A stretch of DNA of 64,000 bases. Source: Candidatus Aenigmatarchaeota archaeon (GTDB lineage: Archaea; Aenigmatarchaeota; Aenigmatarchaeia; CG10238-14; SpSt-28). Positions 1 through 64,000 of the stretch are shown piece after piece (within the stretch, counting starts at the first letter, position 1; each line of letters starts with the position of its first letter). Where the stretch lies: positions 436,169-500,168 of the forward strand of contig JAWBAK010000001.1 in NCBI GenBank assembly GCA_038997165.1, in the 5' to 3' direction. Both the position numbers and the translations under genes were made by a program. The notes beneath the pieces are model-generated. The model made no database searches. It was not told the DNA's origin and was given only the letters and a program-made list of their open reading frames with translations.

Positions 1-1418
1 GAAACTCTTCTAAATATATCTTTATTAAAAATTTTATCTTTTAAAATTAATTTTCTTCCATGTTTTCCTAGGTATTCTGGATATATCGTATATATACTTG
101 TTGCATCCCAAATCATTCCATCAACAAATACTGGATATTCAAAATTTTCTCTTGCAAGTATTGCCATAATATCTTGTGCTCTTTCTACTGCAAAACTAGG
201 AATTAATACTATTCCATTGTTTTTCATTGTTTCATTTATAATATTTATTAGCTCTTTTTCACTTTCTTTTCTTTTTGGCATTATATCTTCTTTCGCTCCA
301 TATGTAGATTCTATTATTAATGTTTCTGCTCTTTTAAAATTAGTAAATGCGGGATCTAATAAAGTTGTTTTATCAAATTTCTGATCTAGTGCATATATAA
401 TGTTATGTAATCCATCTCCTATATGCAAATGGATAATAGAAGAACCGATTATATGGCCAGCATTTTGGAATGTTAATTTTACATCATTTGTAATATCTGT
501 AACTTCATTGTATTCTAATGTTATTACTCTTTTCAAACTTTCTTTTAATCCTTTTACTCCAAAAATAGGATTTATGGCATTTTTTTGCATTACATCTAGA
601 AAATCAGTTATTAATAATGTATAAATATCTAAAGTTGGTTCAGTCATATAAATTGGTGCATCTAATCCTAATTCGTATAAATATGGAATAAAACCTGCAT
701 GATCTAAATGAGCATGAGAGAGAATTAGACCATCTATAGAATTTAAATCAAATTCCTTTACATTTAATATTGGAAAACCGTTTTCGTTATATATACCAGC
801 TTTTATTCCACAATCTATCAATATGTTTGATTGAGGCGTTTCTACTAATAAACAACTTCTACCAACTTCTCTAGCGCCTCCTAAAAATGTTATTCTTATC
901 CAATATTTTTTAGTTGGTTTAACTACTAAAATTTTTTCTCCTATTTTTTGTAGAAATTTCTTTCTAAAATTTTCTTCTTCATGTACAAACTTTCTTACAT
1001 TTGGAATTAATGCAGAAGGAATAGATGGAACTCTTTCAATTTTTGGCGTCCAAAACGTTTCGTTTTTAATTTTTTTAATATTTTCACCATCTTTACCGAT
1101 GGCAATAGAGCTATTTTCTACTTCTATAAAAACTAAACTTCTACTTTCTTCAAAAACAATATCTTTTAAATTACTTTCTTTTGGAATAGTATTTTTTATA
1201 ATTTCTATTGTATAGTTTTTATCTTTGCATAAAGTGGGATAAAATCTTACTTCAATTCTTCTTTTTAATTGAGATATTAAATCTTTAATGTATTCAAATG
1301 GATTTTTAAAAAATTCTTCATTAGTTGTATAAATAATTATTTCTGCTCCTTCGAATGCTATTTCTTTTACAAATTCCTTAGGTAAACTACTCTTTATTTT
1401 TTCTTCTATTTCGTTCAT
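1..1418 (-). CDS. fttA: Beta-CASP ribonuclease aCPSF1/FttA (runs off the window start; not in ORF track)
   Basis: Hand translation from ATG at 1418: MNEIEEKIKSSLP..FEGAEIIIYT, KH-like AIGKDG, WIRITFLGGAREVGRSCLLVET..IDCG, SHAHLDH metallo-beta-lactamase motif, NAGHIIGS; follows psmB as is usual in archaea. Confidence 0.93.
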   Translation of the reverse strand, partial: MNEIEEKIKSSLPKEFVKEIAFEGAEIIIYTTNEEFFKNPFEYIKDLISQLKRRIEVRFYPTLCKDKNYTIEIIKNTIPKESNLKDIVFEESRSLVFIEVENSSIAIGKDGENIKKIKNETFWTPKIERVPSIPSALIPNVRKFVHEEENFRKKFLQKIGEKILVVKPTKKYWIRITFLGGAREVGRSCLLVETPQSNILIDCGIKAGIYNENGFPILNVKEFDLNSIDGLILSHAHLDHAGFIPYLYELGLDAPIYMTEPTLDIYTLLITDFLDVMQKNAINPIFGVKGLKESLKRVITLEYNEVTDITNDVKLTFQNAGHIIGSSIIHLHIGDGLHNIIYALDQKFDKTTLLDPAFTNFKRAETLIIESTYGAKEDIMPKRKESEKELINIINETMKNNGIVLIPSFAVERAQDIMAILARENFEYPVFVDGMIWDATSIYTIYPEYLGKHGRKLILKDKIFNKDIFRRV

Positions 1419-1432
1419 AATTTTTTCAAAAA

Positions 1433-2047
1433 TTAAATTTGTATAGTTTCTATTTGAATACCCCTTTCTGTAATTATTGCAACATCAATACCTTTTCCAC
1501 CAGAACCAATATCTCTCTCTATTGCAGCTTTAATTGCCTTTATTGCAATATCTTTCGCTTCTTTTATATCTAAATTTTCTTTATATAATGCTTCTAAAAC
1601 ACCTAAAGCTATTGGACTTCCACTACCAGTTGCAAAAAACTTTTTTTCTTCTTCCATGCCACCAAGCATATCAAACGAATACATTTTAAAACCTTCGTAT
1701 TCATCATATCCAGCTATTAATATCTGAACAAAAAATGGGAAAAATCTATAGGAATTTAAAATATTTGATAAAAGTGTAGCAACTCCTCTTACAGAAATTT
1801 TTCTATTATTTTGAATTTCAAATAATTTTATTTCGGCTTTTAACCATCTAGCTAATGTTAAATTGTCCCCAACACTTCCTGCTGTTGTCATTATAATTCT
1901 ATCATTTAATTTTATTATTTTTTCTGATTCTTTGCTTGCAACTAAATATCCCATAGTAGATTTTTTTTCTGCAGCTATTACAATGCCCTCTTTACAAATA
2001 ATTCCTAAAGTTGTAGTTCCACTTTTTAATTTTTCAAAAGTTTCCAT
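1433..2047 (-). CDS. psmB: Proteasome beta subunit
   Basis: Short propeptide then G|TTTLG catalytic Thr; TGSGS and RDIGSG motifs. Confidence 0.96.
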   Translation of the reverse strand: METFEKLKSGTTTLGIICKEGIVIAAEKKSTMGYLVASKESEKIIKLNDRIIMTTAGSVGDNLTLARWLKAEIKLFEIQNNRKISVRGVATLLSNILNSYRFFPFFVQILIAGYDEYEGFKMYSFDMLGGMEEEKKFFATGSGSPIALGVLEALYKENLDIKEAKDIAIKAIKAAIERDIGSGGKGIDVAIITERGIQIETIQI

Positions 2048-2131
2048 TAATATTTAATTGGAAAAACATTTAAATATTTTTATTTATATATTAACAAAAC
2101 GATTTTTATATTTTAATTAAATAAAATTGTA

Positions 2132-3562
2132 ATGAAAAAGCTAGGAGAAAATATATGGTATTCATTTTTAAATTCTCTAACCATATCAATATTTGGAAGC
2201 ATTTTTTGGCTAATTTTATTTAAATTTTTAAAAGTTCAAGATTTTGGATTAATTTCATATATATATGCCTCTTCTCTCTTTTTAATAAATTTATTTTCTT
2301 TTGGAAGTTTTCAAGCATTATGGAAGTATTGTAGTGAAAATAAATTTAAAAAAATTTTTATTTTTTCTTTTTTATTTTCTATTTTTGGAATATTTTTAAT
2401 ATACATTATTTCATTTTTTTATTTTAAAAATTTATTAATTTTTTATTTTTCGTTAGTATTGTTTATTTCTACATTTTTAGAAAATATACTTTTTGGATTT
2501 CAGGAATTTAAAAAAATATTTTTATCAAACTTTTTTTCATCTCTTTCTAAATTTATTCTAATTTTTTTAATTTATTATTTTTTTGATTTGAAAATCGAAT
2601 TAATAATATTGGTGGTTATTTTAAGCATTTTAATTGGGATTATATTTAAATTTTTTTATTTGAAAAAATATTTGTTTAAAAATCTTTTTTTAAATATAAA
2701 TTTTAATGAAATAAAGAGATTTTTAACTTTATCCTTTTCTTCATTTCTTTCTTCATTTTCTTCATTTTTTTATTCAAATTTTTTAGTAATTTCTTCTTTT
2801 CTAGTTTTTTCTTCGATACTTGCAGGTATAATTTATTTTTCTCAAATAATTTCCACTATAATTTCTTTTTTCCCTTCTATTATTATCTCGGCAGCTTTAC
2901 CGCTATTATCTAAGCTTTTTATTAGAGGAAAAGTAGAAAAAATAAACTTCATAATTAAAAATTTATTTATATTTTCAACAATAATAATAATTCCCCTAAT
3001 TTTTTTAATTGCTTTTCATTTTGAAACAATCTTAAAAATAATAAATTCAAAAAATGAAATAATAAATAATTTTACTTCTTCAATTTTCTTAGTTGTTGCT
3101 ATTTCATCTACATTCTTTTTATTTTCAAACATTTTATTTTCTTTATTATTTTCTCTAAACAAAATAAAAGAAATTTATTTTACGGAATTTTTATCTATTT
3201 TAATTTTTATAGCACTTTTTTTTATTTCTTATAAATATGAAAATATCTTTTATCTTTTATTAGGTTATTTTTTTGTCCCTTTTTTTAAATTTTTATTATA
3301 TTTTTATACTTTAAAAATTAATTTAAGCTCAATTTTTTCTATTAAATTAATTTTTTTAATTATTTTTTCTTTTTTAATTTCCTACTATTTAAAATCAGAA
3401 ATATTAATTTTTGATGTCGTACTTTCTATTATTTCTTTATTTTTAATTCTTTTTTTTATAAAAACTATAAAAATATTTGATAGTAATTTTGAAAAATTTA
3501 TAAAAGAATTAAGTTTATCTAATTTAGTTAAAAAAATAATTATTAAACTCTTGTTGAATTAA
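2132..3562 (+). CDS. Oligosaccharide flippase (MOP/Wzx-like) multi-pass membrane protein
   Basis: 476 aa, more than 12 hydrophobic segments, 'L..QDFGL' N-terminal pattern, 'ALPLLSK' mid motif. Confidence 0.7.
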   Translation: MKKLGENIWYSFLNSLTISIFGSIFWLILFKFLKVQDFGLISYIYASSLFLINLFSFGSFQALWKYCSENKFKKIFIFSFLFSIFGIFLIYIISFFYFKNLLIFYFSLVLFISTFLENILFGFQEFKKIFLSNFFSSLSKFILIFLIYYFFDLKIELIILVVILSILIGIIFKFFYLKKYLFKNLFLNINFNEIKRFLTLSFSSFLSSFSSFFYSNFLVISSFLVFSSILAGIIYFSQIISTIISFFPSIIISAALPLLSKLFIRGKVEKINFIIKNLFIFSTIIIIPLIFLIAFHFETILKIINSKNEIINNFTSSIFLVVAISSTFFLFSNILFSLLFSLNKIKEIYFTEFLSILIFIALFFISYKYENIFYLLLGYFFVPFFKFLLYFYTLKINLSSIFSIKLIFLIIFSFLISYYLKSEILIFDVVLSIISLFLILFFIKTIKIFDSNFEKFIKELSLSNLVKKIIIKLLLN

Positions 3563-3570
3563 ATTAAATT

Positions 3571-5262
3571 ATGAGATTTTTTGAAGTTTGTGAAATATAT
3601 GAAAAATTAGAGAAGATAAGTTCAAAAATAGGAAAAACAGAAATTTTGGCTAATTTATTTAAGAAAGCCGAAGGAGAAGAATTAAAAAAATTAGTATTAT
3701 TATCTACTGGTCAAATTTTCTTACCTTTTGAAAATAAGGAATTAGGAATTGCATCTAAATTAGTAATGAGAAGTATTTCTAAAGCTAGCGGATTTGATTT
3801 AAAAAATATTGAAGAATTATATGTAAAATTTGGAGATTTGGGGAAAGTTGCTGAATATTGTATAAAAAATAGAAAACAAAAGATATTTTTTAAAAAAGAA
3901 TTAACAGTAAGCGAAGTTTACGATAAATTAAGAGAAATTGGATTATATGAAGGTGAAGGTTCTCAAGATAGAAAAATTTCTACTTTAGCTGGCCTATTAA
4001 ATTTTAGTAATCCCTTAGAAGCTAGATATTTGGTTAGAATAGTTTTGGATGAATTAAGAATTGGTGTTGCTGAAGGAATTATAAGAGATGCAATTGTTTT
4101 GGCATTTTTTAAACCTAGTGAAAAGGAAAAAGCATTATATTATGTTGATTTTGCCTGGAATATATTGGGAGATTTTGGAGAAGTCGCAAAAATTGCAAAA
4201 CACGAAGGAATAGAAGGTTTAAAAAAAGTTAAACCAGTTTTGGGTAGACCAATTCAAGTTATGTTAGGAATAAAGGCAGAAAGTATTGAAGAAGTAATTA
4301 AAAGACACGGAAAAGTTATTGCAGAATTTAAATACGATGGCTTAAGAATGCAAATACATAAGCAAAAAGATAAAGTATGGATTTTTACAAGAAGATTAGA
4401 AGATGTTACAAAACAATTTCCTGATGTTGTTGAAACTATAAGAAAAAATATTTTAGCTGATGAATGTATTATCGAAGGAGAAGCATGGCCAATAGATATT
4501 AATACAAAATTACCTATGCCATTTCAAAAATTGAGTCAAAGAATTCATAGAAAATATGATATTGAAAAAATGTCAAAAGAAATTCCTGTTCAGCTAAATT
4601 TATTTGATATAGTTTATTTAAATGGAGAAACTTTTTTTGAAATTCCCTTAATAAAAAGAAGAGAAATATTAAAAAATATAGTTAAGGAAGAAGAATTAAA
4701 AATACAGCTTGCTGAAAGTATTTATACTGATAATGTAAGAGAAATTGAAGAATTTTACAATAGAGCTTTAAGTTTAAAACAAGAAGGAATTATGCTTAAA
4801 AATCCACAATCTTTTTATATTTTTGGTAGACATGTTGGTGGTTGGTATAAAATTAAACCTATAATGGAAACTTTAGATGTAGTAATTGTTGGAGCAGAAT
4901 ATGGGGAAGGATCTAGAAGTAAATGGCTTTCTAGCTATTTATTTGCAGTTAGAGATGAAGATACTGGCGAGTTATTAACTTGTGGAATGGGTGGTACAGG
5001 ATTAACCGAGGAGCAATTTGAATTAATGACAGAAATATTAACTCCATTAATAATTAAAAGAGAGGGGAATTTTGTTTGGGTAAAACCTAAAATTGTTGTT
5101 GAAGTTAGTTATCAAGAAATTCAAAAAAGTCCAAATTATACTAGTGGATATGCATTAAGATTTCCTAGAATAGAAAGAATAAGAGAAGATAAAAGTGTCA
5201 ATGAAATAGATACTTTAAAAAGGCTTGAGGAATTATATAAATCTCAAGGAAAAGCAGGATGA
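3571..5262 (+). CDS. lig: ATP-dependent DNA ligase
   Basis: EFKYDGLRMQIH adenylation motif, EGIMLK, WYKIK, ALRFPRI..IREDK. Confidence 0.97.
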   Translation: MRFFEVCEIYEKLEKISSKIGKTEILANLFKKAEGEELKKLVLLSTGQIFLPFENKELGIASKLVMRSISKASGFDLKNIEELYVKFGDLGKVAEYCIKNRKQKIFFKKELTVSEVYDKLREIGLYEGEGSQDRKISTLAGLLNFSNPLEARYLVRIVLDELRIGVAEGIIRDAIVLAFFKPSEKEKALYYVDFAWNILGDFGEVAKIAKHEGIEGLKKVKPVLGRPIQVMLGIKAESIEEVIKRHGKVIAEFKYDGLRMQIHKQKDKVWIFTRRLEDVTKQFPDVVETIRKNILADECIIEGEAWPIDINTKLPMPFQKLSQRIHRKYDIEKMSKEIPVQLNLFDIVYLNGETFFEIPLIKRREILKNIVKEEELKIQLAESIYTDNVREIEEFYNRALSLKQEGIMLKNPQSFYIFGRHVGGWYKIKPIMETLDVVIVGAEYGEGSRSKWLSSYLFAVRDEDTGELLTCGMGGTGLTEEQFELMTEILTPLIIKREGNFVWVKPKIVVEVSYQEIQKSPNYTSGYALRFPRIERIREDKSVNEIDTLKRLEELYKSQGKAG

Positions 5263-5432
5263 TAAATAAAATAGTTGGAATAATTTTAATTTTATTTGGT
5301 ATTTATTTTGGACTAAAAAATAAAGAAGATATTTTTGGAAGTTTAAGATTTAATATTTTTAATATAAATAAAATATCAATACTAATTTCTTTATTATTAA
5401 TTATTCTTGGAATAATTCTGATTTTATGGTAG
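5259..5432 (+). CDS. Small two-helix membrane protein, 57 aa (not in ORF track)
   Basis: MINKIVGIILILFGIYFGL..ISILISLLLIILGIILILW*; ATG overlaps the lig stop (ATGA) and the stop overlaps the next start, filling the gap exactly. Confidence 0.65.
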   Translation: MINKIVGIILILFGIYFGLKNKEDIFGSLRFNIFNINKISILISLLLIILGIILILW

Positions 5433-7183
5433 AAGTTTTATTACCAGATAAATTAAAAGAAGAAATTGAAAATTTTATAAAATCTTTAACTGGAAATAAA
5501 AAGTTTAGGTTACATGAAAAAGAATATTGTATTCTTTCTATGCCTCCATATAGTTTAGATTTTACGCATTTTGCAGGGAAAGCAACTGAAATAATTTATT
5601 CAATTATATTTGGTTATGGAAAAAAGGGTTTTGATGTTTTTAAAGTAGATGAAAATTTATATGTTAGTTCAGCCTATCAACCTTTTTATTCTAATATAAG
5701 AAAGCAAAAAGAAGAAATTGAAAATAATATAAAAGCACAACTAGCTCAAATTGCTACAGCAATTACAGATACTCAATTAATTGCTCATGATTATAGAAAA
5801 TATAAATATTTTTTAAAAATTTTTCTTGAATTAGATGAAATTCAAAAAAAATTAAATGAAGAAAAAAATAAAGAAAAAATCGAAGAATTAAAAAAAAGAA
5901 AAAAAGAATTGGAGCAATCTTTGAGAAATATTTTTATTGATCAAGTCGATATTTATACTGGTGATTTTTCTATAATAAACATGGCTAGAACTAGATGGAC
6001 AACTTTTATTTCAGATTTTCTTTCATTAGAAGAAGAAAAAACACCAGAAGATATTTTACAAAAATTTCCAAATATAACAAAGGCAGAAGCAATACAATTA
6101 GCTAAAAAAAATCAATTATATTTAATTTGGAGAGAAGAATTTAAAAGAGTTGTTAAAGAGAGAGAGGCAGAATTAAGAAAGTTATTAATAATGAGAAAAA
6201 ATTCAATAGATAAATATAAGGAAATGTTAAGACCGTTGATAGCAAGATATTTTTCTTTCAAAGAAGAGCCCTCTATATTTACATCAACTTCTTTATCATT
6301 TATTAAACCAGCGACATATCCTTTATTAATTGAATCTACAAAATTGTGGTTAATTAAGTCTATTCCACCATTTTATTTTGAATATGAAAAGATAAGGCAA
6401 GCTTCTCTATCTTTAGAAAGGATTGGTTTAATATCAGAAAATATTATTAAGCTTGTTGATAAATCGAAAGAAGAAAAAATAAAAAAGATTGTAATGCCAG
6501 TAGAACCATCTGTTGATAGAGTTGTATTAGCCGGATTAGAAGTTATTAATCAAAAATTTGGTACAAACTTTTCAATAAATGATGTTTTAGATATAAGAGA
6601 AAGTATTTATAAAAAGGAGTATGAAGTTTCTCCAGATAAAGAAAGATGGAAATTAAGTCCATATTATGTTTTTGTTGAAATTTCATTAGATAGAGTATTA
6701 TTAAAAACATATTCTGGTATAGAAATAGAAGATTTTGCATTTAGTATCAAACCTTATTTGATTTCCCAAAACTTAGCATTTTTAATGTATCTTCAAACAA
6801 AAGCATTAGATACATATTATGAACAACAAATTAATTCTTTTTTTGGAGAATCACTATTAAAGGAAATAGAAATAGAGGTAGATGTAAAAGGTCAAAAAAC
6901 TAAGCAAAAACTTAACATTTGGTTAGATATAAGAAGTTTAGATTATATTTTTGAAGAGGAAGAAAATTATAAGAAATTGGAAGAAGAAAAAAGAAGAGAG
7001 TTTTATAACGTTTTAAGCGAGTATGTTATTAAATTTGAAGAAACTTTTCTAAAAAGAAAATATTTTGCTCCATATTTATTATATGAACGATCTTTTGCTG
7101 ATGAATATTTTTTTGATTATGTCGTAGCTACGAAAATAGATATAGATAGAACAATTGCATCTGCGTTTGGCTTTCCAATATAA
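5426..7183 (+). CDS. Hypothetical protein, 585 aa, with coiled-coil segments
   Basis: Long ORF with normal codon usage; no motif recognised. Confidence 0.8.
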   Translation: MVEVLLPDKLKEEIENFIKSLTGNKKFRLHEKEYCILSMPPYSLDFTHFAGKATEIIYSIIFGYGKKGFDVFKVDENLYVSSAYQPFYSNIRKQKEEIENNIKAQLAQIATAITDTQLIAHDYRKYKYFLKIFLELDEIQKKLNEEKNKEKIEELKKRKKELEQSLRNIFIDQVDIYTGDFSIINMARTRWTTFISDFLSLEEEKTPEDILQKFPNITKAEAIQLAKKNQLYLIWREEFKRVVKEREAELRKLLIMRKNSIDKYKEMLRPLIARYFSFKEEPSIFTSTSLSFIKPATYPLLIESTKLWLIKSIPPFYFEYEKIRQASLSLERIGLISENIIKLVDKSKEEKIKKIVMPVEPSVDRVVLAGLEVINQKFGTNFSINDVLDIRESIYKKEYEVSPDKERWKLSPYYVFVEISLDRVLLKTYSGIEIEDFAFSIKPYLISQNLAFLMYLQTKALDTYYEQQINSFFGESLLKEIEIEVDVKGQKTKQKLNIWLDIRSLDYIFEEEENYKKLEEEKRREFYNVLSEYVIKFEETFLKRKYFAPYLLYERSFADEYFFDYVVATKIDIDRTIASAFGFPI

Positions 7184-7202
7184 TTATATCAAAGTTTAAA
7201 AA

Positions 7203-7586
7203 TTAAAGAATTAGACTGCTTCTATCTGCATAATTTACCGTATAATATTTTGGTTTTAATGCATTTTTAATATATTCAAATGCTTTCCATGGATCAGTAT
7301 GTTCTCCACATGTATAAATATCAACTGTAGCATAATTATATTCAATCCATGTATGAATTGCAACATGACTTTCTGTTATTAATGCAATGACAGATACTCC
7401 ACCCTTTTCTCCTCCAAAACTCCAGGATTTTATTTCATATAAATTTGCTCCAGATAATTTTACTGCTTCTATTACTATATTTTTAAGAATCTCTTCGTTT
7501 GATGCAACTTCTAGATCTATATAATAAAAATTACCATAAACATGCTTGCCAATTATTCTATTCTCTTTTTTATCTTCTTCTTTCAT
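7203..7586 (-). CDS. Pyruvoyl-dependent decarboxylase proenzyme of the AdoMetDC (SpeH) fold, probably crenarchaeal-type arginine decarboxylase
   Basis: E|SH self-cleavage site ([12 protein letters not shown]), DIYTCG; IIGKHVYGN and [15 protein letters not shown] resemble the Sulfolobales ArgDC paralog as recalled. Confidence 0.85.
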
Positions 7587-8430
7587 ATTATTATCAATAT
7601 ATAATATATATTGGTGTTAAATATATTTGGTGTGCGCTTATATACTACTATCTATTACTCCATATATTAATTTTCAATATCACTTTAAAAGACTGAATTA
7701 TTTTTAGTTTTGTTTTTTAATTTTTTGATTTAAATTCATAGAGAATTTTAAGTGCTTTAAAATTTTATTTTATTATTTTTTCTTCTTTTATTTTTTGTTT
7801 CATTTTTTCTTACTTCTTTACAATAATTTTGTAAATTACTTTATTATTGCAAAACTTTTTAGAAGTTTCACTGCAAATATAAAACGAAATAGAATCGAAG
7901 TTCAATACTTCATATGGACATATAACAGAGGTTAAACTGCTCTTGAAGAATGCTTCTAGTTCTTCTACGCTCTATATATGGAATACATAAACTGTTGTTA
8001 ACAATTAAAAAACATGGATTTTTACAATGGAAAGAATTATAAAAAATCAGTTGGAAGATATGAAAAATCGATTTAAAAACTTTGAAAGATTACTGAGTTT
8101 ATTAATTTCTGCACCTTTATTCAATCCTTATAATCTTCCAGTCTAAATTCTCTTATTTTCGCTTTTAATCTATTTGAAATTCTTTATATACCTCACTAAT
8201 GTAGGATCAAAAAGACTTCATCATATACACATAGTTAATTAGAGTAAATTAGCTAAAATTATACTAAAATAGGAGATTTAAAAATAGCTATTAGTTAGGA
8301 TTGAGTTAGAGAAAGCAATAATAAAAGTTTCTAAAATACAATAAAATTAAAGAATGAATGATACCAGATTTTAACATGGACAAGGTTTTATAAACTTATT
8401 TATTTTATTAAATTATTAAAAGTAAATTTT

Positions 8431-8505
8431 TGCCCCCGACGGGATTTGAACCCGCGACCACTGGGTCCGAAGCCCAGTGCTCTATCCAGGCTGAGCTACG
8501 GGGGC
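8431..8505 (-). tRNA. tRNA-Arg (TCG)
   Basis: Cloverleaf GCCCCCG..; anticodon arm CTGGG-CT-TCG-GA-CCCAG; GGTTCAAATCC T-arm; no encoded CCA. Confidence 0.96.
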
Positions 8506-8564
8506 TCATAATTTGTTTATAATTTGTTTTTATCAAAAATCTAAAATTGTAAAATGAAACTAAC

Positions 8565-9932
8565 TTAATATTCTAAAAATTGTTTTTCAAACTGTTTTAC
8601 ATATTCAACACTTTTTTTTGCATCTACAAATAATTTTTCGACTCTTTCTACATGGTTTTTATCTATTATCTTTGAGTTCTCTTCTTTTGCAACTATGTTT
8701 GCTGGATGTAATAATTGCATAGCATATCTTAAGCTATTTTTTATACCTAATTGAGTTAAATATTCTAGAGCTTCATCACTTAATTCAATTTTATCGTTTT
8801 TAGCCTTTATTTTAATAATTTCTCTAATTTCTTTTTCTGTATATGGTCTTGTATTTATAATTAATAGTCTATCTAGTAAATCTATTGGCATTGCGTGTGG
8901 AGATTTATAATCGGTACCTCTTATTGGCGCAATTCCTCTGTTTGTTGCAAAAATAAATATTGGGCTTAATTCTTGTTCCATTGCTCTGTTTAAAAATGCA
9001 AAAGTTTCTATATCTAATAAGCTACATTCATCAATAAAAACTACTCCAGGAACTAATTCTGCTTTTCCTTCTTTTATTAATTCTTTAACTATTTCATCAA
9101 CTTCTTTTCTTATTTCACTATCTATTTCTTTTCTTTCTGCGCCAAAAAATATACTAGCTATATCTATAGAAGATTTTGCTCTAGCTAGGTCTAATTGATG
9201 TAATGTAACTACATATACAAATTCTTTTTCTTTTAAAACTTTTCCTTTTGGTAATGGTATAGGTTTTTCTGCGGTTAATTCTTCTTCACTCTTTTTAATA
9301 ACTCTTTCACTTTTTCCATATTTTACAATTCTACCACCATCTACATCTATAGCAATAATATCTCCAATTTCAACTCCTTGTTGAACTAATTGAATTGCAA
9401 ATGTTTGATCTACACTTAATTTTTTGGAATCTTCACTAGTTTCTAATTTAATAGTTGCTGAATAGGGAATTTGATAATATGGATTATAAGGATGCGGTTT
9501 ATGTTTAATATCAAGCTCAGTAACTTCTCCTTCATAAACTTTTCTTACTTCTCTTATTCTTACTCCAATTGCTTTTCTTAATGTTTGTGTTAAAAATTCG
9601 GTTTTTTTAACCTCTGCACTATATATTTCGCTAGCCGCTAAATGAACAAAGGGAACATCTTTACCAAGTTCTTTAGCAATTCCAATAGCTAATGCAGTTT
9701 TTCCGCTTCCTGGAGGACCTGCAATTAAAATTCCTTTGCCAGCAAACTTACCTTCTTTAATTAACCTAACAATTATACCAGCAGCTTCTCTAGCTTCTTC
9801 TTGTCCTACAAATCCATCTGCAATAAATTCTGCCTTTAGTCCTTTTAAACCCAAACCTTTTATATGGCTATGTGCTGCTATTCTTTCAAATTCTCTTAAT
9901 TCTTTAACTTCAGTAATTTCTCTTATTTCCAT
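8565..9932 (-). CDS. TIP49/RuvB-like (Rvb) AAA+ ATPase
   Basis: RIAAHSHIKGLGL, GFVGQ..AREAAG, GPPGSGKTALA, SEIYSAEVKKTE, ATNRG, DLLDRLLII. Confidence 0.95.
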   Translation of the reverse strand: MEIREITEVKELREFERIAAHSHIKGLGLKGLKAEFIADGFVGQEEAREAAGIIVRLIKEGKFAGKGILIAGPPGSGKTALAIGIAKELGKDVPFVHLAASEIYSAEVKKTEFLTQTLRKAIGVRIREVRKVYEGEVTELDIKHKPHPYNPYYQIPYSATIKLETSEDSKKLSVDQTFAIQLVQQGVEIGDIIAIDVDGGRIVKYGKSERVIKKSEEELTAEKPIPLPKGKVLKEKEFVYVVTLHQLDLARAKSSIDIASIFFGAERKEIDSEIRKEVDEIVKELIKEGKAELVPGVVFIDECSLLDIETFAFLNRAMEQELSPIFIFATNRGIAPIRGTDYKSPHAMPIDLLDRLLIINTRPYTEKEIREIIKIKAKNDKIELSDEALEYLTQLGIKNSLRYAMQLLHPANIVAKEENSKIIDKNHVERVEKLFVDAKKSVEYVKQFEKQFLEY

Positions 9933-9969
9933 GATTTATATTTTAAAATAAAGAGTAAAAAATTTAAAT

Positions 9970-10725
9970 TTATAAATATTTTCTTATTTCTTTAGATTTA
10001 TCTATGGCTAAATCTAATAACTTTTCCATTTCATTAAATTTAAACTTTCCTTTCAATTTTTGAACAGCAACAATTTTTTCATCATCTCTTATTCCAAAAG
10101 CTATTAAATCATTTATAACTTGCTCTTCATCATAAGTTAAATCTAATATATAAGAATCATTAATTTTTCCTATTGTTACATATGTTGGCTTATATCTTAC
10201 AGGTAAATTACCTATAAATTCATTTCTTATTAAACTATTGTTTTCATATTTTGGAATTTTAGTAGAATGTAAAGCAGCAATACTTGCTAATGCACTTGCA
10301 TCTAATAAGTTTCCATCGTTAGAAATTACATGTATATCAACAAAGACTCCATAAACTTTTCCATCTTCTATAAACAGTTTTTCTAATTCAATCATTTTTG
10401 ATTCTCTAATTATTCTATCTACTAATCTAGCCAATTCTATTGCATACTCATTTGGTGGACCTGGTTCAAATGTTGGATGTGCAATTGGAGGAAACTCTAC
10501 ATTTACTACTAGAATTCCTTCGTTTGGAGTATCTGGAAAAGGTTGTGCTAATTCTATTTTTACTCCAGCTATTACATGTGTATTTCCAAGTTTTACGCTT
10601 GCACTACCTTCAGCCTTAGGTATAATATTTTTTTCTATTTCAATTTTTCTATATTCTAAAAAACTTCTATTGTCTAATCTTTTTCCTTCTTTTAATACTT
10701 GTAAAACTATTCTTTCATCAATCAT
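9970..10725 (-). CDS. rrp42: Exosome subunit Rrp42
   Basis: GKRLDNR, AEGSA.VKLG.T, PFPDTPNEG, FEPGPP, DGNLLDA. Confidence 0.95.
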   Translation of the reverse strand: MIDERIVLQVLKEGKRLDNRSFLEYRKIEIEKNIIPKAEGSASVKLGNTHVIAGVKIELAQPFPDTPNEGILVVNVEFPPIAHPTFEPGPPNEYAIELARLVDRIIRESKMIELEKLFIEDGKVYGVFVDIHVISNDGNLLDASALASIAALHSTKIPKYENNSLIRNEFIGNLPVRYKPTYVTIGKINDSYILDLTYDEEQVINDLIAFGIRDDEKIVAVQKLKGKFKFNEMEKLLDLAIDKSKEIRKYL

Positions 10726-11437
10726 GTTTTTCCAAATAATTCCTTAATGCTTCTTTTTGTTTTTCATAAACAACTTTAGCTTTTTCCTTAAGCAAACTAA
10801 GTGCATATAGAAATTCTTCTTTTTTTAGTTCTCCATCCATTTGTAGAAGAACAATTTCATCTGTAGCAAATAAATAACCAAAAGATATATCAGCATTTCC
10901 ATAATTATCTTCTAATTGGTTTAAATCAACTACAATTTTATCTTCTATTTTTCCAGCAGTAAGTCCTACTATTAAATCTTTCATAGAAATTCCAGCTAAT
11001 GCTAATGCTAAACTAATTGCATTTAACGATGTAACTCTAGTTGAACCGTCGCTAGAAATTATTTCTGCATAACAATCTATAGTAGCTCTTGGATATTCTT
11101 CTAAAAATATAGAGTTTTCTATTGCATCTCTTAAAACTTTAGATAATTCAATACTTCTTCTATCAGTACCAGGATTCTTTCTTGTATCTGTGCTAAAAGG
11201 TGCCATATTATATCTAACTCTTACTATAGCTTTTTCTTCTTCTTGTAAAAATTTTGGTTGTAAACTTCTTGCCCCATATACTGCTGCAATAGCAATTGTA
11301 TTTCCAAAAGAAAATTTTGCACTTCCATTTGCTATAGGAATTATTCCTAGCTCGATATTTATATTTCTAATTTCATCTAAATTTCTTCCATCACTTCTTT
11401 TTCCATTTTCAAGTAGTTTTATATTTTCTTTTTTCAT
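10718..11437 (-). CDS. rrp41: Exosome subunit Rrp41
   Basis: RSDGR, YNMAPFS, DRRSIELSKV, DGSTR, LLQMDG. Confidence 0.95.
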   Translation of the reverse strand: MKKENIKLLENGKRSDGRNLDEIRNINIELGIIPIANGSAKFSFGNTIAIAAVYGARSLQPKFLQEEEKAIVRVRYNMAPFSTDTRKNPGTDRRSIELSKVLRDAIENSIFLEEYPRATIDCYAEIISSDGSTRVTSLNAISLALALAGISMKDLIVGLTAGKIEDKIVVDLNQLEDNYGNADISFGYLFATDEIVLLQMDGELKKEEFLYALSLLKEKAKVVYEKQKEALRNYLEKHD

Positions 11438-12093
11438 TTTTCCTCTAAATATTTCATTACCATTTCTGTTAATCCTTTAAAGTGCGAATTTCTTTCGATA
11501 AATTTTATTGCATTAATAGCTTTTATCATATTTTCAGCTTTTTTTGATTTTATCCATATGTATCCATTTTTTCCTACAATTATTTCACAATTTGTTTTTT
11601 CTGAAATTAATTTTATCATACTCATGTTTTTTCCAATAATTCTCGCAACTTTTGCTGGATTTACACTTATTATTCCTCCACCATTTAATTTTCTAAGATT
11701 ATCATCTTTTAGCGAAATTTGTATTATTTTATAATTTATTACGTTTATAACTTTTGCATATATAATTTCGTTAATATTAATAATTTTGCTCAAATCTGTT
11801 CGATAAATATCTATAAATTCTTTTACAGCTTCTGCAATAGGTAAAAAAGCATAATTAATAGAGTTAATGTCAACAAACCAACCAGCAGCTTCTACTTCTT
11901 TTACTATTCCTATAACTTTATCTCCAACTTCTGGATAATAAGTGGAAGATAAAGAAATTACTTTAGTTTTTTCTTCATCCTTTGAAATTAAAGAAACTTT
12001 TTTTGAAATAAATTTATTGTTAAGTTTATAGCTAAATTCATTCTTTTCAACTTCTTCTCCTGGCAATACTATTTTACCATATAGCTCAGCCAT
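11434..12093 (-). CDS. rrp4: Exosome RNA-binding subunit Rrp4
   Basis: IVLPGE, YYPEVGDKVIGIV S1 domain, KVARIIGK..SMI KH domain, VGKNGYIWI. Confidence 0.93.
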   Translation of the reverse strand: MAELYGKIVLPGEEVEKNEFSYKLNNKFISKKVSLISKDEEKTKVISLSSTYYPEVGDKVIGIVKEVEAAGWFVDINSINYAFLPIAEAVKEFIDIYRTDLSKIININEIIYAKVINVINYKIIQISLKDDNLRKLNGGGIISVNPAKVARIIGKNMSMIKLISEKTNCEIIVGKNGYIWIKSKKAENMIKAINAIKFIERNSHFKGLTEMVMKYLEEK

Positions 12094-12793
12094 TTTCTTT
12101 TCCTATTTCTTTAATTTCAATATCTTTTGAATGTTTATATAGTAAATTTAATATTTCATCCTTTGAGGCACTAATAATTTTAACTTTTAAAAATAAATAG
12201 TTTTCTAACCATTTTTCTTCTAAAATATTAATTTTTAATCTTTTAATTTCGTTTATTATTTTGCTTCCAATATTTAATGGAATTTTTACTTCCATTATAA
12301 TATATTCTAATTTTAGTGGAATAATTTTTTTAAGTTCTTTTATGATATTTTCTAATTGTATTTCAGCATCTATAAATGGATCTATACTAACTTTTGCTTG
12401 CTCTAAGGCTAATGCTATTCTTTGAGGTGGGTGTGGTAAATTATTTTGAGGATTTATAAATCTTTTAGAAATTAAATTTATTATTTGATTTCTTTTTTCC
12501 TCTATTAACTTTCTTTTTAATTCTGTTGGAATTTGAATTTCTCCTTTTGTTAAAATAATTTCTGCTATTTTATAAATATCTGTAGTATTAAAAGCTTCTT
12601 TTAATTCGTTAATTGAAGCTCTTTCAGCTTTTCTAGCATCTTTAAATATGTCATTAACAGCTAGAATTTCTTCTATCTTATGTTTCTTACCTTGTTTATA
12701 TTCAAATGCTTTAAAGGGATCAACCAATATTTCAAATTTTATATTTTTAAATCTATAAGAAGCTATTACAGATTTTTCTATGGATATACTCAT
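12086..12793 (-). CDS. Ribosome maturation protein SBDS/Sdo1
   Basis: FEILVDP, IFKDARKAERAS, INP...PHPP.RI. Confidence 0.95.
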   Translation of the reverse strand: MSISIEKSVIASYRFKNIKFEILVDPFKAFEYKQGKKHKIEEILAVNDIFKDARKAERASINELKEAFNTTDIYKIAEIILTKGEIQIPTELKRKLIEEKRNQIINLISKRFINPQNNLPHPPQRIALALEQAKVSIDPFIDAEIQLENIIKELKKIIPLKLEYIIMEVKIPLNIGSKIINEIKRLKINILEEKWLENYLFLKVKIISASKDEILNLLYKHSKDIEIKEIGKENG

Positions 12794-13467
12794 TCTTCTA
12801 TTACTTTTGAAAATGGAGTTTCTTTTTCAATGTAAACAATTTCTATTGTAGCATCTTTTTCAACTTTTTTTAATATTTCTTTTGCTAGCTCTATAGAATC
12901 TTCTCTATTCATATTTTCTTTCCATTTTTGTTTTAATATTTTCATAGCAGCTTCTGATTGTCTTCCAATAGCAACAGCTTTCCATTCAAAAATTGCTCCA
13001 CTAGGTTCTATTTCAAAAACATGAGCACCTTTAACATCAACACCACTAATTATTAACCAAACACCAAAAGGTCTTAAACCGCCATACATTGTAAATTGTT
13101 GCATTTCATCACCTATAAATCTTGCTAACTCTCCAACATCTATTTTTTCATCATAAGTTAATGTATAAGATTGTGCTCTATATCTTGCTATTTTTGCTAA
13201 AAATCTTGCATCTGCTATTAATCCGCTAGAAACCATTCCAATATGATCATCTATTTTAAATATTTTTTCAACACTTTCGCTAATTTGGAGTTCGTCAACA
13301 AATTTCGCTGCTGCGATTATAACACCTTTATTATATTTAAAAGAAATTGCTGTAGGACCTCTTTTACCAGCTTCTTTTGCATATTCTACTTGGAATAATC
13401 TTCCATCTGGACTAAAAACTGCTATTGTTCTATCGTAACCTAAATACTCTGGTAATAACTCTGGCAT
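12790..13467 (-). CDS. psmA: Proteasome alpha subunit
   Basis: GYDRTIAVFSPDGRLFQVEYA signature, RPFGV. Confidence 0.97.
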   Translation of the reverse strand: MPELLPEYLGYDRTIAVFSPDGRLFQVEYAKEAGKRGPTAISFKYNKGVIIAAAKFVDELQISESVEKIFKIDDHIGMVSSGLIADARFLAKIARYRAQSYTLTYDEKIDVGELARFIGDEMQQFTMYGGLRPFGVWLIISGVDVKGAHVFEIEPSGAIFEWKAVAIGRQSEAAMKILKQKWKENMNREDSIELAKEILKKVEKDATIEIVYIEKETPFSKVIEE

Positions 13468-13498
13468 ATAATTATCTACAACAATAAAATTTATATTT

Positions 13499-14716
13499 TT
13501 AATTATAGTTTGAATAACCTATTAATCTCCAACTTCCTTTAATTTGTTTAGAGATTAAAATTCTATCGTTTTTTTGAATTACAATTGGAAATCTTAATAA
13601 AACATCTAAATAATTTTCCTTTATACTTTTTACTATTCCAACAGTTCTTTGTGGTCCTATATTTATTAAAATCATATCATTTTCTTTTATTTTTATTTCT
13701 TTTTCATCTAACATATATCTTTGTAAGTATTTAATTTCAAATGATATAGAATTAACTTCTTTTGGAAGTTCATTAACTAAACTAATTATTCTTCCAGCTA
13801 ATGAATCATTTTTTGCAATACTTGCATCTAGATTTGTTTGAATTCCTATTAATCCTCCTGGAGTTGCTTCTTCAACTCTTACTCCACTTTTTCTAATTTC
13901 AATAATTTTTGCTGTTAAGTCGATAAATTTTCCATTATGATAGGCAGCTGGTTTTATTTCGATTTCATCATTTTCTCTAAATTTTCCTTTTATTACGCTA
14001 CCCCCAAAAACAGCTCCTTTTAGTTCTTTTATTTTTGTTCCTGGCAAGTTTATATCAAAACTTCTTATTGCATACATTATAGGCTTTTCTTTTTCATTTC
14101 TTTGTGGTGTTGGAATAAATTTTTCTATTGCTTCTATTAAATATTCAATATTAATATTAAATTGAGCAGAAATAGGAATTATTGGAGAGTTTTCGTAGGG
14201 TGTATTTTTTAAAAAATTTTTTATTTGAGAATAATGTTCTAAAAGTTTTTGTTTATCTCTTACTAAATCAATTTTTGTTTGAGCTATTACTATATTTTTA
14301 ATTCCTGCTATTTCTAAAGCTTTTAGATGTTCTTCTGTTTGAGGTTGTGGACATTTTTCATTCGAAGCAATTACTAAAATTCCTCCATCCATTAAGCTGC
14401 TTGCTGTTAAAACCAAGCTCATTAACGTTTCATGTCCAGGAGCATCTATAAAGCTAATTGCTCTTAAAAATTCAACATTTTTTGAAAAACATTTTGGACA
14501 AGCTTTTAAATTATTAATGTCAGAAAAGTAAAATTCACAATCTTTACATTTATAAAATTTTGCATCAGCATATCCTAACTTAAGAGTTATACCTCTTTTC
14601 AATTCTTCGCTATGTTGTAAAGTTAATTTACCTGTTAATGCTTTAGTTAATATTGTTTTGCCATGCGCAACATGACCAACTAAACCTATGTTAATTATAG
14701 GTAATTCTTCTTTCAT
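13499..14716 (-). CDS. eif2g: Translation initiation factor aIF2 gamma
   Basis: NIGLVGHVAHGK, HSEELKRGIT, Zn knuckle, DAPGHETLM, CPQPQTEEH, RSFDIN.PG. Confidence 0.96.
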   Translation of the reverse strand: MKEELPIINIGLVGHVAHGKTILTKALTGKLTLQHSEELKRGITLKLGYADAKFYKCKDCEFYFSDINNLKACPKCFSKNVEFLRAISFIDAPGHETLMSLVLTASSLMDGGILVIASNEKCPQPQTEEHLKALEIAGIKNIVIAQTKIDLVRDKQKLLEHYSQIKNFLKNTPYENSPIIPISAQFNINIEYLIEAIEKFIPTPQRNEKEKPIMYAIRSFDINLPGTKIKELKGAVFGGSVIKGKFRENDEIEIKPAAYHNGKFIDLTAKIIEIRKSGVRVEEATPGGLIGIQTNLDASIAKNDSLAGRIISLVNELPKEVNSISFEIKYLQRYMLDEKEIKIKENDMILINIGPQRTVGIVKSIKENYLDVLLRFPIVIQKNDRILISKQIKGSWRLIGYSNYN

Positions 14717-15123
14717 TGTTGCGACTTTTTCTGCAAAAATTGTTTAATTACTTCAAATTCTTCTAATGGTTTTTCTCCCTTTTTAATAATTTTCATATTA
14801 ATTTGAACAATATCGCTACTAATTGTGTTTCCTCTAACTGTTTTTTTCTTTCTCTCTCCTTTCTTTCTTGGATGAAAACAGGGTGGAGAAGATAATAAAA
14901 CTTTTTTCTTTACAGAACCTTCAACATTTGGATGCATTGGAAATCCATCTTTATCAGTACCTCCTGTTATTTGAAGTTCGTATCCACTTAATCCGATAAT
15001 ATTTCCATCTATTTTATCTCCAATTTTTTTTCCAATTAGTTGCGGAGCTAGGGATTGATCTATTTCTATTTGATATGCTTTTCTTGTTTCTGGATCACTT
15101 ACTACAATTTTCCATACCGGCAT
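14713..15123 (-). CDS. rps6e: Ribosomal protein eS6
   Basis: ITGGTDKDGFPM, GERKKKTVRGN. Confidence 0.96.
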   Translation of the reverse strand: MPVWKIVVSDPETRKAYQIEIDQSLAPQLIGKKIGDKIDGNIIGLSGYELQITGGTDKDGFPMHPNVEGSVKKKVLLSSPPCFHPRKKGERKKKTVRGNTISSDIVQINMKIIKKGEKPLEEFEVIKQFLQKKSQQ

Positions 15124-15199
15124 AATTTATTAAAGATATAAATTTATATTCATTCTCAGTTTTTAGTTCCTTAATATTTATATATTTATTTATTTTTAT

Positions 15200-17458
15200 T
15201 TAAACTTCGATTAATGGCTTAAAATTATTCCAAAGTTTTTTTATTATATTTCTAAAATCTTCTGTAACATTCTTTTTATTCAAATCTAAACTTAACTTTT
15301 TCCAACCTTTTCCTAGAAACAATTTTCCAATTAAAACTTTCTGTTCAAATTCATTAAGTAGATTTTGATAATTAGTTAGAAAATAAAATTTTGCAACTTC
15401 TTTTACAACATCTGTAACACTTTCATATGGCAATAAATCTTGTGAAAATGCCTCTATTCTTTCTATTTGATTTTTAGTTAACAAGGGAAAATAGTAAGAA
15501 TTGATAGGTTTGCTTAGTAGTATATATGCACTTTCTAATTCTATATCATAATACGCATCAGATAAACTAGCAATTAATCTTTGTTTAAATTCAAAATAAA
15601 TTTTTTCCACTATTTCTTTAGCTTTATCATTTAATGGCTTAATCCATATAGTGCTATATTCTCCACTTGTTTCATTTCTCTTAGAAGAAATATGTAAAGG
15701 AACAAAACCGTTTTTTATCCAAAATTTTGCAAGCTTTGGTGAAATACCAAAAACAGTGCCAATATAATCAACTTTATCTTTGAATTCTTCTTCAATTTTT
15801 TTTATTGCATAACTTCCAATACCCAAACTAAATAATTTAGGATGAGTAGCTATCCTTACTATTCTAATTCCTTTCAATTTAGCAATTTCTTTTTCTCTAT
15901 AATGTCTTAATAATATTCCTGGAATAATGTTTCCAAAAATCTCTTTAGCACCTTTTGATAAAATATAATTTATTAAATCGTCATTTAAATTACCTTCAAA
16001 ACTAAGATGCAATGAATTTATAATTTTTTTTGTATTTTTTACATTAACAAATCTGGCAAAATGGTGCGGAGCATCTGCTAATATTCCTAAATCTCTTGGT
16101 CTATTTCTATAGTGTGCAATAACATAGATACCAAAAAAATTTCTTAATAATTCTTCATCTTCAAACAATTTTTCTATATCTATTTTTGAATATTCATATT
16201 CTTCTTTAGATATTTTCATTATATCTTCTTTATCTAATTCACAAGGTTCGCTATCTAATAAAAGAAAATCAAATATCCATTTTTCTACTTCATCATCAAT
16301 TGAATATCTTATGGGTTCTTTCATTTCATATTCTATAAATTCGATATTTTCTTCTTTTAAGAATTCCTTAAATTTTATTTCAAAACTTCTGCCAGAACCT
16401 TCATAACCATGAATTGTAGACGAAAATATGCATTTTTCAAAATTTTTTGCTACTCTAATTAATATATTTGCCGATATTGCTGCTGCTTCGTCAATAATTA
16501 CTAAGTCATATTTATTTTCTAAAATTTTTATTGGTTCACTATATTCTATATAGCAATAATTTGTTATAATTTTATAATTTTCTTTTTTGTACTTAATTTT
16601 TAGCTTATTCAATCCAATCTCTAAAAATCTATATAATGTATTTACGTTTTCTTTTTCTAAGGAGCTTATGCAAATTTTTATTTTGAATTTTCTTTTTTCA
16701 AATTTATAAATTAAATTTGCTAAAAAAAGTCCTAAGCTAGATGATTTACCTCTACCTCTATTTGCTTTTAATATAAAAACTTTTTTATCACTTTCAAAAA
16801 AAATATCTAATAAATTAATTACATTTACTTGATCTTGAGTTTTACAAATCTTAAAAATTATTTTTGGTATTTTTGATTTCGGAAAAACTATCTTTTCTTT
16901 TTCCATTTTTTCTTTTTCTACTTTTCCAATCTTTTTAATTTCGATGTTTTCATTTTCAATAGTTACTATTGAAATTGGTTTTCCTTCAAATAATTTTTTT
17001 AAAAATCTAGTTTCAAAAACATTTCTTGGCATTTGATCAGAATATACTAGCAACTTTTTAAATTTATATTGATAGTCTAGAAATTCGTTCAATTTTCTAA
17101 AAATAAAAATTATTATTCCTCCACCTTTTATACTATCTACAATTCTTCCAATATCGTCTGGATGAATATTTTCTCTAAAATCTATAATAGCATTATCAAA
17201 GGTTTGACCTAAAATTTTTCTGCTATCTTTAAACTCAAGAAAATAAAAATTTAGATTTAAGTTTTCAAACTTAGATTTTTCATTACTTACAAAAATCGAA
17301 TTCTTACTTTCAATAATTTTAAAAATTTCTTTTAGAAAATCTAAATCTTTATCGCAAAAAATTGCTAAAATTCTTCTTTCATAGAATTTTTTAGCTTCTT
17401 TTTTAAGTTCTAAAACTAATTTTTTAATTTCTTCTAATTTCATATTCCAAATTTCCAT
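15200..17458 (-). CDS. tmcA: RNA cytidine acetyltransferase TmcA/Nat10
   Basis: ANRGRGKS, IDEAAAI, STIHGYEGSGR, AHYRNRPRDL, RIVRIATHP. Confidence 0.95.
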   Translation of the reverse strand: MEIWNMKLEEIKKLVLELKKEAKKFYERRILAIFCDKDLDFLKEIFKIIESKNSIFVSNEKSKFENLNLNFYFLEFKDSRKILGQTFDNAIIDFRENIHPDDIGRIVDSIKGGGIIIFIFRKLNEFLDYQYKFKKLLVYSDQMPRNVFETRFLKKLFEGKPISIVTIENENIEIKKIGKVEKEKMEKEKIVFPKSKIPKIIFKICKTQDQVNVINLLDIFFESDKKVFILKANRGRGKSSSLGLFLANLIYKFEKRKFKIKICISSLEKENVNTLYRFLEIGLNKLKIKYKKENYKIITNYCYIEYSEPIKILENKYDLVIIDEAAAISANILIRVAKNFEKCIFSSTIHGYEGSGRSFEIKFKEFLKEENIEFIEYEMKEPIRYSIDDEVEKWIFDFLLLDSEPCELDKEDIMKISKEEYEYSKIDIEKLFEDEELLRNFFGIYVIAHYRNRPRDLGILADAPHHFARFVNVKNTKKIINSLHLSFEGNLNDDLINYILSKGAKEIFGNIIPGILLRHYREKEIAKLKGIRIVRIATHPKLFSLGIGSYAIKKIEEEFKDKVDYIGTVFGISPKLAKFWIKNGFVPLHISSKRNETSGEYSTIWIKPLNDKAKEIVEKIYFEFKQRLIASLSDAYYDIELESAYILLSKPINSYYFPLLTKNQIERIEAFSQDLLPYESVTDVVKEVAKFYFLTNYQNLLNEFEQKVLIGKLFLGKGWKKLSLDLNKKNVTEDFRNIIKKLWNNFKPLIEV

Positions 17459-18062
17459 AAGGTAAAATCACTTTTGAATCAAAGAAATAAGAAGTATTTG
17501 ATGAGATTAAAATTCCATCTCTATAGATATTCCCTTCTTTATTAATTAGAGATTTCACATCTATTCTAATATCTAAATTTAATGGAAAATCAAAAAAGTT
17601 TTTTATTAAAATTTTATATGAATTTTCAAAAGCAATTAATTTAACAAAATTTCCTACATCTCTTTTCTCTACTTCTTTTATTATGAATTCTCTAATTTCT
17701 GAAGAAATACATACTTTATCTTCAATATAATTTACTTCTATTATTTCTCCAGTTTTTAAATAAAAAGTAGCGTTCTTTGGTAAATCGTAACAGTAAAAAC
17801 TTCTTTTAATTAGATACGGATAATTTATTTTATATTCATAAGTTCTTTCAATAATATAAAAACTACTTTCTATATCTTTTCTTATCCAAATAAAGGCATT
17901 AGATATTTCAAACTTCCTAATAAGAGTTAATTTTGGAGTTTCTAAAAATTTATATAAATTAAAATAAAAAAGAGAAATTGAAATAGTTAAAATTAGAGTT
18001 ATGAAAAATCTTTTTATTGCAAGATTTTCTTTCAATCTTTTTATCTTATCTAATCTTACCAT
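17424..18062 (-). CDS. Hypothetical protein with N-terminal membrane anchor
   Basis: Hydrophobic segment FFITLILTISISLFYF; in operon context. Confidence 0.65.
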   Translation of the reverse strand: MVRLDKIKRLKENLAIKRFFITLILTISISLFYFNLYKFLETPKLTLIRKFEISNAFIWIRKDIESSFYIIERTYEYKINYPYLIKRSFYCYDLPKNATFYLKTGEIIEVNYIEDKVCISSEIREFIIKEVEKRDVGNFVKLIAFENSYKILIKNFFDFPLNLDIRIDVKSLINKEGNIYRDGILISSNTSYFFDSKVILPYGNLEYEIRRN

Positions 18063-18064
18063 AA

Positions 18065-19816
18065 TTAAACATCAAAATAAATTCCTTTTTCTTTTTGTTC
18101 TCTATCTATTTTTGAATCGAATTTATTAATTCTTGGTCTATTTGTTTCTTTATCTTTTCTAAATGTAATTTGAAATTCTTTTAAAAATTCATTTATCCCA
18201 TCTTTTAATTCATAGATTTTAGCTTTACCAAATGTTCCTGGATTACCTTTAAATAGCAATATTCTATGCGAAATGTAAGAAATAAAAGTTAAGTCATGAT
18301 CAATAACTAAAAAACTTTTTTCTCTATTTTCAATAAAATTTTTTAAATTTTTTATTAAAGATATTCTTTCTTCGATATCTAAAAAAGCAGACGGTTCATC
18401 TAAAATATATAAATCGGAATCTTTTAATAAACAGGCAGCTATTGCAACCCTTTGCATTTCACCACCACTCAAATTTTTTACATTTTTCAGCAAAATTCTC
18501 TGTAAGTTTAGGGGAAATATTATTTCTTTTATTTCATTTTCACCAATTTTTTTAATTGAATTTAAATATTCTTCAACAGTTCCATCAAAATCTATATTAA
18601 TAAATTGAGGTTTATAAGAAATAGAAATGCTTAAATTTAAGTTACTTTCAATTTCTTTAGCTAAAATTTTTGCAAAAGTAGTTTTTCCAAGAGCATTAGC
18701 TCCGATTACACCAATTATTTCCTTTTTTCTTATTTCAAAACTTTCAACAAATAATTTAAATGAATCTAATTTTTTTTCAAAACTTTCAATTTTTATTAGA
18801 ATTTCGTTTTTTGGTTGAATTTGTTGAGCTTTTTCAAACTTAATTTCGAAATCTCTAAACTTAATGTTTTCTTCTTTTATATAACCTTCAAAAAAATTAT
18901 TAATACCGACTCTAGCTGATAATAAGTTACTTACAATTCCATATACAGATGGCATTCCATAAAATATATGAATATAATCGCATAATGCATCTAAAAATGC
19001 TATGTCATGATCAACAATTATTGATGATTTGTCTTTTAAATGTTTCCTAAAAATATTAATTAAATTAAATCTTTGAGATATATCTAGAAAAGTTGTTGGT
19101 TCATCAAAATAATAAAAATCTGCATTTTTTGCTAACGAAATAGAAATTGCTAATGCTTGCAATTCTCCGCCACTAAGATTTTCAATATTTTTTTCTAAGA
19201 TAGAAATTCCAAATTCGTTTAAAATAAGAAATATCTTTTCTTTATCTTCTTTTAAACTATCGATAATATCTTTAACTTTTCCTTTTAGAAGTTTTGGAAT
19301 TAAATCAACTCTTTGTGGCTTATAAGAAAGCCTCACTTTATTTTCTTTTAATTTTTCTAAATAATTTTGAATTTCTTTACCTCTAAAAATTTTTATTAAA
19401 TCTGAAATTTCATATTCTTTATCAATTTCACCAAAATTCGGTTTAATTTCTCCTATTAATATTTTTAACGAAGATGTTTTTCCAATACCATTTGGACCAA
19501 TTATACCAACTATTTTATTTTCTATCGGAAAAGGTAAATTGTATAATTCAAAACCATTTATCCCAAATCTATGTATTGGTTTTTGATCTAATGGTTTTGG
19601 AAAATTTACAATTCTTATTGCATCAAATGGACAAACTTTAATACATATACCACAACCAATACAAAGATCTTCATCTATAGCGACTATATTTTTTTCTTCG
19701 TTGAAATAGACAGCTTTTTTATTATTTGTAGTTATTGGGCATTTAGATATACAAACTAGATTACATTTATCAAATCTACATAGTTCTCTATCTATTACTG
19801 CAATTCTTTTCTTCAT
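18065..19816 (-). CDS. Ribosome recycling ATPase ABCE1/Rli1
   Basis: N-terminal 2x[4Fe-4S] Cys motifs (CIGCGICIKVCP), two ABC domains (GPNGIGKT, GANALGKT, LSGGE twice). Confidence 0.96.
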   Translation of the reverse strand: MKKRIAVIDRELCRFDKCNLVCISKCPITTNNKKAVYFNEEKNIVAIDEDLCIGCGICIKVCPFDAIRIVNFPKPLDQKPIHRFGINGFELYNLPFPIENKIVGIIGPNGIGKTSSLKILIGEIKPNFGEIDKEYEISDLIKIFRGKEIQNYLEKLKENKVRLSYKPQRVDLIPKLLKGKVKDIIDSLKEDKEKIFLILNEFGISILEKNIENLSGGELQALAISISLAKNADFYYFDEPTTFLDISQRFNLINIFRKHLKDKSSIIVDHDIAFLDALCDYIHIFYGMPSVYGIVSNLLSARVGINNFFEGYIKEENIKFRDFEIKFEKAQQIQPKNEILIKIESFEKKLDSFKLFVESFEIRKKEIIGVIGANALGKTTFAKILAKEIESNLNLSISISYKPQFINIDFDGTVEEYLNSIKKIGENEIKEIIFPLNLQRILLKNVKNLSGGEMQRVAIAACLLKDSDLYILDEPSAFLDIEERISLIKNLKNFIENREKSFLVIDHDLTFISYISHRILLFKGNPGTFGKAKIYELKDGINEFLKEFQITFRKDKETNRPRINKFDSKIDREQKEKGIYFDV

Positions 19817-19917
19817 AAAGCATTTAAATTTCTTTTCGAAATATATTTGAAACGAATAGTAATGTTTAACATTAATGAAAGAAATTAATATAAATCTTTA
19901 ATGCTATTTATATTTAT

Positions 19918-22900
19918 ATGAAATACATAAAATTTTTAAAAGAATTAAGTAAAAACGATGTAAATATTGCTGGTGGAAAAGGTGCAAATCTCGGCGAATT
20001 AATAAATTCTGGAATACCAGTTCCTAATGGTTTTGTTGTTTTAGGAAATGCATATAGGGAGCATATAGTTAGAAATAGAATAGATAAAAAAATTAAAGAA
20101 ATTTTAGATCAAACAGATGTTGATAATACAGAGCAACTAGAAAAAAATACTGAAAAAATTCGAGAATTAATAAAAAGTGCGCCAATGCCAAAAGATGTAG
20201 AAAAAGAAATTATTGAGGCTTATAAAAAACTAAGTGAAATTGAAGGTGGTAAAGAAATTTATGTTGTCGCTAGAAGCAGTGCTACTGCAGAAGATATAAA
20301 AGAGGCAAGTTTTGCTGGTCAGCAAGAAACAATTTTAAATGTAAAGGGAGTAGAAAATGTTTTAAATGCGGTTAAAAAGTGTTGGGCTTCGTTATTTACT
20401 GCTAGAGCAACATTCTATAGAACAAAAAAAGGATTCGATCATTTAAAAGTTGATATTGCTGTAGTAATTCAAAAACAACTTGGAAAAATTTCTAAAGAAG
20501 AGTATTTAAAAGGTAAATATGTTGCTGGTGTAGCCTTTACAATACATCCAGCGAGTGGAGATAAAAATAAAATAGTTATTGAAGCTCATTATGGTCAGGG
20601 AGAAGCTGTTGTTAGTGGATATGTTACTCCAGATACTTTTGTTATAGATAAAAGAACAGGAAAAATTTTAGAAAAACATATATCTAAAAAAACAAAAATG
20701 AAAATAGCAAGCGGAGATTTTGGATTAGAAGAAGTAGAAGTTCCTAAAGAATTAAGTGAGATTCCATGCTTAAATGATAAAATTTTAAGAGAATTGTGGA
20801 AAATTTTATTAAAAATTGAAAAACATTATAATTTTCCACAAGATGTTGAATATGTAGTTGAAAACGAAAAAATTTATATAGTTCAATCAAGACCTGTAAC
20901 TGCATTTTTTGAAAAAAAATTAGATGAAATTAATATAAAAATAAAACCGATATTAAAGGGTTTAGCTGCTAGTGGTGGAATTGCAATAGGAAGAGTAAAA
21001 ATTTTAAAGGATGCTTCAGAAATTAATAAAATAGAAGAGGGAGATATTTTGGTAACTACTATGACCGAACCAGATATGGTTCCTGCTATGAAAAAAGCAG
21101 CTGCGATAATTACAGATGAAGGTGGAATGACTTGCTTAGCTCCTAATACAAAATTAATAACAAATTATGGTATTTTGGAAGCAGAAAAAGTTTATAAGTT
21201 AGTTGCTGAGGATAAAGTTGTTTATCTTTTATCAATGAATTTAGAAAAAAAATTAGTTTGGAAAAGAATTATAGCTGCAGGAAGAAGAAAAGACTATATT
21301 TATAAAATTTTTATAAGAGATTTTTTTGATGCTATCTATTTAACTAAAGATCATAAAGCAATAATTTTTGAAGATAGTCAAATTAAGAAAGTTCCTATTG
21401 AAATTTTATATAAGAGAAACATTCCATTAATTTCCATAGTTGATATACCAGAAAAATTAATAAGTATAAACTCTAAAAAATTGGCATATTTAATAGGTAG
21501 TCTAATTGCTACAAAAAAATTATCAGAAATTATTGAAAATATAAATAGAGATAATTCTTATCAAATTCAAATATTAAAATCTGAATTATTAGAATTTGAA
21601 AATACATTTTTAATTAAGATATTAAATAATTTAGAAATATTTGTTTTAAATTTGGATAAGGAATCTACAAAATATTTTCTAAAAGGTTTGTTAAGTGTAA
21701 ATAATTCTATTGAAATATGGGAAGAAAATTTAATCAAAGCAATATCTCTTGCTTTAATTAAAATCGGAGTTTTACCAGATATGATCAATGGCAAATTAAT
21801 ACTGAAAAAGGATAAATTAAAAAGAAGGAAAATCTTAAGATTTCCAATTAATTTTATTTCGAAAGAAAAATATGATTATGTTTATAATTTTGAAGTCTAT
21901 GGAAGTAATGAATTAGAAAAAAATTATATAATTTTATCTGAAAATTTTGTTCCAATATTAGTATCTAATTCACATGCTGCAATAGTAAGTAGAGAAATGG
22001 GAATTCCTTGTATAGTTGGAACAAAGGAAGCAACAAAAGTTTTAGTTGAAAATCAAATTGTTACTGTAGATGCATATAGGGGTTATGTATATGATGGAAA
22101 AGTTGAGGAATTATTAAAATATATTAAGAGCGAAGAGGTTGAAGTTGAAGAAGTTAAAAAATTAAAAACTAAAGCAAAGATATTGATGAATTTAGGAGTT
22201 CCAGAAGCAATTAAAAAGTATAGAAATTTACCATTTGAAGGAATAGGTTTAATGAGAATAGAATTTATAATTGGAAGTTATATAAAATATCATCCAAACT
22301 ATTTAATTGAGCAGAGAAAAGAAGATGAATATATAAACAAGTTAGCAGAAGGAATTGCTTTAGTTGCAAAAGAAATATATCCTAGATTTGTTGTCGTAAG
22401 ATTTAGTGATTTTAAAACAAACGAATATGCAGCATTAATTGGTGGAGAAAAATACGAGCCAAAAGAAAATAATCCAATGCTTGGTTGGAGAGGGGCATCT
22501 AGATATATAAGTAAGGAATTTGAGAATGCATTTAGATTAGAATGTAGAGCTATAAAAAAGGTTAGAGATGAATATAAGCTTAAAAATGTTTGGGTTATGA
22601 TACCATTTGTACGAACTGTTGAAGAATTAGAAAAAGTATTAAAGATAATGGAAGAAGAAGGATTAAAAAGAAGTGAAGATTTTAAAGTTTGGATGATGGC
22701 TGAGGTTCCAAGTAATGTATTTTTAGTTGATAAGTTTTCAAAATATGTTGATGGTTTCTCTATTGGATCTAATGATTTAACTCAACTAATTTTAGGAGTT
22801 GATAGAGATTCTGCGTTATTAGCAAGATTAGGATATTTTGATGAAAGAAATGAAGCTGTTTTAAGAGCTATTGAATATTTAATAAAAGAAGCACATAAAA

Positions 22901-23061
22901 ATAAAGTAACTGTAAGTATTTGTGGACAAGCTCCAAGTGTATATCCGGAATTTACTGAATTTCTAGTTAAAGCTGGAATTGACTCAATTAGTGTAAACCC
23001 AGATGTAGTAATAAAAACTAAAAAATTAGTTTATGAAGTTGAGAAAAAATTAAAAAGATAA
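19918..23061 (+). CDS. ppsA: Phosphoenolpyruvate synthase (intein-containing)
   Basis: GGKGANLGE, RSSATAED..ASFAGQQET, GGMT[intein]SHAAIVSRE, NPMLGWRGASRY, FSIGSNDLTQ. Confidence 0.96.
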   Translation: MKYIKFLKELSKNDVNIAGGKGANLGELINSGIPVPNGFVVLGNAYREHIVRNRIDKKIKEILDQTDVDNTEQLEKNTEKIRELIKSAPMPKDVEKEIIEAYKKLSEIEGGKEIYVVARSSATAEDIKEASFAGQQETILNVKGVENVLNAVKKCWASLFTARATFYRTKKGFDHLKVDIAVVIQKQLGKISKEEYLKGKYVAGVAFTIHPASGDKNKIVIEAHYGQGEAVVSGYVTPDTFVIDKRTGKILEKHISKKTKMKIASGDFGLEEVEVPKELSEIPCLNDKILRELWKILLKIEKHYNFPQDVEYVVENEKIYIVQSRPVTAFFEKKLDEINIKIKPILKGLAASGGIAIGRVKILKDASEINKIEEGDILVTTMTEPDMVPAMKKAAAIITDEGGMTCLAPNTKLITNYGILEAEKVYKLVAEDKVVYLLSMNLEKKLVWKRIIAAGRRKDYIYKIFIRDFFDAIYLTKDHKAIIFEDSQIKKVPIEILYKRNIPLISIVDIPEKLISINSKKLAYLIGSLIATKKLSEIIENINRDNSYQIQILKSELLEFENTFLIKILNNLEIFVLNLDKESTKYFLKGLLSVNNSIEIWEENLIKAISLALIKIGVLPDMINGKLILKKDKLKRRKILRFPINFISKEKYDYVYNFEVYGSNELEKNYIILSENFVPILVSNSHAAIVSREMGIPCIVGTKEATKVLVENQIVTVDAYRGYVYDGKVEELLKYIKSEEVEVEEVKKLKTKAKILMNLGVPEAIKKYRNLPFEGIGLMRIEFIIGSYIKYHPNYLIEQRKEDEYINKLAEGIALVAKEIYPRFVVVRFSDFKTNEYAALIGGEKYEPKENNPMLGWRGASRYISKEFENAFRLECRAIKKVRDEYKLKNVWVMIPFVRTVEELEKVLKIMEEEGLKRSEDFKVWMMAEVPSNVFLVDKFSKYVDGFSIGSNDLTQLILGVDRDSALLARLGYFDERNEAVLRAIEYLIKEAHKNKVTVSICGQAPSVYPEFTEFLVKAGIDSISVNPDVVIKTKKLVYEVEKKLKR
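21133..21969 (+). mobile_element. Intein (279 aa) in ppsA with degenerate LAGLIDADG remnants
   Basis: Starts CLAPNTKL, block B LTKDHK, block F VYNFEV, ends ILVSN before Ser; removal restores GGMT-SHAA. Confidence 0.92.
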
Positions 23062-23067
23062 AGTTAA

Positions 23068-26000
23068 TTAAAAAATATTCTTAATTTCCATACTTTCTCT
23101 GTAAATTTCTTTTAAAATTTCTAGATAATCAATTTTATTTTCTTCAATTAAATCCATTTTTCTTTCTAAATCTCTAGTTAATTCTTCGCTAATGTATTTT
23201 TCAAACTTAGCTTTTAAATATTGATAAACTTCTTTTCCTCTTTTTGTAGCAATAAGTTTATTTTTTCTAGAAATAGCATACTTTCTTTCTAAAATTTTTG
23301 AAATAATTGTTGCATAAGTTGAAGGCCTTCCTATTCCTCTTTCTTTCATCAAAGAAATTATATCTCCTTGAGAAAAAAGAGAAATAGAAGGTTTTCTGAA
23401 ATAATCTTTTTCAGGATCAAAAGATTTTATTTCATATTTTCCTTCTTTTAATTCAATTTTTTTTATCTTTATTATTTTTGTAAATCCTTCTTCAATAATT
23501 TTTGTAATAAATTCTTCTTCTTTTTCTAAATCTAATAATTTAAATTTAAATTTTGTTTTTTCAACTTTTGCAGGTTTCATTTGGCTAGCAATAAATCTTT
23601 TAAAAATTAAGTCATAGAGTAATAAATGATCTTTAGTAATTTTAACTGGTAATTGTAATAGTTTTAATCTAAGCAATTCAATTAATCTCTCAGAATCTAT
23701 AGGTTTTGTAGGTCTTATACATTCATGAGCACCTTCTTTCTCCCAACTTCTCGGATAAAAAATTTTTTCTTCAAAGTTTTGAATAATATATTCTTTGGCT
23801 ATATTTATTCCAAATGAAGAAACTGTAGTAGAATCTGTTCTATGATAAGTTATTAAACCACTTTCAAACAATTCTTGAGCAATTTTCATTGTTTTATTTG
23901 AATCAAATTTTAAAATATTTGAAGCGTCTTTTAATAAAGTATCGGTAGTGTATGGTGGCAATGGATTTAAAATTTCTTCTCTAACTTCAACAACTTTAAC
24001 TTCAACATATGGATAATTTACAATTTTTTCAAAAAATTTCTCTTTCTCTTCTTTCTTTAATTTTTCAAATTCAAAAATAATTTTAATATTATCGAATTTT
24101 ATTCTTAAATAGTCTTTTATACTATTTTTACTTTCTTCTGTTCTTTGAATTATCCAACCTAGTACTGGGGTTTGAACCCTACCTGCAGATAATGTTTTTC
24201 TATTAAACTTTTCTTGAACTTTTTGGCTTAATTCAAAACCAAACCATCTGTCTTCAATTCTTCTAACAATTTGAGATTTAACTAAGTTTAAATTTATTTC
24301 TCTAGGATTATTTATTGCATTTCTAATAGCTCTATATGTTATTTCATGAAATTCTAATCTTTTAATTTTTTTATTAAAAAATCTTAAGAAATTTGCTATA
24401 TCAAATCCTATTTTTTCTCCTTCTGCATCTGGATCAGTTGCTATTAGTATTTCATCTACTTCTAAACTTAAATCTCTTAGAACATTTAAAATATTAATCT
24501 TATCTAATAGCTTTTCATTATCTTTTGGACAAAAAGAAATATTATCTGTATATTGAGAATTACATTTTGGACAAATCTTTATAGTTCCGTATATTGGAAT
24601 AAAGTTATTATCTTTGACTAAAACTCCGTGAAATCCCTCTTTTGTTACTAAATCGAAAACATGTCCTATACTAGCTGTTATTAGCAATATATAATCGCCA
24701 GTTGAAACTTCATAAATTCTTATACCATCTATATCTCTAATTGCTGGCGTTCCAAAGAACTTTGCAATTGTTTTTGCTTTTGTAGGACTTTCAACAATTA
24801 ATAAACCTATTTTTAATAATTCTTTTAGCTTTTTTATTTCTAATTTCCCTTCTTTTATTTTTCTTATTAATTCTCTATCTTTATTAATTTCATTTAAAAT
24901 TTTTTCTAAATTAACATCCTTTATATTTTTAAATTCTGCTTTTTCGTCAAACCATTTAATTTTCTCTTTTAAACTATTGAATGCTTTTTCTTCATCGATT
25001 AAAACTAAGCTTAAACCTTTTGAAATTCCTCCCGCATATAATCTGCTTGTTCTTCCACTTGCTTGAATATATGCTTGAACATCAGCAATTACAAAATAAA
25101 ACTCTTCTTTATTTTCTTCAAAAACAAGCTTCTTACTATTTTTTAATTTTTCTATAAAATTCTTATTTTTTAATAAATCTTTTATAAACTCATAACTTTC
25201 TTTTAAAACTTGTCTACAATATTCTAAAAATCCTTCTAATTTTTTGTTTTGATTAATAGCTTCTATTACAATTTTTGCATTCTCTTCACTTAAACTTCCT
25301 ATCTTTCTTAATTTGTTTATAATTAAATCTAGCTTATCTTTTTCCTCTTCTTTTTCTAAATATTCCCTTAAGTGTAATAGTAGCATTATTATTTTTCCAG
25401 GTCTAAATTCAGAGAGATCAATTCTAATTTTAAATTTTGGTACTCCAGCAAAAATTGCATATCTTATCACTTCTGGCAAATCTATTCCTCTAGCTAAGGG
25501 ACTTCTATAAGAAGCAATTCCAATCAATACTTGTATATTTCCAGAAATAAAATCATTAATTATTGATAATTTTGTTTTTTCTAGAGTTTTTGCGTTTATT
25601 CCTTTCGAATTTAAAAACTCTTCTAATTTTTTTGCATATTCAATTCCTTTATCCATAGGAACAAAAATTAAGCCTCCATTACCGAATTTTTTAACATATT
25701 CATAAACTTTTTCTTCAATGTTTTTTTCGAATTCATAAACATCTTCTACATTCCTTATTCCTTCTATTCTTGTTCCAATTTGAAAGTTTAATAATTCGTT
25801 AAATAACATTACTCTTTTTGTTTTTGCTCTTACAGAAGCTCCACTTACAATTAAAATTTTATTTATTGGTAAGGAATTTTTGATAATTTTTTTATTTTCT
25901 TCTATCTTTTCTTCTATATTTTTTCTTTCTTCTTCAGATGCAAAAATTAAACTTCTTCTCAATTCTACATTTTCCATTGCTTTTTCTATTATTTCATCAC

Positions 26001-26715
26001 TAAATCCTAAAAGATTTAAAACCTTATTTATATTTTTAGAAGCTTTTAAAAATGAATCAACATCATCAACAAGAATTACATCAAAAGAAATATCTTTTAT
26101 TAATTCAAATTTTTTAGCTAAAAACATATTAGTAGTTATAAGAATTTGAAAATCTCTATTTTTTAGCTTTTCTAAATTTTCTTCTTTTTCTTTTTTCTTT
26201 AGGAGCGAATGAAGAGCTATAATATTTGTTTGAAGATTTAAAGTATCTTTAAATTTTTTGAATTTTTCAAAAACTTGAGAGACTAATAAACTAGTTGGAA
26301 GTAAGAAATAAATTCTTTTCTTAAATTTTGTAGCTAAATATAAAGATAAAATTATTAAAAATGTTGTTTTTCCTGTTCCTGTAGGAGCCATTATTGCAAA
26401 AGATTGATTTTTAAAAACTCTTATTGCCCACATTTTTTGAGCACTCCAAGCAGAAGAATTTATAGCTTTTTTAAAAAATTTTAAAAAATCATTTACTTTT
26501 TTAATAAGTTTATAATATTTATTATAATTTTTTAATGTGTAATTTTTTCTAAGTAGTTTAATTATTTCTTTATAAAATTTAATACTTCCTGGCTTCAATT
26601 TTTTAATTTCTTCTGGAATAATTGGTAAGCATTTTTCACAGGGTAAACTATATACTATTCTTTCATATGAAATTTTTCCGCTACAATTTGGGCATGTATT
26701 TTCATATATTAACAT
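23068..26715 (-). CDS. rgy: Reverse gyrase
   Basis: N-terminal Zn finger, APTGTGKT, DDVD, YIQASGRTSR, IVESPTKA TOPRIM, ATDPDAEGE, SAGRVQTP, ITYHRTDS. Confidence 0.97.
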   Translation of the reverse strand: MLIYENTCPNCSGKISYERIVYSLPCEKCLPIIPEEIKKLKPGSIKFYKEIIKLLRKNYTLKNYNKYYKLIKKVNDFLKFFKKAINSSAWSAQKMWAIRVFKNQSFAIMAPTGTGKTTFLIILSLYLATKFKKRIYFLLPTSLLVSQVFEKFKKFKDTLNLQTNIIALHSLLKKKEKEENLEKLKNRDFQILITTNMFLAKKFELIKDISFDVILVDDVDSFLKASKNINKVLNLLGFSDEIIEKAMENVELRRSLIFASEEERKNIEEKIEENKKIIKNSLPINKILIVSGASVRAKTKRVMLFNELLNFQIGTRIEGIRNVEDVYEFEKNIEEKVYEYVKKFGNGGLIFVPMDKGIEYAKKLEEFLNSKGINAKTLEKTKLSIINDFISGNIQVLIGIASYRSPLARGIDLPEVIRYAIFAGVPKFKIRIDLSEFRPGKIIMLLLHLREYLEKEEEKDKLDLIINKLRKIGSLSEENAKIVIEAINQNKKLEGFLEYCRQVLKESYEFIKDLLKNKNFIEKLKNSKKLVFEENKEEFYFVIADVQAYIQASGRTSRLYAGGISKGLSLVLIDEEKAFNSLKEKIKWFDEKAEFKNIKDVNLEKILNEINKDRELIRKIKEGKLEIKKLKELLKIGLLIVESPTKAKTIAKFFGTPAIRDIDGIRIYEVSTGDYILLITASIGHVFDLVTKEGFHGVLVKDNNFIPIYGTIKICPKCNSQYTDNISFCPKDNEKLLDKINILNVLRDLSLEVDEILIATDPDAEGEKIGFDIANFLRFFNKKIKRLEFHEITYRAIRNAINNPREINLNLVKSQIVRRIEDRWFGFELSQKVQEKFNRKTLSAGRVQTPVLGWIIQRTEESKNSIKDYLRIKFDNIKIIFEFEKLKKEEKEKFFEKIVNYPYVEVKVVEVREEILNPLPPYTTDTLLKDASNILKFDSNKTMKIAQELFESGLITYHRTDSTTVSSFGINIAKEYIIQNFEEKIFYPRSWEKEGAHECIRPTKPIDSERLIELLRLKLLQLPVKITKDHLLLYDLIFKRFIASQMKPAKVEKTKFKFKLLDLEKEEEFITKIIEEGFTKIIKIKKIELKEGKYEIKSFDPEKDYFRKPSISLFSQGDIISLMKERGIGRPSTYATIISKILERKYAISRKNKLIATKRGKEVYQYLKAKFEKYISEELTRDLERKMDLIEENKIDYLEILKEIYRESMEIKNIF

Positions 26716-26743
26716 AAAAATATCTATTTTTTATTATCAATTT

Positions 26744-27049
26744 TTAACTTTTTAATTCTGATAGTTTCCATTTGGGAAATTTCTTTTTTATTCTATCTTC
26801 TGGTCTACCAATTAATATATCTCCCAAAACTTTCACTTTTTTATTATTATCTAATTCAAAAAGAAAAATTGTTGATTTCTTTGGAACAACTTTTCTTTTT
26901 TTATTTTTCTTTTCAATTATAATTGTATTGTATGTCTCATCTACAACAATTCCTTTTATTTTTTTTAAACTTTTATTTTTAGAATCTAAAATTTTTACTT
27001 TTAAACCAATTAATTCATGCCTTACTAAGTTATATTCATTTCTAACCAT
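26744..27049 (-). CDS. rnp1: RNase P protein component 1 (Rpp29/Pop4)
   Basis: [29 protein letters not shown]. Confidence 0.93.
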
Positions 27050-27085
27050 TATAAATTTAAATTTTTATCCTATAAACATTATTTA

Positions 27086-27367
27086 ATGAAGTTTCCAAAA
27101 GAAGTTAGAATATATTGTAAGTATTGTAAAAAACATACTTTACATACTGTTGAAATTTCGAAAAAAAGGCCGAGAAGAACTTTATCACACGGACAACGAA
27201 GATTTTTAAGAAAAATGAAAGGATATGGAAGTTTTCCTAAAGAAAATCCAAAGGGAAGAGAAAAGAGCGTTAAAAAAGTTGATTTAAAATTTAAATGTAA
27301 AGAGTGTGGAAAGAAACATTCCCATGGAAAAGGTTTTAGAATTAAAAAAATAGAATTTAAAAGTTAA
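27086..27367 (+). CDS. rpl44e: Ribosomal protein eL42 (L44e)
   Basis: [22 protein letters not shown]. Confidence 0.95.
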
Positions 27368-27538
27368 ATGGCTAGTAAATTTTTAAGAGTAATTTGTTTA
27401 AAATGTAGAAACGAGCAAATTATATTCGAAAAAGCTAGTACAATTGTTAAATGTTTAAATTGTGGTCAAATTATTGCGAAACCAACTGGTGGAAAAGCTA
27501 AGTTAGAAAAAGTAGAAGTTATTGAAGAAATAGAATAG
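27368..27538 (+). CDS. rps27e: Ribosomal protein eS27, 56 aa (not in ORF track)
   Basis: Hand translation MASKFLRVICLKCRNEQIIF..VKCLNCG..AKPTGGKA; canonical position after L44e. Confidence 0.95.
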   Translation: MASKFLRVICLKCRNEQIIFEKASTIVKCLNCGQIIAKPTGGKAKLEKVEVIEEIE

Positions 27539-27555
27539 ATAAAATTAACTTATTT

Positions 27556-28194
27556 ATGCATTATTTTATGGAAGAAATAGAAGAAGTAATAACTTTTGAA
27601 TATATTAGAGAAGCTTACACTGCTGAAAAAAGTGAAAATAAATTATCGAAATTACCAAACGATTTTTTCAAAAAAGTAGACAGCTATTTAAAAACAAAAG
27701 AAGAAATATTTAAAAATACTCAAGATGAAAAAGTTAAATACGAATTAAAAAATGCTAAAAGAATGGTAGATGAAATAATTTTATTAAGATTGAAAAAAAT
27801 AATTGATGCAGTTTTTATATTTTTAAAAAGCGGAAGTTTACCTTCTAATATGTTACCAAAAGAAGAAGAGCTTTTTTTCAAAATTATAGATTTAGTAAAA
27901 GATTTAAAGAAAAATTTGTTTGAGTCAAAAGAAATAACAAAAACAAATGAATCAAATAAAAATTTGAATTTAATAGAAAATAAAAATGAAAAGAAAATAG
28001 AAGATGATGAGCAGAAAATTGAAAGAAAAGAAAAAGATAGGATAAAAGTTAAAGTTCTCATTGAAATACCAAAGTTTATTGGACCTGATGGAAATTGGTA
28101 TGGGCCTTACGAGAAGGGAAGTATTGTTGAGTTGGAAAAAGAAATTGCAAATTTTTTAATTGATGCAGGGTTTGTATCTGTAAGTTATACTTAG
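27556..28194 (+). CDS. GINS subunit (Gins15/51 type)
   Basis: N-terminal EK...LSKLP.DFF, R..KI helical domain, C-terminal IPKFIGPDG..YGPY..G.IVEL B-domain. Confidence 0.85.
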   Translation: MHYFMEEIEEVITFEYIREAYTAEKSENKLSKLPNDFFKKVDSYLKTKEEIFKNTQDEKVKYELKNAKRMVDEIILLRLKKIIDAVFIFLKSGSLPSNMLPKEEELFFKIIDLVKDLKKNLFESKEITKTNESNKNLNLIENKNEKKIEDDEQKIERKEKDRIKVKVLIEIPKFIGPDGNWYGPYEKGSIVELEKEIANFLIDAGFVSVSYT

Positions 28195-28239
28195 CTCTAA
28201 AAAAGATATATATTTTTTTTAATAAATAATTATTAGTTT

Positions 28240-29211
28240 ATGGATGTCAATAGAACTGCAAAAATTAAATTAATAGGTTTAATGTTATTTTTAATTTTTT
28301 CTTTGTCGTTAATTTTTGCAGAGGAAAAAAAAGAAGGTATAAACATTACAGAAATTACAGAAATTATAATTGCTATATTACCAATTATATTTGTTATTTT
28401 AATTTTACTTTATTTGGGTGGTTTTTTAAAATTTGGAAAAGTAGGAATACCTTGGCCTATTATTATTTATTCAGCAATTATAATTATAATTTTTGTATTA
28501 CCTATATTACAAAAGTTTGGAATTATACACATATTTCCAGATAATCCAGACGAAATATTTAGCAGAGAAGAGTTTAAAGGATTTAAACAATATAAATTAC
28601 CAGAAGGAGTATGTAAAGCATTTCTTTCTTTAAATATTAGTGAAAGTGTTTCTTGTTATATGCCTGCGTTCATATATTTCTTTTTATTACCTTTTGTTTC
28701 AATATATGCAATTACATGGGCATTTTTAAAACAGATTAAAATTTTTGAAGGTTTAGGTAGAAACCTAGAAGGATTGATTGCGTTTATTATAGCTTTTATG
28801 ACACTTCCAATGGGTACTTTTATTTTATTAGTAGCACTTTGGTTTAGTGTAATGGGTGCATTTTCAATAGCAATTTTTGTAGCTATGTTTTTGGCTGGTG
28901 TGTTTTTCAGGGGTTTAGGATTCGTAGAGGAAAAGCGCTTTGAATATATTGGAAAAAGAGCTAGGGATGAATACTTAAGAAAAGTACATAATGCAGCAAG
29001 ATTAGCAATAGACAGAATTAATAGAGCTAGTGACGTAGATGAAATAATAAGAGCTGTATATCAATTTATTGAAAAGACTGGACATGATGTAGATTTTAGT
29101 AAAATCGATGAAATTAGAAAGAAATCTAATTTAGAAGATGCTAAGAAGGCAGCAACAAGTCTGATAGAGGAATTAACTTCTAAAACAGGTTCAGCTTCTA
29201 AAACAGGTTAA
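28240..29211 (+). CDS. Multi-pass membrane protein, paralog of 32568 and 33122
   Basis: Signal-like N-terminus, several TM segments, FLLPF...W..L...KIF motif, charged C-terminal tail. Confidence 0.75.
   Translation: MDVNRTAKIKLIGLMLFLIFSLSLIFAEEKKEGINITEITEIIIAILPIIFVILILLYLGGFLKFGKVGIPWPIIIYSAIIIIIFVLPILQKFGIIHIFPDNPDEIFSREEFKGFKQYKLPEGVCKAFLSLNISESVSCYMPAFIYFFLLPFVSIYAITWAFLKQIKIFEGLGRNLEGLIAFIIAFMTLPMGTFILLVALWFSVMGAFSIAIFVAMFLAGVFFRGLGFVEEKRFEYIGKRARDEYLRKVHNAARLAIDRINRASDVDEIIRAVYQFIEKTGHDVDFSKIDEIRKKSNLEDAKKAATSLIEELTSKTGSASKTG
29177..29209 (+). repeat. 15-bp direct repeat CTTCTAAAACAGGTT x2 (period 18)
   Basis: Seen at 29177-29191 and 29195-29209; encodes TSKTG/ASKTG at the protein C-terminus. 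Confidence 0.8.
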
Positions 29212-31436
29212 TAAATTCTTTCCATAATTCTTTCTTCCCATCTTTTATAAATTTCATTAGAATCTAATTTTCCAATCTCGTTTTTTACTTCTTCAGAGAT
29301 TAGATTAAACAATTCATTACTCCATACAACAAACTCAGCCTCTAAAAGTTCTGGTCTTTTAAGTTCTTCGCTTAGTTCAACTAATCTTTGTTTTATTTTT
29401 GCTCTAAGTAAAATATTATTCCATACTAAATCCCAATTTCCATAAAATTCTGGAATTCTTTTTGAAATTTCTCTTATAACAAAACTTTCTCCATTAATTA
29501 GTGTTTGAGTTGGTAATAAGGTATCTTCTTTTGCATTATAAATCATTAATGGAGCAAATGCATTTTCAGCTAATGGATCTTCTTCCCAATGTTTTTTAAC
29601 TTCGACAACTTCAACAACTCTTTTATATCTTCTTAATCCATCTGCAGATTTTAAATTTGCAGAAATTATTATTAAATCTACCGCTTTAAAACTTGTTTTA
29701 GGAACTTTAAGATCATTAACAACTCTATCGAAAACTCCATATGCAGATTCTCCATGAATTGTTCCAGCAACACTATGTGCCAATGCACCAACTCTCATTG
29801 CTTCAAAAAGCGTTAATGCTTCTGTAGATCTAATTTCTCCAATTATTAATGCACTATCTCCCAATCTTAATGCAGTTCTTAAAGCTTCTTCAGCAGGTAA
29901 TTCGCTTTCTACTTTTGTTATTACACTTCTAGATTTTAATCTTTCGATATTAAATCCTAATTCTCTCATTTGTGGTACAGGCAATTCTAAAGTATCTTCG
30001 ATAACAATTATTCTATATTTTCTGGGAATTTCTAACATTATTGCTCCTAATAAACTAGTTTTTCCTGAACCTCTTCCACCAGCAACTAAAAAACTTCTTC
30101 CACCAGCAACTATAAAATTCATTAATCCAGCAAACAAAGGATTAATTGCTTTCTTTTTTATTAATAATGGTAAAGTCCATGGTTTATCTCTATGTCTTCT
30201 AAAGGCAAATGATAAACCTTCTGGATTTAAACTTCTTGTAGTAATTGCTACTCTAGCTTTTCCCTCTGGTATTGATAATTCAGTATCTAAAACTGGATTT
30301 GCTTCATCTAATGGTCTTCCAGAATATAATCTAAACTTAGTTGCCCAATTTTCAGCTTCTATAGGAGAAATTACTATATTTGTTTCACATTCCTCGTAAT
30401 TTGCGTGTTGAACAAAAATTGGAAGCATTCCTATTGGTGCATTAACATAAATATCTGTAACATTTTCATCTGCAAGAATTCTTTCTAAAATTCCAAAGCC
30501 TACAGTATATCTAACTAGAATATCTGCCAATTCTTTCATTCTTTTTTCTGGAATCGGTATGTTTAATTCTTGTGAAACTCTTTTAATTAAGTCTAATTCT
30601 AAATTATAAAATGCTTCTCTTGTCTTTTGAAAATCTTTTAGTTCAGTTTCACTTGGTCTATGTTCTGCTAAATATTCTCTAACTTTTTCTAAAACCTTTA
30701 TTTCATCGCTTGTTAATAAAAATTCTGGTGCATATAAAACATATACATATCTAACTTTGTTCGGAACTTTATAAATTTCAACTTTTATATTTTTAAATTC
30801 ATATTCTTCAACTTTTATTGAATTTTTTGGTAATGTTAAATAAAATTTTGTTTCCATGAAGATTGGTCTTATTATTGGGGAAAAAATCTCTCTATAAATT
30901 CTTCTATCTCCAGGTCTATATAAATAATTTTCTTCTATTTCTTTTTCTCTCAATTTTTTTATTATATAAAGCTTTTCTAATTCTTCTAATATAGGATTTA
31001 TATGATTTTCAACAAAACTCTTCAAAATATAATCTTTATTTTTTATTGAAATAAACTCCAATCTATTTTTTAATGAAATAAGTTTTTTATAACTTTCAAT
31101 ACAATCTGATTTTATGTTTTCTACTATTTCATTAAGAAGATTAAAATAATTCGAAAGTTTTTCGAAAAATTTAATTTCTTCTGGAAATGCTGTTAATAAT
31201 TTTTTTGAATGTATATTTTCGTAACAATTGGCAATTTCTTTCAATATCTTTGTTTGTTCATAATCATATTCTAATTCTCTTTCTCCAACGATTAAAATTT
31301 CTATAATATTTTTGTTTGCAATTAGATTTTCTATAACTAATTTCATTGTTTCTTTTCCATCTTCAATTGTTATTAAATCATTCCAACCAGCTCTTAAGTC
31401 TATATATAGTTTGTTTTCTCTTATGTTAATTTCCAT
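29208..31436 (-). CDS. Type II/IV secretion ATPase (FlaI/TadA/VirB11 family) with long N-terminal extension
   Basis: GGRGSGKT Walker A, IEDTLEL Asp box, ALRLG..LIIGEIR Walker B, GTIHG His box. Confidence 0.92.
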   Translation of the reverse strand: MEINIRENKLYIDLRAGWNDLITIEDGKETMKLVIENLIANKNIIEILIVGERELEYDYEQTKILKEIANCYENIHSKKLLTAFPEEIKFFEKLSNYFNLLNEIVENIKSDCIESYKKLISLKNRLEFISIKNKDYILKSFVENHINPILEELEKLYIIKKLREKEIEENYLYRPGDRRIYREIFSPIIRPIFMETKFYLTLPKNSIKVEEYEFKNIKVEIYKVPNKVRYVYVLYAPEFLLTSDEIKVLEKVREYLAEHRPSETELKDFQKTREAFYNLELDLIKRVSQELNIPIPEKRMKELADILVRYTVGFGILERILADENVTDIYVNAPIGMLPIFVQHANYEECETNIVISPIEAENWATKFRLYSGRPLDEANPVLDTELSIPEGKARVAITTRSLNPEGLSFAFRRHRDKPWTLPLLIKKKAINPLFAGLMNFIVAGGRSFLVAGGRGSGKTSLLGAIMLEIPRKYRIIVIEDTLELPVPQMRELGFNIERLKSRSVITKVESELPAEEALRTALRLGDSALIIGEIRSTEALTLFEAMRVGALAHSVAGTIHGESAYGVFDRVVNDLKVPKTSFKAVDLIIISANLKSADGLRRYKRVVEVVEVKKHWEEDPLAENAFAPLMIYNAKEDTLLPTQTLINGESFVIREISKRIPEFYGNWDLVWNNILLRAKIKQRLVELSEELKRPELLEAEFVVWSNELFNLISEEVKNEIGKLDSNEIYKRWEERIMERIY

Positions 31437-31464
31437 AAATATATATTTTTAATGATAAACAATT

Positions 31465-31851
31465 ATGGTAGAAAAAATAAGTTCTCAGGATCAAAAAATT
31501 ATAAATATTCTTAACGACATGAATTTATATTTAAAATTTTTAGAACAAAGAATTATTAAATTAGAATTGGAGTTAAAAACTTTGAATGAAAATTTTGAAA
31601 AATATAGAAAAACGGTTATAGAAGAAATAGATAAACTAAAAAAAGAGAGTTTATCTCTTAAAAATTTGATAGATTCTTTAAATTTAGAAATAGAAAAAAT
31701 AAAATTAGAATTGAAGAAAAAAGCAGATTTAGTTGAAGTTAAAGAAATAAAAGAATTATTTAATCTTTTTAATCCGCTTAAATCAACTTTTGTAACGAAA
31801 GAAGAAGTTAAGAGAATTATAAACGAATTAATAAATATTAAAAAAGAATAA
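31465..31851 (+). CDS. Coiled-coil hypothetical protein
   Basis: 128 aa, continuous heptad pattern, L/E/K rich. Confidence 0.75.
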   Translation: MVEKISSQDQKIINILNDMNLYLKFLEQRIIKLELELKTLNENFEKYRKTVIEEIDKLKKESLSLKNLIDSLNLEIEKIKLELKKKADLVEVKEIKELFNLFNPLKSTFVTKEEVKRIINELINIKKE

Positions 31852-31857
31852 TTTATT

Positions 31858-32568
31858 ATGATTTTATTTGGTAGTAAAAAAGAAAAAAAAGAAGGTAAGG
31901 GAGAAATTCCAACAGAAAAAGTCAAAAATTTTTTAAATAAAGGGTTTAGCGAAATAGAAATTATTGATATTTTAAGAAAGGAGGGATATTCGCCAGAAGA
32001 AATTGATAAAGCACTTATGCAAGCTTCTATCGAAATAAAATCTTCTCAATTATTTCAATCTCCTCAAACTTCATCGCAACAAAATTTAATTTCTCAAAAT
32101 TTATCTTCTCAATCTCAAATTCTTCAACCTCAACTTCAAACTTCTCAATCAACTTCTTTACAAACTCAAATAGTTGAAGTTAAGCCAGCTCAACCTACAA
32201 GTATACAAAAAGAAGTTAAAGAAAGTTTTGAAGAATCTCAGATAGATTATATAAGTTTACAAGAATATATAGATTACTTATTGAGATCAAAAACTCAAGA
32301 AATAAATAAAAGATTGATGGAAATAAATTTAAAGTTTAAAGAGTTCGAAGAAAGGGTTTTAAGTTTAAAAGATGAAATCGAATCTGTATCAAAAGGTACG
32401 AAAGAAGATTTAAATAAGATTTTAAATGAAATAAGATTAAATAGAGATAATATAAATGATTTATCAATAAAGGTTGAAACTTTAAATAAAACTTTAAAAG
32501 AACTTTTACCATCTTTAATAGAAAGCGTAAGATTATTAAGTGAAATAATTCAAAAACTTAAATCATAA
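31858..32568 (+). CDS. Hypothetical protein: small helical N-domain, Q/S/P-rich linker, C-terminal coiled coil
   Basis: KGFSEIEIIDILRKEGYSPEEIDKAL; low-complexity SSQ/QSPQ linker; heptad C-terminal half. Confidence 0.78.
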   Translation: MILFGSKKEKKEGKGEIPTEKVKNFLNKGFSEIEIIDILRKEGYSPEEIDKALMQASIEIKSSQLFQSPQTSSQQNLISQNLSSQSQILQPQLQTSQSTSLQTQIVEVKPAQPTSIQKEVKESFEESQIDYISLQEYIDYLLRSKTQEINKRLMEINLKFKEFEERVLSLKDEIESVSKGTKEDLNKILNEIRLNRDNINDLSIKVETLNKTLKELLPSLIESVRLLSEIIQKLKS

Positions 32569-33125
32569 TGAATACTTTAGAAGAAATAATAAGAAATACT
32601 TTAATAGATACTGGAATAATAACTTTTATTGTTCCCTCGCTATTATTTATGACTTTAGTTTATGTTTTTCTAACTCGATCAAAAATTGTTGAGTCAAAAG
32701 CGATAGCTGGAATAATTTCTTTTTCAGTTTTTTTATTAGTATTAATTTTTCCAATAATATCTGGAATTAATATTTCAATATTTCTTTCAACTTTTTTTGT
32801 TCAAATGTTTTTTCTAACTTTAATTCTTTTAATAGGTTTGGTAACTTCTTCTATATTTTATTCGGATTTTTCAAAAGTATTAGAGAGATTTCAAAGAAGC
32901 AGAAGTATGGTAGTAGCTATGATAGTATTAGCAATAGTAATTTTTGTTACTAGTGGAATGTTATCTTTTCTAATTTCAACATTGGGAGGACCTTCTGTTG
33001 CTTATGAAAAATTTGAAGGAAAAGCTGTACCAACTGAATTTACATTTACTCTAGCTCTTTTAGTTTTGTTAGTTATATTTGCAGTGATATTAGTTGCTGC
33101 TGGAAGGTTGATTGGTAGAGAATGA
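32568..33125 (+). CDS. Multi-pass membrane protein (paralog family)
   Basis: About 5 TM segments; FIVPS...Y..L..SKI motif. Confidence 0.78.
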   Translation: MNTLEEIIRNTLIDTGIITFIVPSLLFMTLVYVFLTRSKIVESKAIAGIISFSVFLLVLIFPIISGINISIFLSTFFVQMFFLTLILLIGLVTSSIFYSDFSKVLERFQRSRSMVVAMIVLAIVIFVTSGMLSFLISTLGGPSVAYEKFEGKAVPTEFTFTLALLVLLVIFAVILVAAGRLIGRE

Positions 33126-33658
33126 GCGATCCTATTACTGAATTAATTTTAACTCTTCAGAATTTAGGTTTTTTTAAATTTATTATTCCATTTATTTTAA
33201 CATCTGCAGTTTTTTATGGATTATTAAGAAAAAGTAAAATATTTGGAGATCCGAGAGAAAATATTGCCGTAAATGCTACTATTGCAATTTCTGCAGCTTT
33301 TTTAGTTTCTGCAGCTCCTATAATTGCTGGGATTGATATTACTTCTTATCTTTCTGGTTTCTTAATTTATATAACATTTGTAATTGTTGCAATAATTGTA
33401 ATTTCTTTTATTCCGTTTATTTTTAAACCTTCAATAAGCGAACTAGGAGCAACAATTAATAAAAAAACTTTTTTAGTAATGTTTTTTATTACTCTTATAA
33501 TTTTTATTATTATTGGTTTACTAATTTTTAAAAATTTAAATTTTGCATTTCCTCAAATAGCTTCCGAAGAATTTTATTCGACTTTAGGTTTAATAATATT
33601 TCTTATAATATTTTCAATAGTAATATATTTTTCTTTACGACCAACAAAAACTAGTTAA
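33122..33658 (+). CDS. Multi-pass membrane protein (paralog family)
   Basis: About 5 TM segments; FIIPF...Y..L..SKIF..NA.IA motif. Confidence 0.78.
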   Translation: MSDPITELILTLQNLGFFKFIIPFILTSAVFYGLLRKSKIFGDPRENIAVNATIAISAAFLVSAAPIIAGIDITSYLSGFLIYITFVIVAIIVISFIPFIFKPSISELGATINKKTFLVMFFITLIIFIIIGLLIFKNLNFAFPQIASEEFYSTLGLIIFLIIFSIVIYFSLRPTKTS

Positions 33659-34425
33659 AAATATTTTTCCGATATAAGTTCTAAACTTTCTTTTTCAATA
33701 CTAGATAATTGAGATAGTAAAACTATTATAGAAGGTATTTCTATTTCTAATTCTTTTATTTTTTTAATTTTTCCAAAATAAATTTTTTCATCTTTAAAAC
33801 CAATTTTACTTGCTACTAAAACTAAATCTTCTTCATTTATTATATTTTCTTTAAATTCATGTTCTAATTCAATTAAAAAGTTTAAAGCGTCTTTAGGCTT
33901 CAAAAATTCATTTCTTTCTATATCAATATCCAATAGACAAATCGTATGTAATTTGTTTTCTTTATTGATTTTTATATAATTATAAATGCTTTTTGGAAGT
34001 TCTGAAATTTTCGATTTAAGAGGTATAGTTATTATTTTACCAATTTTATAACAACTTATTCCAAATGAAAAGATTGAACAAAAAGAGCAAGAAGAATGAA
34101 TTATTTCAACTTTTATATTATTTTTTATTGCCTCATTTTTTAAAAAAATATGCGTAGTTGCGAAAAATGGTTCGCCAAAAGTTAATATACAAACATTTTT
34201 TTCTTTTGCAATTTCTAAAATTTTTTTATAATTTTCTTCTAACTCATATCTATTTAAAACAAAAATTTTTTTCCTTATAAATTTTTCTATTTCTTCTATA
34301 GAACTTTCAAACAAATTGGTATAATTTTCTAAAAAAATTATATCTGAATTTTTTATTATTTCTAAACCTCTTACGCTTATATCTTTTATGTTTGCAATGC
34401 CCAATCCAACAAAATATAATGTCAT
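33655..34425 (-). CDS. dph5: Diphthine synthase
   Basis: LYFVGLG..DISVRGLE, LENYT, GEPF.ATTH, LHT.CLLDI. Confidence 0.93.
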   Translation of the reverse strand: MTLYFVGLGIANIKDISVRGLEIIKNSDIIFLENYTNLFESSIEEIEKFIRKKIFVLNRYELEENYKKILEIAKEKNVCILTFGEPFFATTHIFLKNEAIKNNIKVEIIHSSCSFCSIFSFGISCYKIGKIITIPLKSKISELPKSIYNYIKINKENKLHTICLLDIDIERNEFLKPKDALNFLIELEHEFKENIINEEDLVLVASKIGFKDEKIYFGKIKKIKELEIEIPSIIVLLSQLSSIEKESLELISEKYF

Positions 34426-35234
34426 ATTGAAATAATTTTTATTTTATCATTATCAATTTTTAAAGCACTTGCTTTTTCGTTTCCATAATACCCTTTCATA
34501 GAAAAAACTGTGATGACTTTATTATTATGGTTATATTTTATTCCATTACATGGTTCATGACTTCTTATTACTAATTTTAGCTTATTATCTTCTAAGAATC
34601 TATTTGTTATATTGTAACCGAATAAATAACCAATTCCTCTATAAGAGGGTAAAAAACCTTCTATTTCATACGGATCATTCCATAATAATTGATTCCAAAC
34701 GGAAATCGATTGTTTCCCAATATCTTCAATTTTTATTCTTTCAATTGGAATTCCGCCATGCACAAAAAAGAAATGTTCATTATAAGCTGCTAAACTTAAT
34801 TTATTCCAAAAATTTTTAATTTCTTGATATATTTCTAATGCTTTATTTCCAAATCTTGCTAATAACTGTCTTGGTAAATCATGAGGAGAAACTATATATT
34901 TTTCGAAAAATTCGTGATTTCCTCTTAAAAGAATAATTTTATCTTTAAATTCATATTTTAACTTTAATATTGTATAATAAACATCAACTTGATAATTTCC
35001 TCTATCTCCATAATCTCCTAAAAAAATTATTGTTTCATCTTCAACAAATTTTAATAAATTCATTAAAGAATCATAATCTCCATGTAAATCACCTATAACG
35101 AACAATTTATTATTTTTGATTTTTTCAACAATATTCTGTTTTTTAATATTAGTTATAAGATCTAAAAATTCTTTAAAAGTTATCTTTCCAAAATTTTTAT
35201 CTATTTCATTTAAAATTTCTTTAATTTCGCTCAT
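34422..35234 (-). CDS. PPP-family Ser/Thr protein phosphatase
   Basis: GDLHG, GDYGDRG, LRGNHE, VHGG, LWNDP, IRSHE, TVFS. Confidence 0.9.
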   Translation of the reverse strand: MSEIKEILNEIDKNFGKITFKEFLDLITNIKKQNIVEKIKNNKLFVIGDLHGDYDSLMNLLKFVEDETIIFLGDYGDRGNYQVDVYYTILKLKYEFKDKIILLRGNHEFFEKYIVSPHDLPRQLLARFGNKALEIYQEIKNFWNKLSLAAYNEHFFFVHGGIPIERIKIEDIGKQSISVWNQLLWNDPYEIEGFLPSYRGIGYLFGYNITNRFLEDNKLKLVIRSHEPCNGIKYNHNNKVITVFSMKGYYGNEKASALKIDNDKIKIISI

Positions 35235-35260
35235 AAAAATAGTAAAATAAGATTTTGTTA

Positions 35261-35938
35261 CTATTTATTGAAAAGTCTATATTTTAAACCTTCTTTAATA
35301 ATCCAGAAAGCAACACCAAAAACTACTTTTATACCTCTTAATATTCTACTCTTTCTATGATATTTAACTGTTACAGGTACAAAACCCAATTTTAAATTAT
35401 TTTTTATACATTCTTTTAGAATCTTTGCTTCAATAATATATCCACCACCTAAAACTTTCTTAAGAATTTTTGCTGCTTCAAATTTCATTGCTATATACCC
35501 ATTACCTAAATCTCTAATATATTTACCAAAAAATAAGAAAAATAAAAAACTCCAAAAATAATTTCCAAGCTTATGTCTAAAAGGGACATCTTTCCAACTT
35601 CTATATCCCTTAACTAAATCGTATCCTTCTTCTAATTTTTTAATTAATCTTGGAGCTTCTTCTGGTAAATGTTGTAAATCAGCATCTATCAAAATTATAT
35701 ATTTCGTATTAGGTAAATTTTCAATTACATATTCGATTCCTGTTCTTATGGCAAACCCTTTTCCTTTATTTTTTTTATGTTTAATAACTATTGCTCCACT
35801 TTTTTTTGCTATTTCATAAGTTTTATCTCTACTACCATCATCAACTACTATTACTTCAAAATTTAGTTTTTTTAATCTTTTTACAACTTCATCTATTGTT
35901 TTTTCCTCATTAAATGCAGGAACTATTGCTACTTTCAT
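35261..35938 (-). CDS. GT2 glycosyltransferase (dolichol-phosphate sugar synthase-like)
   Basis: VPAFNE, VVDDGS.D.T, NKGKG.A, DADLQH. Confidence 0.9.
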   Translation of the reverse strand: MKVAIVPAFNEEKTIDEVVKRLKKLNFEVIVVDDGSRDKTYEIAKKSGAIVIKHKKNKGKGFAIRTGIEYVIENLPNTKYIILIDADLQHLPEEAPRLIKKLEEGYDLVKGYRSWKDVPFRHKLGNYFWSFLFFLFFGKYIRDLGNGYIAMKFEAAKILKKVLGGGYIIEAKILKECIKNNLKLGFVPVTVKYHRKSRILRGIKVVFGVAFWIIKEGLKYRLFNK

Positions 35939-35940
35939 AT

Positions 35941-36141
35941 TTATTTGACAACCATCCTTATATCTTCTTTTTTTAATGTTTTTCTTTTTGAGTTTATCAT
36001 AATTTCTTTTGCCAATTCTAAAATGTTTCTTGAATATTCTTCAATAAAAAATTGTAATTCTTCGATCGCATCTTTTGATAATCTTCTAACTTTTAATTCT
36101 TTTGCAAGTCTTTTTAATGTATTTATAGGGAATTTCTTCAT
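35941..36141 (-). CDS. Archaeal histone (atypical)
   Basis: 66 aa; P...KRL, R.S.DA, RKTLKKEDI histone-fold pattern. Confidence 0.88.
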   Translation of the reverse strand: MKKFPINTLKRLAKELKVRRLSKDAIEELQFFIEEYSRNILELAKEIMINSKRKTLKKEDIRMVVK

Positions 36142-36147
36142 AAAATT

Positions 36148-36558
36148 ATGGAAGATTTTATAATTAAAACAATTTTGATAATAATTTTTAGTGGATTAGT
36201 TGGAATTGAAAGAGAAGTAAGACACAAGGCTGCTGGAATAAGAACTCATATATTAGTTGGCTTATCTGCATTTATTTTTACACATTTTTCTATATTATAT
36301 TTTGGTAATGCTGAAGCAGCAAGAATTATAGCAAATATTCTAGTTGGAATGGGATTTATAGGGGCAGGAACTATAATTAAAGAAGAACATTCTGAAAAAG
36401 TTGTTGGAATAACTACTGCAGCTTCTTTATGGTTTGCTACTTCTATAGGAATTTTAGTAGGTTTAAATTTCTTAATCGAAGCTTTTATTCTATCTTTAAT
36501 AGGTTTTTTTATTTTAGCTTCTAAAGAAATTTATTTAATTTTTTCTAAGAAATATTAA
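36148..36558 (+). CDS. MgtC/SapB family membrane protein
   Basis: GIERE..HKAAGIRTH, G.GFIGAGTI, GITTAASLW. Confidence 0.93.
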   Translation: MEDFIIKTILIIIFSGLVGIEREVRHKAAGIRTHILVGLSAFIFTHFSILYFGNAEAARIIANILVGMGFIGAGTIIKEEHSEKVVGITTAASLWFATSIGILVGLNFLIEAFILSLIGFFILASKEIYLIFSKKY

Positions 36559-36972
36559 ATGGTAGTTAGATTTAAGAAAAAAAGGAGGAGAGGAGAAAGG
36601 AGTTATCATGGTAGACATGGATATCCAAGAGGCGGAGGAAATAGGGGAGGAAGAGGTAGATCTGGAAAATTTGATCACAAATTAATGCATTTTTTAAAAT
36701 ATGAGAGAATTGAACAAAAAGGTTTTAAGTATCCGCTAAGAAGGGAGAAAAAAATTATAAATTTACAAAATCTTTCAAATTTAATTGATAGATTAATTTT
36801 TAATGGAGAAATAAATGAAAATAATATAGAAATAGATTTAAATAAATTTGGCTATGAAAAGTTAGTTTCAAAAGGTGAAATTAATAAAAGAATTATTGTA
36901 AAAGTAAAAAGTGCATCAAAAAAAGCTATTGAAAAAATAGAAAAAGTGGGAGGTAAAGTTATTTTAACTTAA
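36559..36972 (+). CDS. rpl15: Ribosomal protein uL15
   Basis: RGGGNRGGRG, INL..L, ASKKAIEKIEKVGG. Confidence 0.93.
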   Translation: MVVRFKKKRRRGERSYHGRHGYPRGGGNRGGRGRSGKFDHKLMHFLKYERIEQKGFKYPLRREKKIINLQNLSNLIDRLIFNGEINENNIEIDLNKFGYEKLVSKGEINKRIIVKVKSASKKAIEKIEKVGGKVILT

Positions 36973-36975
36973 AGT

Positions 36976-38409
36976 ATGAATATAGATATAGAAAAAATAG
37001 TTTCATATTTTCCTTCTGTAGAAAAATTAAAAAGAGGTTTATCCTTTAAAGAAAAATTGAAATGGATGTTAATTATTCTATTGGTTTATTTTTTTCTTTA
37101 TCATATTCCATTAATTGGAATTCTCCCAATTTATCAAGCTCCTAATCCTTTAGTTGCTTTATATTCTACATTAACAGGTGCAAGAATTGGAAGTATATTA
37201 ACTTTAGGTATTGCCCCAATTTTAACTTCTTCTATTATAGTTCAAATTTTAGTTGCTTCAAAAATTATAAGTTGGGATATAAGAGAACCCGAAGAAAGAA
37301 AAAAAATTAGAGCATTAGAAAAATTAATGGCTATTATTTTTATATTTGTAGAAGGATTTGTTTTTACATTTTCTATAGGTAATTTTTTTCCTATAAAAAA
37401 AGGTTTTGAGTTTTTAATTTTTTTTCAAATTGTTTTGGGAGGATTTATATCTTTTCTTTTAGCCGACGCTTTAGATAAAATCGATATTGGAGGAATAAAT
37501 CTAATAATTTTAGCTGGAATAATTTCTTCATTTTTTATAAGTTTATTTAGTCCGTTTTCTATTTCAAAAAACGGTAATTATATTCTATGGTTTCAAGAAA
37601 AAGATGCATATCCAATTGGAAAAGTAATTTCTTTATTTGTAGCAATGCAAAGAAACAATTTTGAAATATTTGTTACAAGTTTTATTTCTTTATTTTCAAC
37701 ATTTTTATTAATTTTCTTTGTAATTTATATTTTAAGATCTATAATAGAAATTCCCATTCTTCATTTTCAAATTAGAGGTTTTGGAAGACCTTTAGAATTT
37801 AGTTTGTTTTATACTTCAGTATTACCAATTATTTTTGGTTCTGCACTGTTAGCAAATTTAAATTTAATGTTTTTGGCTTCTGCTTCAACTTATATAGATG
37901 AATATAGATGCGGAATTTTTGGATGTTTTGATGCTAATAATAATCCAATAAGTGGAATTGCTTATTATTTATCTTCTCCTAGAAATTTAATTTTTGAATT
38001 TATTGGTTTTGGAAATAGAGAAAAATTGTTTAATGAAATTATAAGGTTAATAATATTCTTTTTATTTTTTACTTTTATTTTGGTTGTATTTTCTTGGATT
38101 TGGACATATACGGCAGGAATGGATCCAGAATCTATTGCAGAAAATTTAACATATTATGGGTTTGGAATTAGTGGTTATAGAGTTGATGAAAGAATTGTAA
38201 AAGATGTTTTAAATAGATATATTCCTTATTTAACAATTTTAAGTGGAATTTTTGGTGCCTTAATAGCTACCTTAGCTGATATTAGTGGAAGCGTTTTAGT
38301 TTCGACTTCTTTAATAATTTTAGTTTCTGCATCTTATAACTATTTATTAATGTTTAAAAGAGAAAGAAGTGAAGATATACCAACTATAATTAAAAAATTT
38401 TTAGAATGA
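36976..38409 (+). CDS. secY: Preprotein translocase SecY
   Basis: GSILTLGIAPILTSSI, FYTSVLPII, GMDP..IA, RYIP; follows uL15. Confidence 0.95.
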   Translation: MNIDIEKIVSYFPSVEKLKRGLSFKEKLKWMLIILLVYFFLYHIPLIGILPIYQAPNPLVALYSTLTGARIGSILTLGIAPILTSSIIVQILVASKIISWDIREPEERKKIRALEKLMAIIFIFVEGFVFTFSIGNFFPIKKGFEFLIFFQIVLGGFISFLLADALDKIDIGGINLIILAGIISSFFISLFSPFSISKNGNYILWFQEKDAYPIGKVISLFVAMQRNNFEIFVTSFISLFSTFLLIFFVIYILRSIIEIPILHFQIRGFGRPLEFSLFYTSVLPIIFGSALLANLNLMFLASASTYIDEYRCGIFGCFDANNNPISGIAYYLSSPRNLIFEFIGFGNREKLFNEIIRLIIFFLFFTFILVVFSWIWTYTAGMDPESIAENLTYYGFGISGYRVDERIVKDVLNRYIPYLTILSGIFGALIATLADISGSVLVSTSLIILVSASYNYLLMFKRERSEDIPTIIKKFLE

Positions 38410-38777
38410 GTTTTTTAGTAATTTTAATATTTGCAATGTTTTATTCAATTTTTTCTACTATTATAGATTTTTTTGTTGAAAGAGATAAAGAAATTCAAAA
38501 AATATCTAAAAAAATTGAAAGTTATTTAAAGAAAAACTTAAAAGAAAAGGCGTTCGAAAATTACCTCAAACTTTTTGAGAATATGAAAAAATATATTATT
38601 TTAAATATTTCTATAGGAGTTTTTATATTTATAATTCTTTTGCTTCTATTAAATAATACTCAAATATTAATGCCAGTTTTAAATATATCAATTAGTTGGT
38701 TTTGGATTTATATAATTTTTTGCTTAATCTTTAAATATTTTTTTAAACTAATTTTTAAAGCATGGGAAAAGAAGTAA
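38406..38777 (+). CDS. Three-TM membrane protein, probably a reduced DUF106/Oxa1-superfamily (EMC3/TMCO1-like) protein
   Basis: TM-coiled coil-TM-TM with WFWIYI; syntenic position between secY and L34e. Confidence 0.55.
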   Translation: MSFLVILIFAMFYSIFSTIIDFFVERDKEIQKISKKIESYLKKNLKEKAFENYLKLFENMKKYIILNISIGVFIFIILLLLLNNTQILMPVLNISISWFWIYIIFCLIFKYFFKLIFKAWEKK

Positions 38778-38965
38778 AAGTATATGGATTTGTAAGATGT
38801 GCAAAATGTAGGGGAATAATACATGGAGTTCCTAAAGCTCATAAGTTAAAAAAATTATCATTATCTAAAAAAAGGGTTGAAAGAATATTTGGTGGTTATC
38901 TATGTTCAAAATGTGCTAGAGAAACTATTAAAGAAAAAATAAGAAAAATATTTAGATTAGTATGA
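38762..38965 (+). CDS. rpl34e: Ribosomal protein eL34 (short N-terminus)
   Basis: RCAKC...HGVP, SKKRVER.FGGYLC..C. Confidence 0.92.
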
Positions 38966-39570
38966 ATAAGCTATTAATTCCTAGAAAAATTTATTTGAAA
39001 TATTTTTTACCTCTAGGAAAGGGGAAAAATAATTTGATGAAGAAATTTATTTATAAAGAATTGCCTAATGGAAATGTTATTTTAAATATTAGAGAAATAG
39101 ATAGAAGAATAAGAATGTTAGCTAAATATTTAGTTAATAAGAATGTTATGATAATAAATAGAAATAAAAAATATTTTTATGCTTTAAAAAAATTTGAAGA
39201 AATAACTGGAATAAAGGTTTATTTAGGAAGATTTTTACCAGGTACTTTTACTAATTATATGAGTGAAAATTTTAAAGAACCAGATGCAATTTTAGTTTTT
39301 GATTTAATAAATGATAATCAAGCAGTTAGAGAGGCTTACGATATGAACATTCCAATTTTTGCTTTATGTAATTCTGTTTCGAATCCTTCTAAAGTAGATT
39401 TTATAATTCCTATAAATAATAAAAGTAGAAAATCAATTGCATTATTTTTATATTTACTAGCTAGAGAAATTTGTTATACTAAAAAAATTATTAAGGATTA
39501 TAAAGAATTTAAATATAATATTGAAGATTTCATAGAAAAGAGATCAGAAAAAGAAATTTCTATTAAATAG
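38962..39570 (+). CDS. rps2: Ribosomal protein uS2
   Basis: [31 protein letters not shown]. Confidence 0.92.
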
Positions 39571-39717
39571 ATTATAAATGTTTATGTTTTTTGATAACTC
39601 TTAAACTAATTTTAATCTTTATCGAGATTTATTTAATAAATTTTTTCCAGTAGATAAATTTTCTTAGAGGAATTTCTAAAATATTTTTTAGGCTCAAAAT
39701 TTTCAAAAAAATATTTT

Positions 39718-39818
39718 TGCCCCGGCCGGGATTTGAACCCGGGTCTGCGGCTTTCCTTTCATTAATCAATCCTTTCTGATCGAAAGGCCGCCATCCTTGG
39801 CCGCTAGACGACCGGGGC
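39718..39818 (-). tRNA. tRNA-Glu (TTC) with 28-nt canonical 37/38 intron (39753-39780)
   Basis: GCGGC-CT-TTC-G|intron|A-GCCGC; bulge-helix-bulge can form (CTTT/AAGG central helix); T-arm GGTTCAAATCC. Confidence 0.93.
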
Positions 39819-39862
39819 AAATAATTAACATAAATATTTTTAAAACTTATTTATATTTTCTT

Positions 39863-40249
39863 ATGCAACATAATTTACTAGCAGATGCATTATCAAAAAT
39901 TAAGAATGCAGAAAGAATAGGTAAAAAAGAGGTAATTATAAAAAGAAGTAAATTAGTAGAAAATGTTTTGAAAGTTATGCAGGAAAATAAATATATTGGA
40001 AGATATGAAATAATTCCTGATAATAAACAAGGATTAATAAGAGTTGAATTAAAAAACAAAATAGTTGATTGTAATGTGATTTCTCCAAGATTTTCAGTAA
40101 AGGTAAATGAAATTGAAAAGTATGAAAAAAGATTTTTACCAGCAAAAGGAGTTGGTATACTTATTCTAACAACTTCAAAAGGAGTTATTGATAATAAAAA
40201 AGCAAAAGAGTTACACATAGGCGGAAAATTATTGGCATATGTTTACTAA
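39863..40249 (+). CDS. rps8: Ribosomal protein uS8 (start corrected to ATG 39863)
   Basis: LADALSKIKNAE, ISPRFSV, EKRFLPA, GGKLLAYVY. Confidence 0.96.
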   Translation: MQHNLLADALSKIKNAERIGKKEVIIKRSKLVENVLKVMQENKYIGRYEIIPDNKQGLIRVELKNKIVDCNVISPRFSVKVNEIEKYEKRFLPAKGVGILILTTSKGVIDNKKAKELHIGGKLLAYVY

Positions 40250-40814
40250 CACAAAAACAGAAAAAATATATAAGGAAGAAATTGAGATTCCAGAAGATGT
40301 AAAAATAGAAATTAAAGATAATAAAATATTTGTAGAAGGAAAGTTTGGAAAAACTTATAAAGAAATAAAACATATTTCGTTAAATAAAATAATATTTTTT
40401 AAAATAGAGAACAACAAGTTTATTGCATATACTTTGAAAACAAAAAAAGAATACATTGCTATGGTTAATACTATAATCGCGCATGTAAAAAATTTAATTG
40501 AGGGTGTAACAAAAGGATACGAATACGTTATGAAAATAGTTTATTCACACTTTCCAATAAAAGTTGAAATTAAAGAAGAAAAAGTATTTATATATAATTT
40601 TTTAGGAGAAAAAAGACCTAGAATTGCAAATATAGTTGGAAATACTAAAGTAGAACTAAAGGAAAGTTATTTAATTGTTAGTGGAAATAATATTGAAGAA
40701 GTTGGGCAAACATGTAATAATATCGAGCAAGCGACAAGAATTTCCAAGTGGGATAGAAGAGTTTTTCAAGATGGAATATTTTTGATCGAAAGAAGAAATA
40801 TTATAAAAGAATGA
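40239..40814 (+). CDS. rpl6: Ribosomal protein uL6
   Basis: YSHFPI, NFLGEK.PR, DRRVFQDGI. Confidence 0.96.
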   Translation: MFTNTKTEKIYKEEIEIPEDVKIEIKDNKIFVEGKFGKTYKEIKHISLNKIIFFKIENNKFIAYTLKTKKEYIAMVNTIIAHVKNLIEGVTKGYEYVMKIVYSHFPIKVEIKEEKVFIYNFLGEKRPRIANIVGNTKVELKESYLIVSGNNIEEVGQTCNNIEQATRISKWDRRVFQDGIFLIERRNIIKE

Positions 40815-41173
40815 ACCCAAGAAAATTACCAGAATTTAAAAGACAATTAAAAGATTCAGTAAAAAGATTAAAAGGGAAGTGGAGAAAGCCGAGGGGAAAA
40901 CAAAGTAAGATGAGGCTTCATAAAAAAGGTAAGCCAAAAGTAGTAAGAATCGGTTATGGAGCACCAAAAGATTTAAAGTATAAAAATAGGGCAGGTTTTT
41001 ATGAAATTTTAATAGAAAGTATAAATGATTTAGAAAAAATCAAAAATTTAGATAGGAATTTATATGCAATAAGAATTTCTTCTAAAATAGGAAAGAAAAA
41101 AAGAATTGAAATAGAAAATAAAATAAAAGAACTTGGTTTTAAAATTTTAAATCCTAAGTATGTTGCTTCCTAA
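40811..41173 (+). CDS. rpl32e: Ribosomal protein eL32
   Basis: KWRKPRGKQSKMR, IGYG. Confidence 0.95.
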   Translation: MNPRKLPEFKRQLKDSVKRLKGKWRKPRGKQSKMRLHKKGKPKVVRIGYGAPKDLKYKNRAGFYEILIESINDLEKIKNLDRNLYAIRISSKIGKKKRIEIENKIKELGFKILNPKYVAS

Positions 41174-41852
41174 TCACATTGGAATAATTCCAGATGGTAA
41201 TAGAAGATGGGCAACAAAAAAAGGATTAGCTCCTTATATAGGTCATTGGTATGGCGCAAAAAAATTGGAAGAAATATGCAAATTTATCTTTGAATTAGGA
41301 ATAAAAAAATTAAGCATATATACTTTATCTACTGAAAATTTAAAAAATAGAAAAAAAGAAGAAATAAACGAATTATTTAAAATTTTTAAGACATATTTTA
41401 GAAAATGGTTAAAAGGAGAGTTCAAGGAAATTGATCTTTATGAAGTTAAAATAAACTTTTTTGGAAATTTTTTTATCTTACCAAAATCATTAGTAAAACT
41501 AATGAAAAAAATAATGCAAAAAACTTCAAAATATAACAAAAGAATTTTAAATATTCTTATTGCATATGGTGGAACTTATGAAATATTAAGAGCTGTTAAA
41601 GAAATGATAAAAAGAAAAGTAAAAATTGAAAAAATTGATGAGAAAGAAATAAAGAAATATTTGTTTGTAAAAGATGATGTTGATTTAATAATAAGAACTG
41701 GCGGCTATTCAAGATTATCAAATTTTTTACCTTTACAATCTACATATGCCGAAATTTATGTAACAAAAAAACTTTGGCCTGATATTACTAAAAAAGATAT
41801 TTTAGATGCAATTAAGTGGTATAGTAGAATTCAAAGAAAATTTGGTAAATGA
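41160..41852 (+). CDS. uppS: cis-Prenyltransferase (UppS family)
   Basis: HIGIIPDGNRRWA, STEN, AYGG, DLIIRTGG.SRLSNF. Confidence 0.95.
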   Translation: MLLPNHIGIIPDGNRRWATKKGLAPYIGHWYGAKKLEEICKFIFELGIKKLSIYTLSTENLKNRKKEEINELFKIFKTYFRKWLKGEFKEIDLYEVKINFFGNFFILPKSLVKLMKKIMQKTSKYNKRILNILIAYGGTYEILRAVKEMIKRKVKIEKIDEKEIKKYLFVKDDVDLIIRTGGYSRLSNFLPLQSTYAEIYVTKKLWPDITKKDILDAIKWYSRIQRKFGK

Positions 41853-42862
41853 TAATTATTATAGGTGCGGGAATTTCTGGTTTAAGTTTATCCTATTTTT
41901 TATCTTCTTTTGGAATAAAAAATTTAGTAATAGAAGTGAAAAAAGATGTTGGGATTAAGCATAGAAGCACTTGTTTAGTTTCTTCGAAAATTTTTAGATT
42001 ACTAAAAGTTTTAAGTAAAAATATAATTTTGAAAAATTATAGAGTTGCAAACTTTTGGTATGAAAATAAAAAAATATTTAGTGTAAAGAGTAAAAAAGAA
42101 ATGTTTTTATTAGATTATTTACAATTAGAAAAAGAAATATTCAATAATATCGATAAAACATTTTCTAATTTTTTATTCGAAGAAAAAGTTTTAGATGTTA
42201 ATTTTGACAAAAACATTTTAATTACAAACAAAAGAAAAATAAAATTTGAATATATTATAGATGCTACAGGAACCTTTTCTTTTTTAGCAAATAAGTTTAA
42301 TTTGTTTAAATTTAAGAAAATATTTAATTCTTTTGAGATTTTAGCTATTCCAAAAAAGAAATTTGAGGATATTAATATATTTTTCGATAGAAAATTTTCA
42401 AAAACTAAATTTGGTTGGTATATAGATTTAAGCGGAAAATCACTCATTGGATTAATTGATCAGAAGTTGGATTTTCAAAAATTTTTGAATTTTATTAAAA
42501 AATTCGAAATTGTAAAAATATATTATTCATATTCTCATCCTATATTATATTGTGAATTAAAGAAATTACGATTAAAAAATAGTTTAATAATAGGAGAAGC
42601 TGCTGGTCTAATAAAACCATTTAGTTTAGGTGGAATAACTTATGGAATAATTTCTTCATTCATTGCAGCTAAAACAATTAAAAATAATGAGATAGAAAAG
42701 TATGAAGATAAAATAAGAAAAATCTTTTTAAAGCCAATAATTTTTGGTAAATTCATAGATAAAATATTAAAATATAAAGTTTTTTTACAAACTATTTATT
42801 TTTTTAGATTAAACAATTTATTTAATTTTTTAGATCCTGACTTTATGAATATAAACATTTAA
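41849..42862 (+). CDS. FAD-dependent oxidoreductase, geranylgeranyl reductase-like (divergent)
   Basis: IIGAGISG, IDATG, IGEAAGLIKPFSLGGI. Confidence 0.75.
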   Translation: MIIIIGAGISGLSLSYFLSSFGIKNLVIEVKKDVGIKHRSTCLVSSKIFRLLKVLSKNIILKNYRVANFWYENKKIFSVKSKKEMFLLDYLQLEKEIFNNIDKTFSNFLFEEKVLDVNFDKNILITNKRKIKFEYIIDATGTFSFLANKFNLFKFKKIFNSFEILAIPKKKFEDINIFFDRKFSKTKFGWYIDLSGKSLIGLIDQKLDFQKFLNFIKKFEIVKIYYSYSHPILYCELKKLRLKNSLIIGEAAGLIKPFSLGGITYGIISSFIAAKTIKNNEIEKYEDKIRKIFLKPIIFGKFIDKILKYKVFLQTIYFFRLNNLFNFLDPDFMNINI

Positions 42863-43268
42863 TTCCTCTACATTCGTAAAATATTTGTTTATCTTTAAAA
42901 CCTTCGCAAATACCAGCTACTATTATTGTTATTTGTGTTTTATTGCATTCGAACTCTATATTTTCAGTTATAATATTTCCAACGTCTAAAACATTTATCA
43001 TTTTTGTAAGATTTTTTCCTTTATCTAAACAAATAAAATCTATAGTTACATTCTCAGATTTTTTTCCAGCTTTGTGTTGTAGAACACAAGTATTTATATG
43101 AGTATTATTGTGACTACATTTTAGTTCAATTGTATTCATACAAATATCTGGAATATTTGATGTTTGAAAAGAAATATAGGAATTAAAAAAATGCCATAAA
43201 AAAACAGCAGCTCCAACAGTTATAATTGCTAATAAAACAGTAGCTATTAATGGACTAATTCCTTTCAT
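42843..43268 (-). CDS. Archaeal type IV pilin
   Basis: Class III signal MKG|ISPLIATVLL followed by hydrophobic helix; Cys-rich head. Confidence 0.85.
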   Translation of the reverse strand: MKGISPLIATVLLAIITVGAAVFLWHFFNSYISFQTSNIPDICMNTIELKCSHNNTHINTCVLQHKAGKKSENVTIDFICLDKGKNLTKMINVLDVGNIITENIEFECNKTQITIIVAGICEGFKDKQIFYECRGIKCLYS

Positions 43269-43339
43269 AAAAAATAACTTTTACTTAAAAAATTATATAT
43301 AGTCAAATAAAGGTATAAATATATTTATATAAAATATAT

Positions 43340-43585
43340 ATGGAGGAAAACAAAAAAAATATAATTTTTAATCATTTTTTATCTCCAAAATATTCGATAC
43401 TTTCTGAAAATGAAAAAGAAGAACTACTAAAAAAATATAATGTTAAATTATCTCAACTACCAAAAATATTTATTGATGATCCTGTAGTTAAAGCTTTGGG
43501 AGCAAAAGTTGGTGATATAATAAAAATAGAAAGAAATATATTAGGAATAAAATCAATATATTATAGAGTGGTTGTAGAAAGATGA
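43340..43585 (+). CDS. rpoH: RNA polymerase subunit H (Rpo5)
   Basis: QLPKI..DDPV, GDIIKIER, YYRVV. Confidence 0.96.
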   Translation: MEENKKNIIFNHFLSPKYSILSENEKEELLKKYNVKLSQLPKIFIDDPVVKALGAKVGDIIKIERNILGIKSIYYRVVVER

Positions 43586-45098
43586 ACCAAAATCTATTAA
43601 TTACATTACTTTTGAAATCGTATATAGAAGAAAATGGATTAGTTAAGTATCAAATAGATTCATATAATGATTTTGTGACTAGAAGATTTCCAAAATTAGT
43701 TAGAAGTGTTGGAACAGTTAAGCCAGAAATTCCGGAATTAGGAGATATAAAAATTCATTTTATAGATGCGAGAGTTAATAATTATCCAACATTTGTAGAA
43801 GCTGATGGAGTTGTAAGAGGAGAAAATAATCCATTATTACCATTTGAAGCAAGAATAAGAGGTTTAACTTATTCTACTCCAATGTATTTAAAAGTTATTA
43901 CAGAGGTAGGTGGAATTAAAAGTGATCCAATTGAAGTTTATTTTGGTCAATTACCTGTAATGGTTAAATCGATTATATGTCCGTTATCTAGAATGAGTAG
44001 AGAAGAATTGATTAAAGTAAGAGAAGATCCAGATGATCCTGGGGGATATTTTATAATTAATGGTGTAGAAAGAAATTTAATTTTGATTGAAGAACTTGCA
44101 AATAATAAGCCAATAGTTAGAAAAGTTGATCAAAATAATATAATTGTAAATTGTAGAGTAAATTCAGAAAGAGAAGGATATATTGTTAAACATCTTTTTG
44201 AATTAAAGAAAAACGGAATATTATTAGCTACATTTTCTGCTTTAAGAGATTTTCCATTAGTAATTCTATTTAAGGCATTAGGAATAGAAAGTGATGAAAC
44301 TTTATTAAATTTAATTTCAGAAGATAAAGACGTTCAAGAAGAATTTATTATAAATTTATATGAATATCCTATAACTACTCAAGAAGAAGCTTTAGATAAA
44401 ATTGGAGAATATTTAAAAATTCCTCAAAAAAGATTAAGGAAAGAAAGAGCTGAAATGATTATAGATAAATACTTTCTTCTTCATTTAGGTCAAACTAAAA
44501 AAGATAGAATAAATAAAGCAATATTTTTGGCAAAAATTGTCGAAAGAATGTATAAGGTTGCTCTAGGAAAGGAAAAAGAAGATGATATTGATCATTATGC
44601 AAATAAAAGAGTAAGATTAGCTGGAGAATTATTTGAAATTTTATTTAGAACAATTTTAAAAGGAAAGCAAGGAGTAATAAATAGAATGATATTTAATTAT
44701 CAAAAACTCGCAAAAAGAGGAGGTTTACCTCCAATTCATGCTGCAATAGATGCAAATTTTGTTACTAATATTGTTCAATCTGTTATGGCAGTAGGAACAT
44801 GGATTGGAAATAGAACTGGTACATCTCAAAGATTAGAAAGAACTAATTTCAATAAAACATTAACACATTTAAGAGTTGTTAGCTCTCCACTAAAATCTAC
44901 ACAAGAACATTTTGAAGCTAGAGAGTTGCATCCAACACATTTTGGAAAATTATGCCTAGTAGAAACACCAGAAGGACCAACTATAGGTTTGAGAAAACAT
45001 TTAGCTATTTTTAGTGAAATAACTTTTGGAGTTAGTGATGAAGAAAGAGAAAAAATAAAAAAATTAATTGAAGAAGACATAGAATATAAAGTTGAATT

Positions 45099-45102
<4 letters not shown>
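43582..45102 (+). CDS. rpoB2: RNA polymerase subunit B'' (Rpo2N)
   Basis: QIDSYNDF, DPGGYFIING.E, DDIDHYANKR, ARELHPT, ETPEG. Confidence 0.95.
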
Positions 45103-49347
<4,245 letters not shown>

Positions 49348-49376
<29 letters not shown>

Positions 49377-50475
49377 AATATATGAAAGTTTACCGGAAAA
49401 TTTGAAGAAAAAAATAGATGATGCTATAAAAAAATTTAATTTAAAAGAGGAAAAAAAAGAAAAATTAATTTTAAGAGTATATGAAGAATATTTAAAGAAT
49501 TTAGTTGAACCAAATGAAAGTATTGGAATTTTAACAACTCAAAGTGTTAGCGAACCAGCAACTCAAGCAACAATGAGAGTATATCATCTTGCTGGTACTG
49601 TTGGTTTAAAAATTACACTAGGTTTGCCAAGATTAATAGAGTTATTTGATGCAAGAAAGGAAATTTCTTCTCCAACAATGATAATATATTTGAAAGAAGA
49701 ATATAATAATGAAGAAAAAGCATATGAACTTGCAAATAGTATAATAGAAAAAAAATTAGAAGATTTAGCTTCTCTAATAATAAATTTAAGTGATTTTACA
49801 ATAGAAGTAATACCTAATAATAAGGAAGATTTTGAAGAAATATTTGAAAAATTAAAAGAAAAAACAAAGGTTTGTGAAATTGAAAAGCAAAAAAATAAAA
49901 TAGTACTAATTCCCAAAAAAGAGTATGAATTTAAAGATTTAAGAATTTTAAGAGATAGAATTTCAAAAATTACTATTAAAGGGATTAAAGGAATAGAAGC
50001 TGCAATAGTTAGCAAAGAAGGAAATAAATGGATTATACAAACTCAAGGAAGCAATTTAAAGGAAATATTAAAGCATCCTTGGGTTGATGAAACACTAACA
50101 TATTCAAATAATCCGCATGAAGTTAAAGAAGTATTGGGAATAGAAGCTGCAAGAAATTTATTATTATTAGAAATATATAAAACATTACAACAACAAGGTT
50201 TAGATGTTAATGTAAGATTTTTATCTTTAGTTGCTGATACAATGTGTTTTAGCGGCGATATAATGCCAATAGGTAGATATGGTGTTGCAGGAAGAAAAGC
50301 TAGTGTTTTAGCAAGAGCTGGTTTTGAAGAAACCACAAAACATTTAATAGAAGCTGGTGTAAAAAACTTAAAAGATGAATTAAAAGGATCTTTTGAAAAT
50401 ATTATGATTGGAAATATAGCAAAAGTAGGAACAGGAAGAGTAGAAATAACAATAAAATATGGAGATAATAAGTGA
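49348..50475 (+). CDS. rpoA2: RNA polymerase subunit A'' (Rpo1C); start 49348 or 49354
   Basis: QSVSEPATQATMR, TLGLPRLIE, LGIEAARN, SVLARA.FE, GTG. Confidence 0.95.
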
Positions 50476-50719
50476 AATAAAAGAAGAAATAAAAAAAGGT
50501 AAGGCAATTTATGGATTTAGAAAGTGTTTAAAATATTTAAAGTTAAATGATCCTAAATTAGTTATAATAGCAAAAAATATTCCAGAAAATATGAAAAACG
50601 ACATATTTAGTGCTGTTGAAGATAAGAAAAAAATAGTTCAAGTAGATATGAGTAGCATCGAGCTAGGAGTTAGCTTAGGAAAACCATTTCCGATAAGTGT
50701 AATAGTAGTTAAAAAATGA
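50459..50719 (+). CDS. rpl30e: Ribosomal protein eL30
   Basis: LVIIAKN, ELG..LGKPF; canonical position after rpoA''. Confidence 0.9.
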   Translation: MEIISEIKEEIKKGKAIYGFRKCLKYLKLNDPKLVIIAKNIPENMKNDIFSAVEDKKKIVQVDMSSIELGVSLGKPFPISVIVVKK

Positions 50720-51117
50720 GAATTTTTGATAACGAAATAATAAGAATAATTAATTTAGTTGAGAATTTATCAAATGTTAATGTAAAAGATGTTGTTATTT
50801 TTGATAATGTTATGTATATCGTTGTAGAGAAAAATCAAAGAGAAAAATTAATTCATTTATTAGGTATTCTTAAAAAGATTTTAAACAAAGATATTAAAAT
50901 ATTGGAATACTCTTCAAATGTTTTTGAATTTTTAAAAGAATTAATTCCTTTTGTAAATTTTGTAAAAATAAAAAATTATAATGGAATTAAAGTAGCAGAA
51001 ATAGGAATTAATAAGGTATATAAAGGAATAGTTTACGGAAGAAATAAAAGAAAACTTAAGTTATATAAAACTTTATTAGAAAGAATGTATAAAATTAACG
51101 AAATTAAAATTATTTAA
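50716..51117 (+). CDS. nusA: Archaeal NusA-like KH protein (divergent)
   Basis: Synteny L30e-NusA-S12; KDIKILEYS, KG...GRN KH loop. Confidence 0.8.
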   Translation: MRIFDNEIIRIINLVENLSNVNVKDVVIFDNVMYIVVEKNQREKLIHLLGILKKILNKDIKILEYSSNVFEFLKELIPFVNFVKIKNYNGIKVAEIGINKVYKGIVYGRNKRKLKLYKTLLERMYKINEIKII

Positions 51118-51138
51118 ATTTTTATTAATAATTTAATA

Positions 51139-51561
51139 ATGCCAGGAGAATTTGCTGCAAGAAAATTGATAAAGAATAGAAAAAAATTTAGATGGAGTAA
51201 GTATGATTATAAATCTAGAGTTTTAGGTTTATGGAAAATGGATCCATTAGAAGGAGCACCACAAGCAAGAGGAATTGTAATTGAAAAGAGAGTTGTTGAA
51301 CAAAAAAGACCCCATTCTGGATTAATAAAATGTGTAAGAGTTAAATTGATAAAAAATGGAAGAGAATTGACAGCTTTTGTTCCAAAAAGTGGAAGTATTA
51401 ATTTTATTAATGAGCATGATGAAGTAATTGTTGAACCATTAGGAGGAGCGCAAAAAGGTCCAATTGGAAGTATGTGGGGAATAAGATATAAAGTTATCGC
51501 AGTTAATGGTGTATCTTTGGATGCAATAAGAAAAGGTAAAAAGCAGAAGCCAGCAAGATGA
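51139..51561 (+). CDS. rps12: Ribosomal protein uS12 (divergent decoding loops)
   Basis: [37 protein letters not shown]. Confidence 0.96.
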
Positions 51562-52154
51562 GCGAACTAAAATTATTCGGTAAATGGGATTGGAACGTTG
51601 AAGTAAAAGATATTGGATTAAAAAGATATATAAATCTAAAACCTTGTATTATTCCTAGAACATATGGAAGATATAGTCAAATAAGATTTGGTAAAGCAAA
51701 TATGAATATAGTAGAAAGATTAATTACTAAGATGATGGTACCTGGACATAAGGGTAAAAAACATTTAGTTTCTTCAGCTAGATGTGTAGGAAAAACAGAA
51801 AAAATTATAAAAATAGTAAAAGAAGTTTTTGAAATAATTGAGAAAAAAACTAAGAAAAATCCTATAGAAGTATTGGTAAGAGCTATAGAAAATGCTGCAC
51901 CATTAGAAGAGCCAATATCTTATCAAGTTGGAGGAATTATTGCTAGAACTGCTGTTATAGTTTCTCCGCAAAGAAGAGTTGATTTAGCGTTAAGAAATAT
52001 TGTAAATTCTTGTTATAGAAGAAAAGTTGGTTTTACTAAAATGTCTGAACTTTTAGCAGAAGAAATAATTGCTGCTGCTAATAACGATATTTCGAAAAGT
52101 TATGCATTAAAAGAGAAAGAAAGAATAGAAAAAGAAGCTGAAGGTGCTAAATAA
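51558..52154 (+). CDS. rps7: Ribosomal protein uS7
   Basis: [37 protein letters not shown]. Confidence 0.96.
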
Positions 52155-52944
52155 TTTTTTCTAATATTTCTCTTTGTTTTTCAGAAACTTTTTTAACAAT
52201 ATTTTCTAAATCTCTTGTATAGTGAATTATTAATTCTTTTCCTACTCTTCCCTGTAGCAAATCGATTTCATGCGATCTTAAATTATCAAAGAAACTTTCG
52301 AACGCCCTTCTAAAATCATATGGTTTAATATTATATTTTTTTAAATTTTTCCAATAACTTAGTTTTGATTTATATGCAATTTTTATATATTCAATGGCTT
52401 TTTCGTTTAAAATTGTTATAAAAACTTTTTTTGTCTTTCTTATTAATAATAGTTCGAAAACATAGGCATCATATATTTTTTGTTTTTTAATTTTTTCAAA
52501 ATTTTTTATAAAATAAATTAGTTCATGTGTTCTTAATCCTGTTAATAGATGTAAAATTGTAGTTGCTTTTAATTTTTTTGGAAAATATTTAATTTTTTCA
52601 AGCAGTTCATCTTTATTAATTTTTTCTTCGAGTATTTTTGGAATTTTTGGTATATACCAGCTAATGTTTGCTTTTTTTCTTAGTTCATTAAATTTTTTAT
52701 AATAAATATCTACATCATTTAATGCATCTAAGAATTTTGAATATGCTGCTAATGCCTGTAAAATATGTTTTTTTAAAGTTTTTTTATTTTCAGTAATTTT
52801 CTTAAATTCTATTGAAAAATCAACAGCATTTAAATTTAGTAAATATGAGTATTTTTTTGCATAGTTAACTAAATTGTTAATATGAGTTTTATTAGTGCAT
52901 TTTAAACTTAGAAATTCTTTAAATTTGTTCCAATCTATTTGCAT
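52147..52944 (-). CDS. Tyrosine recombinase/integrase, SSV1-like catalytic domain
   Basis: TGLR..E, RKTK, YDFRR.F, IDLLQGR, HYT catalytic Tyr. Confidence 0.82.
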   Translation of the reverse strand: MQIDWNKFKEFLSLKCTNKTHINNLVNYAKKYSYLLNLNAVDFSIEFKKITENKKTLKKHILQALAAYSKFLDALNDVDIYYKKFNELRKKANISWYIPKIPKILEEKINKDELLEKIKYFPKKLKATTILHLLTGLRTHELIYFIKNFEKIKKQKIYDAYVFELLLIRKTKKVFITILNEKAIEYIKIAYKSKLSYWKNLKKYNIKPYDFRRAFESFFDNLRSHEIDLLQGRVGKELIIHYTRDLENIVKKVSEKQREILEKII

Positions 52945-52976
52945 AAATTTTTAATTTTTATTTTCTAAAAAATATA

Positions 52977-53222
52977 ATGGAAGAGAGAATATTAAGAATA
53001 AACTTAAGAAAAGAATTGATTAAAAAACCAACATGGAATAGAAAAAAATTATTAATGTTAAGATTAAAAGAAAAATTAAAAAGGATTTTAAAAGTTGATG
53101 AAATTAAAATAGGTAAAAATTTAAACGAATTTATTCAAAGACATAGCCCGAAAAAATTAACTTATAAATTTACTTTAAGAATTGAAAAAGAAGATAATAT
53201 AGCAAAGGTTGATCTTGCATGA
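52977..53222 (+). CDS. rpl31e: Ribosomal protein eL31
   Basis: ERI..INLR, P.W.R, I...LNE; upstream of eIF6 as usual. Confidence 0.85.
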   Translation: MEERILRINLRKELIKKPTWNRKKLLMLRLKEKLKRILKVDEIKIGKNLNEFIQRHSPKKLTYKFTLRIEKEDNIAKVDLA

Positions 53223-53887
53223 AATACGAGCTTATAAATTATAATGGCGATTCAAATATTGGTATTTTTTTAAGAACATCCGAAGACATAACTTTAGTTC
53301 CTAAAAATATTGATAAAAAAATTACTGAAAAAATAGAAAAAATTCTTAAAACTGAAATTATTGAATGTAAAATTTGGGATTCATATTTACTTGGAATATT
53401 TTCGTGTTTAAATTCTAATGGATTAATTTTACCAAAAACAATTTTTGATAATGAATTTAATTTTTTTAAATCGTTAGATTTAAATATTGGAATTATTGAT
53501 TGCGATTATAATGCTATTGGAAACTTAATCCTTTGTAATGATTATTCTGCAATTGTAAGTCCATTAATTGATAAAGAAAGCTTAAAAATAATTAGAGATG
53601 TTTTAAATGTTGAGGTTATTGTTAGAAAAATAATGAAAAATAATTTGGTTGGTTCTATGGCTTATGTAACTAATAAGGGAATTTTATTTAATAGAAATAT
53701 AAATGAGGATGAAGCAAAAGAAATTAGTGAAATATTTAAAGTGAAAAGATATGGTGCAGGAAGTGTAAATATGGGAAATATTTATGTTTCTGTTGGTTTA
53801 ATTGCAAATTCTAAAGGAATAATATTTGGAGAAAAAACTAGTCCTTATGAAATTCAAATAGCATTAGAAGCTTTTGATTTTATTTAG
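53219..53887 (+). CDS. eif6: Translation initiation factor aIF6
   Basis: NIGIF, NSNG, GNLILCND, GSVNMG, ANSKG. Confidence 0.94.
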   Translation: MKYELINYNGDSNIGIFLRTSEDITLVPKNIDKKITEKIEKILKTEIIECKIWDSYLLGIFSCLNSNGLILPKTIFDNEFNFFKSLDLNIGIIDCDYNAIGNLILCNDYSAIVSPLIDKESLKIIRDVLNVEVIVRKIMKNNLVGSMAYVTNKGILFNRNINEDEAKEISEIFKVKRYGAGSVNMGNIYVSVGLIANSKGIIFGEKTSPYEIQIALEAFDFI

Positions 53888-53902
53888 TATATGTATATTT
53901 GA

Positions 53903-53918
53903 GGAAAAAATATATATT
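53903..53918 (+). promoter_or_regulatory. Probable BRE/TATA promoter of the 16S transcript
   Basis: GGAAAAAA-TATATATT about 25 nt upstream of the structured leader starting near 53936. Confidence 0.55.
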
Positions 53919-54029
53919 AGTGATTTAAAATATATTATAGGGCTTGTTCCGTCATTGTTTCGAGAGAGCATTTGCTCTATGAAGATGAGAAACAATATCC
54001 TACAAGCCTATAGTATCAGATGCCTTAAT

Positions 54030-55582
<1,553 letters not shown>

Positions 55583-55650
55583 AATTTCAAAAATTCTCAA
55601 AATTAATAAAAAATTCGAATTCTAAAAATAAATTATAGGTTAGATTATAA

Positions 55651-55736
55651 GCGGGGGTCGCCTAGCCTGGCCAAGGGCGCTGGGTTGAGGTCCCAGTGGC
55701 TTAGTGCCTTCGTGGGTTCAAATCCCACCCCCCGCA
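55651..55736 (+). tRNA. tRNA-Leu (GAG)
   Basis: Anticodon arm CTGGG-TT-GAG-GT-CCCAG, long variable arm, GGTTCAAATCC. Confidence 0.96.
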
Positions 55737-55769
55737 GTCGAATAATTGCTCTATACATTTTAATATTTT

Positions 55770-56489
55770 ATGGGCTATTTAGAAATAATTATATCATCAA
55801 CAATATTTTTAATGTTATTGGTAACAGCTTTTCTTTTCTTGAATTATAGATTTCAAGAATATAAATATATAAATTCAGAAATTTTTTATAAAGAACTTTT
55901 GCTTTCATATTTTGATAGGCTAATATATTCTAATCCAAACGTTTATAAAGATTTGGTTATTAAAATTTTTGAAATTAATATTAGCGAAAGTGATAATCAA
56001 GTTATTTATATAAATTTCAATGTTAGTTGTGAAAAGAAAATAAATGTAACATCTATAAGAATTTATAATTCTAATTTTTCTGAATTAGCATTTAAAATAA
56101 AAGATTATGATGTTTGTAGCGATAATAGTTTATATAGAGCTAATATATCAATTTTTTTACAAAATTTTTCTAACAAAGAAATTTTATATGTTTTTATGTC
56201 ATCTAGTTATGGAAATCCAATATTATATGATTTTGAAGAAAATTATAAAAATGCAAGTTATAAATATATAGGCACTATTACTTTAAAGGGTTTAGATCTT
56301 TTTACTTTTGAAAATATTGTAGAAGAATATTGTAAAAATAGAGGAGAAGTCGAGATAGAGGTTTTTGAAAATGAAAATATAATTATGAGTTGTAAAAAAA
56401 ACAAAGCTGGAAATGTTTTTTCTTTTAATATGCCTATTTTATCGATTAATGGAAAAAAACTAAATATAATTTTTAGAATTTTTGAATAA
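55770..56489 (+). CDS. Pilin-like/single N-terminal TM surface protein
   Basis: MG-YLEIIISSTIFLMLL hydrophobic N-terminus; Asn/Cys-rich extracellular part. Confidence 0.6.
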   Translation: MGYLEIIISSTIFLMLLVTAFLFLNYRFQEYKYINSEIFYKELLLSYFDRLIYSNPNVYKDLVIKIFEINISESDNQVIYINFNVSCEKKINVTSIRIYNSNFSELAFKIKDYDVCSDNSLYRANISIFLQNFSNKEILYVFMSSSYGNPILYDFEENYKNASYKYIGTITLKGLDLFTFENIVEEYCKNRGEVEIEVFENENIIMSCKKNKAGNVFSFNMPILSINGKKLNIIFRIFE

Positions 56490-56490
56490 A

Positions 56491-56877
56491 ATGGAAAAAT
56501 TTTTAGAATTGGCAATTTCTTTTACTATTTTATTATCTTTTATTTTTGTTTTTCTTTTTTATTCTTCCAATTTATATTTAGAAGATGATGAAATAATAAA
56601 AGTTAAAATTTATAATGTTTTAAACTCTTATAATCTTGAAATAAGAAGCTATGCGTTTTTAGGAAAAACAACTGAAATAGAAAATATTTTAAAAAATGAA
56701 CTTCCAAAAATTTATGATTTTAAAGTTTTGATTTGTTATGAAAAAAATTATGATGAATGCTTTAAAAATATAAAGTTTAATGCAAATAACGTTTTTTCTG
56801 TAAGTTATTTTTTTTCATCTAACTTTACTAACTATGAAAATATTGAATTAATAATATATGCTTGGAAAAAAATTTAA
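56491..56877 (+). CDS. Pilin-like protein (ATG 56491; TTG 56482 alternative)
   Basis: MEKFLELAISFTILLSFIF N-terminal helix with Glu. Confidence 0.58.
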   Translation: MEKFLELAISFTILLSFIFVFLFYSSNLYLEDDEIIKVKIYNVLNSYNLEIRSYAFLGKTTEIENILKNELPKIYDFKVLICYEKNYDECFKNIKFNANNVFSVSYFFSSNFTNYENIELIIYAWKKI

Positions 56878-57418
56878 ATCACAATTTTTTATAATTGCAA
56901 CAGGAATATTTATATTAATTTTTAGTGTTAACTTTTTTTATTTTGGATATTTAAGTAAAAAAACTAATTATCCAAGCAATTTAATAATTTTAAGAACTAT
57001 CGATAATTATCTAACAGAAGCAAACCTTCTTTTGGAAAATGAAAAAATTTCAGAATTTTTTAGTTTTTCAGAATTTTTTATTAATACTTCTAAAAAAAGA
57101 AATTTTATTATAGAAGTTTTGTTTTCAAATATTAGTTTAGATTCTTCTCAAAAAAAGATTAATTTTGAAATATATCTTTTTTCTGAAAGAGAATATTTTT
57201 TAAATATTTCTTCTGATATAGATTTCTTAGCTTTTAATTTAGAGCCAAGAATTTTAAAAAATATAAATATTAGTTTTGAAAATTCTCAATTAATTAATAT
57301 AACTATTTTTAATTCATCTTTTTTTATAGTAAATTGTGAATCAAATTGCAAATTTTTAATTTCTATGGGTTATAAAGATGATATAAAAATAATTAAATCT
57401 TTGCTTTTGAAAAGCTAA
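56858..57418 (+). CDS. Pilin-like protein with class III signal
   Basis: KKFKS|QFFIIATGIFIL. Confidence 0.65.
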   Translation: MLGKKFKSQFFIIATGIFILIFSVNFFYFGYLSKKTNYPSNLIILRTIDNYLTEANLLLENEKISEFFSFSEFFINTSKKRNFIIEVLFSNISLDSSQKKINFEIYLFSEREYFLNISSDIDFLAFNLEPRILKNINISFENSQLINITIFNSSFFIVNCESNCKFLISMGYKDDIKIIKSLLLKS

Positions 57419-57435
57419 AGAGTAATTTTATATTT

Positions 57436-57900
57436 ATGAAATTATTATCGGAATTTGTTTCGAAAGTTTTGATTTTTCTTATTTCTATTATAGCTATTTC
57501 TATAGCTTTACTTTTTTTAAATCCTATAATAGATAGGAATTTAAATTCTATTTCAATTCAAGAAGCCATTTCTAATATGAAAAAAATTGAAGCTATAAGT
57601 AAAGAAGTTTTAAGCGAAGCAATAGGATCTCAGAGAGTTTTAGAGATTAGAATTTATAGAGGTATTTTATATGTTAATAATAGTTCAATCGTTTATATTC
57701 TAGAATCAGATAATATTCCTTTAGAAGATTTTACTAAAAAAGATGGAAATTTATTTATTAAAAAAATTGGTAATACTTTTTCTATAACTTTAAATTTTGA
57801 ATATGCAAATATTGTTGGCAATGTTTATTTATCTAGTGGAAATCATAGAATATGTATTCTTAAAGATGCTGAGCTAACAATAAAAGTTTATGTTTGTTAA
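57436..57900 (+). CDS. Pilin-like protein
   Basis: MKL-LSEFVSKVLIFLISIIA, then amphipathic helix and EV.SE..GS.R motif. Confidence 0.65.
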   Translation: MKLLSEFVSKVLIFLISIIAISIALLFLNPIIDRNLNSISIQEAISNMKKIEAISKEVLSEAIGSQRVLEIRIYRGILYVNNSSIVYILESDNIPLEDFTKKDGNLFIKKIGNTFSITLNFEYANIVGNVYLSSGNHRICILKDAELTIKVYVC

Positions 57901-57908
57901 AATTTTTT

Positions 57909-58775
57909 ATGAGATTAATATCTAATACAATATCTCTTTCTATTTATATAATTTTATCACTTTTTTTAATATCTTTTTTTTTATCTATTACTTTTAAAGA
58001 ATTAATTGAAAAATCTAGAATAAGTAGCACTTTTTTACAAGTAATAGAACAATTAAGATTTTTAGATGCTACAATTTTATATTTAAACAGTTTAGATATA
58101 GGTTCAAAAACAAGTATAAAGATTTATATTCCAGAAGGAAGATTATTAGTTAAAGATGGTAAAATATTTTATGAATTAGAAACTGTTTCAACTTTTGAAT
58201 TTCTTAAAAATATTGTAAGATCTTTTAAAAATTTGGCATTAATATTTAGAAATGTTAGTATAAAATGTGAAATTAGAGAAAATAATTGTTTAGAAAGCGA
58301 GGAATGCATTTTTTCTATGTATAAATTAAATAATTCTCATATAGCAGATTGCAATTCTTTAAATTATCCTTATAAAATTTGTTGTAAAGATTTAGAAATT
58401 AGAAAAGCTGAGACTTGTTATGAAAAAGAGTCTGAAATTCTTAGAATTTTAAAAGATGAAAACTCTCATGCAGGTTTTAATAAATATTCCTTTAGAATTT
58501 GCTCATATCCAATAATTTTATGTTCTTTAAAGAATAAATGTAGCAATAATGAAATTTGTGTAGCGTCTTTTTATAAAGATTTTAATTCTCATGCAGCTGT
58601 ATGTAATTATTATCCAAATAATCTTTGTTGTTATTCTTCTATTTCAGAAATAGGTAAAATAATTCTAAGTTATTTAGATATAGAAATTATTGGTAATTTT
58701 GTAATTTCTAAAGGAGAATATACCTTAGTAATAGAAAAAATCGATTTTAATAAAATAAAAATTTATGTATTATGA
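57909..58775 (+). CDS. Pilin-like protein with three Cys-rich NSH repeats (ATG 57909; TTG 57894 alternative)
   Basis: MRL-ISNTISLSIYIIL; similar to the 57436 protein around GS....I.I..G.L.V; repeats at about 58266-58631. Confidence 0.65.
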   Translation: MRLISNTISLSIYIILSLFLISFFLSITFKELIEKSRISSTFLQVIEQLRFLDATILYLNSLDIGSKTSIKIYIPEGRLLVKDGKIFYELETVSTFEFLKNIVRSFKNLALIFRNVSIKCEIRENNCLESEECIFSMYKLNNSHIADCNSLNYPYKICCKDLEIRKAETCYEKESEILRILKDENSHAGFNKYSFRICSYPIILCSLKNKCSNNEICVASFYKDFNSHAAVCNYYPNNLCCYSSISEIGKIILSYLDIEIIGNFVISKGEYTLVIEKIDFNKIKIYVL

Positions 58776-59245
58776 AGTTAATATCTGCTTATATAGCAAC
58801 AATTATAATAGTTTTAGTAACTCTTACTATTGGATTTTTTGTTTATACTTGGTATTTTCAATTTTTTCAAAGAACTGGTGAAGAAATTGAAAGGATTGAA
58901 GAAAAACGAATTTCTTGCCAATTTGGTTCATTTATAGTTTTAACAGAAACTCTAAATTGTACTTTTGAATTTTTAAATTTTTCTTTAAAAAACAATGGTT
59001 ACATAGATTTATATAATTTGAAAGTTGTTGTTTTTGATGGAATAAAGATGCATACATTAGATGTTTATGATGAAAATGGAAATATTGCTGATATTAATAA
59101 TCCATTAAAGCCTAATACTGTTAACAATTATTATGTTAATATTTCTGGAATTTCTAAAATTTTAAGTTTAGAGTTTTTAACTCAATGTGCTAATGTAAAT
59201 ATAAAGATTAAAGACTTAAATATATCATGTACACAGAAAGAATAA
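58772..59245 (+). CDS. Archaeal type IV pilin-like protein
   Basis: MKL-ISAYIATIIIVLVTL aligns with MKG-ISPLIATVLL of the 42843 pilin; N.G..DL and L.P motifs. Confidence 0.75.
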   Translation: MKLISAYIATIIIVLVTLTIGFFVYTWYFQFFQRTGEEIERIEEKRISCQFGSFIVLTETLNCTFEFLNFSLKNNGYIDLYNLKVVVFDGIKMHTLDVYDENGNIADINNPLKPNTVNNYYVNISGISKILSLEFLTQCANVNIKIKDLNISCTQKE

Positions 59246-59841
59246 AAACAATTAGTAGGGGAATAATATTAATAATTTTAGGTATTATAATAGGTATATA
59301 TCCTTTTCAAATAGTTGGAAATTTTTTAGAGGTTGAAAGTATTAGGGCAAATACTAAAAAATTTTATGAGTTATTAATACCAAATTCTATTGTTAGTGTT
59401 GAAAGTGTAAAAAAGGAGGGAGAAATGTATAAAGTTTTAGTTAAGTTGATTTTAAATAATAATGTTAATTATATTGAAGCGTGGGTATCTAAAGATTCAA
59501 ATATTTTAGTTGAAGGTGTAATATACTTAAAAGATTCTATTAAAACTTTAGAAAAATATAAGAAATTTGTAGAATGTTTAAATAATAAAGGAGTAAAGAT
59601 ATATGGTTTATTAGATTCTCAAAATTATCCTGATGCTGCATTATTAACTTCTAGACAACTAAATTTATTGGGAAGATATTCTTATTTAATTTTTGTTAGT
59701 TGCGATGGTGATATGATGCAAGCATGTATAAATTCTGGAATAACACAATTTCCAGCAGTAGTTTATAATGATAAAGTTTATTTTGGAGTTGGAGATATTG
59801 ATTGGTTTTCTAATTTAACTGGATGTAAATTTATTGATTAA
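59227..59841 (+). CDS. Membrane-anchored thioredoxin-like protein lacking CxxC
   Basis: N-terminal TM, DsbC-N-like strand region (..SKD), FVECL..KGVKIYG, VSC...C...GI..FP. Confidence 0.6.
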   Translation: MYTERIKTISRGIILIILGIIIGIYPFQIVGNFLEVESIRANTKKFYELLIPNSIVSVESVKKEGEMYKVLVKLILNNNVNYIEAWVSKDSNILVEGVIYLKDSIKTLEKYKKFVECLNNKGVKIYGLLDSQNYPDAALLTSRQLNLLGRYSYLIFVSCDGDMMQACINSGITQFPAVVYNDKVYFGVGDIDWFSNLTGCKFID

Positions 59842-59878
59842 AAATAAATTTAATTTATTGTTTAATTAAATTTTATTT

Positions 59879-60649
59879 ATGTTAGAAAGAATATTATTAG
59901 TATTTTTAATTTTTATTTCAACTTTTTTTATTGCTATCTCTTATGATTGTCCATTACAATCCCATCCTTTATCCGAAATTTGTCCTATAGATGTTAATTT
60001 AAATATGAGAGGATTTAATATAACAAATGTTGGAGAAATTATTGTTAGTGGAAGAATTGTTGCATCGATTTTATGTATTGGTAATGATTGTAAATCTTCA
60101 TGGCCTAGTATAGTTGAATCGGATCCATTTTGGTCTTTTAATATTAGTAGAATAAATATAGGATATTTAATTAAAAGAGGTGAATCTGGAATTTTTCAAT
60201 CAATAATTTATGAAAAAAATGGTAAAATAGGTATTGGAACTGAAAATCCACAAGATACACTTGAAGTTATTGGTAATATAACTGCTAGTGGGATTATTAG
60301 AGCAAATAAAATATGTGTAGGAGAAAATTGTAGCGATATTCTTGGAAACTTAAGTGGTCATGGTATAAAAAATACAATTGCTTATTGGTCTAGTGAAAAT
60401 ACTTTAGAATCAACTCCATTTTATGTTAATAGTAATTTTGACCTTAATTTATCTTGGAAAAGTATTTTTAATGTTCTTTGGCTTAATTCAACTTATATAT
60501 ATTCTTCGGATTTGATTTATTCTTCTGGAAAAGTTGGAATATCTACATATCCGGAATATTCGTTAGATGTTATAGGTAATATTAGAGTTAGAATAGGATC
60601 AACTGTTTTTACTATTGAGAATACTGGAGATGTTTTAGTAGCACTATGA
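59879..60649 (+). CDS. Secreted fibre-like protein (GxxGIG repeats)
   Basis: Signal peptide, SHPLSEI, GKIGIGTENP..LEVIG, LCIGNDCKSSWP module shared with downstream genes. Confidence 0.78.
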   Translation: MLERILLVFLIFISTFFIAISYDCPLQSHPLSEICPIDVNLNMRGFNITNVGEIIVSGRIVASILCIGNDCKSSWPSIVESDPFWSFNISRINIGYLIKRGESGIFQSIIYEKNGKIGIGTENPQDTLEVIGNITASGIIRANKICVGENCSDILGNLSGHGIKNTIAYWSSENTLESTPFYVNSNFDLNLSWKSIFNVLWLNSTYIYSSDLIYSSGKVGISTYPEYSLDVIGNIRVRIGSTVFTIENTGDVLVAL

Positions 60650-62496
60650 ATAAAAAATATATATTTAATTTAAAGTATTATATTATGAAGATTAATATAG
60701 GTTTATCTCACATATTTTTAATCTTTTTAATGACTTTACTTTTTAACACATCTTTTTCTCAAGGAAATTTTATAATAAGAAATAAAACAGATATAAACAT
60801 AGTATATTTTATAGTTAACGGAACTACTGGTAGAGTTGGTATAGGATTAATAAATCCTCAATATAAATTAGATGTTAGCGGTGATGTTAGAGTTAGTGGT
60901 AACTTATTTGTAACTAGTGGAATTAATATTGGAGGTGATTTAAGTATAGGAGGAAATATAGTAATAACTTCAGGAAGAGTAGTACAAAATATAGCTAGTG
61001 TTGGAACTAATTTAATTCCTTCTAGTGATAATTCTTATGATTTAGGTAATTCAACTCATAGATGGAGAGCTGTTTATGCAAGTGGATATTATATTGGCGC
61101 TACTCAAATAATTGATAGTTCAAGAAATATAATAAATGTTAATTGGGTTAATGCAACTAATATAAACGCAACTCAATCAATAAGAGCAAGTATTATTTAT
61201 CAAGGAAACAATCAAGTTATAGATACGATAAGTGCAAATGCACCAATTACTGTAAGTAGAAGTGGAAGTTCAGTAACTATTGGACTACAAGCAAGTGGAG
61301 TAACAGCAGGAACTTATGGATCTGCATCACAAGTACCTCAAATTCAAGTTGATGCATATGGAAGAATAACTTCTGCAAGCAATGTTAACATTGCTATTGA
61401 TGCTAGCCAAATTGTTTCTGGAATAATTTCTTCTGCGAGATTAGATAGTAATATAGCTTGGTTAAATAGAACTCAAACATGGACAGCCCCTCAAACATTT
61501 AATGAAAACGTATGGTTTAATAAAAATGTTTTTATAGTCGGCAATATTTCTTATGTTAATGTTCAAAATTTAAACGTTAATGGAAGTTTCGTTCCAATAG
61601 CTACCGGAGTTTTTAGTTTAGGAAGTCCAGAATACAAGTGGAAAGATATATATGGAATAAATATATATGGAGATAATGTTTATTCTGGAGGTAATTTGGT
61701 ATTAACAAACGTAACCAATTTTGCTAATTCAGCAGATAGTGACATTACAGTTAGTGGAACTTATAATAGCCTTAATTTACAAATAAGAGCTGGAGCTGTT
61801 GGAACAAATGAATTAGCTCAAATTTCTTGTCCTCCAAATCAGGTATTAGCTTCGATTGGTGGAGGTAGTTATACTTGTGTTGATGTAAATCCAGCAAATG
61901 TTATTAATGGTACTGGTCAGCCAGGACAAATAGCTTATTTTTCATCTACTAATACATTAAGCGGAAGTAATCAGTTATTTTTGGATACTACGAATTGGAG
62001 AGTTGGTATAGGAACTACTTCACCAGTTAGAAAATTAGATGTGGTTGGAGATATTAATGCAACTCAAGCAATTTATTCAAGCCAAGGATATTATGTTGGC
62101 ACAACTCAAATAATAACTTCTGGAAGAGTATTACAAAATATAGCTAATGTTGGAACCCATTTAATTCCTTCTAGTGATAATGCTTTTGATTTAGGTAGTT
62201 TAACTAATAGATGGAGATGGGTTAATGCAACTAATATAAATGCAACTCAATCAATAAGAGCTTCTCAAATTTGTATAGGAAATGATTGTAGAAGTGCATG
62301 GCCAACTTTAGTAGAAACTGATCCATATTGGAATTCAAATATAACTGCTATTTCAGCTAATTATTTAATTAAAAGAAGTCCAACCGGTATAGCTCAATCG
62401 ATAATTTACGATGATGGAGCTAAAGTAGGAATTGGAACAAATTCTCCAGCTGGTTTATTGCATATTAGAGGAGGAGATATAATAATAGAAGTGTAA
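60646..62496 (+). CDS. Secreted tail-fibre-like modular adhesin
   Basis: Signal peptide, VGIG..P..KLDV.G repeats, P..DN..DLG....RW repeats, SGVTAGTYG..VDAYGRIT fibre motif, many N-X-S/T sequons. Confidence 0.8.
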   Translation: MNKKYIFNLKYYIMKINIGLSHIFLIFLMTLLFNTSFSQGNFIIRNKTDINIVYFIVNGTTGRVGIGLINPQYKLDVSGDVRVSGNLFVTSGINIGGDLSIGGNIVITSGRVVQNIASVGTNLIPSSDNSYDLGNSTHRWRAVYASGYYIGATQIIDSSRNIINVNWVNATNINATQSIRASIIYQGNNQVIDTISANAPITVSRSGSSVTIGLQASGVTAGTYGSASQVPQIQVDAYGRITSASNVNIAIDASQIVSGIISSARLDSNIAWLNRTQTWTAPQTFNENVWFNKNVFIVGNISYVNVQNLNVNGSFVPIATGVFSLGSPEYKWKDIYGINIYGDNVYSGGNLVLTNVTNFANSADSDITVSGTYNSLNLQIRAGAVGTNELAQISCPPNQVLASIGGGSYTCVDVNPANVINGTGQPGQIAYFSSTNTLSGSNQLFLDTTNWRVGIGTTSPVRKLDVVGDINATQAIYSSQGYYVGTTQIITSGRVLQNIANVGTHLIPSSDNAFDLGSLTNRWRWVNATNINATQSIRASQICIGNDCRSAWPTLVETDPYWNSNITAISANYLIKRSPTGIAQSIIYDDGAKVGIGTNSPAGLLHIRGGDIIIEV

Positions 62497-62858
62497 ATAA
62501 ATAAAATATAAGTTTAAAATTAAAAAATATTAAAAAGAAAAGATATTTTATGAAAACAAAAAATTTTTATATTGTTTTGTTTTTGATATTTATTTTTATT
62601 AATATTTATAAACTAGACTTGGTTAGTTCTCAAGTATATAAAGATTTTATAATTAGAAATATTTCTAATACTTCTACTGTTTATTTTATAGTTAACGGAA
62701 CTACTGGTAGAGTTGGTATAGGATTAATAAATCCTCAATATAAATTAGATGTTAGCGGTGATGTTAGAGTTAGTGGTAACTTATTTGTAACTAGTGGAAT
62801 TAATATTGGAGGTGATTTAAGTATAGGAGGAAATATAGTAATAACTTCAGGAAGAGTA
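60805..62858 (+). repeat. Repeat A: 177-bp identical direct repeat, 60805-60981 = 62682-62858
   Basis: Base-by-base comparison by eye, offset 1877. Confidence 0.9.
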
Positions 62859-63997
62859 TTGCAAAATATAGCTAGTGTTGGAACCCATTTAATTCCTTCT
62901 AGTGATAATGCTTTTGATTTAGGTAGTTTAACTAATAGATGGAGATGGGTTAATGCAACTAATATAAATGCAACTCAATCAATAAGAGCTTCTCAAATTT
63001 GTATAGGAAATGATTGTAGAAGTGCATGGCCAACTTTAGTAGAAACTGATCCATATTGGAATTCAAATATAACTGCTATTTCAGCTAATTATTTAATTAA
63101 AAGAAGTCCAACCGGTATAGCTCAATCGATAATTTACGATACAGGAACAAATGTTGGAATTGGAACAACTTCACCAAGCTATAAATTAGATGTAGTTGGA
63201 GATATAAGAAGTACAGGAAGTGTGATAACTTCAATTGTAAAAGCAGAGGCTCCTTATACTTACGTGGGACAGGCAGATAATCTATTAGGAGTGGCTAGAC
63301 TTATGCCTAATGCTTTCGGTTTTAATCCACCTTATAAAGTTGAAGAATATAACCCAGGAAGTGGTACGTGGAACGACATAACCCAAAATTACACTTGGGG
63401 ATATATCACAGATTTAAGGGGAACAGAAGTGGCAATTCCATTGGCAGCTAATGTAGATAAGACTATTAGATTTTACTTTAATATAGGAGGCTGGAGTGGG
63501 GGAGATCTAACTGCCATTGTATTATATGCAAGATGGATAAACAGCCTAAAACAAGTAAAGGTTGAATCTTCGACAACTTCAGATTTCTCAAGTGGAGTAA
63601 CCACAAGATTAGATTGGAACGGAAATATAGGACATTGGGATGAGGTAACTCTTTGGCGCTTGACAAGTAGAACTGGCGGTGATACTTATATTAGAGTCAC
63701 TTTCACTTTTATGAGAACAAGTGATGGAGAAATAAGGATAAGGGAGCTAATGGGATTAAGTTATGCGGCTGTCGGTAGAATATTTGAAGGATATGTTCCA
63801 TATAGTTGGGATCACAATAAAAATGTTTTCTTTTTGGGTAATGTTGGAATAGGAACTACTTCACCAGTTAGAAAATTAGATGTAGTTGGAGATATTAATG
63901 CAACTCAAGCAATTTATTCAAGCCAAGGATATTATGTTGGCACCTATCAAATAATAACTTCTGGAAGAGTATTACAAAATATAGCTAGTGTTGGAAC
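62002..63997 (+). repeat. Repeat C: about 155-bp near-identical direct repeat, 62002-62156 and 63843-63997
   Basis: Offset 1841; six mismatches counted by eye. Confidence 0.85.
62148..63140 (+). repeat. Repeat B: 265-bp identical direct repeat, 62148-62412 = 62876-63140
   Basis: Base-by-base comparison by eye, offset 728. Confidence 0.9.
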
Positions 63998-64000
63998 TAA
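62550..64000 (+). CDS. Secreted tail-fibre-like modular adhesin with lectin-like insert (runs off window end; not in ORF track)
   Basis: Hand translation from ATG 62550 (MKTKNFYIVLFLIFIF..) is open to 64000 and reuses modules of the previous gene. Confidence 0.85.
   Translation, partial: MKTKNFYIVLFLIFIFINIYKLDLVSSQVYKDFIIRNISNTSTVYFIVNGTTGRVGIGLINPQYKLDVSGDVRVSGNLFVTSGINIGGDLSIGGNIVITSGRVLQNIASVGTHLIPSSDNAFDLGSLTNRWRWVNATNINATQSIRASQICIGNDCRSAWPTLVETDPYWNSNITAISANYLIKRSPTGIAQSIIYDTGTNVGIGTTSPSYKLDVVGDIRSTGSVITSIVKAEAPYTYVGQADNLLGVARLMPNAFGFNPPYKVEEYNPGSGTWNDITQNYTWGYITDLRGTEVAIPLAANVDKTIRFYFNIGGWSGGDLTAIVLYARWINSLKQVKVESSTTSDFSSGVTTRLDWNGNIGHWDEVTLWRLTSRTGGDTYIRVTFTFMRTSDGEIRIRELMGLSYAAVGRIFEGYVPYSWDHNKNVFFLGNVGIGTTSPVRKLDVVGDINATQAIYSSQGYYVGTYQIITSGRVLQNIASVGT

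Follow-up and report, generated by a model that had tools for sequence, protein, structure and literature searches.

A split locus for a putative type IV filament machine in an Aenigmatarchaeota archaeon, with candidate accessory parts from an undescribed membrane-protein family

The six genes examined in this study, which encode a secretion ATPase, two coiled-coil proteins and three paralogous membrane proteins (Table 1), probably represent half of the split locus of a type IV filament (pilus-like) machine that is conserved across the 'cluster 2' DPANN archaea. They lie in a 64,000-nucleotide stretch of DNA from Candidatus Aenigmatarchaeota archaeon (hereafter the window). Conserved type IV pilus-like loci containing CpaF, TadC and coiled-coil proteins (CCPs) were noted in cluster-2 DPANN by Hamm et al. 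(2024, Nat Commun, PMC11291902), and, judged from lineages and gene content, the present locus is best read as a split form of that system. Since the 'missing' platform is simply encoded elsewhere in the genome, only the helper proteins would be new; on the best reading, the paralogs and coiled coils are undescribed accessory parts of that system.

All six ORFs were found in the window at the coordinates given by an earlier sequence-only reading. CC128 is the first gene of a unit that continues with CC236, M185 and M178, and, as that reading had described, the ATPase gene diverges from the coiled-coil genes across a spacer of 28 bp. M323 converges on the ATPase gene, overlapping it by 4 bp, and stands where relatives carry the platform gene. 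The flanks of the locus are housekeeping genes (a GINS-domain protein identified by Pfam, and an unscanned ORF). The genome comprises 652 kb, is 94.5% complete and contains 1228 six-frame ORFs of at least 50 aa. The sequencing runs listed for the locus include no RNA run, and those of DNA are hot-spring metagenomes.

Table 1. Features of the locus and of the two long platforms encoded elsewhere in the genome; positions without a contig prefix are those of the window.
Feature	Position	Strand	Basis and remarks
M323	28240-29211	+	ORF; long divergent member of the membrane-paralog family
Secretion ATPase, 742 aa	29208-31436	-	ORF; GspE/FlaI/TadA superfamily
AT-rich intergenic spacer, 28 bp	31437-31464	.	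Sequence read; between the start codons of the divergent ATPase and CC128 genes
CC128, 128-aa cytoplasmic coiled-coil protein	31465-31851	+	ORF; no TM, no family
CC236, 236-aa cytoplasmic protein	31858-32568	+	ORF; C-terminal coiled coil
M185, membrane paralog, position 1, about 5 TM	32568-33125	+	ORF; base 32568 common to M185 start and CC236 stop
M178, membrane paralog, position 2	33122-33658	+	ORF; 4-bp overlap with M185
Platform ortholog, 664 aa	C2:32393-34387		Own genome, contig C2
Second long platform	C1:333914-335980		With its own surface-protein cluster

A T2SSE-family ATPase with Walker A and B motifs is one of the parts by which a type IV filament system is recognized, and the locus encodes such a protein. 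The 742-aa ATPase matches PF00437 (T2SSE) at 4.3e-17, and its Walker A (GGRGSGKTS) and Walker B (IEDTLEL) motifs are intact and line up with those of afGspE (2OAP). Its best NCBIfam model is FlaI (1.4e-44), with a score of 152.8 bits that is far under the 550-bit cut-off, and among its solved relatives afGspE is closer than FlaI (3.4e-35 versus 7.5e-22). Because the alignment to solved relatives begins only at residue 207 (afGspE) or 290 (CpaF and FlaI), approximately 200 N-terminal residues (about 1-205) are extra, in agreement with the earlier description of a FlaI/VirB11-type ATPase with an additional N-terminal domain; the protein also has a conserved C-terminal region. The AF2 model of residues 1-300 (pLDDT 91) contains an alpha/beta unit (1-77) and a helical bundle (85-169). 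Foldseek returned no match to this N-terminal model, and VIA returned generic helical bundles (best Z 8.1 over 64 residues) and no solved match above noise; the MIT-like domains of Vta1/LIP5 reached VIA Z scores of only 7.3 and 6.6 and were not counted as evidence. The N-terminal region is Cys-rich in most orthologs, and in some lineages the ATPase carries inteins. Orthologs were found in 41/41 genomes of the order (49-97% identity) and in other DPANN phyla; with 45-55% identity across phyla and approximately 30% identity to its paralogs, this ATPase is the most conserved of the genome's four secretion ATPases.

The sequence-only reading had left this ATPase with no TadC partner. As far as the immediate surroundings are concerned, the observation is correct: a profile search for T2SSF (TadC/FlaJ) found no match inside the window, neither a TadC nor a pilin gene is adjacent to the six genes, and the nearest pilin-like gene (42843-43268, minus strand) lies 9.2 kb away. 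Genome-wide, however, a candidate partner was identified. In relatives, a platform of the FlaJ/TadC type, approximately 700 aa in length, immediately follows the orthologous ATPase in the same orientation for 66/84 members of the platform family, and for another 14 it lies further downstream. Counted by non-redundant loci with at least 2.5 kb of sequence downstream of the ATPase, the platform follows in 68 of 78 cases, and the long platform is present in 60/61 sampled genomes of the phylum. In the genome studied here, a 664-aa protein on contig C2 matches 84/84 platform-family members (phmmer, best 2.4e-135) and scores 26 bits against PF00482 (T2SSF; 23.7 bits in a second search), so that the T2SSF platform by which type IV filament systems are also recognized is found on C2. 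PF00482 matches 11/37 members of the platform family (best 1.5e-7), our own TadB/C profile matches the second half of the C2 platform at 92% (hhalign), and the only solved match of the platform-family profile is GspF, a weak match (E 0.32).

The remaining secretion parts of the genome are consistent with this assignment of partners. The three other secretion ATPases each adjoin their own TadB/C-like pair, and a PIN-ATPase-KH protein accounts for the fifth T2SSE match; this leaves the long ATPase and both long platforms without a pair. Next to the C2 platform lie a membrane protein of 901 aa and several small proteins that carry a hydrophobic helix at the N-terminus, and in one genome (G035) paralogs, coiled coils, ATPase, platform, a homolog of the 901-aa protein and three small anchored proteins form a single contiguous run. 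Among the small proteins beside the C2 platform, inspection of the sequences found no usual archaeal K/R-G/A prepilin motif, and no pilin-family match was obtained. The pilin-like gene in the window encodes a canonical-looking pilin (MKG-ISPLIATVLL) whose Pilin_N score is under the cut-off, and the single prepilin-peptidase (A24 family) match (C2:80740-81057; E 3e-5) scores 23.6 bits versus a cut-off of 26.5.

The neighborhood of the ATPase had been predicted to be conserved but specific to one lineage; the first part was borne out, and the second was not. Among the 68 loci with at least 4 kb of sequence upstream of the ATPase, the ATPase flank contains the CC128 family (CC1) in 48, the CC236 family (CC2) in 50, the membrane paralogs (M) in 44, and the CC236 family together with the paralogs in 43, while the next most frequent neighbor family occurs at only 23 loci. 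The block formed by the ATPase, CC128, CC236 and two or three paralogs recurs in Aenigmatarchaeota, Woesearchaeota/Nanoarchaeia and Nanohaloarchaea. The CC236 family, the paralogs or both are absent from the ATPase flank in 25/68 loci. In 5/5 such genomes examined the paralog array is located elsewhere, and in 2/5 CC236 is still beside the array (in the other three, the array was seen with flanks of only approximately 1.5 kb). The paralogs are therefore linked more closely with CC236 than with the motor. Co-occurrence cannot discriminate here because each of the parts occurs in nearly every genome sampled from the phylum; the paralogs, for example, are found in 61/61 sampled genomes, with two to six matches each except in G063 (one match).

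That the three membrane proteins share one motif and fall outside known families was confirmed. As a strict pattern, the motif matches just M323, M185 and M178 among the 1228 ORFs. M185 and M178 are clear paralogs (BLASTP 2e-8); M323 is pairwise weak against these two (8e-4 and 0.014) and matches the membrane-family HMM at 8.5e-11. M323 consists of an N-terminal hydrophobic segment, two TM helices, a Cys-containing loop, the family core (approximately 140-235) and a C-terminal helical tail of about 95 aa, and among the relatives only the closest (L035-L038) have an ortholog of it downstream of the ATPase. In a FastTree phylogeny the paralogs form position-specific clades, with M185 inside the position-1 clade of Aenigmatarchaeota (support 95) and M323 in a separate group of long members. 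The idea that M323 is a relocated third-position paralog was rejected, as it falls outside the position-3 clade in this quick tree with long branches. A natural tandem fusion of paralogs was found in one case (P0097, 365 aa, two matched stretches). The genome also carries two extra short members of the membrane family in a housekeeping context (C1:310692-311269).

The membrane family comprises 3,967 cluster representatives, and a search of 100 members showed that it matches no Pfam family; the matches were scattered (Acyl_transf_3 in six members, DUF2070 in four, DUF350 in three). The label DUF350/YjfL, carried by a few database homologs, was dropped on account of the 3/100 DUF350 matches. The AF2 model of M178 (pLDDT 85) has a short N-terminal helix and five long helices. 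A Foldseek search of this model against the PDB returned nothing at E 0.001 or better, a wide VIA search returned a best Z of 7.2 over 59 residues, which is within noise for helical proteins, and the ESM Atlas returned only clusters of archaeal 'hypothetical protein'. A literature search found no paper describing the family. Neither CC128 nor CC236 has a TM segment, and their profile matches are coiled-coil noise only. CC236 begins with a small helical domain, continues through a linker rich in Q, S and P, and ends in a coiled coil; against NCBIfam and PDB profiles it returned only coiled-coil look-alikes (SpiroCoCo, ASRP, Rad50, sigma-1), and the best solved match of its family profile is reovirus sigma-1 6GAO (3.5e-7). 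The same structure is named for the CCPs of Hamm et al. (PMC11291902), and CC236 is probably their 'CCP'.

The resemblance to the loci of Hamm et al. (PMC11291902) extends to the lineages in which they occur (Aenigmatarchaeota, Woesearchaeota, Nanoarchaeota and Nanohaloarchaeota) and to the shared core, in which a pilus-type ATPase is combined with a platform of TadC type and a coiled-coil protein; as the loci were matched by lineage and gene content, their identity is likely rather than certain. In contrast, the consulted parts of that account mention neither the family of 5-TM paralogs nor a second, small coiled-coil protein nor the extra N-terminal region of the ATPase, and the platform is no longer part of the locus in this genus. 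Archaeal type IV pili, as treated in the relevant parts of Makarova et al. (2016, PMC4858521, clades 2 and 4) and of a survey including Nanobdellati (PLoS Genet 2026, PMC13705601), likewise combine a GspE/FlaI-family ATPase with a T2SSF platform and have scattered pilins and accessory genes; however, here the ATPase and platform themselves are apart, the ATPase is approximately 200 residues longer at its N-terminus, and the two coiled coils and two or three 5-TM paralogs that make up the accessory set are absent from the parts named in those sections. Subclade 4D of Thermoproteales (PMC4858521), which pairs ATPase arCOG05558 with a 4-5-TM protein (arCOG05557/arCOG13890), is similar by description in that its secretion ATPase has an extra, Cys-rich N-terminal domain and adjoins small polytopic proteins that belong to no known family, in a locus that lacks pilins. 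That subclade is described as having two components and no recognizable TadC, whereas here a recognizable long platform is present in the genome. Cryo-ET papers on other DPANN co-cultures (PMC11420986, PMC11329633) yielded no mention of the ATPase in a term search of the accessible text.

In the proposed mechanism, the 742-aa ATPase would be the hexameric motor of the filament machine and would most likely dock on a FlaJ/TadC-type platform, whose gene directly follows that of the ATPase in most relatives and appears here to have moved to contig C2. The small N-terminally anchored proteins beside the C2 platform are candidate filament or surface subunits, and the second long platform may use the same ATPase. 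CC128, CC236, M185, M178 and M323 would be lineage-specific accessory parts, with the paralogs probably forming a hetero-oligomeric membrane module that holds a coiled-coil scaffold beside the motor and platform. What the analysis established is the family assignments, synteny, phyletic spread and paralog structure; docking of the ATPase on the C2 platform, binding of the motor by the accessory proteins and production of a filament are inferences. In the archaellum (ArlX/ArlCDE) and in bacteria (PilM/N/O), coiled-coil and small membrane proteins act as scaffold or alignment parts for an ATPase of the FlaI/PilB type and its platform. The same role is proposed for the coiled coils and paralogs by analogy only, as profile and fold searches revealed no sequence or fold likeness to these proteins.

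There are several alternative explanations for the locus. It is possible, but rather unlikely, that the coiled-coil and membrane proteins form a separate machine (e.g., for membrane maintenance, envelope organization or cell-cell contact) whose place beside the motor reflects no more than an inherited gene order or common regulation. Arrays that keep CC236 when unlinked from the ATPase (2/5 genomes), the presence of paralogs in 61/61 genomes, the two extra short members and the housekeeping flanks are consistent with such independence; however, the CC236 family and the paralogs share the ATPase flank at 43/68 loci across phylum-level divergence, where little other synteny is left, and the divergent start codons here are only 28 bp apart. 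A more doubtful possibility is that the coiled-coil and three-paralog module is an undescribed membrane apparatus, in 61/61 Aenigmatarchaeota and widespread in cluster-2 DPANN, that has taken over an ATPase of the pilus type whose N-terminal region is dedicated to docking; the paralog hetero-oligomer would then be a conduit, not a passive scaffold, at a gated contact or transfer site for symbiont-host exchange. Very unlikely is the model of the sequence-only reading, a platform-less ATPase driving a channel made of the three paralogs. The lack of a T2SSF gene in the window, the paralogs on both sides of the ATPase and the 4-5-TM protein of subclade 4D, which may be a diverged TadC (PMC4858521), would fit this model, but the cognate platform is present in the genome and adjoins the ATPase in most relatives, and a TadC encoded elsewhere was among the findings that the sequence-only reading had itself set against its model. 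Moreover, the paralogs do not appear to belong to the TadC/FlaJ/GspF platform family: PF00482 matched 0/100 members at E 0.01 or better, and in hhalign their profile reached 0.1% against our own TadB/C profile (a thin profile of six sequences) and 0.5% against a FlaJ-like protein, versus 92% for the positive control. The conserved neighborhood and the single novel family of that reading are retained, and its replacement of the platform by the paralogs is not. Finally, a single platform polypeptide of approximately 670 aa, presumably of FlaJ-like size, and FlaI as the best NCBIfam model would suit an ArlI/ArlJ pair. Although archaellum genes are scattered in some Nanobdellati according to the part of the survey consulted (PMC13705601), a scattered archaellum is extremely improbable given the FlaI score far under its cut-off, the closer relationship to afGspE and the absence of a PF01917 archaellin match from this 94.5% complete genome.

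The preferred reading of a split type IV filament locus has consequences for annotation, since an 'orphan' ATPase such as this one does not equate to a platform-less machine where the locus has been split, as in this genus. DPANN archaea are tiny symbionts that rely on contact with host cells, and to our knowledge the genes behind this contact are largely unknown. A role of the machine in host interaction is plausible, and the coiled-coil pair and the 5-TM paralog family, with approximately 4,000 cluster representatives and no Pfam entry, are candidate parts of a pilus base or contact apparatus.

The cluster is best read as a split locus of a type IV filament-like system found across DPANN archaea, and the accessory set is its new part: a large unnamed family of 5-TM paralogs with a fixed gene order and occasional fusion, two cytoplasmic coiled-coil proteins (CC128 and CC236) and an ATPase N-terminal region of about 200 residues without a recognisable solved fold. 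ORF calling on the window recovered all six ORFs at the stated coordinates. The observation made in the sequence-only reading, of an ATPase, two coiled-coil genes and three membrane paralogs (M323, M185 and M178), was correct. The start codons of the ATPase and CC128 are separated by an AT-rich spacer of 28 bp, and M185 shares 1 base with CC236 and 4 bases with M178. The convergent genes of M323 and the ATPase overlap by 4 bp. The G+C content of the region is approximately 24%. Those neighbouring genes that could be identified are housekeeping genes, including one for a GINS-domain protein (Pfam) and, judging from their sequences, probable ribosomal proteins and SecY.

Coordinates of features in the window and on contigs C1 and C2 of the window's own genome (G000); L136 and L137 are fetched loci.
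Feature	Sequence	Coordinates	Strand	Type
M323	window	28240-29211	+	ORF
742-aa ATPase	window	29208-31436	-	ORF
N-terminal part of ATPase (residues ~15-140; Cys-bearing in most orthologs)	window	31020-31390	-	
CC128	window	31465-31851	+	ORF
CC236	window	31858-32568	+	ORF
M185	window	32568-33125	+	ORF
M178	window	33122-33658	+	ORF
1215-aa protein	window	23068-26715	-	ORF
141-aa protein	window	42843-43268	-	ORF
101-aa paralog-like protein	C1	310692-310997 (both short ORFs: L137:5693-6270)		ORF
91-aa paralog-like protein	C1	310994-311269		ORF
688-aa second long platform	C1	333914-335980		
664-aa long platform	C2	32393-34387		ORF
610-aa PIN-ATPase-KH protein	C2	67477-69309 (L136:5478-7310, -)		

The ATPase matches T2SSE (PF00437, 4.3e-17), and the FlaI and TadA models also match it, both below their cut-offs. 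Among solved structures, the nearest to it is Archaeoglobus GspE (2OAP, 3.4e-35), with which its Walker A and B motifs align, followed by CpaF and FlaI. Because the alignments to solved relatives begin at residue 207 or 290, the protein has approximately 200 extra N-terminal residues. Residues 1-300, modelled by AF2 with 90 orthologs, give a confident structure (pLDDT 91) in which an alpha/beta unit spans residues 1-77 and a helical bundle residues 85-169; Foldseek and a wide VIA search with this model returned nothing that rises over the usual background of helical proteins. Most orthologs have conserved cysteines at residues ~15-140, where the consensus includes NCxNC and two further Cys positions. 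These cysteines are absent from the window's genus, and the sequences suggest the loss of a putative metal site there. Some orthologs reach 920-1400 aa through an insert near residues 477-484, in the Walker B region (G004:C7, G024:C80 and G034:C1), and three database orthologs (P0079, P0090 and P0096) carry intein and LAGLIDADG Pfam domains.

The sequence-only reading had proposed a lineage-specific machine lacking a TadC-type platform, and neither part of this proposal holds. Loci around the orthologous ATPase were collected from the order (20 loci) and from public genomes (80 loci, the best of the 609 out of 615 pattern matches that encode a relative). The public loci are labelled Aenigmatarchaeota, Woesearchaeota, Nanoarchaeia/Nanoarchaeota and Nanohaloarchaea, a spread at odds with lineage specificity, and some of them are mislabelled MAGs. 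Clustering of all ORFs in the loci yielded a FlaJ/TadC-type family of approximately 700 aa with 84 members in 81 loci. Of these members, 66 are the immediate downstream neighbour of the ATPase in the same orientation, and 14 lie further downstream. Once five duplicate loci had been removed, this long platform was present in 68 of the 78 loci whose downstream flank is 2.5 kb or longer. In the window's own genome, the 664-aa ORF on C2 matches all 84 family members (best 2.4e-135), and its T2SSF match scored 26 bits and 23.7 bits in two scans. PF00482 was matched by 11 of 37 family members, and GspF was the sole match, a weak one (E 0.32), of the family profile among solved structures. The platform is not adjacent to the ATPase in the window's genus and the closest relatives (L035-L038), where M323 occupies its slot; the same apparent split is seen in G001, where the ATPase lies on C15 and the platform on C17. 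On C2, the platform gene is divergent from those of a 901-aa membrane protein and of five further proteins; these five, one of 402 aa and the others of 119-131 aa, all have an N-terminal hydrophobic helix. Since homologs of these neighbours directly follow the platform in G035, the whole system is contiguous in that genome.

A profile search found the long platform in 60 of 61 sampled genomes of the phylum, with at least two copies in 16. The second copy in the window's genome is 2.1e-49 to the C2 platform, has no direct Pfam match and has no ATPase in its flanks (L153); its neighbours include several small proteins with an N-terminal anchor, as well as a beta-propeller protein, a papain-like protease and a coiled-coil/Ig-like protein of 917 aa. 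Three other secretion ATPases are encoded in the genome, each adjoining its own TadB/TadC-like pair. A fifth T2SSE match was rejected as a secretion motor, being a PIN-ATPase-KH protein whose domain make-up fits the MJ1533-like group, which Makarova et al. 2016 do not count among secretion systems. As each genome has only one long-type ATPase, one long motor probably serves one to three long platforms. Elsewhere in the window, 9.2 kb from the cluster and flanked by housekeeping genes, the 141-aa ORF begins MKGISPLIATVLLAIITVGAAV, by its sequence a textbook case of a class III (prepilin) signal of archaea. The match to Pilin_N is weak (17.8 bits, below the cut-off), and any of the four pilus motors of the genome might use this protein.

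A strict-pattern form of the motif first noticed in the three membrane proteins matches only M323, M185 and M178 among the 1228 ORFs of the genome. M185 and M178 are clear paralogs (2e-8); the pairwise similarity of M323 to them is weak, yet it matches the 100-sequence family HMM at 8.5e-11. Two adjacent short ORFs on C1, among translation-related genes, also match this HMM (2.8e-12 for the 101-aa and 4.7e-08 for the 91-aa ORF) and comprise solely the conserved N-terminal part of the family. The family consensus is G-x-F-x3-LPFLL-x-F-x3-YA-x-L-x-K-x-K-x-FG, and AF2 models M178 (pLDDT 85) as five long helices preceded by a short one at the N-terminus; the Lys/Arg distribution, read by eye, suggests an N-out, C-in topology. 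There is no Pfam family common to the members, T2SSF was matched by 0 of 100, and an hhalign comparison with a profile built from the TadB/C proteins of this genome gave 0.1%, the same Tad profile finding the FlaJ-like protein at 92% as a positive control. Fold searches with the M178 model produced no solved fold that stands out. With a cut-off of E 0.001, an exhaustive profile search found 3,967 cluster representatives; among the 150 best, almost all have a length of 171-245 aa, and one is a 365-aa natural tandem fusion. M178 homologs in databases carry Aenigmatarchaeota labels, and the family is present in all 61 sampled genomes of the phylum.

Position within the tandem array is reflected in a FastTree phylogeny of 141 members. 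The three paralogs of Woesearchaeota-type loci sort by position into three clades (support 99, 87 and 100). In Aenigmatarchaeota, position 1 (support 95) and position 3 (support 97) have a clade each, and most position-2 members share another (support 93), outside which fall those of the window's own genus and family. M323 groups elsewhere, with long members and weak support. In the first 20 loci, phmmer found CC236 in 18 and paralogs in 17, with neither at the ATPase loci L047 and L053. Where the flank upstream of the ATPase reaches 4 kb or more (68 non-redundant loci), the CC128 family is present in 48, the CC236 family in 50 and the paralog family in 44, with CC236 and paralogs together in 43. 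In Aenigmatarchaeota the paralogs come after CC236 and share its orientation, and in Woesearchaeota-type loci the three lie on the opposite strand, convergent on CC236. All five genomes searched that have paralog-less ATPase loci carry tandem paralog arrays elsewhere, two of them with an adjoining CC236-like gene (the other three were seen with only ~1.5 kb of flank), so the paralogs are more tightly linked to CC236 than to the motor.

From Nanohaloarchaeota, Woesearchaeota, Pacearchaeota, Nanoarchaeota, Aenigmarchaeota and Undinarchaeota, Hamm et al. 2024 (PMC11291902) describe two loci that are conserved and combine CpaF and TadC with coiled-coil proteins, which they compare to reovirus sigma-1 (6GAO). 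The best solved match of the CC236 family profile is likewise 6GAO (3.5e-7), a coiled-coil look-alike that nevertheless points to CC236 and the coiled-coil proteins of that paper probably being one protein family. No mention of the 5-TM paralogs was seen in the available text of that paper. Makarova et al. 2016 report ATPase/TadC modules with scattered pilins and, in Thermoproteales subclade 4D, an ATPase with a 4-5-TM protein of no known family.

The window's DNA is contained in hot-spring metagenomes. The 1215-aa ORF upstream of the cluster has a helicase-like N-terminal half and a topoisomerase-like C-terminal half and looks like a putative unsplit reverse gyrase which, if that is what it is, would suit the hot-spring origin of the DNA. 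For the parts of the accessory set, we infer from gene order only that they may act as a scaffold, anchor or regulator of the motor.

Follow-up and report, generated by a model that had tools for sequence, protein, structure and literature searches.

The fibre gene array and its neighbours

The window, which is the whole stretch of 64,000 nucleotides analysed here, belongs to a tiny, reduced, thermophilic DPANN archaeon from a hot spring, which probably spends its life attached to other cells. The genes of interest form a chromosomal array on a 549-kb contig (the assembly has a metagenome-type source, consists of four contigs and is 94.5% complete), and the core genes around them include those for 16S, eIF6, ribosomal proteins, RNA polymerase, and reverse gyrase. 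Gene 1 (g1; 59879..60649, forward strand, as are all the features given within the window) encodes 256 aa with a hydrophobic N-terminus, an 'CPLQSHPLSEICPID' head module, a C-like CIGNDC block, and VGIG motifs; its 3' end overlaps the start of gene 2 by 4 bp. Gene 2 (g2; 60646..62496, 616 aa) comprises a signal-like N-terminus (S2) followed by the segments A, R1, D, X, B, R2, and C and a short tail, X being a unit that resembles a phage-fibre repeat. Gene 3 (g3; 62550..65201, 883 aa) is built from S3, A, R3, C, VGIG, Y, B, R4, D, and Z, where Z consists of VGIGT units in repeat. The comparison with the sequence downstream of 64000, which the original prediction had proposed, showed that g3 runs past the window end to 65201, that it contains the junction B-R4-D, reciprocal to that at R3 (see below), and that a fourth gene (g4; 65194-66474) lies directly after it. 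No other paralogue of these genes was found elsewhere in the genome.

The original prediction of three tandem signal-peptide genes with common modules was borne out. The N-termini of g1, g2, and g3, read from the sequence by eye, all have a short charged stretch and then a hydrophobic one, and thus appear signal-peptide-like. The module motifs were recovered with our own regular expressions: in g1, g2, and g3, respectively, VGIG..P..L[D/H]V occurs 1, 3, and 7 times, ITSGRV..NIA 0, 2 (plus one degenerate copy), and 2 times, IPSSDN..DLG..W 0, 2, and 2 times, and C[IV]G[NE][ND]C 2, 1, and 1 times.

Upstream lies a cluster (55770..59841) of seven small genes, whose products have a hydrophobic helix at the N-terminus as judged by eye, together with a 204-aa gene; the original prediction took it for a pilin cluster linked to the fibres in host recognition, both the pilin identity and the link being conjectural. 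None of the seven proteins matches a pilin or other Pfam family below E 0.001 (there are only weaker matches) or a PHROG at E<=0.01, and the relatives that were found are all annotated as hypothetical proteins. The order of the cluster beside the fibre genes is kept in two of six same-genus genomes (G001 and G005); the anchor gene was not found in the other four, and the adjacency does not hold in G012, which belongs to a different genus.

Shared blocks and reciprocal junctions

Exact copies of two g2 blocks had been predicted in g3, and both are present. Block A (177 bp) lies at 60805..60981 in g2 and at 62682..62858 in g3, while block C (265 bp; WVNATNINAT..CIGNDC..IYD) lies at 62148..62412 and 62876..63140. 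Block B (62002..62110 in g2, 63843..63951 in g3) differs by 5 mismatches in 109 bp; taken over 155 nt (62002-62156 versus 63843-63997), the identity is 96% with about 6 mismatches, in agreement with the third block predicted. In addition, the 3' part of R1 and block D form a 137-bp stretch (60983..61119) that has an exact second copy in g3 (63973-64109), partly past the window end. The edges of all four blocks are sharp: mismatches number 0/177 inside A versus 14/38 just to its left, 0/265 inside C versus 9/36 to the right, 0/137 inside the stretch with D versus 8/24 to the right, and 5/109 inside B versus 47/62 to the left.

The blocks meet at a 120-bp unit, R (ITSGRV..IPSSDN..RW), which corresponds to the ITSGRV..VGT motif that was predicted to occur four times and does so, at 60962, 62111, 62839, and 63952. 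R1 (60962..61081) is flanked by A and D, R2 (62111..62230) by B and C, R3 (62839..62958) by A and C, and R4 (63952..64071, in the window to 64000) by B and D. The A/C join, said by the original prediction to fall in the motif, is inside R3, which starts as R1-type and ends as R2-type, the switch falling between +10 and +46, with one private base at +22; in R4 the order is the opposite, R2-type first and R1-type after a clean switch between +20 and +36. The switch points in the array are all within +10..+46 of R, and a third breakpoint, further along R, is found in P0010, a related protein from another metagenome-assembled genome (MAG). The exchange is reciprocal: g2 has the order A-R-D...B-R-C and g3 the order A-R-C...B-R-D. 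Since the four R copies show all four flank combinations, at least one exchange inside R is required (the four-gamete argument). The case for crossover or conversion at this motif is therefore stronger than was first proposed, the reciprocity and the third exact block, D, being new here. The exchange between g2 and g3 in this genome is very recent.

One question is whether these junctions could be products of assembly, either as chimeric joints or through a wrong pairing of 5' and 3' ends, following a repeat-induced misjoin or the collapse of strains in a MAG. The four-contig, metagenome-type assembly invites this explanation, as do exact repeats of 137-265 bp that exceed a k-mer and the finding of related strains (90-99% identity) together in other sequencing runs. 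The run that best represents the locus, X1, may be the source sample; of the words sampled from 60600-64000 it contains 0.93, and its Logan contigs end exactly at the repeat edges, so that the repeats are unbridged by those contigs. Moreover, by our own reasoning, three paths through the same k-mers use every segment once, namely the assembled order and two others; the pairing of the 5' ends of g2 and g3 with their 3' ends is that of the assembly, and alternative k-mer paths exist. A wrong path, however, would alter the gene lengths and leave all four junctions in existence. Private bases occur in each of the four, and 31-mers that are unique in the genome lead without a break from left-type to right-type sequence (47 such 31-mers span the R3 junction), which means that the junctions are not inventions of the assembler, since a misjoin creates no such bases. 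Blocks A (177 bp) and C (265 bp) form contigs of their own in X1 with 0 mismatches, and their depths of 104.6 and 117.9, versus 63.5-69.3 for the unique sequence on either side, would suit two copies, a depth not being a copy number; the contigs specific to g2 and to g3 are of equal depth (65.1, 69.3, and 63.5), again with 0 mismatches. Finally, A-R-D, B-R-C, and B-R-D, which are three of the four types of junction, recur in other assemblies among 24 R motifs in 265 proteins, the carriers being P0124, P0005, P0123 (the 2693-aa protein of G012), and P0168 (G001). An artefact of assembly is, on this evidence, unlikely.

Kinship with tail fibres and adhesive trimers

The predicted kinship with phage tail fibres found support in the PHROG tail-fibre families, which g3 matches at 6.2e-29 (phrog_9942), 2.9e-22 (phrog_3269), and 1e-16 (phrog_18345), the matches of g2 and g1 being weaker; the first of these is the strongest family-level match found. 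At their own thresholds, Pfam and NCBIfam gave no family in g1-g4. The SGVTAGTY..VD..GR stretch had been described as occurring in trimeric phage fibres. It is present in g2 as one copy of about 50 aa (SGVTAGTY..VDAYGRITS; 61285..61452, aa 214-269), and it aligns at 46-57% identity with eight repeats of P0013 in which Pfam assigns Phage_fiber_2 (PF03406); that part of the description stands, but g2 itself does not pass the Pfam model (E<=0.1). Cyanophage matches were also found for this region. At E<=1e-3 there are 40,948 matching representative proteins, and lengths of 2,000-7,700 aa are common among them.

The second kinship is with the mosaic adhesive trimer (MAT) fibres, which are surface adhesins of the bacterial predator Bdellovibrio bacteriovorus, as described by Caulton et al. 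2024 (PMC10769870). Residues 671-771 of g3 match PDB 8OND (Bd2133) at E 3.5e-6 and Bd3182 at 0.023, and profile A1 matches 8OND at 1e-4, the cyanophage fibre gp28 at 0.003, and Bd1334 at 0.007; this similarity to solved structures is modest and comes largely from the VGIGT-type repeat. The likeness concerns the fibre region (the invariant MAT N-domain has no solved structure), and it is closest, at the sequence level, to the VGIGT-type beta-helix region of the NS74 subgroup (Bd2133 and Bd1334), which is, like the array, without the C-terminal S74 chaperone. Peptidase_S74 (PF13884) is absent, by Pfam, from g1-g4 and from the whole genome, and is present in the homologue P0012. MAT fibres also carry an N-terminal export signal, comparable with the signal-like N-termini here, and are mosaics with a common proximal end and differing distal domains. 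In the array and its relatives, g2, g3, and P0010 have block A in common straight after the signal and then diverge, and the g1-type head is common to the fibre genes of G001, G005, and G012. Bdellovibrio and, probably, this archaeon both attach to other cells. The differences are that the archaeon has no outer membrane, that Bdellovibrio has 21 MAT genes versus one tandem array of three genes here, and that trimer formation, surface location, and binding are putative here.

The proteins are putatively exported and glycosylated. They are poor in Lys and Glu (2.8% together in g2) and rich in N-glycosylation sequons, with 2.44 per 100 aa in g2 versus a median of 0.47 for 462 ORFs; by sequon density, g1, g2, g3, and g4 rank 16, 21, 61, and 48 among these ORFs, which places g1 and g2 above the 95th percentile. 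The globular insert Y of g3 (63210..63839, aa 221-430) is possibly a glycan-binding domain. Its homologues (55-81% identity) occur in other architectures, and an F5/8 type C or galactose-binding-like fold suggested by the Atlas is a lead only: when Y was compared by hhalign with P0093, for which PF00754 is listed in precomputed form, the flanking motif alone aligned.

Could these proteins belong instead to an archaeal virus, integrated or co-binned, as its tail fibres, or to a tailocin-like particle? The PHROG and cyanophage matches, together with the Peptidase_S74 or Phage_fiber_2 of some homologues, would suit such an origin, which is nevertheless very improbable in view of the signal-peptide-like N-termini on all three proteins and the core genes that lie on either side of the array within the 549-kb contig. 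Capsid, portal, terminase, and tail families are absent among the 52 upstream ORFs scanned (E<=1e-5) and in the two downstream ORFs scanned (E<=0.001), a search of viral_contigs with g2 gave no relative, just four weak matches were obtained among 50,697 phage records, and the position of the array is kept in two same-genus genomes. A less improbable alternative, although still an unlikely one, is that the proteins are secreted and fibrous but serve a structural or other role in the envelope (S-layer accessory, biofilm matrix, or sheath) rather than host recognition. Any envelope protein could show such export signals, an enrichment in sequons, and a composition rich in beta structure, and several other giant sequon-rich ORFs in the genome could be the adhesins. 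Against this, fast turnover of architecture beside conserved flanks, as seen among the relatives, is found more typically in interaction proteins, the closest relatives so far characterised are adhesins, and in Nanoarchaeota hypothetical surface proteins have an elevated density of non-synonymous SNPs (PMC6142677). We infer that the array proteins form trimeric fibres that are used in attachment to the host cell, and consider them candidates for this function.

Diversification of the fibres

That the locus varies among relatives, a point for which a comparison of strains had been proposed, is clear from the other fibre architectures of G001, G005, G012, and P0010. G001 and G005, of the same genus, retain the upstream genes (and G005 the downstream genes too), and their fibre genes differ. 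In G012, one 2693-aa gene combines a g1-like head with a g3-like tail and has a g4 homologue (62% identity) after it. P0010 (340 aa) is a chimera of the g2 head and the g3 tail, encoded in a MAG that may represent a sibling strain. Alternatively, the fragmented state of that MAG may have led the assembler to join the two parts by a shortcut. P0264 is 99% identical to the 157-aa upstream protein of the window and would lie on one contig with P0010, since both contigs are listed at 6586 bp.

The best reading, which we hold with moderate confidence, is that homologous recombination at conserved motifs has diversified these proteins, which would be mosaic fibres of the cell surface. In this reading, g1-g3, and probably g4, would constitute a chromosomal array whose products are beta-rich fibre proteins, exported by Sec and glycosylated, that have their module kit in common with phage tail fibres and the MAT fibres of Bdellovibrio. 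Conserved motif-coding stretches (the 120-bp R unit and the VGIGT..KLDV unit) would act as homology patches at which general homologous recombination, by crossover or by gene conversion with template switching, would re-join modules in frame. The very recent exchange between g2 and g3 would have given A-R-D/B-R-C in the former and A-R-C/B-R-D in the latter, and, in the longer term, recombination at the patches may have produced the differing fibre lengths and domain sets of related genomes.

Another possibility is that variation is programmed and frequent, so that the specificity of the fibre switches within the population. Neisseria pilE/pilS and Borrelia vlsE, which undergo segmental gene conversion, and the R64 shufflon are systems of surface variation of this kind, and the array is like them in that recombination of repeated segments diversifies genes for surface proteins and leaves chimeric tracts with sharp edges. 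The clustering of the exchange points in a 36-bp zone of R, the zero divergence of the exchanged tracts, the differences in architecture between close relatives, and the Pfam domains of homologues (Shufflon_N in P0025 and Mtd_N in others) would also be in keeping with a programme. This is quite unlikely, however. Each of g1-g3 has a start codon and encodes a signal-like N-terminus, and therefore there are no silent cassettes. The repeats are direct rather than inverted and no recombinase family, Rci-type included, was found among the 52 window ORFs scanned (E<=1e-5), of which that at 52150-52944 has no family match; this led to the rejection of a shufflon or other site-specific inversion. A target of a diversity-generating retroelement (DGR) was rejected as the 94.5%-complete genome has no RVT_1 reverse transcriptase. 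Whereas the known systems switch within populations, no variant joint is listed in the contigs of X1, contigs being prone to lose rare variants.

Recombination at conserved motifs brings the array close to the tail fibre genes of P2-, Mu-, and lambda-type phages, which evolve as mosaics by exchange at such motifs. The PHROG family match, the Phage_fiber_2-like unit of g2, and the in-frame exchange of modules at conserved motif-coding DNA are common to both, and the array differs in its chromosomal position amid core genes, its export signals, and its lack of virion genes; also, phage fibres are exchanged between co-infecting viruses, as opposed to tandem paralogues of one genome here. More tentatively, and with considerable doubt, it might be supposed that trimeric fibres of the phage-tail-fibre/MAT type serve a hyperthermophilic DPANN ectosymbiont in the recognition of its host, and that recombination at two conserved motif-coding "splice points" redistributes the reach and the receptor-binding domains of these fibres (e.g., a galactose-binding-like insert) among the tandem genes, giving sibling strains different fibres and possibly different host ranges. 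If true, this would be a cellular, archaeal counterpart to phage host-range evolution.

As to nomenclature, a classification of the array proteins as trimeric autotransporter adhesins was considered and rejected, the organism being an archaeon and the proteins being without a YadA-type outer-membrane anchor domain in Pfam. Some of the homologues are named trimeric autotransporter adhesin by JGI.

Reciprocal exchange between two fibre genes at a conserved motif

The array consists of three tandem fibre genes, g1 (59879-60649, 256 aa), g2 (60646-62496, 616 aa), and g3 (62550-65201, running beyond the window end, 883 aa), and probably of a fourth gene, g4, which lies beyond the window at 65194-66474 (L009 11363-12643), encodes 426 aa, and overlaps the g3 stop by 8 bp. 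The product of g4 has a signal-like N-terminus and a Cys-rich C-terminal half with repeated DYYC..C.YT...NC..YD.C units. The two exact copies reported in the original prediction were found again, the 177-bp one at 60805-60981 and 62682-62858 and the 265-bp one at 62148-62412 and 62876-63140, as were the four copies of a motif. This 120-bp motif, R (ITSGRV.QNIA.VGT.LIPSSDN..DLG....RW), starts at 60962 and 62111 in g2 (R1 and R2) and at 62839 and 63952 in g3 (R3 and R4). On its left, R is flanked either by A, which follows the signal, or by B (VGIGTTSPVRKLDV..GYYVGT.QI), and on its right either by D (AVYASGYYIGATQIIDS) or by C (WVNATNINATQSIRASQICIGNDC..IYD). The order is A-R1-D ... B-R2-C in g2 and A-R3-C ... 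B-R4-D in g3. All four combinations of {A,B} with {C,D} are therefore present around R, and, since duplication alone cannot produce them, sequence must have been exchanged within R at least once.

Mismatches between the copies number 0/177 inside A versus 14/38 just outside it on the left, 0/265 inside C versus 9/36 on the right, 0/137 inside D (taken with the 3' part of R) versus 8/24 on the right, and 5/109 inside B versus 47/62 on the left. R4 is a clean recombinant that begins as R2-type and turns R1-type between +20 and +36 of the motif. In R3 the change runs the other way, from R1-type to R2-type, and falls between +10 and +46. R3 has a single private base, at +22; R1 likewise has one at +20 and R2 one at +36. 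The first 533 bp of similarity in g3 are colinear with g2 minus the 1149 bp between R1 and R2, an absent stretch of 383 codons that leaves the frame intact. Exchange at R between g2 and g3 is recent and reciprocal: the crossover predicted at this motif is borne out, and its reciprocity appears once the sequence past 64000 is included. The locus is a clear-cut case of recombination at a conserved motif. One explanation would be crossovers between R copies of duplicated genes; another would be repair synthesis that copied A-R from g2, switched template within R, and continued through C, and that likewise copied B-R and then D. Crossover and template-switching repair both fit, as does transfer in either direction.

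Support for the junctions and for their order

Across every R junction, the assembled genome has an uninterrupted series of 31-mers, each of them unique; the private bases lie within these series, which connect left-hand with right-hand sequence, each present in two copies. Among the sequencing runs whose Logan contigs were compared, X1 contains 0.93 of the sampled words of the locus. In X1, the 177-, 265-, and 137-bp blocks form separate contigs, free of mismatches, at depths of 104.6, 117.9, and 103, and contigs specific to g2 or g3 have depths of 65.1, 69.3, and 63.5; this fits two copies of each block per genome, with the provisos that depth does not equal copy number and that the source sample may be X1 itself. 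Moreover, three of the junction types, A-R-D, B-R-C, and B-R-D, also occur in proteins encoded by other assemblies. On the basis of the unique bridging 31-mers, the X1 depths, and this recurrence, the four junctions are real.

The assembled order is one of three paths that use each segment once, because the exact repeats A, C, and D exceed the k-mer. Reasoning from k-mers, and with S2 and S3 denoting the signal-like starts and X, Y, and Z other modules of g2 and g3, the alternatives would be S2-A-R3-C-tail with S3-A-R1-D-X-B-R2-C-Y-B-R4-D-Z, or S2-A-R3-C-Y-B-R4-D-X-B-R2-C-tail with S3-A-R1-D-Z. Logan contigs end at repeat edges and hence do not choose among the three. No alternative joint is listed among the X1 contigs, which is weak evidence since contigs drop rare variants, and the lack of an X1 contig of the same depth as the remainder over 59000-60868 (L009 5169-7037) is a gap that proves nothing. 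In the bin L009 8907-9173 of X1, the summed depth is 123.5 versus about 104 from the two listed contigs, an excess that, by arithmetic, a 78-bp junction contig at ~65x would fit. Of the joints listed in runs X2, X3, and X6, three were inspected and none was counted as an architecture variant: two lie at motifs that are repeated internally (WVNATNINAT, GYY.G..QII), where ambiguous placement would account for them, and the one in X3, at a VGIGT motif, is a lead only.

A variable island in a cellular chromosome

The window corresponds to C1:436169-500168 of a genome that has 651,930 bp in 4 contigs, a G+C content of 24.5%, and a completeness of 94.5%. An archaeal 16S rRNA gene lies at 54064-55542, the window also encodes core informational genes and reverse gyrase (Pfam scan), part of the locus is present in 18 hot-spring metagenome runs from 8 studies, and NCBI labels the closest MAG proteins 'Nanoarchaeales archaeon' and 'Candidatus Aenigmatarchaeota archaeon'; from these features, we therefore call the organism a thermophilic DPANN archaeon. 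Cultivated hot-spring Nanoarchaeota are obligate ectosymbionts of comparable genome size and G+C (in part PMC4935971). The G+C content of the fibre genes (60001-64000) is 29-32% versus 24.5% for the genome, which may reflect a composition rich in Gly, Thr, Ser, and Val, or a foreign origin.

Among the 41 genomes searched, g2 has matches in 21, the studied genome included, and in 2 of the 6 others of its genus; several of these matches lie at contig ends, which suggests that fibre genes break assemblies. The original prediction proposed a comparison of strains, and this reveals architectures that differ among relatives rather than an invariant locus. The same-genus genomes G001 and G005 retain eIF6, 16S, seven small genes, and a 202-aa gene, with anchor proteins 80% identical in G001 and 66% in G005. 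In G001, a g1-type head opens the next gene and is followed by B-R-D, 80% identical to g3 aa 425-569, and by the start of a Y-like domain, where the contig stops. The island of G005 encodes a 587-aa fibre, which shares only 22-35% identity with g1-g3, and a DUF2341/ConA-like protein of 1377 aa; next come a PD-(D/E)XK gene and AAA_14 genes, as they do in the studied genome. In G012, of another genus, a single 2693-aa gene, which does not adjoin the small-gene cluster, has a g1-type head and a g3-type C-terminus and precedes a g4 homologue (62% identity); none was found among the 6 same-genus genomes. In 17 database homologues whose modules were mapped, these blocks recur in different orders at 70-96% identity, for example head-A-B-R-C-B-X in P0005 and Y...A-R-D-Z in P0124. 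The modules are bounded by motifs, and their order differs in relatives. General homologous recombination at conserved motifs could act here, with selection retaining only in-frame, foldable joins, which would explain why the joins lie within conserved structural motifs.

The closest case is the homologue P0010, a complete 340-aa ORF listed, like P0264 (99% identical to the window's 157-aa protein), on a 6586-bp contig. Its residues 1-145 (signal, A, R, D) track g2 from the second Met with few changes, after which the sequence continues in a g3-like manner (DSNRNLVNINQIIA.GPMNIDSGTLYVDSANDRVGIGT); the middle part differs, and the C-terminus is that of g3. Two VGIGT units that g3 carries ~150 residues apart are joined in P0010, and the R unit of this protein is a mosaic whose breakpoint lies 3' of those in the studied genome. 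P0010 is either a real short fibre from exchange at R and VGIGT or a shortcut of a fragmented MAG assembly. Searches of genome contigs with g3 and of metagenome contigs with the 204-aa upstream protein gave no related loci, and three weak loci found in metagenome contigs with alignment A2 were left unused.

The array could belong to a provirus, but it lies on a 549-kb contig between 16S, tRNA, and small membrane-protein genes on one side and AAA_14/DUF4143 ATPase genes on the other; Pfam finds no virion family among 52 upstream and 2 downstream ORFs, and g2 has no relative in viral contigs and only four weak matches among 50,697 phage records. A provirus is rejected on these flanks, on the lack of virion families in the scanned ORFs, and on the lack of a viral-contig relative. 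A DGR is rejected because no reverse transcriptase was detected in the genome (94.5% complete), a shufflon because the repeats are direct and no recombinase family turned up among the window ORFs scanned with Pfam, and a trimeric autotransporter because Pfam detects no YadA-type anchor domain and the organism is archaeal. The array has direct repeats and no silent cassettes. Of the recombination-driven host-attachment system originally proposed, exchange at the motif stands, but there is no sign of dedicated, programmed switching. The link to pilins stays a proposal, no family being assigned to the upstream genes (Pfam, PHROG; relatives hypothetical). Tandem Repeats Finder located only short AT-rich arrays in intergenic DNA, and the result of a sigma-70 promoter scan carries no weight in an archaeon.

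Further downstream, window-equivalent 67630-70010 (L009 13799 onward) contains a full AAA_14/DUF4143 ATPase gene and, after it, two shorter ORFs, which look like paralogue fragments because the one scanned carries the DUF4143 end only; G005 has three full copies at the corresponding place. Upstream, a 293-aa protein of the cluster (57894-58775, +) contains a Cys-rich duplication (58447-58488 and 58570-58611, 71% identity).

Kinship with mosaic fibres and a putative role in host attachment

None of g1-g4 matches a family at threshold in Pfam or NCBIfam, and g4 has no Atlas lead either. However, g3 matches PHROG tail-fibre families (phrog_9942, 6.2e-29; phrog_3269, 2.9e-22; phrog_18345, 1e-16), and g1 and g2 do so more weakly. 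Against solved structures, g3 aa 671-771 matches Bd2133 (8OND, 3.5e-6) and Bd3182 (0.023), and a profile with the VGIGT unit matches 8OND (1e-4), the cyanophage fibre 8I4M (0.003), and Bd1334 (0.007). The Bd proteins are MAT fibres, described in PMC10769870 as trimeric surface adhesins for prey recognition by Bdellovibrio, with S74 and non-S74 subgroups and exchangeable tips. The studied genome has no S74 domain and, by tblastn, no paralogues of the fibre genes elsewhere. The suggested kinship with phage-fibre repeats is upheld by g2 aa 214-269, which aligns with eight ~50-aa repeats of P0013, a homologue with Pfam calls of Phage_fiber_2 and Mtd_N. At E<=1e-3 the superfamily, a very large one, comprises 40,948 representative proteins, and at E<=1e-30 it comprises 608; many are giants (2,000-7,700 aa) in which dozens of stretches match.

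In N-X-S/T density, g1, g2, g3, and g4 rank 16, 21, 61, and 48 among 462 ORFs (median 0.47 per 100 aa), and Lys plus Glu make up 2.8% of g2, a composition that fits exported glycoproteins. Homologues of the Y insert (g3 aa 221-430) occur at 55-81% identity within other architectures, and the Atlas matches of the insert are F5/8 type C or galactose-binding-like folds (feature scores 0.79-0.93, TM 0.49-0.64); since hhalign of the Y alignment with P0093 aligned only the flanking LP..DN.YDLGS..RWR motif, this fold stays a lead. As judged from sequence, the array is an archaeal addition to the tail-fibre/MAT kind of mosaic fibre, encoding putative adhesins.

The means by which DPANN archaea locate and keep their hosts are largely obscure, and the sole candidates named are S-layer, archaellum-like, and lectin-like (bioRxiv 10.1101/2023.10.27.564410; PMC11329633). 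We infer that these fibres may serve in host attachment from the MAT analogy, the symbiotic lifestyle, the fast turnover of the island, and data on Nanoarchaeota, in which hypothetical surface proteins have a raised density of non-synonymous SNPs (PMC6142677). The locus offers concrete candidates, homologues of the sole tail-fibre-like adhesins borne by cells that have been characterised. It is also a clear and datable example of how fibre proteins diversify when segments are exchanged at a conserved motif, and it delimits, between conserved flanks, a variable island open to comparison across strains. Within the library searched, we found no paper joining DPANN with 'tail fiber-like', a claim on which the supplementary homologue lists of the MAT paper may bear.

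Several other loci were observed. A T2SSE-family ATPase (type IV filament type) adjoins four small ORFs with no family match in the Pfam scan (29211-31436, -, and 31465-33655, +), a possible second filament locus separated by 26 kb from the fibre genes. A 265-aa ORF (52147-52944, -), with the S7 gene on one side and the eIF6/16S genes on the other, is conserved in G001 and has no match in Pfam or PDB. Outside the window lie six giant ORFs of very high N-X-S/T density, of 9182 (C1:58060-85608), 3109 (C1:409425-418754), 2542 (C1:107726-115354), 1908 (C1:86840-92566), 1902 (C1:37945-43653), and 1616 aa (C2:18149-22999); tblastn relates none of them to the fibre genes, and they probably encode other surface proteins. 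Finally, a single 1425-aa ORF (45099-49373, +) carries Rpb2 domains 4-7 and then Rpb1 domains 1-5 (Pfam) and looks like the C-terminal part of RNA polymerase subunit B fused to subunit A'.
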